NCBI GenBank assembly: GCA_965113315.1
Contig: OZ220367.1
DNA length: 64,000 bases
Reading direction: 5' to 3' (one strand)
Source of the DNA: Podarcis vaucheri
Lineage: Eukaryota
Shown: positions 1 through 64,000 of the stretch, in pieces
Position numbering within the stretch: the first letter of the stretch is position 1
Layout: each line of letters begins with the position of its first letter
The notes under the pieces: generated by a model
Databases searched by the model: none
What the model saw: only the letters and a program-made list of their open reading frames with translations
What the model was told of the DNA's origin: nothing
Translations under genes and position numbers: made by a program

Positions 1-248
1 TGAAACAACTTAAATGGGACCACAGTATAAAACCTGGACCTGGGAAAATCATTTTTCAGATCCAAACCCTGACTTTCTCTCAGAATGTTCCTCATCTATA
101 AAAGCCATCTTAATGCACCATCTTACAGCAGAAGCGCAAGGAAATTGTTTTAGTTGCGCCTGGAATCTTCAGGCACATAGTTTGTGCCTTTAAAACGGTG
201 AGAATGTTTTAAGGAATTCATCAGCGTGTGGATGGTCCAGACCGTATA

Positions 249-474
249 CAGTGGTGCCTCAGGTTAAGTACTTAATTCGTTCTGGAGGTCCATACTTAAC
301 CTGAAACTGTTCTTAACCTGAAGCACCACTTTAGCTAATGGGGCCTCCTGCTGCCGCTGCACCGCCGGAGCATGATTTCTGTTCTCAACCTGAAGCAAAG
401 TTCTTAACCTGAAGCACTATTTCTGGGTTAGCGGAATATGTAACCTGAAGCGTATGTAACCTGAGGTACCACTG
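249..474. mobile_element. Tc1/mariner-pogo-type MITE, copy 1
   Basis: Terminal inverted repeats CAGTGGT(G/A)CCTCAGGTT with TA on both sides. Confidence 0.88.
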
Positions 475-596
475 TATATGGATTTCCAGCCAGTGTCAAG
501 ATCTTCCTGCATCAGAAGCTTATTTAAACCCCATTGCCCACCATCCCAGGGCACCAGGAAAACTCAGAATTAAAAAGTGGAGCTAGGAGGACTCAC

Positions 597-3500
597 TTCA
601 GTAGCTGAGGGCTCACAAACACCAGGAGGTCTTGCACTACCTTGAGTGCCACTGATTTCATAAGGTTCCCAGCAAAGGTTCGGAATATAGAAGCCATCAG
701 CCAGCTCTTCGCGTAGTCAGCAGGAGAGTCTTTCTTGTCTGCCTCCTTCTTGCCTTTTTCCTTTTTCTCTTCCTAAATTCAGAGCAGGGTTTAGGTCTGG
801 CAGGCATCAAGCAGCCCCCAACTCTCAGGGTGGGGCAACTGCCACATAAAGCCAGCCATCTTATTTATTTATTAAGATTTATTAATTTGATAAATTTGTA
901 TTCCACTTTACTTCCCAAAGGAGCCCCAGCGTGGCAAACAAGCAGCTATAAACTATAGAAACATATTTTGAACATCTTAAAAAGAATTCCAATACAGATG
1001 CAGACTGGGAAAGTTATTAATGTAGAAGGCTCCTCAAGAAGATGGTCTTCAATAGATGCCAAAAAAACAATGGAGACAGCACCTGTCTAATTTTCAAGGG
1101 GAGCAGGGTTCAAAGGATAGGGACCACAATACTAAATGTCCGATTCCTACGTTGTGCAAAACGGAGCTTCTGTTATATGCAGAAGCCCCCCCCCCCCCCA
1201 CTTGTAAAGCACAGTGATATTGCCACCGGACACCCCCCCCCCCCAAAGCTCTAAGCTGCAGTGGGCTTGGGGATCCTAAGTGTAAGATTTCCTCCCATTC
1301 AGCCCAGCATTTGGATCTGAAATGTAAGCCCCACTCTCTCTCCCAGCAGCAGTAGTTACCAAAACCAATGCATCCTGACTCTGGGCTTTGCTCAAGCCAT
1401 TCATTTGCTGGTCAGTAGCTGCTGAATGAAGTTTCCTCTTCCGTTGGCGGATCTCCAGTTTCCGCTGAGCATTTTTTATTCCAGCTGTCATGTTCTTCTC
1501 AAGCGAGCCTAAAATTTTCCCCGTCTTATGTTCTTCCTTCAAGTCCCAGAGGTCATCAATTTCTAGTGGCTTGCGATAGCCCTTGAGCACCATCCTGAAA
1601 GGTACAGCAGATTTACTCAGGTGCTCAAAACCCTTGCTGCTCTTCACCCCGCTAATTTGTTGCTTTGACCATGCTCAGGCACAACAGTGAAATGAGCCCA
1701 GTATCCAAGGGTTGGGGCTTTGGGGGAAGTGAGAGGCTGCCAGCTCCCCATCAGTTGGCACTTGTTGAACAGAATGAAGAATTCCAAAAGGCTAGACCCT
1801 CTAATTAGACACACCAGAGGAAATAAAAGACTTAAATAGGAGCTTGGTTTAAAACACTACATTGCAGTACGGCATTTCTCACCATGCAAATATTTCAGAT
1901 CCAAAGCCCTAGTGATTAGAACTCTGTGGTCTTAACCCCTTCATATACTAACTAGCACTGTTAGGTTTGACTGCAAATCTCCCACATGCACAACAGGAGG
2001 AGAGCAGGGAGAAGTCCTGTTTCATAAGCAGAAATCCTTGCACTAATGGGACAGATTAGTTGACCCTAACCCTAACCTTTATTCTCCTAGATGTAATACA
2101 CTTATCTTTCCCATTCAGATTTGCATACCTGCTGTACCACTGGAAAGTGAGGAAGCTTAGGAAAGAGGCCACAATCTCTGGGTTCTGAAAAACACGGGAG
2201 GCAGAATGTCTAGGTGAAAAATTCAGGTAACAATAGTGTGACTAACCTGGCTGTCACTTTTGAAACAAAGCCTTCAAGACACAAATGCAAATGTTCCTTT
2301 TGAGACCACTCCCACCAAACAGTGCACCAGGCATCCAGGTGTGGCCTATGAAACCCAGCTTCCTGGTGAGCTGATGTGTGGAAACGTTCCCTATCCCATC
2401 AAGCCCACTCCGAGAACCTATACAAAGTGGGGATACCATGCAGAATACCAATGGCTGTTCCTGTCCCAAAGCTTATCCTACAAGTCTAGACCATGCAGCT
2501 GAAGACACTCACTTTCTTTGCAGCTTCCTTCATTTCGGGGGCAACGTCGGAAACAATAGAGACGAAGAACAAAATAAGTTGAAGCCCGTAGGAGACAAGG
2601 AAGAAGCTAAAACGTGGCACATCAGTGATGGAGCCCTGCAAGAGAAGAAAGCAAATGGGAGATACTAGTGGAAGTAACCAAACTGTGAAGCTGAAGCCAC
2701 TTCTCCCCAAGCAGTTAGGGCTAAAGTCCGTGCACCAGGACAACTCCTTCCTGCAGCTTTTTGGCCTTTCTCCCTACTTCCCCCTGCCTCAGGACTGTCC
2801 TGAGAAATAGGGTGGGTGAACCACAGCAGACAGGCTTGCAGAGCTGAATGACCCCAGAGGTGGCTTTGCTGGGGCCACCTCAACCTTTGCCATCCTGGGT
2901 TGCCTAGTTTTTCATAGACTTCTTGTGTTCCTGACCTGTATTGCTTGCCGGATGAGAGTCTGGAGCTGAAATACACCACAGAGCACAGAAAGGAGAAGGA
3001 AGATGAAGAGAGTCCCCGAGTCTCTGCGGACAGTGAAGCGGCGGCTGTCATGGATCAGCAGAACGAGCAACTGCAGTAGCGAAAAAGAGCCAAGAGTTTG
3101 CAAGACTGGGTTGGTTTCAGGGTTAGGAAATGGAGGGAGGTGTGATGTAAACTCATGGCACCAGGCTGGACATCAATCTTGATAATGAAGAGGAACCTGA
3201 GATCCACCTTCTTAGCTCGCTGAACATGCTCACTTGAGACAAGCTCAAAATATGGCTTGTGACTTCTAGTCGAGCTTCCAGAATGAGATCTGGAAACAGA
3301 CTGATGTATTACGGTAATTATGAAATAAGAGAACGGCCTTTGCCTTCATAATTCTAAATCTGTATAATGCTAAAAAAATCTACCTCCACTTCCTAGCTCA
3401 GATCAGATCACCTAGCCAGGGTGTAATTAAATGTGACAAACTAAATCAGTGGTTCCCACCCCTGCGGAGCACTTGAAAACTGCTGAGGGTCTTGGCAGAA

Positions 3501-6500
3501 CCACTTAATGGTTTTTCTGCCTGTTGTAGCAATGGTGATGTGCTGTGCTAGAAGCTGTATGATTTTCAACTGTATTTTTATTGCTTCTTTTATTTCTTAA
3601 GATACGACTTTTGATGACAGAATTCAAATTACAATCAAATAAAATATAAGAAATAGAANNNNNNNNNNNNNNNNNNNNNNNNNNNNNNNNNNNNNNNNNN
3701 NNNNNNNNNNNNNNNNNNNNNNNNNNNNNNNNNNNNNNNNNNNNNNNNNNNNNNNNNNNNNNNNNNNNNNNNNNNNNNNNNNNNNNNNNNNNNNNNNNNN
3801 AATCTGATTGGGTTGTCAGTTCTGGTTGCTGTTTTTAACCCTTTCTCCCTGTAGTATTTTCCTGATAAATGCTGCCTCATCTCAAATCTGCTATTTGCCC
3901 CACAGGAGAAAATATACAGGTGCCCATCTTCAGGGACATACCAAATAAGATGTAACTTGAGGTGTATGATGCACCTTGGGGTAGCAGGTTGCCATTGAAG
4001 GGACAATGTGAAAGGGATCTACCCTCGTGGAGAAGCACTTTGAGAGTAATATGAGGGTGATGGACAAATTTTGTTCATTGAATATTTGTACTAATATTAT
4101 CCCACTGTTTTTATTGTATTTTAAACTACCCAGCGGACTTGGGCCAATGGGCAGCCACTGTTGTTGTTGTTTTCTCATATATTCCTTGTTAGTTTGTTCT
4201 TTTCATGGTGTACTTGGGAAATATGGGAGTTTGATGATGGGGAATTAGTGTGGGGTCACTTTTTATTATGTTCTAGTGTCTGCTTTTTATGTTGTGGTAT
4301 AAGGTTTGGGTTAATTAATAAATAAATTTATTATTATCCTAAATCTCCCTTAAAAAAGAAAAAGCCGTTTCAGGCAGCTGCTTTAAAGATCGGAGAAGAT
4401 CAGAGCGCTGGCATTTTTTTGGGGGGGGGATTTGACTTTTCTTCCTTGTTTTTTCTCTAATGTAACCCCCTCCCTTCAAAATACTATTCTGGGTCTCATC
4501 AGAACTTGTATTAGCACACAGCCCAATGGAAACAGAAGGCTGAAACTGGAGTTGGCAACTCTGTGGTGAAAAAAAAACTTGTTCTTTATAAAGGACATTT
4601 TAATTCCAGATCAGGACATGGTTTGATGAAGGAGAGCTCTCACCCAACTAATGAAGTAGAGTGCTGGATTCAAGTACTGGACAATTGGGTTTCGACTAAC
4701 AGGGGTTGGGTGCGGGAGGTTTCCAAGGTCTTCGGCAACAGTGAAAAACACTTCAGCAAGGGCCATCAGTAAGAGCAGCGCAGCCAGCACCTGGCAAAGG
4801 AAGAGCAGACGTGTCAGATTGCTACCTGCAACGTTCTAGGAGAATAAGGTTGCAAGGAGCTTCTAAACCCATCATGGAGAAGCTACATATGCAGGGCAAA
4901 GCCACATTCCACAGCACAAGTGACCCAGGAGCACTGCTGTGCATCACACCCTCCGTCAAGTAAAAATCAAGTGTATTGATATACCCCTTTCCTACAAGGA
5001 ATGCACTCAAAGTGGGTTCAAAACACATAAAAATCCCTGTGTTATTTATAATATAAGTATATGTATATGTTTGTTAGCTTTGATTGGGTATTCCTTTTTA
5101 TAACAATCACAGTGCAAACTACATCAACAGTAAATACACTACAGTACTTGATTCCTAACAATTCTGTATATACTAAACACCACCACTATCATGACAGCAT
5201 TACATAAGCAAGACATGGTTCAAAGGCTTCTGGCCGAAGGACACTTAAGTTCATCTGACCCTCCGGCTTTCCTGCTCTTTCCACCCACATTTCCCAGTTA
5301 GCACAGATCCCTACTTCACTTAAACCCTTTCAGGGTTTCTCACATCACCCCCATCCACCTCCCAGAGAACTGCTTTGCCCTTTGATCTGCATGCCCTTTG
5401 CTTCCACCCTGCTACTAACTCCGGGGCACACCTTTCTCTCCCACCTGTTTAATAAGGTAAACTCTTGTGACAGATGATTTCTTCATCCTGGATGTGCAGA
5501 TGTGGAAAAGCTGCACTGGGCCAAAGAGCCAGAGGAAGCCCAGGGGGATCCAGACCAGAACAGTCTGTTCAAAGCAGAGTGGCAGGTCGGCATCATTCCG
5601 GTCCAGGAAAGAAGAGTTCTGGAGGCATCAAAAAAATAAATAAATAAAAAATAAGGCATATGCCAACACTTGCTAAGATCTTTAGCCCACATGTACTACC
5701 TGACATAGTTTCACATGTATCCATGCCCCACACCACTATGTGTTGCACCAGGGATGGAGAGCCTGTGGTACTCAAGATGTTGATGGAGTCCAACTCTCAT
5801 CCGCCCCAATCAACATGGCCAATGGTCGAGGATGATGGGAGCTGCAACACTGTGGTGGTGGTGCCTTACATCTCTGTTCCAAGTTCCACTGTGGATCTAC
5901 ACAGACAATTAGCATGTAAACATTGACAGCAATTGCCACAATTCCAATACCACAGCACCTGCCATGAACTCATTACAATGCTATAACATCTTCCAAAGAT
6001 TTGCTGTATTTGCCCAATGCATCATAACACAACCCCAGGATAACCGATTTCCACCTCCAGTCTCCACTGCTGTTCTGAGGGTGTTCTTGTTCCATTGATT
6101 TACAACCACCCTTACTCATCCTTATGCTAACCCATTCAGTATGACTCACCTGCAATCAAGCTAGTTAATGATGCTTTGTGTTAGAATCCAGTGACATTTT
6201 CAAGTGGGCAAAAGTCAATGTTTGTATTCACCATAACACAGCACTGGTGTTTACTACCAGCATGTAATTGCGTTGAACCTTTGTTGCACATGCTATCTAA
6301 TAAGAGCAGTTATCAATTAGAGATACCCTGGTGGGATATCTATATGGTTTATGATGTACATGTTGTGTGAGCTAACATTGCTGATACTGTGTTTAACTCT
6401 CAAACTGATTGGACATCCTTTCTTCCCCTTAATTCAATATTTACCATTATTTCTGCAGAACAAAACTGGATTTCGTTTTTACTACACTGGGATCAAAACA

Positions 6501-9500
6501 GCTGCAGAAAAATCTGTTTCTTACAGCACAATGATTGCAGCCCACGTTCCCTTTAAAGAAACTTCAGCATGCAGCTTGGTTGAGTAGTTTTAATGGAGCA
6601 AATATAATTATTAAGTATTTTTGCAAGACTCTTTAGGGCTTGTATTTGTAAAGAACTTTTGAGTTAATTGTTAAATGGGGGAAACAGCTAACGAATCTAC
6701 AGTGGAGAGAGCGCCACAACAACACATCCCCATGATATACATGCAAAATGATGTGACAGTGTCCCACTGGAGGCAAAGCCAGGAATGACCCCACTGCTGC
6801 CAGCCCCCAGGGCATCCCTCTAGGAAGAGGACCGAGTCCTTTTATGTGACACACAAGCACCATTTTGGAGCAGAACAAACACACACAGGGCAGTGGTGGA
6901 CCTTGGTGTCTCAAATTTCAGTGGCACCCTGTGGGACACCAAAATCCGGCACTCTCACCTACCATTGGACATAATAGTGGACTGTGCTCCCCTGGAGCTG
7001 ATAAAATCCCATGCTATACAAGTAATGATGTGCTGTAATTGGGTGCTCTGCTGTGACAATATGGGCAGGGTGGTTGTTTTCATTGTTGGGGGAGTGCCTG
7101 TTTTTTGTTTTAAATTAAAACCTCCCACTGAAATCTATGAAAATAAATTCCTTCTACAAGGGTCAGGACGGTGTAAAGTTGCACTGCTACTAGGGGCAAA
7201 ACCATGATCTGGAGTACAGAATATGTATCCTCTTCCTGTGTCACCCACACAACTCCTCACTGTTTCAGTTGCGCCGCAGACACCCAATTGCCAATGAAAC
7301 TACATCAGTGGAATATTTTGACGGCGTTATCAGTCATGTGTTATGTCATGTGACTCATCTAGTCCAGTATTGTCTACTTGGACTGGCAGTGGTTCTTCCA
7401 GATTTCAAGCAGGTACCAATGGGCTTTTGATGTTTGCCCTGACAGTTTGAAGTAATTGCTGGAGACGTCACCATTTCAGAAACACAAAATCTCGTTTTAT
7501 TGGAGGCACTGGGAGAGTCCTGCCTGTTATGTATGAAACAGACTCTTGGCATGAACAGAATCAGGGGAAATCCCAACATCCTTCACTGCAAAGGAAAAGT
7601 TAGTGTTGTACTCTACTTGCCAAGAGGACCACTAGTAGCTAAGGACATAAAGAGACAGCGATTTCCACCCTGTCCTGCCTTTGGTGTAATCGCCACTGTT
7701 TCCATTCTCCTACAGTTCAGTTATAACCTAAGTTAATTTGTTTTGCTATCTGCTACAGCCGAAACTAACATAATGAATTATGTAACCGATTTCAATGCAT
7801 TTTAATGAAAGGGAAACATCAAAAACATAATTATGCATGTAATATTCATGGACTTAAATAAACAACAGCTGATACCATTTGTATTTGCATGGTTACTGTT
7901 CCTGATCTTGGGTGAACATACAAATTGTGGCAATTTCTGCTCCCCTTTCTGTTTCTGGTGGAACGCCCTGAGATCCCTACAAGCAGTAGATGAGACAACA
8001 ACTCTCAAACAAAGGCAGCTGCACTCTGATCAGCTTAGTCAGCTTCGCTCATGAGCTCTTGTTTAGCAATTTAAATCTCCTGGTGCCCAGGACTTCTCCA
8101 TCAGTGACAAGGAAACAGATCTGGGCAATTCACTAGAAAACCAGTACCTGACAGGGTGGCGCAACAATTTTAATTTACTTCACAGGGATGTGGAGTGATC
8201 TCGATCACACAAAGGACTGGAGACTCCTCAAGTCAACAGCTAACCTACATGGTCATAATTATCTAGTACCAAAAGCCCTGGGAGCATACCACTTCAGAAT
8301 GGAGCAGGAGAGGACCTGAACCCAGTGAAATGTTCTCTGGGAAGCTAACACATCAAGGAGAGACTTAGCCTATGGGCCCTTTGCCTACGATGGACATCTT
8401 GTCAACTCTAGAATTTGTTGTGGGCACCACACACACACACAACACAGCACAACCAGTACTGTTGGCTACAAGATCATGATTCTTTCAGACTTAATTTCAG
8501 CTGAGGGAGAAGTGGAGGAAGAGGCCCACGTTCAGAACTCCAGTGATAGATTTCATGAACAGGAAAGCGTTTTTTTTTTACATATGGAGCACTTGATCCC
8601 CCCAGTTGCATTCTGCTATACTATGTGGCATGCCCAATAAAGTAGATCACCTGTGCCCCCATCTTCCGTTTCTGTGTGAGATTAAAGAACCCTCCTATTT
8701 TCTCTACAGTGAATCATTTGAGTCAGAGTTACAAGTGAAACGATCATGATTGTATCATACAAGGAGTGTTAACATCTCCACTAATGCTTTGGAGCCTTCC
8801 TGCCCTCTAAGACACTACAGTGGTACCTCGGGTTACAGATGCTTCAGGTTACAGACTCCGCTAACCCAGAAATAGTACCTCGGGTTAAGAACTTTGCTTC
8901 AGGATGAGAACAGAAATCGTGCTTCAGCGGCAGCAGGATGCCCCATTAGCTAAAGTGGGGCTTCAGATTAAGAACAGTTTCAGGTTAAGAACGGACCTCC
9001 AGAACGAATTAAGTACTTAACCCGCAGTACCACTGTATTATTATAAAGGTGACCCCTCCACTTGCATAGGGGTTATATTCCAGGCCCTCACATGTATAAG
9101 TGAAATTGTGTAACATGGGGAGAACCTGCTAAAAAGCCTCCAAATGCCTGTTTCTCCCTGCTAAGAGTTGTATAATTCTTTATCTGCCTGACATCAGATG
9201 GGAGAGTGCTCCACAGGGGAAGGTGCCACCGCTGAGGAGGCCCTCTGCCTGGGAAAGGTCTCCTCACAAGCCACGAGGACTGTCCAGCTCGCTCCCATCT
9301 TCCAGTGCTGAGTGCACCCACTGGAGCAGTAAGCAACACAAAGATGATGTATCTGTTCATTGTAAAACCCCCGACTCGCTACGTTCAGACTGCAGGCTTT
9401 GCTTTTACTAAGCATGCACACAGAACTAACACACCACTGCTGTCCCAACTCTCAAAGTAAACAGCCCTAACAGAGGCGTTTAGCCATCCTCCCGCAATTC

Positions 9501-9636
9501 AGGACATTCCACTGCACTCTGGCCTTTTAGATTTACAGTGGGACATCCCTGCCAGAAGCTGAGCTACCATCTACTCAGGGAGAAACTCACTCACCCAGAA
9601 AACTGAGCCACAGTACTGCTCCAAGGCTGCTGCCAT
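597..9636 (-). CDS. ABCC2: ABC transporter C family member 2 (MRP2/cMOAT), 5' part, coding exons 1-8; gene continues beyond the left edge
   Basis: Exons (minus): 9595-9636, 5445-5618, 4644-4790, 2936-3070, 2513-2635, 2129-2184, 1360-1594, 597-772, all GT-AG and in frame. Translation [44 protein letters not shown]...[36 protein letters not shown]...QSQDALVL/...VFVSPQLLK matches the MRP2 TMD0-L0 region. Synteny with CUTC and COX15 agrees. Confidence 0.96.
3659..3800. other. Assembly gap (142 N) in ABCC2 intron 3
   Basis: Run of N. Confidence 1.
8818..9035. mobile_element. Tc1/mariner-pogo-type MITE, copy 2 (inverted relative to copy 1)
   Basis: Same TIRs and TA flanks; internal sequence is the reverse complement of 249-474. 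Confidence 0.88.
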
Positions 9637-9639
9637 GGC

Positions 9640-10620
9640 AAGGCACTTCTTCCTCCTGCCTTTGTCCGACCTCTCTATCAGCCAGAGAGGCTGATCAGGA
9701 TGAAAGTCTCACAGGTTCAACGGAGGGGCGTTGGGCACAGCCTCTCAACAACAGATCATTAATCGTTAACTCCTGGTGTGCAGTCAGCCCCATGGATCAA
9801 ATTCATGAACCTTGGATGGCATAGTCAGAGGAGCTGCCTGGGTATGGCCAGAGACACAGCAAGAGAGGTGGTGGCATGGATTCTGGTGGGCAGCAACATG
9901 TGCTGTCTTGGATGAGATCCCTCAAGTTGACTCACCACTAGTCTAAGACCCACTCCCCAGTGGTGATAAAGTTGAATAATGCCTGGGAAGAAAGCGTGGG
10001 AAGACAACCATCACCCCTTTTCCACACCAGGGAATTTCGTATGCTACTCTCCACCTCAGCGGATTTCCAGGACAGTCTCGGTCTGATTCTGCCCCATTGT
10101 TCTTCTGCATCATGATTTCTGTGGGCAAGGGGTTTCTGAAAGTATGCAGCAGAGTCTTCCCCATTCCAGCAGCTAGGTATCCCCATTGTGTAATCCTACA
10201 CAGCCAGTCAAGCGTCACAGAGTGTTCTAGTGTCCCATCAGATTGGTACTGCACTGGGGGATCCATAGATCTCAACTGGGAAGTACTGAATCACAAAAAG
10301 TGGTCTGAGAGTGAGCAAACCAGGTTGGAGGGGGCCGGGGGGCCAGGAACTATGAAAATACTACTCGGGATGAAAGACAAAAACTGAACCTGTCCCTAGC
10401 TACCAGCAGTAGTACTGACCTCATTGTGTCCCCCCCCCTTGCCCAAAGTGCTCCTGAAACGAACTAAAAAAAGCCAAGAGAGATTCTGCTGTCTCATTCT
10501 TTATACAATCAATAAACCCAGAACCGACTGTGATTCATAGTCCTGCCTAAAGGGTCCAATGTCCACAGAACAAGCAATTTAAATCCCTCGTGGTTAATTA
10601 TTAGATAGTTAATCAAATCT
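9640..10620 (-). promoter_or_regulatory. CpG-poor tissue-specific ABCC2 promoter with HNF1-like and DR1-like sites
   Basis: HNF1-like ATTAATCGTTAAC 9758-9770 and GTTAATTATTAGA 10593-10605; DR1-like GGTCCAATGTCCA 10553-10565. Confidence 0.55.
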
Positions 10621-11374
10621 CATCATATTATAAACAATGTCCCTATCTGGATGGCAGCTGTCTGTTAAAATTCAGGAGCACACAACACAACCTTAGGAAA
10701 TGGGAAGTGATGACCACCTTTCCACAATGGACAACTTTATAACTCCCAATTCTGCCTTACGCTGAGACACAGGGAAGGGCCAATGTGTGGTTCTACCACA
10801 GGGTGAAATAATTCCTTTCCTACAAATTGGTGTTAATGGTAGGCTGTTGCAATGGTGTTCCCCTTTCTCAGGGTACTTTTATTTGTAAAGGTGGAGGGGG
10901 GCAGAGTTGAATTTCATAGATCAGTGCAGAAACACAGGTTCTCAGAATTCACATCTACTTTGCTCCTTCTGTAGTCCTGCTGTTGTAAAGTAAGTCTAAG
11001 CTCATGGTTTGTCTTGCTTCAGACATGGGCCCAGGCTTAGCTTGAAGCAGCAGGCCCAGAGGAGCAATCACAGTCTCTCCTCCTCTGTATGCCAGAGCAT
11101 TTGTGCCAAGTCATGATTTGGCTTAGCTTTACTTGTGAGTCATTGTGTGAGATCCACAATGGCCTTTAGCAGCAGAAACCACATGACTATCTCTTACACA
11201 ATCTCTGAATCTCTAAACTCCCCTTGCCAGAGTCAGATAAAACATCAAACATTTTCTGAACTTCTGCTCCTCCTCAAGATACTGATTATTCTGGAAGGTT
11301 AACTTACCTGAGGAGCTGCCCTGCTTGTCATGAAGCTATGCAAATAGAGGCAAATGCCATAAGGGCAAGAAAAT

Positions 11375-11790
11375 GATGCCCTTATGGCAACCTTGCAGCC
11401 TGGCTACTGTAGTCCATGTGTTGATAAACGTGAGGTTGGATTACTGCAATGTGCTCTGTGTGGGGCTTCCCTTGGCCTCGTTCCCCCTGAACCCTTATAT
11501 CCCAGCTCAGTCACTAAGATCATTTGCAGGAGCGTCGTTGGTCATTCCCCAAATTGGTGGAGATCTGACAATAAGCATCCAAGCCTTTAGCGTCATCACT
11601 CCAGCACTGTGGAATGTTCTGCCAATAAGGATTAACAGGTTCATGCAGGAAATCAAGAATACATCTTTCCGTAAAAGTTACCTCATTGCTGATTTTAACT
11701 TTTCAATATGGTTTTCATTGTATGGTTTTATGTGTAATTGTTGCAAACCACTCTGGCATTTTTATGAAAAGTGATATATAATTTTTTTTA
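11375..11790 (+). mobile_element. Decayed L2-like LINE fragment
   Basis: Translation LATVVHVLINVRLDYCNVLCVGLP…SLRS…AFSVITPALWNVLP resembles the L2 ORF2 C-terminus, with internal deletions. Confidence 0.7.
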
Positions 11791-12161
11791 TATAAATTAC
11801 ATAGAAACTTCACCCACTCTAATGACTTCTGTAGGACAGGATCCAGAACCTGACAACAATGAAATTTTTGCTGTCAGGTGTACGGAATTGCAGTGCTTGG
11901 TCACCTTGGGGTCGCTCTCTTAACCCCTGTTCTGAGAGATCCCTCCTCCCGCAATTGCAGTATTGCTTTACCACTTTCCTCTATGTACTTCAAAGAGGTA
12001 GTCTTCCACTCCAATCAAACTGAGGTGGGGTGAAGGAAGCCTGCAACACCCAATGTGCTCTCCGCCCCCCCCCCCCGGCCCATTTCCTTTGGGAGCAGTT
12101 TAAAGTCTTGCCATAGCCTCTACAGGAAGAAGAGCCACAGTGATATGGAGTGGCTTCAGGG

Positions 12162-12167
12162 TTTATT
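12162..12167 (-). terminator. Candidate CUTC polyadenylation signal
   Basis: TTTATT on plus, about 280 nt past the stop codon. Confidence 0.5.
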
Positions 12168-12445
12168 TAAGAAGAGACCTTAACAGGGAGAGTGTTGCCC
12201 GATGGCGAGTGCCCCTTTAATTAAGCCCCTCCCCATCATTTGCTCCCCACAGACAAAACGGCATTACGACATCTGAGGAAAAAACGCTGTGGAGCAAGTG
12301 GGAATAGGAGAAAAACAAGCAGAGGCTTCTTCATTTGATTGACCCATGTCCTTTAAGCGCTGGCAAGGATGCTGTTGAAATGTCTAAGTCTACGGATTGC
12401 GCAGGTCACAGGGCTCTGGGTCTTCCTGGCCCACAGTAGCTTGTT

Positions 12446-15400
12446 CTACAGGATATTCTTTGCAATTGCATTCAGGGTCCTCACTTTAGCCACATCGGCC
12501 ACCTTGATGGAATATTCAGGTGTGGAGAGGTAGGCCCCCATGGTAATGTAAGGGTTTCTAAAAGAATACCAACAAGTCTTTGGTTACTGTCTGGAACCTG
12601 GACCTAGAAGAGCCGGAATAAGAACCATCCTAAGTCCTACCCACTGGGCCATAATCTGCTGCCATATTGCCTTTTGGGTGCTACCTTGTCCCATTGCATC
12701 TGCAACTATGAACTACAGACACAAGTCTATCCCTAATGCAACAATGCCTTGCCCCCAGCTAAATGCACCTGTCAGGTTCCAGTGCCCCAGATGTTCTTAG
12801 TCAAGTTACTACCCCAAACGGTGGAGCTGCATCGGGAGATGGAAGCAAGGCTTGGGCCCCTCAGTAAGTCAGGATAGAAACTTGCTCCGTTACCTGAACT
12901 TCATTCCTGAGTCTTTGAGTGAGCGCGCTGAGCAGTGAAACTCAGAGGCGCCAGAGCCTTCTAAGATTCTCTGCAGGTTTCTCTCGGTTATGCCTCCCCC
13001 TGGTGGAGAGAACCCATCACTCAGTCACAAACATACAGTTAAGCAGGAATAGACAGAGCTACATTCTGGGTCATTAAATAGATGGGGGAAATCCCTTTGC
13101 TCTGAACCAGAGGCTAATCTTTAGGGTCAATGCAGGCTGCACTTGCAGCTCTGAAGCAGGTATTGCTCCTAAATATGCCTCTGGAAGGGAGCAGATGCCC
13201 ATCATGTATTATCTTATCAGTTTAGCTGCTGATTAGCACAAATGGCCCACTGCTTTTGTTTTGCCTGACAGTTAGTGATCACTCAGGAACATTAGGTAAT
13301 GTTCCTTGATGCCTGGAAATCTTTGCCTTCATAATGCCATACCTATAAGAGTTTGAGGAAGGGACAGATAGCTAGAAGCAAATTGAATTTGGATTGACAG
13401 AGGCAAAGAGTCTACAGCAGCAAGTTAAGCAGGTAGGGGTTGTGTGTGGGTATCTACACTATTCCTTTAACCTAATGCAATTTCAGCAGTTGTGCCATCC
13501 ATCTATTTCTACTAAGCTCTGTCTGTTTTTATATCTGCAAATAAATAAATATTATAAAGTCTTTCGTGCACTCTCATCCAAAGGGAATTACACCCTAAAG
13601 CTCTGTTCCTGGACTTCTTGCCACTTGGGCAAGTGTGGCTGCCTAACAACATGCTTGGTAGGTGCTAGAGTTCTGATCTATGCCAACAAGTGGTACTCAC
13701 TGCAGAGTCTTACCTGGCACTACAACAATCCTGCCCTTAGCCTGAAAAGGAAGACAAAATGGGTTTAGTGGTCTTGCTTATAGGAGAAAACACACCAAAT
13801 GGGTAGCACAAATATTCTGTTAAGGAAGATGTAGAATGTATTTATTTGCAATATTTAATTTCATTTTTTAATGCTGCTTTTCAAATGGTTTGCTCCAAGT
13901 AATACTGTCACGTTGAGTTTCTTACATGCTCCTCTAGGAAAGTATGCTCCCACACTTGTCTATCATTGTGTATATTTCACCTCTGCAAAGTCAAACAACT
14001 GAGGATCTACCAAGTTTCACCTCCATCCTCAGATGGTTGAACTTCAGAAACTATATGCTGCCATATCAGTATCAGCAGGACTGCTTCAACTTCACACCAG
14101 TGTTAGAGACTGGAAGCAACTTTAAAATAACTGAGCGACTCCTGCGATGTCTTTTGTCTGTTGCGCATTCTTCTGGACAGGTGTGAGATACGGGTGTGCC
14201 ATGCGCATATTGTGTACTTAACAGAGAAGAAGGGAGCTAATTTACTGCAGTAGCCTATGGGAATTAACGCAATACTGAAAGAAGCTATTGTATCAGAAGG
14301 TGCAAGGCACAGTTTCTGTATATTCAATAGGGAGGCCAGTTTTCACCCTGAATCGTTGAAAAACCCTCACCCATCTGAAGACCATGAAAGACTGCTAGCT
14401 GGCATTTCTCTGCTCCCACCACACTCTGTCCAGTTCCTTGGATAGCCCACTCTTAAGTAGGCAAGAAAAGTGTATCAGTAGAGTTACAAATTTGGGAGAG
14501 ATGACACCTCACCTGTTCTGTCAGTCGTTTTATCAAGGGCAGCCCCTCTAGAACAGTGCTGTCACAGCCACTAGTCAGGACCCGTTCAAAGCCCATCGAT
14601 ATTAGCGTTTCCAAGGCTGCCAAAGGGTCATAGACCATGTCAAAAGCTGCTGAGAAAAATGGAGCATGTCAGTCTTTACTGCCAAATGTTCTGGAAGGCA
14701 AATCTACTGACATATTCCAGGCTTTAGCCTAGTCCCAAATCCCTGGTAGGCAGTCCTAATATGTGCAATTCCCAGAGTACATTCTCATAGTCCCCCCCCC
14801 ACTCACCCAGGTAAGGCCATTGTGCCTGAGCCTACAGCCTGCAAGTAGGCAGTCCGGCTTTCATTCCCCACTCCAAGCTCTGTAAGAAGAGCCTGCTGGA
14901 CCTGTCCAATGGCCTATCCAGTCCAGCGTCATGTTCTCACAGTGGCCAACCAGATGCCTGTGGGAAACCAGCAAGCAGAAACTCACCTCTGTGGAAGGTG
15001 ACAGGCAGAGGGCGGGAAGCAGCTGCAAAAAGAGCAGATCCCAGATGGTTAGTATACCTTTGCTTAGGGGTTGGCTTTGTGAAGGCAATGCTTCTGCTAC
15101 TGGCCCTGGAAAGAAAGGAAACTTCTCCAGATGGTTCAACCAAGGTGGCTGTAGTCATCCGACACCATTTCTGCAATATGGATTCATCATCCTTTCTCAT
15201 TTCCACTAAGACTGCCCACTAGCTAGCTCTTTGTATGGCATTTCTTTTCACATTTTGTGTATCAAACCCCTCACACGTGTTGGGCTTATGCACTTATTTT
15301 AAAAAGTAATCCTGGTGTAGACTATAGATGTATCCACTCGTTTCCCTAGGTAGCCTGTGGAATAATGAACCATGGAGTGAATGGATACTGGCTTCTGGTT

Positions 15401-18400
15401 AAAATAGTTTAGCTGCTGTATTTCAGCTTGCCTCACAGAACTTTCCCCACCTTTCCTCCTTCTGTGTGCTGTTCTGTGGGGGGGGGGACATGCAGGAAGA
15501 GGACAGGCTTCACCTAAAGGTAAAGGTACCCCTGCCCGAACGGGCCAGTCGTGTCCAACTCTGGGGTTGCGCGCCCATCTCGCTTAAGAGGCCAGGGGCC
15601 AGCGCTGTCCGAAGACACTTCCGGGTCACATGGCCAGTGTGACAAGCTGCATCTGGCGAGCCAGCGCAGCACACGGAAACGCCGTTTACCTTCCCGCTAG
15701 TAAGAGGTCCCTATTTATCTACTTGCACCCGGGGGTGCTTTCAAACTGCTAGGTTGGCAGACGCTGGGACCGAGCAATGGGAGCGCACCCCGCTGCGGGG
15801 ATTCGAACCGCCGACCTGACGATCGGCAAGTCCTAGGTGCTGAGGCTTTTACCCACAGCGCCACCCGCGACCCATAGGCTTCACCTAGCTAGAGCCAATT
15901 TTGGGGGGCATGCAGGGAGAGGACAGGCTTCCCCTAGCAAGACTAATTCTTCTTCAGAAGATATACTGTCAGCTTCAGTTAAATAGAGAAAATAGCTAGT
16001 AATTATTTTCTTTGCATTTTTGAGGGTCCAGAAAAACCATAGTGTTATCATTCTTTCAAAAAAGTTTCCTATTCTTCTGGATAATTCTTCCTTCTGTACA
16101 GAATTTATGGCTGCCTAACACTCTCTCCATCAGAGCTGCACAGTGCCCCTTCTTACAAACAAAGGTCACTCATCCCAACCATTACAGCGTTTGGCTCCTG
16201 CTTTATCTTAATGATTCATTCATTTATGGAATGACCTATGGAATGTCCTCCCTCTAGAGCAGCCTTTGTCAAATTAGCTGGGGCTAATAGGAGTTATAGC
16301 CCCAAACATCTGGAGGATACCAGCTTGGTGTAGACTGCCCTAGGAGCACGACTGGTGCTAAAGCGCTGTTGTCATTTTGGCATCAGGTGAAACTTCAATA
16401 TTTCCCCAGCCTCTTTTTTTTGGAGTGAGGAGTCAGAAGTTCCGTCACTTCTGCAACTGAAGAGACTGTAGCACCATGGCCGTTTCCCCCCTAATAAGCT
16501 CCATTTATATATGTTTTTATAAATTGTGCTGCATTGTTTTTGTTCTACTGTAACCCACCCTGGGATCACATGATGAAGGGTGGATTAGATGTTCTCTTAT
16601 ACTGTAAATGAATGAATAGCTCAATATAGTGAGGCAGGCTCTAGTATCTCGTGGATCTTGCCTGTAGGAAATATTTCTTAATTTGAACCATGGAATTATT
16701 AGCTGGTGGCACTGTATGACAATCACTACTCAAGTACCAAATAAGGCCTTTGAAAAGTAAAGCCTGCTCACCCAGCAGTGCTGTGCAGAGCTCTGTATCC
16801 ACACGTCCATCCTCAGTCAAGGCTCCAAACACCAACCCATCAGCCCCATGTTGTTTGGCAAGTCGGATGTCTGCTTTCATCACCTCCACTTCTCGGTCAG
16901 AATAGAGGAAATCCCCCCCACGGGGGCGGATCATCACAAATACAGGCACCCTTATACACTGCTTCACCACTTGCAAAAGGCCTGCAGACAAACATGTTTG
17001 GGACATGGTGTCAGTTTTGTACTGGATTGTTCTATAAGTTGGACAAGAAGTGAAACCTAGAACATGGTACGGAGGAACTTAGGAACAGAGCAAGATGCCT
17101 CATACAAAGGGAGACCACTGAGCCATCTAGGTCAGTTCTGCCTATGTCTGGAGTAGCCAACAAGATGCCCTCCAGACGTTGGTGAACTACAGCTCCAATC
17201 AACTGACCACTGACCATTTAGGCTGAGGCGAGTTGGAGTCCCACAACATCTGGAGAGCCACACGTTCCCCATCCCAGAGCTAGACCATCAGCACTGGGTC
17301 TAAGAGAAGCAAGGGAGAAGAGAACAGGGCAGATGTCAAACCCTTTTTGCAGAATTTGGGAGAAGGGGCTGCTGAAGGAGGGAAGGTGAAATAGGGTGAT
17401 TAAATAACAGCCTGTCTTGCAAAAAGACCAGGAGGGGCTGATGACACAGAAGAACACAAAAAGAGCAAGCAGAACAACAGGTATTTTCTTTCTGTTCCAG
17501 GAGCAGAGGGCCTGGAGGGCAGAGGTCCAAACACTTCTCCACATTGCTTGGCTGCTCAGTACTGCTACATCTTGCAGAGAAATGGTGGATTGGATCTTGC
17601 TTGTATGTGCCAACTCACCTATAGTAGGTGTTGTTCCTCCTTCCATGAGGTTGGCACACAGTTCAAGGCGGCCAGCACCTGCAACAGGGTCACACATTAA
17701 ACCTCTGAATATAAGTGGTTTGCAAGATTTTAACAGAGATCTACATTATGAAGAAACCATGTGGTCCTTGCTATAATCCAACAAGGGAAGTTCGCCCAGC
17801 TCCATCATCATATGTCTTTAGCTGCTAGGCAAAAACCTTCCTCTATAAGCAGGCCTTTGGCCTTTAACTATCTGTGGCCATTTAGAAGTGGGTGGGATTT
17901 TTTTTAAGTATTCCCTCCCTCCTCCCCTTGGTTTTAATGTATCTATGTTGGGTGTGTTAAGGTATGGGGGTGCTGTTTGTTTGTAAGTAGCAACTAACAA
18001 ATTTAAGTAATAAATAAAATAAACCAATGGGTAGGAGTGCTGGAAATTTTCGAGCCAAGAGTGAGATTGGTCACCTGTCCACATAGACTTCAACCCCTAC
18101 TCATGCATTAACTAAGAAAGAAAATCAATTAATAGGTGATTTGAGTATCTCAGCCCATGTTTTATAATGCACTGCAGCAAAACAGAGCAGGACCACTTAA
18201 GTAGTTAAGGCAGCTGAAGACAAGGCAAGTTGACATTTATTCATTTAAATTTGCAGTTTGCCCTACTCTCAAAGGCTAGAGTAATTGGGTTCCGGGCAAT
18301 TAAAATATATAAATGCATATCCTGAATCTATGTGTCACTAACCTAGATCAGAACTTTGGAAGTCTTTACTTACTGACCAGTTTATAACATTTAATATCCT

Positions 18401-20674
18401 ACCTTTCAAGCCTAAAAGGGTTCATAAAACAGTTTCCCACTGCTTGGGGAAGTAAGTGTGCCTCTCTTTTCAATACATATAGCATGTGTACCCAGAGGTG
18501 TCCTGGCCTAGAAAGATCCCTCAATGATCCTTAAGTATTTTCATCTTCCATCTTTTTTATGGGATTACCTCCTCTTTCTGCATTCACAGCAGACTCCACA
18601 GAATCAACACATACTTCCATGAGAAAGCCATTGGCCATTCCTAGAAGAGAAACACAACCAGAGGTTATGGGGCAATCAGGCTCTGTCTCAGAGAAAAGGG
18701 ACAGACAGTGATTGAGAGAGGCGATTCCTTCCACCTCAAGCTCCAGTGCTTTGTCTTTTAACTGGCTTCTTTCATCTTGCTCACCCAAGCACATCCACAG
18801 CTCTCAGAAACAGAAGCTTCATAGATTCCCCATCACCAGTAACCTTAAAAAGCCTTAACCTGTCAGTAGCTGCTTTAAAGGGAACACACAATAAGAACAG
18901 AAAACTTGTATCACCATGTGAATTTAAAGAAGAAATCAAGCTTGATCTGTATCAGCTCAAAACAGGTACAGAAAAAACACATGGGAAGTTGAACACTACT
19001 TTTGCTGTAACTCCTGATCCCCTTGCCTTCTTGCTCTCCCTGGATCTTGTTCTCTGTGTTGCACTGTCTGAACAGATCTGTCTGTCTGTCTATCTATATG
19101 TTTATATGTTTGTTTATTTATTACCAAATAAGTCACTTTTCAGCCTGGTCTCCCAGAGTAGTATACAAAATTAAATAATAAACATAGAATACCAAATAAT
19201 TAACAAAAAAGCAACTGTGAAAGTGGCACATACAAAAATCAGCAGACTAAAAACCTGACAATTCTAAAATATTTTAAAAGACCTGTGCAATTAAAAAATG
19301 TTTATCTGGCACAAAAAAAGGAAAAAAAGATCAGCACTAGATGAACCTTCCAATGGAGAGAATTATAAACCTCCACTATCCCAACTCTTCATCAGCTTCA
19401 TTACTTACAGGGGCACAGGAGAAATTACTTAAAGGGGCACAGGAGAAATTAATACACTGGCAAGTTTATTCAGTAGGTGGTCCTTAATGTAACTGCATCA
19501 TTAAAAGAGACTCTTGAACCTGATTTCTGCAGATTAGCACAAATCTAAAGTGGAATAAGGGTTTGAAGGGGGGGCTCCAATTTGGAGGATTCAAGGATAT
19601 GTCACAGGATATGTCACAGCTCAGCGGTAGTGCCTTGTATTCAGAAGGTTCATTTCCCAGAAAGTCCAAGTAGGGGTAGGTTGTTCCGTTTGAAACCCTG
19701 GAGAACCGCTGTCAAGTCAGTGCAAGCAATACTGAACTAGATGGCTCTATGGTCTGACTCACTTTAAAGTAGAGTTCTACATTCCGAATAAAAAGTCTGT
19801 GCTAGTGATCCAGATTTTTCCTCCTTTCAGAATACTAAATTGAGTAAGGCTGACTTCCTTTCTACCTTTCTCCATATATTTCAGAGGATTCAGGTTCTCC
19901 AGCAGGAAGATGAAGTTGAGATGCGTGGGAACAGCTGACAGCAAGGCCAGCCTGTAACTTGCAGAGTCTCCCTTAGGCAAATGCAGAACTTACTCTAGAA
20001 ACTCCCAACAACAGATGGAACTTTGGCCAGTAACATAGTGCATTAAATGTGCATTCTGTACTTGACATCCTTTGTTATGCTTTGTTTTGAAATCTTTTAA
20101 GGTAATGTTTTAGTTTCCTATTAACTCTTTCGCTTTGAAGGTACACTTTATATTTGTTTTTATTCCGTTATGTTTTATTCAGGATTGCTTTAATTGATGT
20201 TTCAATGTAGCTTGTAAAGCGCTTCAACTCCCCCCTTGAAAATATAGAAATTAAATAAATAAATACGCAAACAAGCAAGCAAGCCCCAGTGAGTGCAGGC
20301 AAGATTGCAGTCCTCAGGCCTATAGCTACAACCCTGCAGACGCTCACCTGAGAATAAGGACCCCTTTGGACTCAATTGGGTTTTACGTTTTAAACACAAA
20401 GGCCTGATATGTAAAAATGCCAATAAAATCTATCCCACTTGGTTTTGCTGAATGCACATAGCGGCCGTGAGTGTGCACAGGGCAGCCCCCCCCCCCCCAG
20501 AACAACAGTATTAAAATTTCTGGCTCCTCTTGCATCTGTGGAGGGGGAAAGGGAGGCCTTGAAGCCGCCCGGATTTCCGGCCCCGGCATCCCCGGCGCTT
20601 CCTTCCGGCCGTCCCTCCTCCCACTCACCCTCACACCCTTCTGCCAGGCCCTGCTTCCGGTCCCATCTCCTCAT
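12446..20674 (-). CDS. CUTC: Copper homeostasis protein CutC homolog, 9 coding exons, 267 aa
   Basis: Exons (minus): 20629-20674, 18569-18640, 17619-17678, 16772-16981, 14987-15022, 14513-14646, 13714-13741, 12894-12999, 12446-12557 (804 nt). Motifs MEVCVDSVESA, RLELC..LMEGGTTP, VMIRPRGGDF, PVTFHRAFD, RVLTSG, and C-terminus VRTLNAIAKNIL*. Exon 1 is the least certain. Confidence 0.96.
15517..15875 (-). mobile_element. Full-length Sauria SINE in CUTC intron 4
   Basis: tRNA-like head with B box (GGTTCGAATCC on minus), (ACCTTT)n tail, and a 12-bp target-site duplication AGGCTTCACCTA at 15505-15516 and 15876-15887. Confidence 0.93.
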
Positions 20675-21140
20675 TCCGCCTCGGGGCCGCTCCGGAGGCG
20701 CGGCGGATGTCGGCAGTTCTGCGCCAAACCAGCCCTGAGCTGAGGAGGAAGCCCCGCCCACCCCTGGGGCCTCGGCTCCCGCGCGGCGGCGGCGCACACG
20801 CAAGACAGGAGGCGCCGTCCTACCTGTCACGTGGCGTCGCGGTCACCGAGTGTGCGGTCGCGGCGCTTCCGGAAATAGCTCGGATTCCTTTCCGTGTCAA
20901 GAGCGAGTCGCTTCCGGGTTGCAGCTTGAGGAGCGATGCTCTTGCGGGCGGCACTAAGAGGGTCTCGGCTGTTGCTGGCCCCACGAGGAACGGGGTCCCC
21001 CGGCCAGGTACGCCAGGGGCGGCGCTTGGTTTCCATAGCAACGGGGACCGGGTCGAAGATGCCTCTTTATCGGCCGAGGGTTGCAAAACGAAGCCACCCC
21101 CGGCGGCTCCTCGTTTCTTAGCCTTGCGAGCAGGCTGAGT
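20430..21140. promoter_or_regulatory. CpG-island bidirectional promoter of CUTC/COX15
   Basis: Start codons are head-to-head and 261 bp apart (20674 minus, 20936 plus). CpG-dense. GC box 20751-20760, GTCACGTGG E-box 20826-20834, ETS palindrome TTCCGGAA 20867-20874, further CTTCCGG near 20911. Confidence 0.85.
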
Positions 21141-24100
21141 ACCTGCTATCACCCTCGCTAAGACACGCTGCTGGGGGAAATGCCAGGAGTTTCCGCCCTT
21201 GTGCATCCTTTGCACTGTGGGAGGTGCTAATCAATGCTACCTCATTTCCACGTGGGGACCTCTAATTATGGGGGGATATTAAAAAAAAACTACAGACTAT
21301 TGCCTGCACCTGTCACAACCAGACACGTTAAAGGGGGCAGACTGAAGACTAGGAGTTTCGGTGACTGCCAAAATATTTCACTTGTATAACCACAGCAAGC
21401 CCTCAACCTATGCGGGGTTACATTCCAGGAATCATGCCTAAATCAAAATTCACATATCATCAAAACACATTAGGTTCAATGGTAGGTGGGATTGCCAAAG
21501 TCTTTTTCCCTGGACGCTTGTCCTCTTTTTAATTATGTTTTAATTTGCCAAGCGCATATAGCTAAATGTGCACCAGTTAAATGCGTAAGTCTCTCTCTAA
21601 TTTTAACAATAGGTGTAATGCTTCATGGTTTTAAGTATTTTAGTATAGGATTTTTTTTAAAAAAGGTACCATACCATGAACTACTCTGGTCCCACCTAGA
21701 TGACAGAGTAGTGTATACATGTTTTAAACAAATAAAATAACAATTATGAATATAACATCACATTTTATTAAATGGTCACAGGCCCTGTAAAAACATGAAC
21801 ACTTTCCCCTCCATATGCTTTCAGCATTTAAATAACATATGAAAACCCTACTGGATCACACTTAGAGTCCATGGAGTTCAACCTCTTTTTGCTAATGGTG
21901 GCCAGCCAAGTGCTTCTGAAGATTCTACAAGCAGGACGCTTAAGAACATATTGAAAATAAAAATAAGTTTTGCTGAGCATCTCAGTGAATAGCTGTTGAC
22001 ATTCCTGTTGTCCAGTTTTTTTGTGCTTGCACCATTGATGATCTGGTCCTTTATCCTTGTCCTTGTATTTTGTAGAATAATGTCTGGCACTTAATACAAC
22101 CTTTCTGATGTAGTGAACACAGGTGTGAACTCTTTACAGCAAAGAGAGTTCATACATCTTGAGTAATGCTCCTCTTCCATGTCAAATGTATGTTTAGTGG
22201 GGTGGCATAATTATAAACAGCCTCCTCACTACCTTCTCTGTCCTCAGCAATGTCAACGGTGGTGGCAGCTCCCACAGAGACGGTCACAACACAGTGTAGT
22301 GTCAGAAGTTGCTTCCCATCCCAGAGTGGTGGTACCACCTGTCCCCAATGCTGTGACCAACCGGGCTGTAGGGCGCTGGCTTCTAATATGCAGTGGTACT
22401 GTGGCCGGAGCTGTGGTGTTGGGTGGTGTCACTAGGTAAGGAAAATTAGCACCTCCTCTTCAAGCCTTTACTATATTTTATTTACCCTTGACACTATGGT
22501 TCTCCAACTGTCATAGATTGTATCTTTCTGCAGCCAGCAGAGATCTTCCTAGGGGCATTGCTTCCTCTTGGTCATGCCAGTGTGTGGGCCTAAACTAACT
22601 TCTGGTATCTCTCTGCCCTTTGAATTCCTGTGTCTACCCTTATTTTATAAATGCATTGTAGATAAACAATGCAGGCAGTAAAAGAAATGTGGGATTAAAG
22701 AGTAACAAATAAATACTTTTTGTACTTACAGTCATAACAACCTTTTGAGGTATGGTAGTTAATTTAGACTATTTCAGAATTTAAAAGGTGTGATTACATA
22801 TATATTTGCATCTAATTGATCACCGGTATGTTTGTGTGTAGTCAGACTTTGCATCTGCATTTGTGTCTGAATTTTCCCATTGTGGCTTCATTCTGCTTTT
22901 CTAGATAGACGGATACACATGCACACACCATTATATCCCACATTGATAGCATCTTCCCTCAATGGTATGTCATTGCTGTTCTTTCCTTCTCAGGCTGACA
23001 GAGTCTGGGCTTTCAATGGTTGACTGGCATCTTGTGCGGGAGATGAAGCCTCCTCGGACACAGCAGGAGTGGGAAGCAGAATTCCAAAACTACCAGCAAT
23101 TCCCAGAATTTAAAATGTATGTGTGGGTTGAGCTAAAGTTCCTAGAGACTAAAATTAAATGGGTGGGGTGGGGAGAGAGAGCCTATTCTACTATCCCAGC
23201 AAAAGGGAAATGAGAAAAAAAGAGTATCTTGAATGCTACTTCTTGATAGAACTTGCCATGGAAAGAGGGGAATGGGCAACTACACTTTACTGCAGGGTTT
23301 GTTGTTGTTTTATAAACCTTCTCTCTGAATCTAACAGCCTGAACCACAACATGACGCTGACAGAGTTCAAATTCATCTGGTACATGGAGTATTCACACCG
23401 AATGTGGGGACGGCTTGTTGGACTGGCTTACATCCTTCCTGCAGCTTACTTCTGGAGGAAGGGTTACCTCAACCGGTCCCTGAAGGGTCGTGTCGTTGCC
23501 CTCTGTGGATTTGTCTGCTTCCAGGTGGGAAAGATCACTGGGACCTTGAAATTGTTAAATGAATCATTAAATTACTCTGCCCATGATAACTGAGATAGAA
23601 CATGAAAGGCATTGATCCTTTGCACACTCCAGGAGCTGATTTGTATGTGATCTTAGGTCTCTGGTGCACAGAAGCTTCAGATCATGGTGCTTGGAGTGTT
23701 GTTAGATCTTAGTTCCTCGAAAGAGAATGTACATGATATTGGCAGGAGCAAAAGTGGTCTTAGTTTCATGCCTCTATGGTACTTTTTCTTTGTTTTGGCA
23801 GGGCCTATTGGGCTGGTATATGGTAAAAAGTGGATTAGAGGAAAAGCCAGACTCTCATGATATCCCACGGGTCAGTCAGTACCGTCTAGCCGCACACCTG
23901 GGCTCTGCACTTGTTCTTTACTGCTGCAGCCTGTGGACTGGACTCTCATTACTGCTGCCGCAGCACAAGGTAAGCAAAAAGTGAGGCAGACTGGGGGCAC
24001 GTATTGAGTCCCAGTTGGGCCAAGAAAGCCTGTACACCAATTGCGCCTTTGGAGGGAAGCACACTGCCACTGTGCAGACCAAACTGCCACTGTATCCTAC

Positions 24101-26822
24101 ATGTGCTCAGCCTGGAAGAGGAAAATTACAAATCTTGGGAAATGTCAAAGAGATAACGTTCCTAGAAACACCACCAAAGCTTACCAGTCAAGAACTCTGT
24201 TAGCACTGACACTCCCATGCATAGAGGGAGCCAATGAACTTGCAGTGGGAGGCACACACTCCTGCATCACATGCAAAACTAGCGCCTGTTGCCAATTCTC
24301 ATATTAGGTAGGGTTTCACTTCTCAGGTAGGGTTTCAAATCCCTTTATGGCGATCACAGCCACTGCTTTGGAGCATCACACGAAAAGGGAGGAAAGGAGA
24401 GCCCACACAACACTGCACCCTCATAGTGCACTTGGTAGGATGGCCTCTTAAGAGGGTAGTTATTTAAGAAAGCATAGCAGGAGAAATGCAGACTGAGAAG
24501 AATTCAGCCTGGCATGAGCTATTCCATTTCTTACAGTGCAGTCTGCCACAACTTCCCCAGTTCTAGCAAGGCCGCATCCTTGCCACAGAAGATATTGCCA
24601 TGCACTTTTGCCCTACACATCCAGGCAGTAGATGCTTCTGGGGCCTGTGGATCTGGTCTTGGGTATGGTGACTTGACAGTAGGATTAAATCAAGCATGCA
24701 GATGCTATCTGGCCGCTTCCAAGAACGCCTGGTGATTTCTATAAAATTTGGTAGATTTGGGTTCATAGATATAATTGGATGTAAGCCATGTCCATTAAGG
24801 GCCATGCAGCATAACAGCTGAGTGAGAAGAGCAGAAGTCCTTGCTGCCTTAGCCATTGAGAGTGAAATAAATACGTTCCTCTTCTGTCAGGAGTCTTATT
24901 GGAAACGTGTATATATGCTGAGCCTATGGAACACTAGTTTCCTTTGCACATACTCCCTTTAGAATATACAGAAAGGCCATTGCATATTCTTGTGATCCTC
25001 CTCCTGTTTTGACAGTTACCAGAAACCCGTCAACTCCTGCGCCTAAGAAGGTTTGCTCATGGAACATCAGGCCTGATCTTTCTCACTGCCCTCTCAGGTA
25101 AAAGTCCCTGTCACTTTTGCACCAATCTCTTTCTTTTGAGAAGCAATAGACAGCATGGTCATGGATATGTGTTTCTTGCTTCATTTCCCATTGGGAGGGT
25201 CTAGACTTTTTCAATTCCAGGTTACTGAAATGCTTCCTCTTCATGCTGGTCAGACAACATCACTGGGAACTGTTTTGTGGCCTTGAGGGAAGGACCTAAA
25301 ACTCTCACCGTGATGGTTTTTAGGTGGCTTGTTCTATTACATTCATACTTACAAGTGTGACAGACTCTCTTCTCTGGAACTCTAGGGGCATTTGTGGCAG
25401 GACTGGATGCTGGTCTTGTATACAATTCATTTCCCAAGATGGGGGAACGCTGGATCCCTGATGATCTCCTTGCCTTTTCCCCAAAGTTGAAGAACATATT
25501 TGAGAATCCCACAACCGTGCAGTTTGATCACAGGATTCTGGTATGTTTCTTCCTCTTTATGCTCTTAGATAACACCTCTTTTTTAATTTAAAAGAAGGCC
25601 GTTCTTGGGTTTGTGTTCATTCCAGGTGGCAGTGTAACTGGGAATGTGGGAATGCAGGCCCCTTAACTCAGAGTAGAGCACTTGTTTGCATGCCTAAAGT
25701 ACTGGTTTCCATCTCCACTGTCTCTAATTAAAGGGTGCAAGTTACAAAGGGGGGGGGGTTAGTCTAAACATTAAGGAGAACATCATGATGACATGAGTTT
25801 TTTGAAAGAGGAGCAGACTGTCCCAGAAGTGATGGACTCTTTTTCAGAGGCTGGATTGTCAGGGATGCTGTAGTAGTGAGGTTCCTGCATTACCTTTGGA
25901 CTAGATGACCTTTTAAGATCCCTTCCAACTCCACTTCTAAGCCCTTTGTTGTCATTGCAAAGCTTCTCTGGTTCCCTCACTGGATATTTACTCTTTTCCC
26001 TTTAGGGAGTTTCCTCTGTCGCAGCCATTACAGGTCTGTACCTGTTTTCCAGGAAGATTCCTCTCCCACGGAGGACAAGGATGGCAGTTGCTTCCTTACT
26101 GGCTGTGGCATACCTCCAGGTATTAACTATGCCCTTTGAAACACCCTTTTAATTGTCACTTAGTAGTGTCCTCTGATGGAATGGCAGGTTTCCTCTTCCT
26201 TCCAGGTAGGTGCCTGCCTTCTCGTCACTGATAATGCTATCTTGGTTGCTGGTCCCAGGCATTTAAAACTGAAATTGGTGGGGACCAATTTTTATTTATT
26301 TATTTATTTGGCTTTGACGAACAAAGGGGGGAAATAGAGCTGCAGTCGTGCTCTTCTGTGGAAATATTGCACAGTGCTATGGTCACTGCCCTTCTCTGCC
26401 TTCTGGGTTTAAACTGAGAAGGCAAAGGGGGAACATCAGTACAGTTTCATTAGCATTTTATCATGAAGCACTATGACAGCTACCTCATCCTGTAGCAGGT
26501 TATTTACAGTGGGAGAGAGACGGAACATATAAAAATCCCTGTGCCAATTGCTTATGAAGCTTCTTGTGTATAATTCTGTGCTATAAGAATACGATGCAGA
26601 TGTATTGGCACATACTTCTACATTTCAGGTATACTGGTAAGCAAACTTTGCTTACGTCTGAAACTTCATTTTATTCTTGCTCCTCTGCAGGTCACCCTGG
26701 GCATCAGCACACTTCTCCTGTATGTCCCAACTCCTTTAGCAGCCACTCATCAATCAGGTTCCCTGGTACTGCTCAGTGTGGCGTTGTGGCTGATGCATGA
26801 ACTGAAGCGGATCCCGAAATAA
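20936..26822 (+). CDS. COX15: Cytochrome c oxidase assembly protein COX15 (heme A synthase), 9 coding exons, about 406 aa
   Basis: Exons: 20936-21007, 22248-22435 (alternative in-frame acceptor at 22221), 22994-23116, 23338-23524, 23802-23969, 25016-25097, 25386-25540, 26006-26119, 26691-26822. Arg/Leu-rich mitochondrial presequence; motifs [57 protein letters not shown]. Confidence 0.97.
25805..25940 (+). mobile_element. CR1 LINE 3' remnant in COX15 intron 7
   Basis: ttggactagatgacc…cccttccaactc CR1 terminal motif. Confidence 0.6.
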
Positions 26823-27351
26823 CCCTGCTTCCCTATTTAGCCATCCTCTGCTAGTGCTGAAGGTTCACGGTTGCTGCCTTTGCCCCACGTGTTGTATGCT
26901 CCTCTTCCTGAAAGCCTTAATTTGAACAGAAGGCGAGGCTGAGCAGCACCTTGATGTCATGAGTTGAAGTGCTTTGTTGCAAAACTTGGTGAACATGAAT
27001 CACCATCCTTTGCTTAAGGTGTGATGTTGACAAGGTGGGCTCTGGCAAGAATGATGGTCGCTTGAGGTGTGTCTCGCTTCCTGCTGAGCTATCTGTATGA
27101 GGCTACAGCCACGAGCCTTTTACATTCTTTGTAGGCTTGATATAGACAATGGATTATGGGGTGAGTGGGCCTAGAAATTTGGATGAATAGCAAATGAAGG
27201 CATTTCAGAACTGTATTATAAGGGTGATGGGTGGCCTAGTTTGTGGATTTTCTTTAGCAGAATGGGGTTTGAGTGCAATTTTTTGCATTAGAATATTGAA
27301 ATGTGCACTGTAATTTAACCATGCAGAAGACCCACAGTCCTTTCCTTATTT

Positions 27352-27357
27352 AATAAA
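27352..27357 (+). terminator. Candidate COX15 polyadenylation signal
   Basis: First AATAAA noted after the stop codon, about 530 nt downstream. Confidence 0.6.
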
Positions 27358-28639
27358 AAAAGTTTCTCAATATTTCTCAATATCTCAGTATTTTAAAACT
27401 GACTGTTCTTACAATGTCCCTATGCAATGTACCTTCATAAGAAACTGCTGCAGCAAACCAAAGGCTCCATTAAGTCCATCATCTTGTTCTCAGTGGCCAA
27501 CCAGATGCCTGTGGTAGCTTTCAAACAGGCACATGAGTGGGTTGATTTGGAACACGTTTCATTAACATCAATATCCACAAAGGATTTTTTCTGGGGAGGG
27601 TAGGGGGGAGTAAATGCTGCAAATGAGTAAATAAACATAACTAGCAGCAGAGAACATATCTAACAATTCTGGTGGATCAGGTGACGTTCCTAGACTTGGG
27701 TAGACCCCTGAGAAACTTGTATTACACATTTATCCCTTTCCTTCTCAGTGAGTTGACCTGCTACAATGGGTAGATGGCTTTTCACTCAGTGCTGATTCTT
27801 TCCTGGGCAGTGCTGCTACACTCAACTTCACAGTCTCCCACTTTGCTTCATTTCCCTAAAAAGCCCTATCATGTACCCTACAATTCAGAGTTTACTATAC
27901 TACTGCGGTTCCCTACCGCTGCCTCCCAGCAAAATGAGCCTAACATGGAATCAGCCCCAGCCCAGCCTGCTTCAATATAGGTATAATTATGGCAGATTGG
28001 CAGCAGAGTATCCTTTAAAGTGTTTGCAGATGCTGGGAGGGACATTTTTTGCTATGAAATGTGACTTTGAAAGATGATGGACTACTTACTGTCTTTGCTG
28101 CTACCTTTTTCTTTTATACATTACTTGCCAGTATTGGATATCTGACTTCTTTTCAGTGGGGTAGCATTCATTTCACAAGCAGTGAAGACCGGCATTAAAG
28201 GCTTTAAACCAAACCAAGAGCGGAGACACAGGTGTTTCACTCAAGTATTAAATTGGCTAGATCTAGTTTCCTTAATGTCATCCATTGCTTCATTCATTAG
28301 GTAGAAATTCATTAGGTAGAAATCAATGAATGTGCTTAGTGAGAGCCAGGATACTGAGGGGATGGGTGTCAGAAGGAGAAGGAACTGATACTGGTTTCTA
28401 TGTATTAGTAATGTTGCAGTAATGCAACATTTTTATACATAACATCATATTCGTAAAATTTTCTGATCAGCTTGTTTTCTGTACACCAGTTAGAGGAGTT
28501 TTTGTATTTTTTAAGAGTTATAGAAATGGCCTAAAATGGATAGAAACTCTGAAAGGTTGGAAGGGTAAGTCTTCTCACAAAATCAAGGTGGAGATTGGTG
28601 CCTGCACATTTTTGTTCATATCTGGGTCTACAAATTCTA

Positions 28640-29250
28640 TAACCTTTCTGTAGAGCGGGGCGGGGGGAATAGAAACCTGTAAATCTGGTGATCATGGCTC
28701 ATTAGAGGGAGCAACTACCCCAACCCCGGCGGACGCCTATACGATGCCCTGGCCTGCAACGATTCGAGTAAGATTCGACCTGCCTTCTCCGCTGCTCGCA
28801 ATACACCCTCCGAGGCAGCAGGGGGCGGTACGACACAGGCAACTCCATTCGGAACCGAGGCTCCAAAACACGGGGTCGCGAAGAGGGAAAAACACCGGGA
28901 GGGCGCACGGAATTCTGATTGGTTGCGGACCGGGCCAGAAGCGAAGGAAGCGACCGGCGTAGGGGCGGAGACTCACTCTTCTTGCGGTCTCGGCGGCGGC
29001 GGTGGCTTCTTGTCCTTCATCCCGTCGGTCGCTCCCAACCTGCCTCGCTATGACGGCGCACAGCTTCGCGCTGCCGATCATCCTCTTCTCGGTCTTCTGG
29101 GGGCTCGTGGGAATCGCCGGGCCGTGGCTCGTGCCCAAGGGGCCCAACCGCGGGTGAGGCTCCCCGCCCGCGCAGCCTCCGCCCGCCCGATCCATCGCCA
29201 GGTCTCACGGTCATCGCCATCGCCAAATAGATCAATATATGCATTGTGAT
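28640..29250 (+). promoter_or_regulatory. CpG-island promoter of ATP6V0E2
   Basis: CpG-rich stretch covering exon 1, with GC boxes and a reverse CCAAT (ATTGG 28918-28922). Confidence 0.75.
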
Positions 29251-30748
29251 CTATGATTGCGAGGGAAGGGTGGTGGTGGTCCCTGCTAAAGGCTTTGAGA
29301 ATATCTGTATCTAGATAGAAGAATAGATAGATAGATAATGTGAGAATGACCTATATATCCAAAAAGATCACTATATAGAGATACTGATATTTTGGGAGAT
29401 GACATGACACACACAAAGACTTTAGCAGGCACCAGCACCCGCTTCCCCCGCAAGTGCGACACTCGCAGGCTTTCCTTCTCCGCAGCCGCCTTTGGCCTTG
29501 AAGGCGGCCTGATCCACGGATGCTGTGAATGGGACTCCGCATCGCTTCAGACTGCCAAGTGTGTGTGGGGGGGGGGTCACATTTATGAATGCTCCATCGC
29601 GTTGGAAACACCAACGACCCTGCAAATAGCAAACTAGTATAGCAGCCAAAGGGCTGGGCTAGGGTATTTTTCTCTTATGAACACGGTATATAGGAGTCGG
29701 GGTGTGGGAGCAGGGAGGAAGAGCGTTGAGGAGTGCCTGATCTGGGAATCCTTTCTCCTGTGTGACCCCCTTGATTGTTTCAGTAACAGTACAATCCTAT
29801 CCATGTCTACTCAGAAGTAATTCCTAATATATTCAGTGGGGTTTACTCCCAGGTAAGTAGGGTTAGGATTGCAGCTTTACTCAATATTTTTTCTTTTTCA
29901 TTTTTTCACTTCACAGAGTGATTATTACCATGCTGGTGACCACAGCCATTTCCTGCTATCTCTTGTGAGTATTGCATAGGGGAGATAGGTTGTGGGTGTA
30001 GGGCTGGGTTGTACCCAGCAGGAAATCAACCACCCTCATAACTTTATCTAACTGGCTTCTTCCTGAATATTGGGAATCTAGGAAGGAATCCCAAATAGAA
30101 GAGGCTTTCCTGTATACACCACCATGGAGATGCTCAAGCCAGGTCCTTATTCTACACATAGGTGCATAAACAGCCTGCCTCTCTCTCATAAAATAAGCTT
30201 TTGGGTAATATTGGATCATGGTACACTGTCTCTTCCAATATGTCCTAGCATCATTCATGCATGATGCTCCCAGGACCCCATATATGAACAAGGAGTGGAT
30301 TTTGCATACCATAACAAGCCTTAGACCATCTCTGATCATACACCAAAGCACTAGATTGTTCTAGCTGCCCTAACATCCTGTCTGGCTCAGCTGTTATGCT
30401 AAGCTAGACACTCTCAGGCATAATGCACCAGGGCAGATCTTATCTCCTTGTAGTACATTTAAAGAACTACAAGACCTTGCTCCCTAGATTCTATATCCCT
30501 CCTACAGTGATACTGTCCTCTTTATAAGAATAACTGTTACTTGCAAAAATGACCTAGCAGTTATTTGCAAAATATGACCTTTTTGTATTTCAGCACTAGT
30601 GCAAAAGGAGTTGTGATCCAGTTTATATGTCTCCTTCCTATCTTTCCCTTGCAGCTGGCTTATAGCACTCCTGGCCCAGGCCAACCCACTGTTTGGACCC
30701 CAGCTGAAGAATGAGACCATCTGGTATGTGCGCTTCCTGTGGGAGTGA
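29050..30748 (+). CDS. ATP6V0E2: V-type proton ATPase subunit e2, 81 aa, 3 coding exons plus a non-coding 3' exon starting at 31270
   Basis: Exons 29050-29153, 29917-29964, 30655-30748 (104+48+94 = 246 nt) give [81 protein letters not shown]. The termini MTAHSFALP and WYVRFLWE are e2-type rather than e1-type. CpG-rich promoter upstream; AATAAA at 32038-32043. Confidence 0.95.
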
Positions 30749-32200
30749 ACTGGACCACTATCAACCAATTCAACAGGTACTTGCTCTATCCAGTGCTACC
30801 TAACCTACCTTACTAACACACAAATACATTAGATGCAACTCATTAATAGCTTGTAAGAAAAAGGAATCTATTTGCTTCCAGTTTACAAAGATTCCCTTCC
30901 TTGGTTCCTTGCCTGACTCACCTGTCAATGGCATAGCCCAGGGATGGGGAACTTATGGTTCTCTAGACCTTATTGGATTCTGACTCCTATTAGCCCAAGC
31001 CAATATAGCCAGTCAGGGATCATAGTCCAGCCACATGAGAATCATAGGTCCCATCCCTGGCTTAACCAATAGAACCAGAAAGGTACCTGTAATCTGTCTC
31101 CAATAGTGTTGCCACTCTGTGGTTCTATAGGACAGGTCACTTTCTCATTGTCTGTAAAAGGTAGCTATGGTAAATCTCACTGAAAGGGCAACAGGTTGAT
31201 TGTTCCCAGATATCTTCTATCCTGCTGGGGTAAGGTGAATACTAAGAAATCTTTTTCTCTTTTTCCTAGGCTTCCTTCTGATGCTAGATAACAGCTCCAC
31301 CCCTTGTCCTTTCCAGTACTAACTCAACGGATCTTTTGTTTGCACTCTAAATTTCCCCCCAGGAGTAGGGTCAGGACCCAAACATATGGACCATATCACT
31401 TGTTTAGCCATCTCCCACCTGTTTTAATTGATGCATCTTGGTGGCATCTGCTCTTGGGTTTGATGTTGTAACTAAATGTCCCTCTCTTGGCAGTTAGGGA
31501 AAATGTTAGGGAAATTTTGAAAGTCCTGTAATGAATGCTAAGGCTGAATAATTGCTGATGGAGCTCTGGAACACCCTCTTGGGCAAGATACAAGACACCT
31601 TCCTTACTTTTACATGGTGATGCTCGCAGAATAGATCTGTTCTCTCCCTATCTTTGTCCATTAGCAGTGAGGCTGCTGCACTAAGATACATCTGCCTAGA
31701 ATTCCCCCTTCCACTATTATTTATAATGTTGTGTATTTGTATTTATTGAGTGTAAACTGGTATCGTGAAAATAATTTTTTTTAGTATGTGAGCTTTCTTT
31801 GTCTTCTGTTAAAGAGATCTGATATGGGGCCCAGAAGTGCTTCAAAGTCAGCTAGGGTAATACTCCAGCTTCCATCCATAGCATCTAACTGGTATTGGGC
31901 TGAAATCAAAATTGGTGTGTGTTTCCTGACAAGGAGCACTTCAGTAAACTATCCGGGTGGTGTAAGCAACTAAGCCACTGCAAATTTCCAGACTAGGATT
32001 TATGATAGCAACCCTATTGTGTTCAGGACCATACAGCAATAAAGCAAGTTCTTTTCCTTAGGCCTACAATTGTAGATTGGTTCTCATTCTTGAGCAAAGG
32101 GGAGAAATTATGGTTTTTACAGCTAGTAGTGATCTACACCAACCAACAAGCTTCCAGCACAAGCAGCATCAAGAAACTCTGTTTACACAGTTCAGCATAA

Positions 32201-32206
32201 TTTATT
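32201..32206 (-). terminator. Candidate ENTPD7 polyadenylation signal
   Basis: TTTATT on plus, about 810 nt past the stop codon. Confidence 0.6.
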
Positions 32207-33017
32207 GCTACAGTAACTGGAGTTCAAGTATGAAAACAAATTCATAATTTAACTTAGCCCATAGTTGATTGAGTTTATGGGCTAGGTGTTGTTAAAACAA
32301 GTACCAGGGACAGCGTTCCACAGTTCAAGGTGGTCTTCTGTGAAACTTGGAACTGCTGGAAGCCCCAGTGCCGGGACAACAGCACTGAGACACACTGAAT
32401 GATGAGTAAATGTGGGATTTGAAAGGAGTGTGTGCAAAATGTATTTGTGGGGAGGAGTGTGAAGGAAGGCAGCAAATTATCTGCCTTGGTTTTTTTAAAA
32501 GGTTATTTCTTACCCTCAAGGAATCCTGTTTGCACGACTCCTTTTTTGGTCCTATCACAGACATCAACAGAAGTAGGGGGGGCGTGCTCATAGTAAAGCA
32601 CCAGAAAGAACCACTTTCTTTCCTTTTGCAGGAGAGCTGTCCATTTCTTGGCCACACAAGGTCCTTCTCCCTCCCTTCCTGAGTAAATCAAGTTTCTTTG
32701 GTCACTTTCAGCTATGCTGCCTTTTGCCCACTGTCAAGGGTAACAGAGATCAGCTTCCCTTGCCTCACAGCACCTGCAGTGTGATTCTCCCCCCGGTGGC
32801 TGGGGATTTCAGCCATGGAGGAAAATCTAGAGTTCATTAGGGTTGATCGGCTTGGGTTAGGGGCAAGTCTGAGCAGACACTGTTTAGGCCCTGGGGTTGG
32901 GCTGGAGTCCTGCAGAATTCTGAACTAGCCCACAAGAGAATCACAGCTTCTGGCCCATTAAAAGCCACTGCCAATAGGGCAGACCTGGAGAGAGTTCACT
33001 GAGAGGTAGTTCTTTTC

Positions 33018-36000
33018 TCAGGAGGCTGCCTCCTGTGCTGGCAGCGGCACCACCTCTGCTAGCCACAGCAGGTCCAGCTGTGCCACGTGCAACTGCTTCT
33101 GGTGGATGCGGCGCAGACGGAAGAGGTAGAGTCCAATTGCAAGCATCACCACAAGAATGCACACAAAGAAAAGATAGTGGTTATAAACAAAGGAGAGACG
33201 GAGCCAAGGGCTGCGAGGTTGGTGGATGCTCTCCTGGCGGAGATCCCTGAAAAACAAAGAAAAATCAGTCTGATGTTGAAATGTGAAGCTGCGCTAAGCT
33301 TGAATCTCTTGCAACTAGCAGACAAAGAAGCATTCCAGATACTGCAGGAAGTATGATTCCCAAATACCTGGCTTTTCTCAGGCCTATGCCCTACAGACCA
33401 TTTGTAAATAGATGAGAGGTGTCAAAAACTTAGGTTTTAGTTTTTTAACATTTAAGACACCATGTTGCCTACTGATAAAGGATCAATTTCCTTTTTATGC
33501 AGGCTCTGTGCTTCATTGAGAGTGCATTTGATGTCTCTCCCTTAGGTACCTCTTAAAAACATACCAGGTCTCTGCATGCATCTGCCTTCTCCTTTTCTGT
33601 TTTTTCAGAAAAGCAGTGCTGGCAGATCACTTGCTTTCTCAAGTTTAAAAAATGAAACTTCAGACTTTAAACACAGAGTACTGAACTCTTCCATGTTTCA
33701 AGCTCAATCCTATGCATGCTTATTGAGAGTAAGCCCTCCTCATCTTGAACTCTGTGAAGCTTACTCCCAAGTTCACATATTAAGATGACCGAGCACTCTA
33801 ATTAGGGCTAGAAAACCGGCATTTTACTCCTAGTCAAGCGCCATGGTCCAGTTCTTTACTGAAGACCTTGTTTGAAAGACTGATTCTGAAGTAACCAGAA
33901 GAACTCTACCACTCTTAAGATGAGAAAAGATGCAGTGGACAGCAATTTAGATTACCTGAGTGGCAGGAAGCGAGTTTTATAGAGAATGGCTCCCAGTGTC
34001 CATTGTACCTCACGATCATACACCAACTGGGCTGTGCGCAGACCAGAATAATCCTTGGGGAAATGAAAGCCTTCGTGCAGGACTTGGTGCATCCATGCTG
34101 ATTTGAAGCACTGGTACCTGCAAGCAGAGAATAGAGACTCGATCACAAATACGCTGGGCTGAGGCTCATCAGTTGAGAAGACTGCTGGGGGGCAATCTTA
34201 CCCCCACCCCTTCACCATCCATGGAAGAAGAGTTAAGGACCAAGCACATTCTCTGTGAAAGGGAAGAATGGATTCTTACTTGACACGGTGCAGATCTGCA
34301 TGTGCTGAGTATAGGTGGTCTCGGAACCTCTGGGTCAGTACGGACCAGCTCAGGCTGCAATAATCCTGGAAGGAGGCAAAAGACATGAGTGGGCACAGAA
34401 ACAACACCCCCTATCCTGGCAAAGTGGTCACATATTCTAGAGTCACCTGGGCAGCGCGTGTGAACGTGGGCATGTGGTACAGTCCTCCCAGGCGCAGCAC
34501 ATCTTCGGTGCAGTAGTAGAATTCAGAGAACCCATAGAATTCGCTGTTAACAAAGTCAATCGGTGCCTGATAGGTGTTGCGCAGAGAGACTGTGGTTCTG
34601 TTGTCTCCCGCCAGCAGGAGGCGCACTTGCTTCGCACACGACTGCCAGTCCCCCTGGCCCTTGATGTGCAGGGTCTGGCTGCCATGCTCCACAACATCCT
34701 CCAGTCCCACAGGCAGGCAGGGGTCCAAGACAGGCACCCCAGCATTTGCGCCAAGCTGCTCACCATGCAACCTGCAACGAGAGCCTAAGCTTCAGGATTG
34801 GGAAAACACAGACATCCCCAGCGGCAAGTTATGATCGGTGAGTTCTTCTGTGCCACCCCGAAACAGGCTAGAGGTATGCATGTGGACCATCAAAAACTTC
34901 TCCCATTGACCTCATCACTCAGGAAGCCTGCCTTCTACAAATAAACACACACCCTCTCCCAGGATGCCACACCTTGAACTTCTGGGGGCAGTGGAATCCA
35001 GAGCTGCCTTTAGCCAGGCCTTTTGAAACCTGGCAGCATGAGGACATCACCTGTTGTGGGTGATGGTCTGATTCAGCACCAGCTCTTCATAGCGCTGCCG
35101 GGCGTAGTTGCCCCCAAAGCCCAGGAAGGTGCTGACGTAGACTCGGTACACGTGCTTCGTGTGTTGCATGTCACAGCCAAGGTTGAAATCAGCAAGCAGG
35201 CTCTTGGCAGCTTCCTCCTGTCAGTAACAGAGGGGAGGGTGACAGGGGGAGGGAGAGCGGGAGTAAGAAACAGGGCCCAACCTAGACCATAGCACATATT
35301 TCCTTCCCAAGCTACACACCTCCTGCGGGGAAGAGAAGGACGTGGAAGTCGGCACCTCATAGGCGATTTGCAGAGAGGCACCTCCCATGTCCAGGATCCC
35401 AACGGTCCTCTTTCGCACCAGGGTTTCTTCCTGGCCAGCCAGGGTCACAGAAATCACTGCATCTTCCTCTACAATCGCAGAGGGAGGGAGAGAAAGAGAA
35501 AGAGAAAGAGAGAGTTGCCAAAGCAATGGAAAATGGAGATGGAAGATGGCACATCCCCATACCTCTTGGGCTGAACACTAGAAATGTCTACAGTTTGGGG
35601 GGCGGGGGGGGGGGGACAGACGTTCAGGAAGAACTGGGGATCAGATCTAGTCTCTCTTGCTCACCTTCACTCCTGCTAAACTGCAGAATGGGAAGGGGCC
35701 TTAGTTCAGGTCATGTGGGAAAGCCAATTCTCCATTCCTGCTGGGAATCGACCAAACTGTGCTGGAGATTCCCTCCCTCAAGAGGGAACTGAGCCAAAAA
35801 AGAAAACTTCTACCTACCCATTCAACTCCACTGTCCCTTTCCCGCAGTCTCACCTTCTTCGTGGTCAAATCTTCCCAATACAAAGTTGATGCCTATCCAA
35901 GAATAGACTCCTGGGAAATTGGGGTTGGGGGAAGAAAGAGAATCAAGAGCAATGTTGGGTTCCTTGAAGGTACAGGACTTGAGTAGCACCCTGTGAAGTT

Positions 36001-39000
36001 TGAGGGGAGGGAACAACCCCAGGGGACAGGCACCGCCAACAGCAAGTTAAGCTGGTGTAACAGCTAGCTAAGCCCCCAGATCCTGCGCAGTGCTGCCTCA
36101 CTACCTACCTTCCCCCCTCTCTCCCTTCACCCTTTGCCAAACTCCCTAAGATGATGATGATGATGATGATAATAATTTTTTTATACCCGCCCGCCCAGCC
36201 AAGGCCGGGCTCAGGGCAGCTAACAAGCAATAATAAAAACAAGTTGAATGAATACAACTTAAAAACAAGATTAAAATACAACATTAAAATATTGAAACAT
36301 TAAAATATTAAAATGCAGCCTCATCACAGTGATGATGGAGTGAGCGAGCCTTTCTGGCCCAACACCTACCTTCTTGCTTCCCAGAGATCACTTCTGCCTG
36401 TGATTCTGAGAAGAGGAAATCAAATTCCAAGGGCACATCCCTCACCAGGTCCGCCAGGATGGCCGTCTGCTGCCTGCGAAGATCCACAAGCAGACAAACT
36501 GAGCAGCTCCCATTTCTTTCTACTGAAATATAATGAACCCCCCTCTCCAGTGCTCCTTTGCCGAATGGTCAAGATGTCTAAACAGCAGGCTCCACCTCAT
36601 TTCAAAAACCCGTCCTTTTGTCCCCCTGTGCAAGTCGCCCTTCTCACTTGGTCTCTTTCCAGCCATGAATCCGCAAACACTCACACAACTTCATAAGCAG
36701 GACTTAATTTTTAGCTCCACTTGGGGTGGCGATGACCCATTGCTCACTATCAAGTTAGGGAACCCTGTGTGGGAATGTTGTGGATAGTGGGAGAGGATAT
36801 ATTGATTAAATATTATCCTTCCTCAGTCACGTTAGTGAGCTAGTCTTCATCCCCATCGTTCAGCCCGGACACTGAGGTCCAGCGCCGAGGGCCTTCTGGC
36901 GGTTCCCTCACTGCAAGAAGTGAGGTTACAGGGAACCAGGAAGAGGGCCTTCTCAGTAGTGGTGCCCGCCCTGTGGAACACCTTGACACCTGAAGGCAGC
37001 CCTGTTTAGGGAAGTTTTTAATGTTTGAAGTTTTATTCTGTTTTTAATGTTCTGTTGAAAGCCACCCAGAGTGGGTGGGGAAACCCAGCCAGATGGGCGG
37101 GTAGAAATAATAAATTATTATTATTACTATTATTATTATTAGCAGAGCACATTCCCTTGCACATTGCTGGAAGCTAGTTGATGGATTTGTTAGAATCATT
37201 TGAATTGAGCAATCCAGTCTGGCTTGTCCAGATTGGATTGTTCCTGGTAAATTTCCCCTTTAGTTCCCTCTTAAAAACAATAATGACATGACAGTCTTCT
37301 TTTAAAAGTAATGATAAAGTTTACTTACATTCAGTTCACAGTATTGTCCTGAAGGCAGGCTTTATTTTGTAGTCACAGTTACAGTTGTAGAGAAAAGAAG
37401 TCTGAGCTAGGCCTCAGACTTTCTACCTTGTGGCTTCCATCCTCTGTAAGGAGGAGCCATGTGCTGCTGGCTAAGAGCCAGCAGGAGTCACAAAAGAGCA
37501 GCGAAAGAGGAAGATGGCTGCATGACTGGCCCTTTTATAGGGTCTGCTAGGGTCACACCCATCTACCTGGTCGCACACAGGGGGAGGATGCTCCAGAGCA
37601 GGTATGACAGGAAGTCCTCCCTGTTTGGAGCAACATTCCCCTGTGCGTCCACTCTAGGAAACAGGAAATGTTGCATTTGACTGATACAGTGAAGATACAC
37701 CCCACACCCTGTCCCTTTGCACTTCAGGATGCAACTCTACCTGTAGCTCCAAGAGGCCCAGCAGTTCCTGCTCCCCAGACCCAAGCCTACTCTGCTCAGG
37801 TCTTGGAAAAATATAGCTCACTCACCAGTCAGGCAGCAGCCTCATTCCTGCAGTACACAAAATGTAGAGGGGAGTCTCCTTGTGCTTTGTACTGGGCACA
37901 TAGGCAGCAGCAAAGCTGAGCAGCGGCCTGATGTAGTCACTAGCTTTGTCTGGAGTGGCTGCCAGAGTAGAGATCCCTGTACAATGAAAAGGGAATATTC
38001 CCTCAGCTGGCATCTCTACAGAACAACTGTGCCCACCTCCAGGTGCTTGGTGCTTGTGGGTTCACAGCCACCAACAAAAAAGGCATTTGGAAATCTCCAA
38101 ACCTGGCTTGATCTTCTTGACAACAGGCTGGCCGTTACGGTCTCGCATCTGCCGGATGTCCAGCAGGTCGTGCGGATTCCCATTGTGTGGTGGCCAAAAG
38201 TATACAAAGACCCGGGACCCACTGCTCCCGCAATCAATAACCACCCCGTAATTCAGAGATGGGTTATTTGTGTCCGTTGCCTCCAAGGTATGAAACCGTT
38301 CCAGGTACCTGCAAGGGGAATGAGGAAGATTTGGAGTTAAGAGTTAGAGACCAGACCAGTCTTCACACCACTAAAATAAAAATAAAAAGGCAGATCCAGC
38401 ATTCCATAGAACGCCTGCTCTGGTTTTTCAGAGGCTGTCTATTATTGCACAACAGCAATAATAGGAATTACAGGAACACAAAATGCCTATATCACTTCTC
38501 CATAAATGCTTCAAGCAATGCTGACCCAGCATGTGCATCCAGTCCCTGCGGAGGCTCTCGTTCCCCCTTCTAGAAACCAGATGAAAGTTATTGGAATCCT
38601 CCTAGGCACTGGATTCAGCTCCCCAGGAACCGGAGAACTGAAGCAGACATGCCAACGCACCCACTTTGTGCCATTTCATCGGTGCAATCAGAAAACAGGA
38701 CTGAGAGGCCACAGCATGTCCAGCCATTAAGAAGAAAGCTAACCAAATTAGTGGGTTTTGCAGATCCATTAGACAAAGAATTCATGCCACCACAGTTCTT
38801 ATTGATCCTGCTCCCCTTTCTTGTGCTGAAGGAAATTCTGGCTCAGTCAGCACAGCCTCTGCTACTTCCCTCACCCAGCAGCAGCAGCAGTAGTGGAACA
38901 AAGCAAGGGTTTGAAGAAGGCCATCCCACGGCCAACTGCCATAGGGCCAAATGTTCCAACATCCTGACCTTTGCAGAAGAGGGCATAGATTCCCTGGGCA

Positions 39001-39608
39001 CTCAGCTAGAGCAGCAGCTCTCACAAATGCCACGCACCACCCCAAGTATTCCAGTTGGATTTCCCCATGGACACAGGAGCCAAGAGATGCACAAATACAA
39101 TTGCATCTAATCCAAGAGGGAGGAGAAGCCAGACCTATCACAGACAGAAGGTCAGGTCACAAAAGTTAAGGCATAAGCTACTATATCAGTCTTTGTTTAC
39201 ATCTGTTAATCAGCATTCATGGAAGGAGGAAAGGGTGAAGGAAGAGGAGAAGCAGGAAGACCCAAGGCCTGCCATGTGGTAGGACTACCATGGATGAGGC
39301 AGTGCCTGGCCCTCTAAACTGTGTCAGGTGGGACAAGAAGTTTATCAAAGTCTGAGTTCTAGAGGAGCCATTGAATGTCACATTATTTGAGTACAGTAAC
39401 TGGTAGTCTGTCCCAACAAGAAAATTCTGTCCAGTCCACACCACATTGAAAAAATAAAAGCCATGCAGCTAAATGCTTCTTGTAGGATCAGCTCCGCTCT
39501 TGAAGGAAGAGGCACAAGCATTGGTCCCAGGTCCAGCAATGAACCTGCTGAAGGTAAGCTGGTGTGCATCTGATGAGTGGCTGGGGCAAACCAGCCAGAT
39601 GAGCAGGG

Positions 39609-39642
<34 letters not shown>

Positions 39643-42600
39643 GCCAGGATGGGCTCACCTGGGAATCCTATATATGCCACCTTGAGTTCCACAATGAAAG
39701 AAAAGTAGAATATACATTCCATAATTAATAAATATATTTACTGCAGGATGTAATGCAAATAAATGCTGGGTGTAACTGGATATTATGCAAACAAAAGCTG
39801 CAGCAGAATGCCCTTTTAAAATTAAAGGCAAGTTGCTACCTGCCATAAGGGAAGCTGAGAGAATGTATACAATGTGAATGTATAGTTTAGAGGAAATGTG
39901 AATTTAAAAGTAATTACCAATCTCTCCTTTGGTCTGAAAATGACTTGTTTAAGGTGGTTGTCAAATGCAAATAGCTGGCTTTTGCCAAAACATTTACCCT
40001 ACCTTTATCTTAATGGCCCATTTTAAAGTGATAACATCAACAAGTCTAGACTTGTTAATCTTATAAAGAACCGCAGCTGGAGAGACCCTCTTTAGCATAT
40101 CAAATAAAATTCTGGCTTCAGAGGAAGTACTGTCATTTTCCAGCAGACCATGAGAAGTCTGGTTCAGATTGGGGGATCCTAACTTAGAATCTTAAAACTA
40201 TCTCCTCATTTCTTAAGATACATCTGGGGGACAGGCAGTATTGCCTATGGAAAATCATCAGCTTTCATCCTTGACTTAAAGAACTGTTCTTTGTCATCTT
40301 AAGGACAGAAATGTAAATAATTACTTCCTAGTTTAGTAATTTTTAATTCTTAGTAATCTGCCCAGCATATTTAGCACCAATGAAGAACCAGTTAGTAATG
40401 TTAAGAAGTTTTGTTATATGTGTTTTTTTACCTTTTGTTTTCTTTATGAGTTGCTTGTTGTCTTTTATGCTTTCCTAAAGAAATGGGAGTGCCTGATCAC
40501 CTCATCTGTCTCCTGCGAAATCTCTATGTGGGACAAGAAGCTACAGTTAGAACTGGATATGGAACAACTGATTGGTTCCAAATTGGGAAAGGAGTACGGC
40601 AAGGCTGTATATTGTCTCCCTGCTTATTTAACTTATATGCAGAATTCATCATGCGAAAGGCTGGGCTGGATGAATCCCAAGCCGGAATTAAGATTGCCGG
40701 AAGAAATATCAACAACCTCAGATATGCAGATGACACAACCTTGATGGCAGAAAGTGAAGAGGAATTAAAGAACCTTTTAATGAGGGTGAAAGAGGAGAGC
40801 GCAAAATATGGTCTGAAGCTCAACATCAAAAAAACGAAGATCATGGCCACTGGGCCCATCACCTCCTGGCAAATAGATGGGGAAGAAATGGAGGCAGTGA
40901 GAGATTTTACTTTCTTGGGCTCCATGATCAGTGCAGATGGTGACAGCAGTCACGAAATTAAAAGACGCCTGCTCCTTGGGAGAAAGGCGATGGCAAACCT
41001 AGACAACATCTTAAAAAGCAGAGACATCACCTTGCCAACAAAGGTCCGTATAGTAAAAGCCATGGTTTTCCCAGTAGTGATGTATGGAAGTGAGAGCTGG
41101 ACCATAAAGAAGGCTGATCGCCGAAGAATTGATGCTTTTGAATTATGGTGCTGGAGGAGACTCTTGAGAGTCCCATGGACTGCAAGAAGATCAAACCTCT
41201 CCATTCTGAAGGAAATCAGCCCTGAGTGCTCACTGGAAGGACAGATCGTGAAGCTGAGGCTCCAATACTTTGGCCACCTCATGAGAAGAGAGGACTCCCT
41301 GGAAAAGACCCTGATGTTGGGAAAGATGGAGGGCACAAGGAGAAGGGGACGACAGAGAATGAGATGGTTGGATGGTGTTCTTGAAGCTACTAGCATGAGT
41401 TTGATCAAACTGCGGGAGGCAGTGGAGGACAGAAGTGCCTGGCGTGCTCTGGTCCATGGGGTCACGAAGAGTCGGACACGACTAAACGACTAAACAACAA
41501 CAACAACAACATCCCTCTGGTGTTATATCTATTGACAACTTCCTTTCTTTAGGAACAGCAGACTGGTGTTAATACTTCAAGTCACACATCTAGTCATTTT
41601 GAAATTTTACTCATCTTAAGAGGAGTGGGTATAGGGAAAAGTGAGGTGTCTGAAGTGGGAAGCCTCTTCTCCTCATGGCAGTTCCTTGTGCGATTTAGAA
41701 GTCTGCTAAATCAGGACTTCACACACAGAGAGAGAAAGAGAGAGAGAGAGAAAGCTCTGAACTTTGTACAGATGATGCTGTGGAGAGGGTTTGGCAGCAC
41801 AGTTCTCCAGCTTCTCCTCACATGTTTGCTTACATGTGAAGCCTGAATACCCAAACAGGGACTGTGTAAAAGAAAGTGGGCAAACCAGTTCAAGCAACTG
41901 CTTCTGTGCCAGATACCTCACACTTTCCAATTGCAGAACACCAACTGGCAGCAGAATTGCCAGTCCCTGTGCAAACATACTGAAGAGCATTATATGCGTG
42001 GGTTGGGAATCATTTAAGGGCAAAATTTGGGACTTCCCAGTAGTTAAACCTTGGGTTCTTATGTTGACACGCTGACAGTCCGTTCCCAAATTTCACTAAA
42101 TGAAGAAAGCCAACAGCAGCCCTGTGAAAGCACTGCCCAGCAGGACTAGCGCAGCATCTTCCTCCTTCCCCTCCAGCTTAAAAGGGTTTCAGCCTTTGTT
42201 GGTGGGAAAATGCAGCTGAACTCAGTCCACGTGGCTTCTTCCCATCACTCCCATTTTGCTGTTAGATGGGAACTGTGAAATATGCCCTGCCATTTCCTCT
42301 GCAGTTTTTTCCATCAAGCATCTCCTTTACTACTGCTATATTTGTGTTACACAAAAAATGCAGAAATATATGCCCAATTTTGCAATCCAAGACCAAGATC
42401 GTAGAAGAACAGAGAGGAAAGGAGGGGGATAGAAGGACTTTGTGTGCCACAGAAACTGCCGCCTTGTTTGGTGCCACTAACTCCCCCCTTCCCCCCAGTT
42501 TCTCCAGGAAACCAGATTCTACATTATGCATAGAATGTATAGCAGGGGTGAGGAACCTGTGTCCCCCCCCCCCAGGTGGTGTTGGGACTCCCAGCTCCTC

Positions 42601-44778
42601 TTAGTAACAGTGGCCATTGTCAATGGTCAGGAACAATGAGCCTTGTAGTCCAATAACATCTAGAGCAGGGGTAGCTACCCTTGGTTCTCCATACGTTGAT
42701 GAACTTCAGTTCCCATCATCCCCAGCTATTGGCCATGTTGGCTAGGCATGATGGGATTTGGGAGTCCAACAACACCCAAAGTACAGAATAATCTTAGCTT
42801 TGATTAAAGGGCACACAGTACTTTCTGACCCTGAAGACACCTAATATACACCATACAGCGTAGCACTTTCCTTTAGGGTTGGTTTCATTTCATGCATAAA
42901 CTAAATTGTTTTGCTAGACAATTGCTTCCTTAAACCCATTTCCTGCAGCTCTCCTCTATTTTAGAGCAGGAAAAAAATAATTATATCTGGCTTTATCTCA
43001 CAAAGATGTGCAAAAAAGGTATTTTGTGCTGCTGTACCTTACTTTAGAACATACTTTTTTCAGAAGTGTGTTGGCTGCCCTAGCTGTCTCAGAGCAGTAC
43101 TGTGCTGTATTCTTAACTAATCTCTCTATGTGTTTTATAGGGTACAAAGTGGCCTTTTTGCCTATATGAACAAGCCATTTCAGAAGCAATTAATTTAGAA
43201 TGCTTTGCTAAAGCTTAGCTAACTTGGAAATACAAGCAATGGAAGTTGACTGACTCCTTTGAAAGCATCTTTTTGCCTTATCTCAGCATGCTTCATGCCA
43301 GTGCCGTCACATTCACCCACCTTTCAGACTGCCAGTCCCGAGAACTAGTTTTCCAACGCCATAGATTTGTGATTCCCACAAGTAGAAAAATACTGGCTGC
43401 AAGTAAGAGGCCCAGCAGGCCCAGCCGCTGACGGAGACAAAGGCTCACTGAAGGCACTGTGAAGTGCCAAGATGCTGGACACAGGCAGGAAAAACTGATC
43501 CTGGAAGAAGGGGGAAATCAGATTAAACAGTTGTTAAATGTCTAGCAAAGCCTCATCAGTCAGCCACAGGTACTTGCCAACAAAATGATCTTAGAAATCC
43601 AAGTGCTAAAGCTTCCAATGTACACAGCTAAACCAGCATAGCCTACAGCTGGAAGTTTGGAACAGGAGGATCCTTCTTCCAAAGCAGCTGGGAATGTAAC
43701 AAGGAGTAGACGGGACCCATGTGAGTACTGAGTGCTGCAGTCTTAAAAGGACATTTTAATGGCATTGGCAACCTTGCATCTAAACAAGCCAATTGAGTCA
43801 GCTAGCAATAGCTTGCAATTAATCACCAACAATGCAAGCCTATGCATGTTCATTCAGAAGTACATCCTACTATATTCATTGGGCTTACTCCCCGGGATTG
43901 CAGCCATAATCATTAACACAGATTTGTGGTATGGCACGCATGATGTACATTGTACATTTTCAATCTTTCCTAACTTGCAGGTGAATCTCTGCTACTCTGT
44001 TCTTCGTTCCCACTTCCCCTTTCCCAACCATTCATTTGGGACTTGAATAATAATGGGGTTAAAGTGCTGGGAAACAATCACAGATACTCTGCAGAGACCA
44101 CGTGGAAACACTCAGGCTGCCCTTCTACCCTGCACGGATTAGCACCAAGCTGTGATCTTTGAACTTAAGTGGCTGCTAGCCAGGTTGGCTGTAACAGCAG
44201 AGCTTTTTAAGACATACCAGCCTCACAGAGGGAACAAGGGAAGAGGCCGACAGGGTCACTGTAACTAGGGTCAACCAGGGGCAGGGGAGCAGAAGAGAAG
44301 GGTAGATAACGCTGTGTGTATCCCAATCTCTGAGCGGCAAGAGAAGATCGCACCATGAGCACAAATCAAAAGGCAATGCCAAAGCTTTCAGGAAGAATCC
44401 CTGCAGCAAAGCTGTTCTAAATGCAAAACCCCTGTCCCAAAGCCATGCCAATCAACAAGCAATCTCGAACCCAGATCAGTGCTGGGCTATATCTGGTTTT
44501 CAGATCAAGAGATCTTTGTGGGATCCTTCCATTTCTTTGTTGGTCTCCCCCTGCGCTTGTGGGTCAGAGGTCTCAAACTCCAGCCCCTAAGGCTCCCACA
44601 GCACACCTGCTCTTCCAGCGGCATCAAGGTCGCCACCGCCCTGCCTAGCAGCCGGGAAGCGACCCACGCCCACGGGTACAACGACGACGAGGAGGAGGAG
44701 GAAGCCGGCAATGCCGGAAAGGAGACGCCGCGGGTAATCCGGAGGGGGACCCGCGATCCCATCGCCTCACCTGGCCAT
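33018..44778 (-). CDS. ENTPD7: Ectonucleoside triphosphate diphosphohydrolase 7 (LALP1), 12 coding exons, 607 aa
   Basis: Exons (minus): 44771-44778, 43321-43500, 38103-38308, 37826-37976, 36370-36473, 35854-35910, 35320-35468, 35051-35217, 34447-34771, 34280-34365, 33956-34117, 33018-33246 (1824 nt). Apyrase conserved regions DCGSSGSR, TAGMRLL, GKQEG, DMGGASLQ and WTLGA are present, with N- and C-terminal TM helices. Probable non-coding exon 1 ends at 45134 (GTAAGT donor). Confidence 0.96.
36850..37141 (+). mobile_element. L2-like LINE 3' fragment
   Basis: ORF2 C-terminal remnant (…RAFSVVVPALWN) followed by gccacccagag…gggcgggta and a (TTA)n tail. Confidence 0.7.
40473..41511 (+). mobile_element. 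5'-truncated RTE-BovB LINE in the ENTPD7 intron at 38309-43320 (antisense to the host gene)
   Basis: Uninterrupted 336-aa ORF 40483-41493 with RT motifs GVRQGCILSP and RYADD, the BovB C-terminus VHGVTKSRTRLND, and a (CAA)n tail. Confidence 0.95.
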
Positions 44779-46450
44779 GTGCTCGCCCCGCAGTCTGTCA
44801 GCTTCCAGTGCGGGTCCCGGGAGGAAGTAGCATCTCTTTCGGCTCCTCCAAGTTGCGGGATGATCCTGGACCCTGAAAAAGAAAGGAAGAGACGGAGCGG
44901 TTAAACCAGGGATCAGCGCCGACCACCTTCCCGCCTCTATCCCCTGAAAGGGCCACAAAATCGGTCCGTTAATTAATGGTCCGCATTTCATCCCATGCTG
45001 ACAGCAGCTTCACAGAGAGAGAGAGAGATGCGCCTCTGGCCGCAGAGGAGGCTCCTCCGCCCGGCAGTGCCGCGGTTCCCCTTCCACACGGGCAGCGCTC
45101 CTTTCCCCCCGCTTCCCCGGGGAGCCGACTTACCGCTTCCTTCGCCCCGCGCTCGCCGTCCGGCGCCACGACTTCGTCGGCCCTTTGCTCCAGCCACGTC
45201 CCCAGGGCGACCGGGCTGGGCGGCAGCCAATGGCAGAGCCCGGGTAAGGTTGACGCAACGGAACCGAGTCGGCCTGGGCTCCGCCTCCCGCGGCGGGCAG
45301 CCAACCAGCTGCGCTTTTCCGAAGGGCACGCCGTGCTGTCCAGGACGGGGCCGATACTCTCCTCAAGTGTCATTCAGTAATTTCCAACACGTCACAAGCT
45401 CTGAGCCAACCCGGCGAGGATCATTCGGGCGGGTTTTCGTTACGTCATGCGTATATTGCCCAATTCGTAGGCCCAAGGGTGGCTTTTCAACGTACACCTC
45501 CTTTTTTGTGTGGGCCTCGTCTTCGCCGGAACGCGCAGGCGCCCTGTTGCCCATTCGCAGCCCCCAGTCAACTCTCACACTGCATGTTTGGTCCACCAAT
45601 GTACAGGCATATTCTTCCCACGGCAACGTCATCACTAAAAGCAAGCCAACCAACATCCACAAACAAACCCCACGCACCACAGAAAACTGCGCAGCCTTAT
45701 TACAAGCCTGTCACTTTGAACGGCAGGCATCGTAGCCAATAATTTTCTCCTTTTCCTCACGTATCTCGAATAAAGCGGAAAAGTAGCCAATCGGGTGAGG
45801 AACGAACGAAAGGTCAAAGAGGTATTGCCCAATAGCCTCTCTGGATGGGCGGGAGACAGGACGGACGTTAGCCAATGGAAGCGAGCGTGAGTCGCAGCCT
45901 ACCAATGGACATTGGCTCGGGGCGGCGCGAAAACCGTCCGCGGCCAATGAGTGACATCCATGGGCGGGGCGGACAGAGCGGGAGCCGCAGGACCGAGTGT
46001 GCAGCCCGCAACGGACTCGACGGCGGTGCCATGGAGCTCGGGGCGGGCGGCGCGGCGGGGCCCGGGCAGCGCGGTGGGGCAGAGCCGGGCCGCCAGCTCC
46101 TCCTGCTGCTGGGCGGGGGCGACGGTGGAGGGGCGGGTTGGGCGTGGCCCGCGGGGGGTGGCGGGGCGGGAGGGACTGGCACGGACACGGAGGCCGGCCC
46201 GGAGCCGGACTACGAGGCCCTCCCGCGGGGCTCCGCCGCCTCCACCCACATGCTCGCAGGGGCTGTGGCGGGGGTGCTGGAGCACAGCCTCATGTACCCG
46301 GTGGACTGTGTCAAGGTGAGAACGGGCGCCGAGCTGCTCTCCGGGAGCAGGGCGGGTGCTGGCGGGGGGCGGGGGGCTGAGACGAGACGCGGGAGTCCCT
46401 GGGCAGGACCTGAGAGCGGTTAACCGGCACACGATCTTCATTAGTGTTGC
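44600..46450. promoter_or_regulatory. CpG-island bidirectional promoter of ENTPD7/SLC25A28
   Basis: ENTPD7 exon 1 (donor boundary 45134, minus) and SLC25A28 ATG (46031, plus) are under 1 kb apart. Multiple CCAAT boxes, CRE-like TTACGTCA 45440-45447, GC boxes. Confidence 0.85.
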
Positions 46451-49400
46451 ACTTTAATCCGCATCACCGGACGGTCCGACTAGATCCGAATTTAGCAAAA
46501 AGGGAAAAAGCCCCAGAGTTGACAGAAAGGCGAAGGAGGTGTCCCCCGATGAATGCGATGGAGCTAACGACTTCGGGGAGGGATGGATCAAACATGTTCT
46601 CGGCTCTTTTGCTGGCTAATGGCAGAAGTGCCAACGAACGATCACTTGACAGGAGAGTTATGTGTTGCCGCCACTAGTTGACAAGAAGCAAGATCGGTTT
46701 CCTTGATCACGTTTCAGGCCTTCACTTTTGCCGCCAAAGCGACCGACCTGGTTCCAGAAATATTTGGTCTCAGTCATGGGGTTGGGAGGATGGGGTAAGG
46801 TGGTGGTGTTGTACAGACGGTAGAGTCCTGACGGGCGGGAAGCCCCCCTGGTGATCTGCAGACACCTGCAAAGGCTGCCTGCGAGCACTCATTTGTGTGC
46901 AGCCATCAAATGCATCTGAATGGCTCTGAAAGGAAGGAGTGTCCTGGGTTGGGAGAGCTGGGTGTGGAGCGCTTACTAGGCTAAGTCCCTTGGCATATCT
47001 AACCTGCTCCCCTCCCTGCGCTGGCAGACAAGGATGCAGAGCCTGCAACCGGAACCTGCTGCTCGCTACCGGAATGTGCTGGAGGCCCTGTGGCGGATCG
47101 TGCGGACTGAAGGGATCTGGCGACCCATGCGTGGATTGAACATCACAGCCACAGGGGCAGGCCCTGCTCATGCCTTGTATTTCGCCTGCTACGAAAAGTT
47201 GAAAAAGACACTTACCGACATTATCCATGCTGGGGGCAATAGTCATGTGGCCAACGGTATTGTCCCTTCTTGACTCCTTGCCCCACCCTGAGGGTCCCTA
47301 TGTCCCCAGCTAGGACTGTTAGTGAAATGAAGAACTGGATGCCTGGTTCTTTCTTACTGCTCTTATATTGCTAACTTCTGAATCCTGTTTACTATTGACA
47401 TTCTTCCCTGATGCTGTGTTCTGCTTCACTCCAAGCATTATCTAACCATGATCGTTAGTAATGTAGGATTTGCCATTGACTTTTGAAAGGAATTTGTGAA
47501 TGAGAAGGGATTGTGGGAATATGGGGCAGATAGCTGCAGTTTCCACCAGAGCAGACAGAAACTTTTTTTTATTGTGAAGATAATTTGAAATATGATAGAA
47601 GAATGGGTGTGTTGCTGTTTGTATTTCATTTTGACTTTATATAGTGCTCTTCCTTTGAAGCAGCTGTCCCAGATGTGTCCATGTTTGTATCTGCTCTTAC
47701 ATTTGTCCTTTTAGCATCCTCCTTTTTGAGTGGGGAGAACCCCAAGCTTGCTGTAATGTGTTGTAGAGTCTGGTCTGCTTACATTTACTTTTTCACACTA
47801 GCATGCTTCTGAGGCTCCTTCATCTCTGATAGTCTGGACACATAATAGGAAGACCCAATTAGCTGGAGATCCTAGAATTTTGGAACTAACTCGTCTCACT
47901 CTGAAGCTTGTTGGATGTGTTAGCAGGACGACAGCAGAATCCTAAATAGCTGCAAGAATCCTAAATAGCTGCAAGACGGTCTTGGCTCTTCTCTGCTCTA
48001 GGAATTAAAGATGATAGATAATTTACAGTGCAATCCTAACCATGTTTACTCAGAAGTAAGTCCTATTTAATTCAGTGGACTTACTCCCAGGTAAGTGGAG
48101 TTAGGATTGCAGTCTTAGTCTTCTGATTCCCCCCCCCCCAATCCTTCCAATGTGGGTCGAGATTAATATGATAAATATTGCCTACACTGGAGCCTTGAAT
48201 ATTTCTGATATTCCCTTTCTGAAAACTGATGCTAATTTCTCAATGAACTTTCATTCTGTCTTTGGGAGGTGGGTGTCCCTATTTGCTCGCATACACTCCT
48301 CCGGTGGCACATTCTGAGAGCTCCTTAGGTCTTCTTCCCACTTTTCACATGTAATAGTCCTTGTTTTGCAGGCGCAGCAGGCTGTGTGGCAACATTGCTT
48401 CATGATGCAGCCATGAACCCAGCAGAAGGTAATGTTGCTTCCCAGCAGTCCTGCAACTTTCATGCAGCTTGTGCTGCTCCCTTCTTGTCACCAGGGGGTG
48501 CTTTCATGTTGCTTGTGATACAGTTCAGACATGCAGCCTTACCTGCTACAAGGGTTCTTTGGATGCAGCGGGTGGGTGGTGGACAAGACTTTGGCATAAG
48601 CAAAGAATGTATTTGTGTGTCTGCCTTTGCTCTTGGTGTTGATAAATGACATAAAAACAATATTGCAACTTGTCTTTCATATTTGTGTTCCCTACATTGC
48701 GTAGGCAAAATCAGATCACATTTCAGTAACCCCCGTTTATTACTTGGTGTCTCACAATTCCAGAATTGGGGCATTACTGTTTTTTCATGAGTTGTAGAGT
48801 TCTGCAGGATTTGCTGGGTGGGTAGATAGATCACACTGAGGCAAGTTTAAGGGATGCAGGGGCCCCTGAATCTATTCAAGTGAATCTATTCAAGAATGCA
48901 CACTGTTCAGATCACTGCACTTACTTACTTATTTATTTTTTCTTTGCTCCTCCCTGCCCTTCTCTCGTCTCCATGGCTGGGCTGCTGCTGTCATCTTGTG
49001 ATCAGTGGTAAAGCAGAGAATGCAGATGTACAACTCTCCATACCAGCGAGCAACAGACTGTGTACGTGCTGTATGGTGCAATGAAGGGGCAGGAGCTTTC
49101 TACCGAAGCTACACCACTCAGCTGACTATGAACATCCCCTTCCAGGCCATCCACTTCATGGCATATGAATCTTTGCAGGAACACCTCAATCCTCACAGAC
49201 AGTACAACCCTAGTTCCCATATGGTGGCAGGGGCCTGTGCAGGGGCCATTGCTGCTGCTGTCACCACCCCATTGGACGTTTGCAAGACACTGCTGAATAC
49301 CCAGGAGGCCCTGGCACTGAATACCAACATCAGTGGGCACATTACAGGCATGGCTCATGCATTCAGGACGGTGTACCGCGTGGGTGGGCTGACTGCCTAT

Positions 49401-49523
49401 TTTCGAGGGGTACAAGCACGTGTCATTTACCAGATGCCCTCCACAGCCATTGCCTGGTCTGTGTATGAGTTCTTCAAATACATCCTTACCAAGCGAAAGG
49501 AGGAACGATTGGCCGGGAAGTGA
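46031..49523 (+). CDS. SLC25A28: Mitoferrin-2, mitochondrial iron transporter, 4 exons, 362 aa
   Basis: Exons 46031-46315, 47028-47256, 48372-48428, 49006-49523 (1089 nt). Carrier signatures [30 protein letters not shown]; Gly-rich N-terminus; PDYEALP motif. AATAAA at 49938-49943. Confidence 0.97.
48026..48112. repeat. Short palindromic MITE-like repeat family (about 90 bp); other copies near 29787-29875, 33690-33785, 43840-43905, 56845-56920, 57820-57910, 61050-61115
   Basis: tgcaatcct…aggattgca terminal inverted repeats around a tactcagaagtaagtc…cttactcccaggtaagt core. Confidence 0.75.
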
Positions 49524-52494
49524 AATGTGACTCCACCCGCTGGATTGGCTGGTGCCAGACTCAAATGACAAGCAAGCCTTTGGAATAACGATGCCGCCTC
49601 TTGCCTGCTGCTGCATTTTGCACAGCCCATCATCCTTCTCCCAAATGGATAGTACACAATGAGCAGCAGCTTGGCCTGCCCTTTTCTAGCCTGTCACCTA
49701 ACAAGCATCTCCCTTGCCCGAAAAGTTGTATTCCCTTAAAAGAGGTGGAGACTACCATGAGCTACCGTGAGCGCACTGGAACTTGGGGTGATGACCTGCA
49801 TACCCTAAATGGGTTGCTGTTACGACTACGTGGTGATGGAGGCAGGGGAAGTGTTAGCTGAGCTGTTGTCTAGTAGCACACACACAAACCTCATGCTCTC
49901 TGGGAAGGCTTTGATTGTTGTGGCCCTTGGCACCTCCAATAAAGTCTGCTTTATCGTCACAGCCCTTGTTTGCTCTTATTCTCCTTATCTCTTGCTCTCT
50001 TTTTAGCAGCTCTATAGGGCTTTGTTACAGGTAAGTTGGACCAACCTATAGCAGGGTGGTCTAAATTGTTTCCTCTTGTGGTAGGTGGGAGAGTAGAAGT
50101 GAGATTAGTATCATATAATGCTGCATCTTGTATGACTAATATTGATCCATGAAGAACCAGCTTTCTATTGTCATTAAACAGTATTTGGAGAGCATCTATG
50201 TTCCTACAGGATACCAGCACCAGGCAACTGACAGCTTTAGGTGATTCTTGTTCCTCCCATATATATTTCAGCAGTATTCTTACCTACCAACGCAGCTCAA
50301 ACACACATTCTTATAGTAGCAGGGGAAAAGATGCAGTCTGCCTCAGTTGGGTGTTCTTTCAACTGGCTTGCAGTGTCCTCCAGTAATATATATACTGTGA
50401 TGGAAAATACACAAGTGCATGTGTGCACATATGTAAAAAAAAATAGTTCTTGTTCCTATTATCCTCTGTCACACCAAACAGAGTAGAAATGTGAAAGAGT
50501 AGAGTCAGGCTGTAGTTTGAGAACAGGCAGGCAGGTGATATTGGGGGATACCATTTATCCATCTACAGTTATGAAGCATGCATTCTCTGCTTGCCTTGTC
50601 CTATGATGCTGGCCCATCCATGTTGCAAGAACTCCAAAAGTATGGCACTTAGGTTCCAGGTAACTTTTAACTTGGAATGGCCAACTGGGCTTCATCTTAC
50701 TTCTTAGGGGGGAAAGTGTGGCAATCTTTCCTCCTACTCTTGATCCCAAGATTTGGAATGTGTCATTTAGGAAGAGGAAGAATACACAAATGAGGCAAAT
50801 ATAAACCTCTGACTGAGCCAATGTCTTACTGAACAGCCTCTCTGCTTCCTAAGTGTGCCCTTTGCAGCAAAGTGAAACCTCAAAACAATACATCTGTCTT
50901 CACTGGCTTATGATGGATGTAGCCAAATTTTAGATTTCCTAATGCATACTTTCTGTTGCATTAGGGTTATGTGAGTGATGGAGAGAGAACTGATGTTTTA
51001 GAGATTTGAAGTTGAACCAAAAGGGCAAATAGATCTTATGTTCAAAATGCCTGTTCATACATGGTTTTGCTAGCTGTGCTTCTTGCTGACTTGACCTGTC
51101 TTGGAAGGGTAGACTTTGACAGGAAATTATTGTCTTCCTGGGAAAGAAAAGCTGACAAGAAGGCTCACCTGTTGCAGCAATGCAGAGGAGAGCCTAGTGC
51201 TCCCTGACTGGCATTTCCCCCTCAATCTTTGAGGTGGTGTAAACATTAATTTTGAGAAAATTTTCTCCGTGGCCCAGTTCACATGTAATTCAAACCATGA
51301 ATAAACAAGAATGCATAAGCATGCAGGTACAGGTGGGAAATCATGCTGCCACACTCCTGAAACTAAGCCATGCTTTAGCTTAGTGTTCTATCCAAGCCTG
51401 GCCTTGTGGCTTGTCTTCTGCAAGCAAACCACAATTGGTAAGCCAAGAACAACCCCTAGTTGCAGCTTGTGCATTGTTAGGAGCAAGACAAACCATGAAC
51501 CTCAGTATGGACATAATGCTAAGTCAAGCCATGGCTTAGATCTGGGTAGCAGGGCAACAGGAAAAACACAGAGTATCTGCACATTAGTGGAATTCCTGGC
51601 ATGTGGCTTCTGCCAATTCTTTCAGGAAAACTATGGATGTGGCTTGGAACTTGTACATAACTTCCAAGTTATCAATCCCTCTTCCTGCAGTAGTGATTTA
51701 ACAGGCATAAACAGAGGAGCCAACTCTCTCCCCCCCCCCCAGTTACTGGGCATTGTCATTCAAATGGTGTGTGTGCATCATGTCATGTTGATTATGGGGA
51801 TGGCTTACATGCCCCCCCCCCAGTATTTTATTCAAGTTTGCACCCCTTGGCAGAACTTGGGCTGGCAATGGGAGTTTCTCTCCCCCCCTTTTTCCTGGGA
51901 CTAAGGTAAATGGTGGGGAGGACTTTACCTGTTTAATTACTGACAGGCTGCTGCAAAAGACAGAAGAGCAGTGCCAGTTAAAAGCTCCAGGTTCAGTCCT
52001 CAACATCTCTAGATAGGATTGAGGATGTCCCCATCCAAAACTCCAGAGAGCAGCTGCAAGTCAGAGCAGTTCAAGACAGACAACATCTGGAGTGCAAAGC
52101 GGGGTATGATGTGTTCTGAGGACAAGACAGCGAGGCCCAGAGGGCTGCACTTGCCCCCTGGGCCTGAGGTTCCCTACACCTGCCTTAAAGCAGGAGAATC
52201 AACTAGGCAGAAGAAATGAGCTGAATAGGATCTGTTATCTGGATCATATTCTATTATAATTAGTGCAGCCTTATTCCCCTTCCATTCTATTCCAGCTTTA
52301 TGTATTATTAATAAACACAGTAGTAATCTTTTGTCTCATTTTCTGATTTCCTTCAACACCTCTTCTGATCCTTTCCCTTCAGGGAGAAACCTTCCTTCCT
52401 TCTGTCCCCTTCCTCCTTAAAATTTTATGTCTCCACACCAGGCTATGCTGGCTTGAGGCTGATGGGAGTTGGGAGTCGTGCCCAACAACGTAAA

Positions 52495-52836
52495 CCTTAA
52501 CCTGATCTTTTATTCCCCTTCCTTCCCTCCCACCCCCCTTTTTATGAAGATTACCCACACTGGGATCCCACAGCTAATTCTCCCCTGGTCTCCTCACTGG
52601 CCCAAATAGGACTAATTTAGCCAGCTAGCCCTGGTGATCATCTAATGTTTATTGGATGGATTTCCCCCTAAATTGATTTTGAATTCTGAATTTACTGTTA
52701 TTCATGTTTTGTACTGTATTTTATGCTGTTTTGTTGCATCACTTAAGTGTTTTAAATTTTGTTGTTAGCCGTCCTGAGCCCGGTTTTCTAAACTGGGAAG
52801 GGCGGGGTATAAATAAAAAATTATTTATTTATTTAA
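52495..52836 (+). mobile_element. L2-like LINE 3' end
   Basis: T-rich 3' UTR, then gttagccgtcctgagccc…gggcggggtataaataa and a (TTTA)n tail. Confidence 0.6.
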
Positions 52837-52851
52837 TAACGTCTTTAGCGG

Positions 52852-53005
52852 GTAGAATCATAGAATCGAGTTGGAAGGGATCCCGAGTGTCATCTAGTCC
52901 AACCCCCTGCAATGCAAGAATCTCACCCACAGCTGTTCCTGGGTTGGCTGGAACCACCAACTTCTGGTTAATAGCCAGATGCACTGATCAGTTGCATCAA
53001 AGAGG
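52852..53005 (-). mobile_element. Degenerate SINE with tRNA-Asn-like head and CR1-type tail
   Basis: Minus strand resembles tRNA-Asn (…ctggctattaaccagaagttggtggttccagccaacccagg), followed by ttggactagatga…cccttccaactcgattctatgattcta, the CR1 3' end. Confidence 0.7.
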
Positions 53006-53389
53006 TTTAAAATCTGGTCAAATGGATGTGTGTAATTTGCCAGCTGCCTCACAGCACACTCAGACTGTGATTCAGGGTTATGGAAGTGGCAACTGCCTCT
53101 TTTCCCATCACCCCAACTTCCTCAGGATCGCCAAGACCTAAAGAAAGGAGGCAAAGCAACTCCTACAGTAACCCCACCACCAACAGAGTGATAAGCAGAT
53201 CCATAAAAGTTTTCCCTCTGGTGGGCAGCAAGTGCAATCTCTTTTTACCCATTGGACTTTTTACCTCGGGATCCCTTCCAACTCTGTGATTATATGGCTC
53301 CCCCCGCCCAGCCCCTTCATTCCTTCAGTTAATATTGTGGGCAGCATTAAGCAAACTACTGGTACAGTATCCGGGAGGTCTATTTGGGT

Positions 53390-53403
53390 GCGCCCCCTGG
53401 TGG
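53390..53403 (-). promoter_or_regulatory. Canonical CTCF core motif
   Basis: Minus strand reads CCACCAGGGGGCGC, an exact match to the CTCF consensus core. Confidence 0.65.
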
Positions 53404-53714
53404 TTTCTTCCTTGTTCACCAAACTTACTGTACATTTTTTCATTCTGTTTTCCTGGCCAACTAATTCAGTGGCGGGCGGCTGGTGGTGCCCATCTGCAAC
53501 AGGCAGGGAAGAAAGCAGGAAGCCTGAACCGAAGCAAAAACAAAACAAAACCTCCTCTCCTCTCACAGTCCCCGCCGGGGCTACAATCCGCAGGGTCTCT
53601 TGCGGGGCAAGGCGGCCTAGCTCGCGCAGGCTCGAAGCAGCTCCCCTTTGCGCAGCAGCCAGCAGTTGCGTCCGGCTATTCTAAGAAGTAAGAAATCTCT
53701 TCGCGGCCATTCAT

Positions 53715-53900
53715 GTGCATAGGAGCCAACTCCTAGGGGCCGAGGGGGTCTTGGCCCACCCCCAATAAAATATTTGAGGAGGCTCCCTCCCCCAATGGAT
53801 GGGCATTGCCGTTCAAATGTGTGCGTGCACCACATCATGTGATCGGTTATGCGGGGCGGGGCTTACTCCCCCCAATACTTTGTTCAATGTGGCACCCCTG
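53715..53900. repeat. Dispersed repeat (probable hAT-type MITE); second decayed copy at about 51705-51848
   Basis: The two loci share blocks ggagccaactc…gggcattg(c/t)c(g/a)ttcaaatg…gcacccct. Confidence 0.6.
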
Positions 53901-55403
53901 TTCACGTGGGAAAAGACAACCCTGCTTTGAAGCAAGGAATGGGCGGACGCACACTCCCCACGTGCCTTGCCCGTCCCAGTGAGCAGGGTCTCCAGCACAG
54001 GCAGATCCAGAGGGGAGGTCCTCCGCGATGCCTTTGGCGAAGGCTACCCCATCTATCTCGAGGGCATCCCGGAGGGGCGGGGCCGAAGCGCAAGTGACGG
54101 CGAGGCGTCTTTCAAGCATGTGCAGAGTACCTTTTCCCAACCACTAAGTAACCCAGGCACATTTCTTCGCGTCAGGCCTGAGTCACACAGCAGCGCTTTT
54201 CCTTTCCGGGGGGGGGGGATATGCACTCTCTGTCTGCTTCTGCCCCGCTTCCCCACCTTCCTCGACCCCGACTCAGGGCGGGGGCGGATCCGACATTGAA
54301 CTGCGCCTCCTAATCCCCCGCTCGCCCCCCGGGATAAAAAAAGGGGAACAAAACCGCAGCTCCCCCGCCCTCCCGGGCGCCGCGGGGGAGGCAGCGCGGG
54401 CCGTCAATCTCGCCCTTTGTCCGGGGCCCCCCTCGGCCCGCCTTTTGTCCCCCAATCCAATAAGCGCCGCTTCTCGGCCCCTTCCAGGCGCTTCCTTTCA
54501 GAGCCGGCCCGGCCGCCACAATGGGCCTCTCCGCGCCGCGCGCTGCCCCATTCAGCCCCTTGGCACCCTCTCCTCGCCCGGGACAAGGGGATTACAGCGG
54601 CCGGCTGGCCACCTATTAAAGGTCCGAGGGAAGGAGGCACCTCCGGCCGCGGGCAGGTACCCGTCTCGCGGCGCCTCCACAGCGGCATCCAAATGATAGG
54701 AGATCCGAGGCCACAGGGAGGCGGAGGGGGGACTTGGGGCGGCCCTTCCAACGCCCGTCGACGGGCGTACGGGCCTACCTTCTCCCTCCAGGAACCGGGA
54801 GCCTGCGGGCCACGGAGGTTGCAGGACTCCAACTCCCATCGTGCTCGGAGTTGTAGTCTGGAGAGCCGCACGCACGGCAGCCCTCGCGGCCTTCGAGCTA
54901 CTGGAAGCAGCTCCGGGTCCTGACAGGGCGAGTTTCCTTTGGGCTTGCCTGCCCTCCGGAGGAACTGACTCCGGATTAAGTTACTCCGGATTACACCCCC
55001 CCCCCCACTTTTCGTGCCTCCAGATTGCTGGAGGCGGCATGAATCTACCTCGGCTGATGGGTTAGAATAACTGTCCCACAGCTAGAAGCTGCATGGATCT
55101 AAGGTGGACTCTAAGCAGGGGGAAACGGGTGCCGTCGAAGGAAGAGAGGAGGAAGGAGGGAGAAGCTTCAGAGACAGCCGTCTATGATGGCAAAGCGGCT
55201 CTGTGGCTTCGACTTTTCCTGCAACACTTGCGCATTTTAGGTGCGCAGCGTGGTTTGTTTAGAACCTGCGCAACAGGAGAGGAGCTCTACCTGGAAGGGA
55301 CGCTTTTGCCAGAGGAGGAACCCAGAAGTCGCACACGCGCTCGCTCGCTCGACTGTCTTTCCCGCCCCGCCAGCGCGAAGCCTGCGATGGATATTGCACC
55401 TGG

Positions 55404-55409
55404 TTTATT
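55404..55409 (-). terminator. Candidate NKX2-3 polyadenylation signal
   Basis: TTTATT on plus, about 550 nt past the stop codon. Confidence 0.65.
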
Positions 55410-55460
55410 GGATCCTTTAACTTCCTCGCAGCGGTGGCTACATCGATACACTTTTAACAT

Positions 55461-55486
55461 ACAACAACAACAACAACAACAACAAC
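55461..55486. repeat. (CAA)n microsatellite in the NKX2-3 3' UTR
   Basis: About 8 units; UUG repeats on the mRNA strand. Confidence 0.9.
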
Positions 55487-55956
55487 AGAAAGGGGTGGCT
55501 CGCGGCGGCCTCCACCCCGGCTTTGGCTTTGTACAAGCGAAGCTGCTTTCTGGCAGAGCCAGGCCTCCCCCCGTCCCCGTCCCTGCTCGGCCTTGGCGCG
55601 GAGTCTCTCGCCGCGCCCCTTTCCCCAGGAGAGCTTTGGCCGCGGGCAGCTCCGCCGGGAGTGAGGGAAGAGAGTCTAAATGGGAAAAGTGTCCAGCAGA
55701 GCCAGTGCCGCCGCGTAGCCATCGAGGCCGCTTAGCACCGTGGACTGCACCACGGCTGACAAGGTGCTGAGGGTGGAGGATGGAGCCGCGCCCTGTGCTA
55801 GCGCGGCGCACCTTCTTGCGTGGTCGGGTCTCCCCGTCGGGAGGAAGCGCCGCTTCTCCGGCTGCCCGCCTGCCTCGCCGGGCCCCAACCAGCGACCGGG
55901 GACTGGGCTCGTGGCTCTGAACCGCGCTCGCTGCTCGATCTCTCCGTCGGCCGGGG

Positions 55957-58646
55957 CTACCAAGCTCGGATGCCCTGACTACAGGAAGGCCCCGCGGGAC
56001 CCTGGTGCAGGGGCTGCGCGCCGCCCGCGAAGCCGCCCATGTTCATGTAGGGCCCCGCAGGCGGCGGCACCGACGGGCCCCCGCTGTTGGCCGCCGGGTA
56101 GCTGCAGCCGTAGCCGGCCCCGTAAGCAGCCGCGGGGGAACCGCCGTAGGCGTAGTTGGGGAAGCCATTATAAGGATAGGCGGCGGCGGCGTTGTAGGGC
56201 GCGCTGTAGGCCTGCGAGCCGCCCAGGCAGGGCTTGCCGTCCCTCACCAGCACGGGCACGGCCACCCTGCGCGGCGGAGGCGGAGGCTGCTGCGACGGCG
56301 GAGGCATCCCCGCCGTCGGGCCGCCCAGGTCCAGGGCCTTGTCCTGCCGCTGCCGCTTGCACTTGTAGCGCCGGTTCTGGAACCAGATCTTCACCTGCGT
56401 GGACGTGAGCTTGAGGCTGCTGGCCAGCAACTCGCGCTCGGGGGCCGACAGGTAGCGCTGCTGCTGGAAGCGCCGCTCCAGCTCGAAGACCTGCGCTTGC
56501 GAGAAGAGCACCCGAGGCTTCCTCCGGCCGCGCGCCTTGGGCCGCTCCGACGACTCCTCCGTGGGCTCCTTCCCTGCAGAAGACGGGGAACAACAGAGAG
56601 AGAGGCTCCAGTCAAGAACCGGGGAGCTGCGGGCTGCGGGACCGGTACAACACATTGACACACACACCCCTTATCACCTTGCAAAAGCCTCTCATTTACG
56701 CATTTATCAAGCCGGATGAATACATTATTTAAAGGGAGAGGAGAGCACACGCTGCGCGGCACCTGGAAGGGCCGACATCTGTTTTCGTTTTCTTTTTTAA
56801 TGCACCGAATGCCAGCTCGCAACATAATTCCGTCGGTGTCTTACAGGGCACTCCTAGGCAGGTTAACCCAGAAGTAAGTCCCGCTCTGTTCAATGGGGCT
56901 TACGCCCAGGTTAAGGCTGCGTATCACCGCAGCCTTAAAGGGCATAAAGACACAGCTGCAACAACAACCCCAAAACTCTTCTCCCGCAAAATAAGCTTGC
57001 AGCAGAAAAGCGCGCCTGTAGTTCTATAGGCGGAGCAAATTAGAAACACGGTTTGCAAAGTATTAGTAATAGTATTAATATTAATATTATTATATAGAAA
57101 GTTGAGTCTTCCGCAATGGAATATGGCCGCTGCTTCCCGGCCTTGCAAACGAAGGAGCCAGCGCCGCCTGGCATTCTGCACGAGCTCAGCCAACTCGAGA
57201 AAAACTTGAGGGAGCGAAGTGTGTGTGTTTTCCCCCTGTGCCACCAGGACTGCTTACGGCAGCCGGAAGGAAGCAAGGACTGGGAAATGGATTTATGCCC
57301 TCTTAGGAAGCAGACGGCAGTCTTTATGCCCCCCAACGCGATCTCCTTCCTTGCAGGGAGGGAGGCCGGCCATGCCAGGCCCGTTACTGACTTTGCTTGC
57401 CGCGCCTCGGACAAAACCTTAGCGCGAAGGACCCTCAACTAGATCCCCTCGCGCTTTGACCGCCCCTCGACCCACTCCGCTCCACCTCACCCCGGGTGCT
57501 TTCCTAGAGGGGGCTTGGAGCCAGCGGCACCATCATTCCACCAAGGCGGCTCTCCTTGCCGCCAGACCACCAAGGCTGCGAGGCTGGGCCTCAGAGCGGT
57601 TCCTTGCCTCTGTTTTAGGAGGTGGATGGCTCGGCGTGGCCAAACGCGTCGTCCCCTTTCTGCCTAAGTCTCCGGCTGAACCGAGCACGCTTACTCTCAA
57701 GTAAGGGGCATTGGGATGCACTCCGAGGCAAACTTCCATTGGGGAAGCGGGACTAACTGAGCTCTTACATCCGAGTCGAACAGGGCTGCAGTGTGACCAC
57801 CCAATCCGGTGCATTTTACCCAACGGCAAGTCCCGTTGTGTTCAGGGAGGCTTAGGCTCAGAGACGTGTAGAGCGGACAGCAGCCTAAGCACGTTTACTC
57901 GGAAGTAAGTCCTTCAAAGTTCCAAGGGACTTGTCCTCTTATTCTTTGTTAGTTGGAGCCACAGATATTTTGCAGCGGAGGGAAGAGGCGTCCGCCTAAG
58001 CGACTTGGGTTTGGAGGTGCCCAAGCAGTTCTGAGCAGCGCTGAACCGTTGCCGACGTGCTCCTAGAGACGCGGATGTCGCGTGTCCCACTTTCAGCATC
58101 TCATCTGGCTGGAGAAACGGTGGTTCCAAGCCACGCACGCGGAACCACGCTGCGATCCAGAAAGGGAAACTTTCGGAATTAGTTATCCTGGCAATGAGAA
58201 AGGTTGGGAATCGCTCCGCGTTCCGAGAGGGACTTGGGCGCCCGCCTGGCCCTACGATTCCCCAATAAAGCCTCCCTCTTGGGGTCCCGGTCCCGCTCTC
58301 GCTGGTACTCACCGGCTCCGGAATCCAGCGCCGGTTCTCCCTCTCCCGCCAGCGCCTTGGGCTCGCAGGTGCCCCGCAGCACCGCCTGCACGTAACTCCC
58401 TGGAGAAAGCCCCCCATCCGCGGCGCTCTTCCCCGTCGCCGCCATGGAGCTGAGGAAGGGCAGCTTCTCGTCGTCTTCGTCGTCGTCCTCCCCGTCGGAG
58501 AAGCTGCGGCACCCCAGCAGGCAGGAGGCGGCGGCGGCGGCGACCGGGAAGGGCGACTCGAGGGAGCCCCCGAGACTCTGCTGCTCCAGTTTCAGAATAT
58601 CCTTGACCGAGAAGGGGGTGGAGGTGGCGGGGCTGGGGAGCATCAT
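55957..58646 (-). CDS. NKX2-3: Homeobox protein Nkx-2.3, 2 exons, 316 aa
   Basis: Exons (minus): 58313-58646 and 55957-56573. TN domain ([13 protein letters not shown]), NK-2 homeodomain with Tyr54, NK2-specific domain [15 protein letters not shown], Tyr-rich region and GIRAW C-terminus. The MMLPSP start, VFELE in helix 1 and adjacency to SLC25A28 identify it as NKX2-3. Confidence 0.96.
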
Positions 58647-58649
58647 TGG

Positions 58650-59600
58650 GAGGGGGGACGGGTGCGTGGGAAAGAGGGGAGCGCGCCGGCTTGGGTGCAG
58701 GAGCGCCGCGCCCTGCCAGCCAAGCCCGGCTAAGGGGCGTCCATGCGAAGGGAAGGCTGCCGCTCCGCCTTTGCAGTCGCAGCCTCTGCGCCGACCAGCT
58801 GCAGCCTCTGGACTCGGAGCCGCCTCTGCGGCCAGGGCGGGCGCGTCACGGCGAGGAGGGGCCGGGCTGGGGCGCGGGCTGCGCCCCCATTGGAAGGCGG
58901 GGGAGCCTTGAGCCGGCCCCCTAAGTGACACACACACACAGAGAGCCTGCCGGAAAGAGAAATCTGCAGGCTGGACTGCACCGGGAGGCTACGCGGGGCG
59001 CCCACGCCGTCGGGTCACACAGGTTGGCGCACAGCCGTCGGGGCGAGAGGAGGCGGAGAAAAATCCGCGCTACGGGGGAGTCCGAACCGAGGTAGCCCAC
59101 AACCCCTCCCCATCGCTAGACAACCCCCCCTCCCCCTTTCCCTGGACAACAGCGCTGCCTCTGCTTTCCCTTCCTGTGGTTCCGGATCTACCTCCATCTC
59201 CTCCCTTGGGGACTTACCACTCGCGGTTTTTCTTTTTTTAAACTTCGGAGGAACTGGGGGGGGGGGAGGAACACCCTGGGGAAAGGGCCCAAGAGGAAAC
59301 TCGCCTTTCTTGGGGCAAATGGGACCAAGAAAACGCGGGAAGGTGTGTGTGTGTGCGCGTGCGCGTGTGGGGTGAGCTGTCCTGTCGCGGGGCGCAGTAA
59401 ATATAGGGACAGGGCCCTATCTTGGACAGGGTAATCTGTCCAATTTAACATTCAACATCCGCTTGGCAACTGGCCTGTGGAGGGAGCGCCAAGTCTCTTC
59501 CGGCGGTCACCTGCCCGCGAGGAGACGCAGGTCTTTCGCATACCTTTGGCAAGACAAACCCTAGGACGCAGCTGCTTGCCAGTACCAATGTGAGCGTAGG
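58650..59600 (-). promoter_or_regulatory. NKX2-3 proximal promoter / CpG island
   Basis: GC-rich, CpG-dense DNA upstream of the ATG; minus-strand CCAAT at 58889-58893. Confidence 0.65.
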
Positions 59601-59800
59601 ACAAGATATGCATGAGTTAAGTAGTAGTAGTAATAATAGGTAGCAATAATAGTAGTAATAGGTAGCAGTAATATCCAGAGGCAAGTATTATTGCAATGTG
59701 TGGTTATGGCCACCAACTTAGATGGCTTGTGTAACATGGAGATAAAACAGTCTGCGAAAGCGGCATCTCAAAGCTAAGCTCGTGATCTTACGTACTGGGA

Positions 59801-59851
<51 letters not shown>
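59801..59851. repeat. (TTA)n microsatellite
   Basis: About 16-17 perfect units. Confidence 0.95.
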
Positions 59852-59853
<2 letters not shown>

Positions 59854-62800
59854 TTCTTGCTCCTATTATGTTTCTGTGGTTAGTTAAAAGGGCTCTTGAG
59901 TTTCGTTTTTCCCTCCTGCATCTTAATTTTCTTTATTTCTTCTTCTTATAGTGACTCCCCGGGGACACTCGCGAGGAAAAGGTGTGCGTTTTTGTTGGGC
60001 TCCGGCGAGCGCTTCTGTCTGCCTTTCAGGGAACCCAAAAGAAGGTAGACCCCTCTGGCTCTTCCGGGCAGCTCTCTTAAAATAAAAGCGATCGAAAGGG
60101 TTTCGGGATTAGTGTCAATGACCGTTTCTGAAATTCGTGCGAAGCTCCTTCACTGTCCCTAAGCGCCGGTCCCTCCGTCCTCTCTGGGGAATAGTAACAG
60201 GGGTGGCAAAGGGCAGCTTAGGGAGGCTCTGCCGGAGAGCCCGGTAAGGGGGGTGGCTTGTTCCCAGGCTCTGTTCTCCCCCCACAAACAAACATAAGAA
60301 GCCAGCAAGTCCCTGCTCCTGATTTCTTGGGTGGGGGGGGGGACGGGGACTGCAGAGCACTGTACGTAGTGCGGTAACCCAGTGGAAGTTCCCTTTCCAC
60401 TCAAGAACAGATTAAAGAAGGCTTTTATCTTTTATTAGGGGGCTCTTGGGCAAGGGGTTTCCCCTCGAGGGTGGCCTCGGCTCGGATAAGCTACGAGGTT
60501 TCAATCCGAGAGAGTTAATGTTCCCATTGAAACCAACGGATTTTTATGTGCCCTCTTGTTATCAGGCGGTGGTCGCTTAGTCAATGCAACCATCGATGTA
60601 GCATTTATATTCGGTGTCTGTGCAAAATAAACGGAATACATTCTTTCTATTGTACGAGGTTTGCGACTGCCTCGGTTTTTGCCAGCCTGTCAGAAATTTT
60701 GTTATGAGGCAAGGAGGCTTCACAGCCCCTCCATTTGCGTGTTTTGATGGAACCCAAGAAACGCCGAAGATCCTCCTTAGTTTAGCGACTGAAATAATTA
60801 GAGATGAAGGTGTGGAACAGATTTTTCAAGGCTAAAAATAAAAATGGAACGTTGACTAAACAATTCCTCTAAAGAGATTTGATGCAAATAAATAACGATA
60901 AGCTTGCAGTGGGATTAGTTTACTGTGAAATTAATTTACTGCAAGCTTGCATGATATTCTATTATTTTTCATTATAAACGTTTATTGCAAAACTTGTAGA
61001 TATTACCATCGGAAAAGGAAAAACTTTAGCATTTATGTGTCCTCGGACTGCAATTCTCCACACACTCGACGGGGAATGTCTCCTAACTGAATTCAATGGC
61101 GTTTACTTCTGAGTAGACGAATTAACCAGGAGACACCGGCACAGCAATCTGCACCTACCTTTTATCCGCAGGGCATTATTGTGGAAGCCAAGGCGATCAA
61201 CTCTCGAGCCAGATATTTCCTGACAATTTAGATTCGCTGCTTGGGCGGCAGCCCGAAGAAAAAGTTCAGCTGAACAACAGCGCTATTTCCTTTTCAGTAA
61301 ACAGGCCTAGGATCGGCTGAAAATCTACAGCAGCAGATTGAGTGAGACAGCCTAGTTTCCGTGACAAGTTATAAAGCCCTTTTAACAAAAGCAAAAGTAC
61401 CCCGTGGACCTTAAATACGAGAATACTTTCATTGTGGCCAAAAACTTTTTGGGACTTGGGTCTTCACCACAGAGACGCTGAGACGCCCAAGAAGCGGGTC
61501 ACCTAAGCCGATAGCGGTGCGTGTGTGTATACAAAAATAAATAAATGCTGTGGGGTTGTTTTTTTTTATTAACCTACAGGCACACAACAAAAGACTTGAC
61601 AATGCAAAACAGCAGATGTGTCAAAGCAAGCACAGCGAATACCGTACATCGTTGGCATGTAGCCTTCGGAGGGAGGCCTGGTCGTCAATGCGGCCCGCGG
61701 GCCGGAGAAGGTTAGCCGTCTCTGGGCATCAGGACTTGGTCAAATGAATACACTATCCAACCAGCTTGACTGTGCCTGGTGATGAATAGTCATTTGGAGA
61801 TCGATGGTGTAAAATGATTTTACGCTATCAATTGACACCTCATTCAGAGCATCCAATTAACTTCTGAAGCCAACTGACCACTTCCGAGATGGTCCACAGA
61901 GTCAAATTAGCTAATTAATTACGATTATTGCAGCTTTATGCCGGGATCAACATTTGAAGCGTCGTCGTCAGTATGTGGAGATCCTTGAGGTTTTCCGCAG
62001 CATTTTCGTGGGGATTTAAACGCTCCCCCTGGTTTGAGGATGTTCCTCTTTTTTACTATCTGGATTGGGTCCGTTTGTTCTCTTGAGCGGAGACTGACCC
62101 GTCTGGCTCAAGCCAATAGCAGCGGGGCATTGTTGGCAGACGACAGAAGGCATCACGTTAGAAGGCGGCGCAGAGCAAAGATCCATAGCGGGCACGGCTA
62201 ATGTTGTTTGGCCCCCGAAGAGCGTTGTCCGAGTTAATACGGGCTGGTACGCGGCAGTCATCTGTATTCTGGATAGGACCGTGACGCACTTACCAATGCT
62301 TCTTGCTTGATCTTCTGGTCTCCCTTTCCAAAAAATCTAAGCTCAACTCCCCGCGACAATCTCTCCCCGCCCCCGCGCCTTTCTCTGCGTTCAGCCTATA
62401 TATACTTATCCACTTAGGAAACCACTTTGTGCATCTAAGGAAGTGGGTTCTGGCCCAAGGAGATTTAGACTTCAATAAATGTGTTAGCCTTTAATCCGGT
62501 GCCGCGAGTTTCTTTGTTGTTTCTCTTTCATTGGAGTATATCCATCCAGATAGCATCTCCTGGGGAGACCTAAAATGTGCACATTATCCTCGCGGTTTGG
62601 CCTCTCCTGGTTCCGTCCTCGGCCAAGACTAACCTACTCCAGCCCAGATTCCGCTGGTTTTACTCCCGGCAGCCTTCCTCCTGCTTGCTGAGGGAGGCCG
62701 TCTTGCTCAGGGCTGCCTGGTCCTCATTTGCCGGGGTTTGGGGACAGGGTGGAGGAAGGCGTCCAAGCCAAGCAGCCCACAATGGGATGGGGAAACAAGG

Positions 62801-64000
62801 TCTGGCCAGTGGGTCTTTCCCAACCGAACCCAGGACCCCGTTATGGTGGGCTTGTTGTCTCTGACTGCACCCCCCCTACACACACACAGTTGGAGGAAAG
62901 GTTTCTTGAGCTGTTGCTGGAACAGCTGGATTGTCCAGCTCCGCCGGGCCAGGCCAGTATAACGCAGTGGGAAAGGCCGGCGTCTGGGCAGGAGGATTTG
63001 CGCGCTCCAAGGCAGTTGGGCAGAGACTCGCGCGGGGCAGGCCGCGTTCTCCCGTCGGGCCCCTTGGGGCTTGCCTACGGGCAGCCTGCAGCAGAAATCC
63101 TTCATTGCCTTTGGAGAGCAACGACGGCAACAACAAAACAACCGCCCTGGCCCGGCAAACGTCCTTTGTAACCGCGCCGTCGACCGCAGCGAGGAGACGT
63201 GCAGAGGAGATATTTTGAAAGTACTCGTAAAATTAATAATGCGTCTTCCTCGCCTGGGACAATCTGGAGAGGGGGGCGGGGGGTTCGTGGAAGCTTGGAT
63301 GGTTTCCGTCGAGGACTGCAGAGAGCAAGCCCAGGCCGCAGAAAGGACCGCACCCTGCTCGGGTGGTATGGGCTGGAGTTTGCGCCCCTGGACCCCCTTT
63401 CCTTCTCCTTCGCTTACCCTTCTCCTCGGCACCTCCAGGCTCTTTCCAAACCAAGGCTCGGCTGTAACCACTCCCTTCAATTTTGAGAAGAGCTGCTTCT
63501 TCTTCTTCCTGGCAAAGTTTCTCTTTCCACAGGCCCGGGGAGCTATCCTGGCCCTTCAGATGGTGTGGGCTCCTCCTGCTGTTTCGTGCAGGCCTGGATA
63601 AATGTTTTGAAGGGATAAATGAGCGGGAAACAAGGCGAGCACCTCGGGCTTTTTGCGAAAACTCTCTCACACAAACCAGATATTGAAAGAATACAGAGCT
63701 CTGATCACGCGCGCCTGGTTGAGCAGGTAAGTCCCTGGTGCACATCTCTCACCTATGCTAGGAACTAACTAAGGTAGCTTTTTGCAAGCTGCCCTCTCCC
63801 AGCGTCAGTCTCGCGTCTGCAAAATGGGGACAATAATATCCATCTGTCCGTAAGGATCAGTGCATGTTAAAAAGCTAGGGGTAAGAGCCACGGAAGTGTA
63901 CTTCAATGATAAAGCGCAATCACTTTCATGTAGCAAACATGCGTAGGATCGCGCTTTAAAAGTGCTGTGTAAACGTTGCTGTTATTATTTGCACTGACTT

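Follow-up and report, generated by a model that had tools for sequence, protein, structure and literature searches.

ATP6V0E2 of the lizard Podarcis vaucheri: an intact gene flanked by COX15 and ENTPD7, likely at its ancestral jawed-vertebrate position

The ATP6V0E2 gene and its surroundings

The window analysed here is a stretch of 64,000 nucleotides from Podarcis vaucheri. As read from the exons, its gene order is CUTC (-), COX15 (+), ATP6V0E2 (+, in the following also e2), ENTPD7 (-), SLC25A28 (+) and NKX2-3 (-). For CUTC and COX15, and likewise for an ENTPD, a mitochondrial carrier and a homeodomain protein, Pfam supports the assignment at the level of the family, and the paralogue names ENTPD7, SLC25A28 and NKX2-3 were given because the order in the window matches the table in PMC12019251 (Nat Commun 2025). 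The annotated features are as follows.

16644..17078, minus strand: CUTC, exon-bearing reading frame, head to head with COX15 (PF03932, E 4.8e-22)
20936..26822, plus strand: COX15 coding span, with AATAAA at 27352 (PF02628 in 3 of 3 exons scanned)
28590..29729, no strand: CpG island covering the ATP6V0E2 promoter and exon 1 (observed/expected ratio and window criteria)
29050..29153, plus strand: coding portion of ATP6V0E2 exon 1, running from the ATG into codon 35, phase 2 (reading frame, PDB and PF05493 matches, isoform breaks)
29154..29916, plus strand: ATP6V0E2 intron 1, 763 nt, GT..AG (sequence)
29917..29964, plus strand: ATP6V0E2 exon 2, 48 nt, codons 35-51 (sequence, isoform breaks)
29965..30654, plus strand: ATP6V0E2 intron 2, 690 nt, GT..AG (sequence)
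30655..30776, plus strand: ATP6V0E2 exon 3, codons 51-81, stop codon ending at 30748, followed by 28 nt of 3' UTR (sequence, PDB match)
30777..31269, plus strand: ATP6V0E2 predicted intron 3 in the 3' UTR, 493 nt, GT..AG (sequence; a donor after the stop is likewise found in the fish-type e2 exon L009)
31270..32060, plus strand: ATP6V0E2 exon 4, predicted to be non-coding and to carry the AATAAA at 32038-32043, 3' end approximate (sequence only)
33018..44780, minus strand: ENTPD7 coding span, start approximate, with minus-strand AATAAA at 32201-32206 (PF01150 in 2 of 3 pieces scanned)
46031..49523, plus strand: SLC25A28 (mitoferrin-2) coding span (PF00153; name by gene order)
55957..58646, minus strand: NKX2-3, two coding exons (homeodomain, E 1.8e-20; name by gene order)

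The coding exons of ATP6V0E2 (29050-29153, 104 nt; 29917-29964, 48 nt; 30655-30748, 94 nt including the stop codon) splice to a coding sequence of 246 nt, which translates into 81 amino acids and has no internal stop codon. All three introns (763, 690 and 493 nt) run from GT to AG and have pyrimidine tracts. In having all 81 codons in an unbroken frame, and canonical splice sites, the gene agrees with the ATP6V0E2 orthologue group. The distance from the stop codon to the last donor is 28 nt, and the predicted intron 3 is located in the 3' UTR. Exon 4, the transcription start, the poly(A) site and the splicing itself are predictions. The CpG observed/expected ratio is 0.94 over 28640-29560, compared to 0.16 in the upstream and 0.08 in the downstream flank; the extent of the island was set by 200-nt windows with a GC content above 50% and a ratio above 0.6.

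A sequence-only reading of this DNA had described a complete spliced e2 gene of 81 amino acids with its own CpG island and polyadenylation signal. This description holds, as the exons join, the ratio is that of an island and AATAAA is present at 32038. It had also attributed the absence of the gene from the ORF track to its short exons, which is correct: the coding pieces have about 35, 16 and 31 codons, and the gene was missed because each of them is below the 60-codon floor of that track. The gene is thus "hidden" with respect to the ORF track but not in general, as proteins of related squamates are already listed under the name e2 at NCBI. The lizard ATP6V0E2 is an ordinary, intact and real gene, and nothing hints at an altered function. 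What the model offers is a correct annotation of a gene with exons too short for ORF scans to catch.

Transcription from the CpG-island promoter would yield an mRNA of four exons. The established 50-55 nt rule predicts that this transcript is spared by nonsense-mediated decay, because its stop codon is only 28 nt before the last junction. Judging from the PDB homologues, the 81-residue product is probably the small two-helix membrane subunit e in the V0 sector of the V-ATPase.

Predicted e2 isoforms of mammals, reptiles, frogs, a shark and a fish diverge near residue 74, which is within exon 3, in 10 of 34 rows. This suggests a common internal splice donor in exon 3 that leads to an alternative C-terminus. 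Three metagenome contigs carry e genes that resemble those of vertebrates. A fish-type e2 exon (L009:534-623) has its donor 5 nt past the stop codon, the acceptor phase of a fish-type e1 exon (L011:6821-6907) equals that of exon 3 in the window, and an intronless e1 of mammalian type is found at L001:44-283. The metagenome scan gave 37 loci, and the window's frames for COX15, ENTPD7, CUTC and SLC25A28 had no match in any of them.

The position between COX15 and ENTPD7, which had been read from the sequence before, was confirmed, with SLC25A28 and NKX2-3 following. The stop codon of COX15 lies 2,228 nt upstream of the ATP6V0E2 start codon on the same strand, while ATP6V0E2 and ENTPD7 are arranged tail to tail, their facing poly(A) hexamers being separated by about 160 nt (32043-32201). 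At the place of this small gap, gar and zebra shark have an entire crebrfl gene; nine frames near the gap gave no Pfam match. The interval between SLC25A28 and NKX2-3, which holds nkx3.3 in frog, gar and sharks, contains a CpG-rich stretch (53500-55300) that may be regulatory. In 13 frames from 51.3-55.8 kb no homeodomain was found with Pfam. Altogether 27 frames were scanned with Pfam for relics of CREBRF or nkx3.3, a weak test for decayed genes, and this yielded none, with one chance match.

Two further CpG islands are each shared by a head-to-head gene pair (20500-21500, CUTC/COX15; 44500-46750, ENTPD7/SLC25A28). Another one is found upstream of NKX2-3 (62000-63500), where two long frames have no Pfam match. 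An ENTPD7 intron contains a reverse-transcriptase frame of 347 codons (40450-41493, plus strand; PF00078, E 9.6e-19) with a short-repeat tail, presumably the 3' part of a LINE of the RTE/BovB type. By eye, a GC-rich insertion in a CUTC intron (15518-15875) resembles a squamate SINE, and the exon at 5445-5620 (minus strand) resembles the N-terminal part of ABCC2. The latter is positioned as predicted by the human gene order. The assembly has a gap of 142 N at 3659-3800.

Protein identity and the e1/e2 tree

Exon 1 matches a PDB V-ATPase e2 chain with an E-value of 5.6e-17 and 62.6 bits, while e1 reaches 39.7 bits. The corresponding values for exon 3 are 6.8e-16 and 58.7 bits for e2, and 49.5 bits for e1. 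Matches of this strength mean that the gene model is not due to chance. All five PDB matches are V-ATPase subunits, and four of the five are named e1 or e2. PF05493 was found on the exon 1 fragment with an E-value of 4.4e-05 and 24.3 bits, slightly below the 25-bit cut-off, and also on the homologues. By this profile and the solved e subunits, the protein belongs to the V-ATPase subunit e family.

A tree was computed from 48 named rows, 22 of e2 and 26 of e1 (three of the latter were labelled as e1 in this analysis), picked by hand from 120 that are listed among 201 matches. The window protein falls inside the e2 clade (support 100/99) and not outside, which settles the tree check that had been proposed with the sequence-only reading. 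Its sister is e2 from the skink Tiliqua (97/81), the nearest among the rows used, with 74 of 81 residues identical, in keeping with squamate DNA. When six outgroup rows were combined with 28 named rows, e2 and the window protein again formed a clade (100/99), and a single clade of the window protein with e1 was rejected (p-AU 0.011).

The e1 and the e2 group of the 48-row tree each hold cartilaginous fish, ray-finned fish and tetrapods, and Amblyraja has both proteins. As cartilaginous and bony vertebrates occur in both groups, the duplication is older than the split between sharks and bony fish and thus predates the radiation of jawed vertebrates. Mammalian e2 nests among the other amniote e2 proteins (92/90), so that any second copy is no older than amniotes. 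In the tree with the six outgroup rows, the vertebrate rows group against these (93/95) and e1 itself is not a clade; once the distant outgroups are added, an e1 clade is found in 0% of 200 bootstrap trees. The rows used comprise no e sequence from lamprey, hagfish or amphioxus. Because e1 is not one clade with distant outgroups, the 81 alignment columns by themselves fix neither the root nor the round of the e1/e2 duplication.

Gene order in other vertebrates and the origin of the e1/e2 pair

Of the six non-mammals in the table of PMC12019251, four (chicken, Xenopus, gar and zebra shark) have e2 in the ENTPD7-SLC25A28-NKX2-3 block, with the same relative strands as in the window; for zebrafish and thorny skate the table gives no row for e2. 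On chicken chromosome 6, ATP6V0E2 (+, 22,894,867-22,896,236) is followed by ENTPD7 (-), SLC25A28 (+) and NKX2-3 (-), and the end of e2 is 675 nt from ENTPD7. Xenopus chromosome 7 has an equal block and, in addition, nkx3-3. In gar (LG5) and zebra shark (chromosome 20), crebrfl is located between e2 and the ENTPD gene. Human and mouse, the two mammals tabulated, both lack an e2 row at the ENTPD7 locus. COX15 is absent from this table and the comparison therefore covers the ENTPD7 side.

In its synteny with ENTPD7, SLC25A28 and NKX2-3, the lizard e2 thus agrees with non-mammalian vertebrates. Because chicken and frog e2 adjoin ENTPD7, and e2 of gar and zebra shark is in the corresponding block, the site in the window is likely the ancestral position of e2 in jawed vertebrates. 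The opposite view, that e2 originally resided in a context like human 7q36 and reached COX15 in squamates only, could refer to the human location and to the missing mouse row, but no support for it was found. The neighbour check contradicts it, as e2 in chicken, Xenopus, gar and zebra shark is found in the ENTPD7 block on matching strands and not in a 7q36-like context, and we consider a lizard-specific move extremely improbable.

The sequence-only reading had further regarded e1 and e2 as ohnologues, derived by whole-genome duplication from a block of NKX2, mitoferrin, ENTPD and ATP6V0E genes. This is supported and to a large extent already in print (PMC12019251, PMC6193309). The placement of ATP6V0E1 close to NKX2-5 in that reading is borne out by the linkage of e1, CREBRF, BNIP1 and NKX2-5 in seven of the eight vertebrates tabulated; zebrafish e1 is 28 Mb off on the same chromosome (PMC12019251). 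According to the legend of Fig. 1A in that paper, slc25a28/37, entpd4/7, bnip1, crebrf/rfl and atp6v0e1/2 neighbour NK4 genes at four loci. The paper derives these loci from two genome duplications, the first round separating NKX2-3/2-6 from NKX2-5/2-5l. In PMC8040251, NKX2-5, NKX2-6 and NKX2-3 form one curated ohnologue family, and the supplement rows examined include none for ATP6V0E. The copies of e1 and e2 are thus in paralogous blocks, by the published table and lists.

The ohnologue lists were searched by Ensembl id, two ids being taken as those of human e2 and e1. Both ids are among the 8,184 Amniota ohnologues in the supplement of PMC6193309, where a single gene tree has them as its branches.c and.d; by gene name, the same material gave 0 matches. 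Its pre-1R chromosome file lacks both and assigns the ids of SLC25A28, NKX2-3 and COX15 to chromosome 14. The supplements of PMC7269912 (0 matches) and PMC13489949 (0 in the files searched) gave no usable row, and that of PMC5207668 has ids and no coordinates.

It may be asked whether the two genes derive from a segmental duplication prior to jawed vertebrates instead of a genome duplication. Such an origin would be compatible with a tree whose root is not settled by distant outgroups, with the missing ids in the pre-1R file (PMC6193309), and with lancelet chromosome 3, which has CREBRF, ENTPD4, BNIP1, SLC25A28 and the NK4 gene and no ATP6V0E row (PMC12019251). Nevertheless, it is improbable, given that several neighbour families are duplicated in register at the four loci (PMC12019251), that both ids are in the Amniota list (PMC6193309), and that NKX2-3, NKX2-5 and NKX2-6 are a curated ohnologue family (PMC8040251).

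We thus favour duplication with the genome. An ancestral block of ATP6V0E, CREBRF, ENTPD, SLC25A, NK3 and NK4 genes was likely doubled by the vertebrate genome duplications, and e1 would have stayed with NKX2-5 while e2 stayed with NKX2-3. Read on the NK4 tree as published, the split between e1 and e2 would represent the first round, both second-round sisters presumably having been lost. With respect to the block as first proposed, the older version would also have held nkx3.3 and a CREBRF-like gene (between e2 and ENTPD7, as in gar and zebra shark), and the e2 block of the listed tetrapods would then have lost the latter. The ancestral e2 position and the NK4 paralogon are already published and the lizard adds one more species. 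Human gene order by itself hides the e1/e2 ohnology.

The probable mammalian relocation

Human ATP6V0E2 adjoins ACTR3C at 7q36 (PMC6531610), in agreement with the location given in the sequence-only reading. The human order at the original site, as listed in PMC8522836, is SLC25A28, ENTPD7, COX15, CUTC, ABCC2.

Whether the mammalian gene kept its introns was judged from predicted protein isoforms. Insertions at codon 35 occur in two of 20 mammalian e2 proteins and a divergence at codon 51 in one, and these codons are the junctions of the window gene. Of the remainder, four diverge near residue 74 and one elsewhere, while 12 are collinear and hence uninformative on introns. Among 14 non-mammalian variant e2 proteins, seven break at the window junctions and six near residue 74. 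The breaks at the window junctions indicate that the ancestral introns were likely kept, and thus that the move was likely at the DNA level. This lends indirect support to the earlier proposal of an intron-keeping relocation.

Alternatively, the gene at 7q36 could be a retroposed e2 mRNA which later acquired a promoter and introns while the parent was lost. A frame of 246 nt is easily retroposed, and the many mammalian "e1-like" proteins among the matches may be retrocopies. However, this reading has to account for the three of 20 proteins that break at the two junctions of the window gene, and regain of introns at both sites is improbable on general grounds. We consider retroposition very improbable, and a DNA-level relocation with retention of introns the likely event.

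In the mammalian line, a 7q36-type region most likely received a copy of a self-contained unit of a few kb, comprising the promoter and all four exons, and the original was then deleted, which would leave COX15 and ENTPD7 collinear. Copy-then-loss appears preferable to us, cut-and-paste being the alternative. The move may also be younger than mammals, with monotremes and perhaps marsupials keeping e2 by ENTPD7 and with therians or placentals having moved it. Only human and mouse represent the mammals in PMC12019251, and the 25.4-Mb contig that carries echidna e2 has no assigned position. Such a late move is quite conceivable, if somewhat less probable than an early one, and it would alter the date of the event only. 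On the whole, we are confident that the window holds an intact e2 between COX15 and ENTPD7, likely at the ancestral jawed-vertebrate site, and that the mammalian copy likely left as intron-bearing DNA.

Mammalian e2 is a tissue-restricted e subunit of the brain type. It is tempting but speculative to regard it as a so far undescribed single-gene transposition which, with introns kept, left a block conserved from shark to bird, and with it the compact housekeeping surroundings of COX15 and ENTPD7, and gained the new regulation that made it tissue-restricted. Our search of main texts, with few subscription papers among them, retrieved no report that states or dates the mammalian move, and this move is not a topic of section 6 in PMC12019251.

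When compared to known systems, the lizard gene resembles known ATP6V0E2 (PF05493; PDB 6vq6_e and 6xbw_e) in its length of 81 residues, in both ends and in the positions of the junctions, and six mammalian e2 rows are identical to it at 69-71 of 81 residues. They differ in location, as the human gene is at 7q36 whereas the window gene adjoins ENTPD7. ATP6V0E1 at the NKX2-5 locus has family and length in common with the window gene and is also NK4-linked, but it is identical at only 48-56 of 81 residues and its neighbours are CREBRF and BNIP1. The closest correspondence in gene order is to the atp6v0e2-entpd7-slc25a28-nkx2-3 block of chicken chromosome 6 and Xenopus chromosome 7, which has the order and relative strands of the window, although neither the nkx3-3 of Xenopus nor the crebrfl of gar and zebra shark is seen in the lizard.
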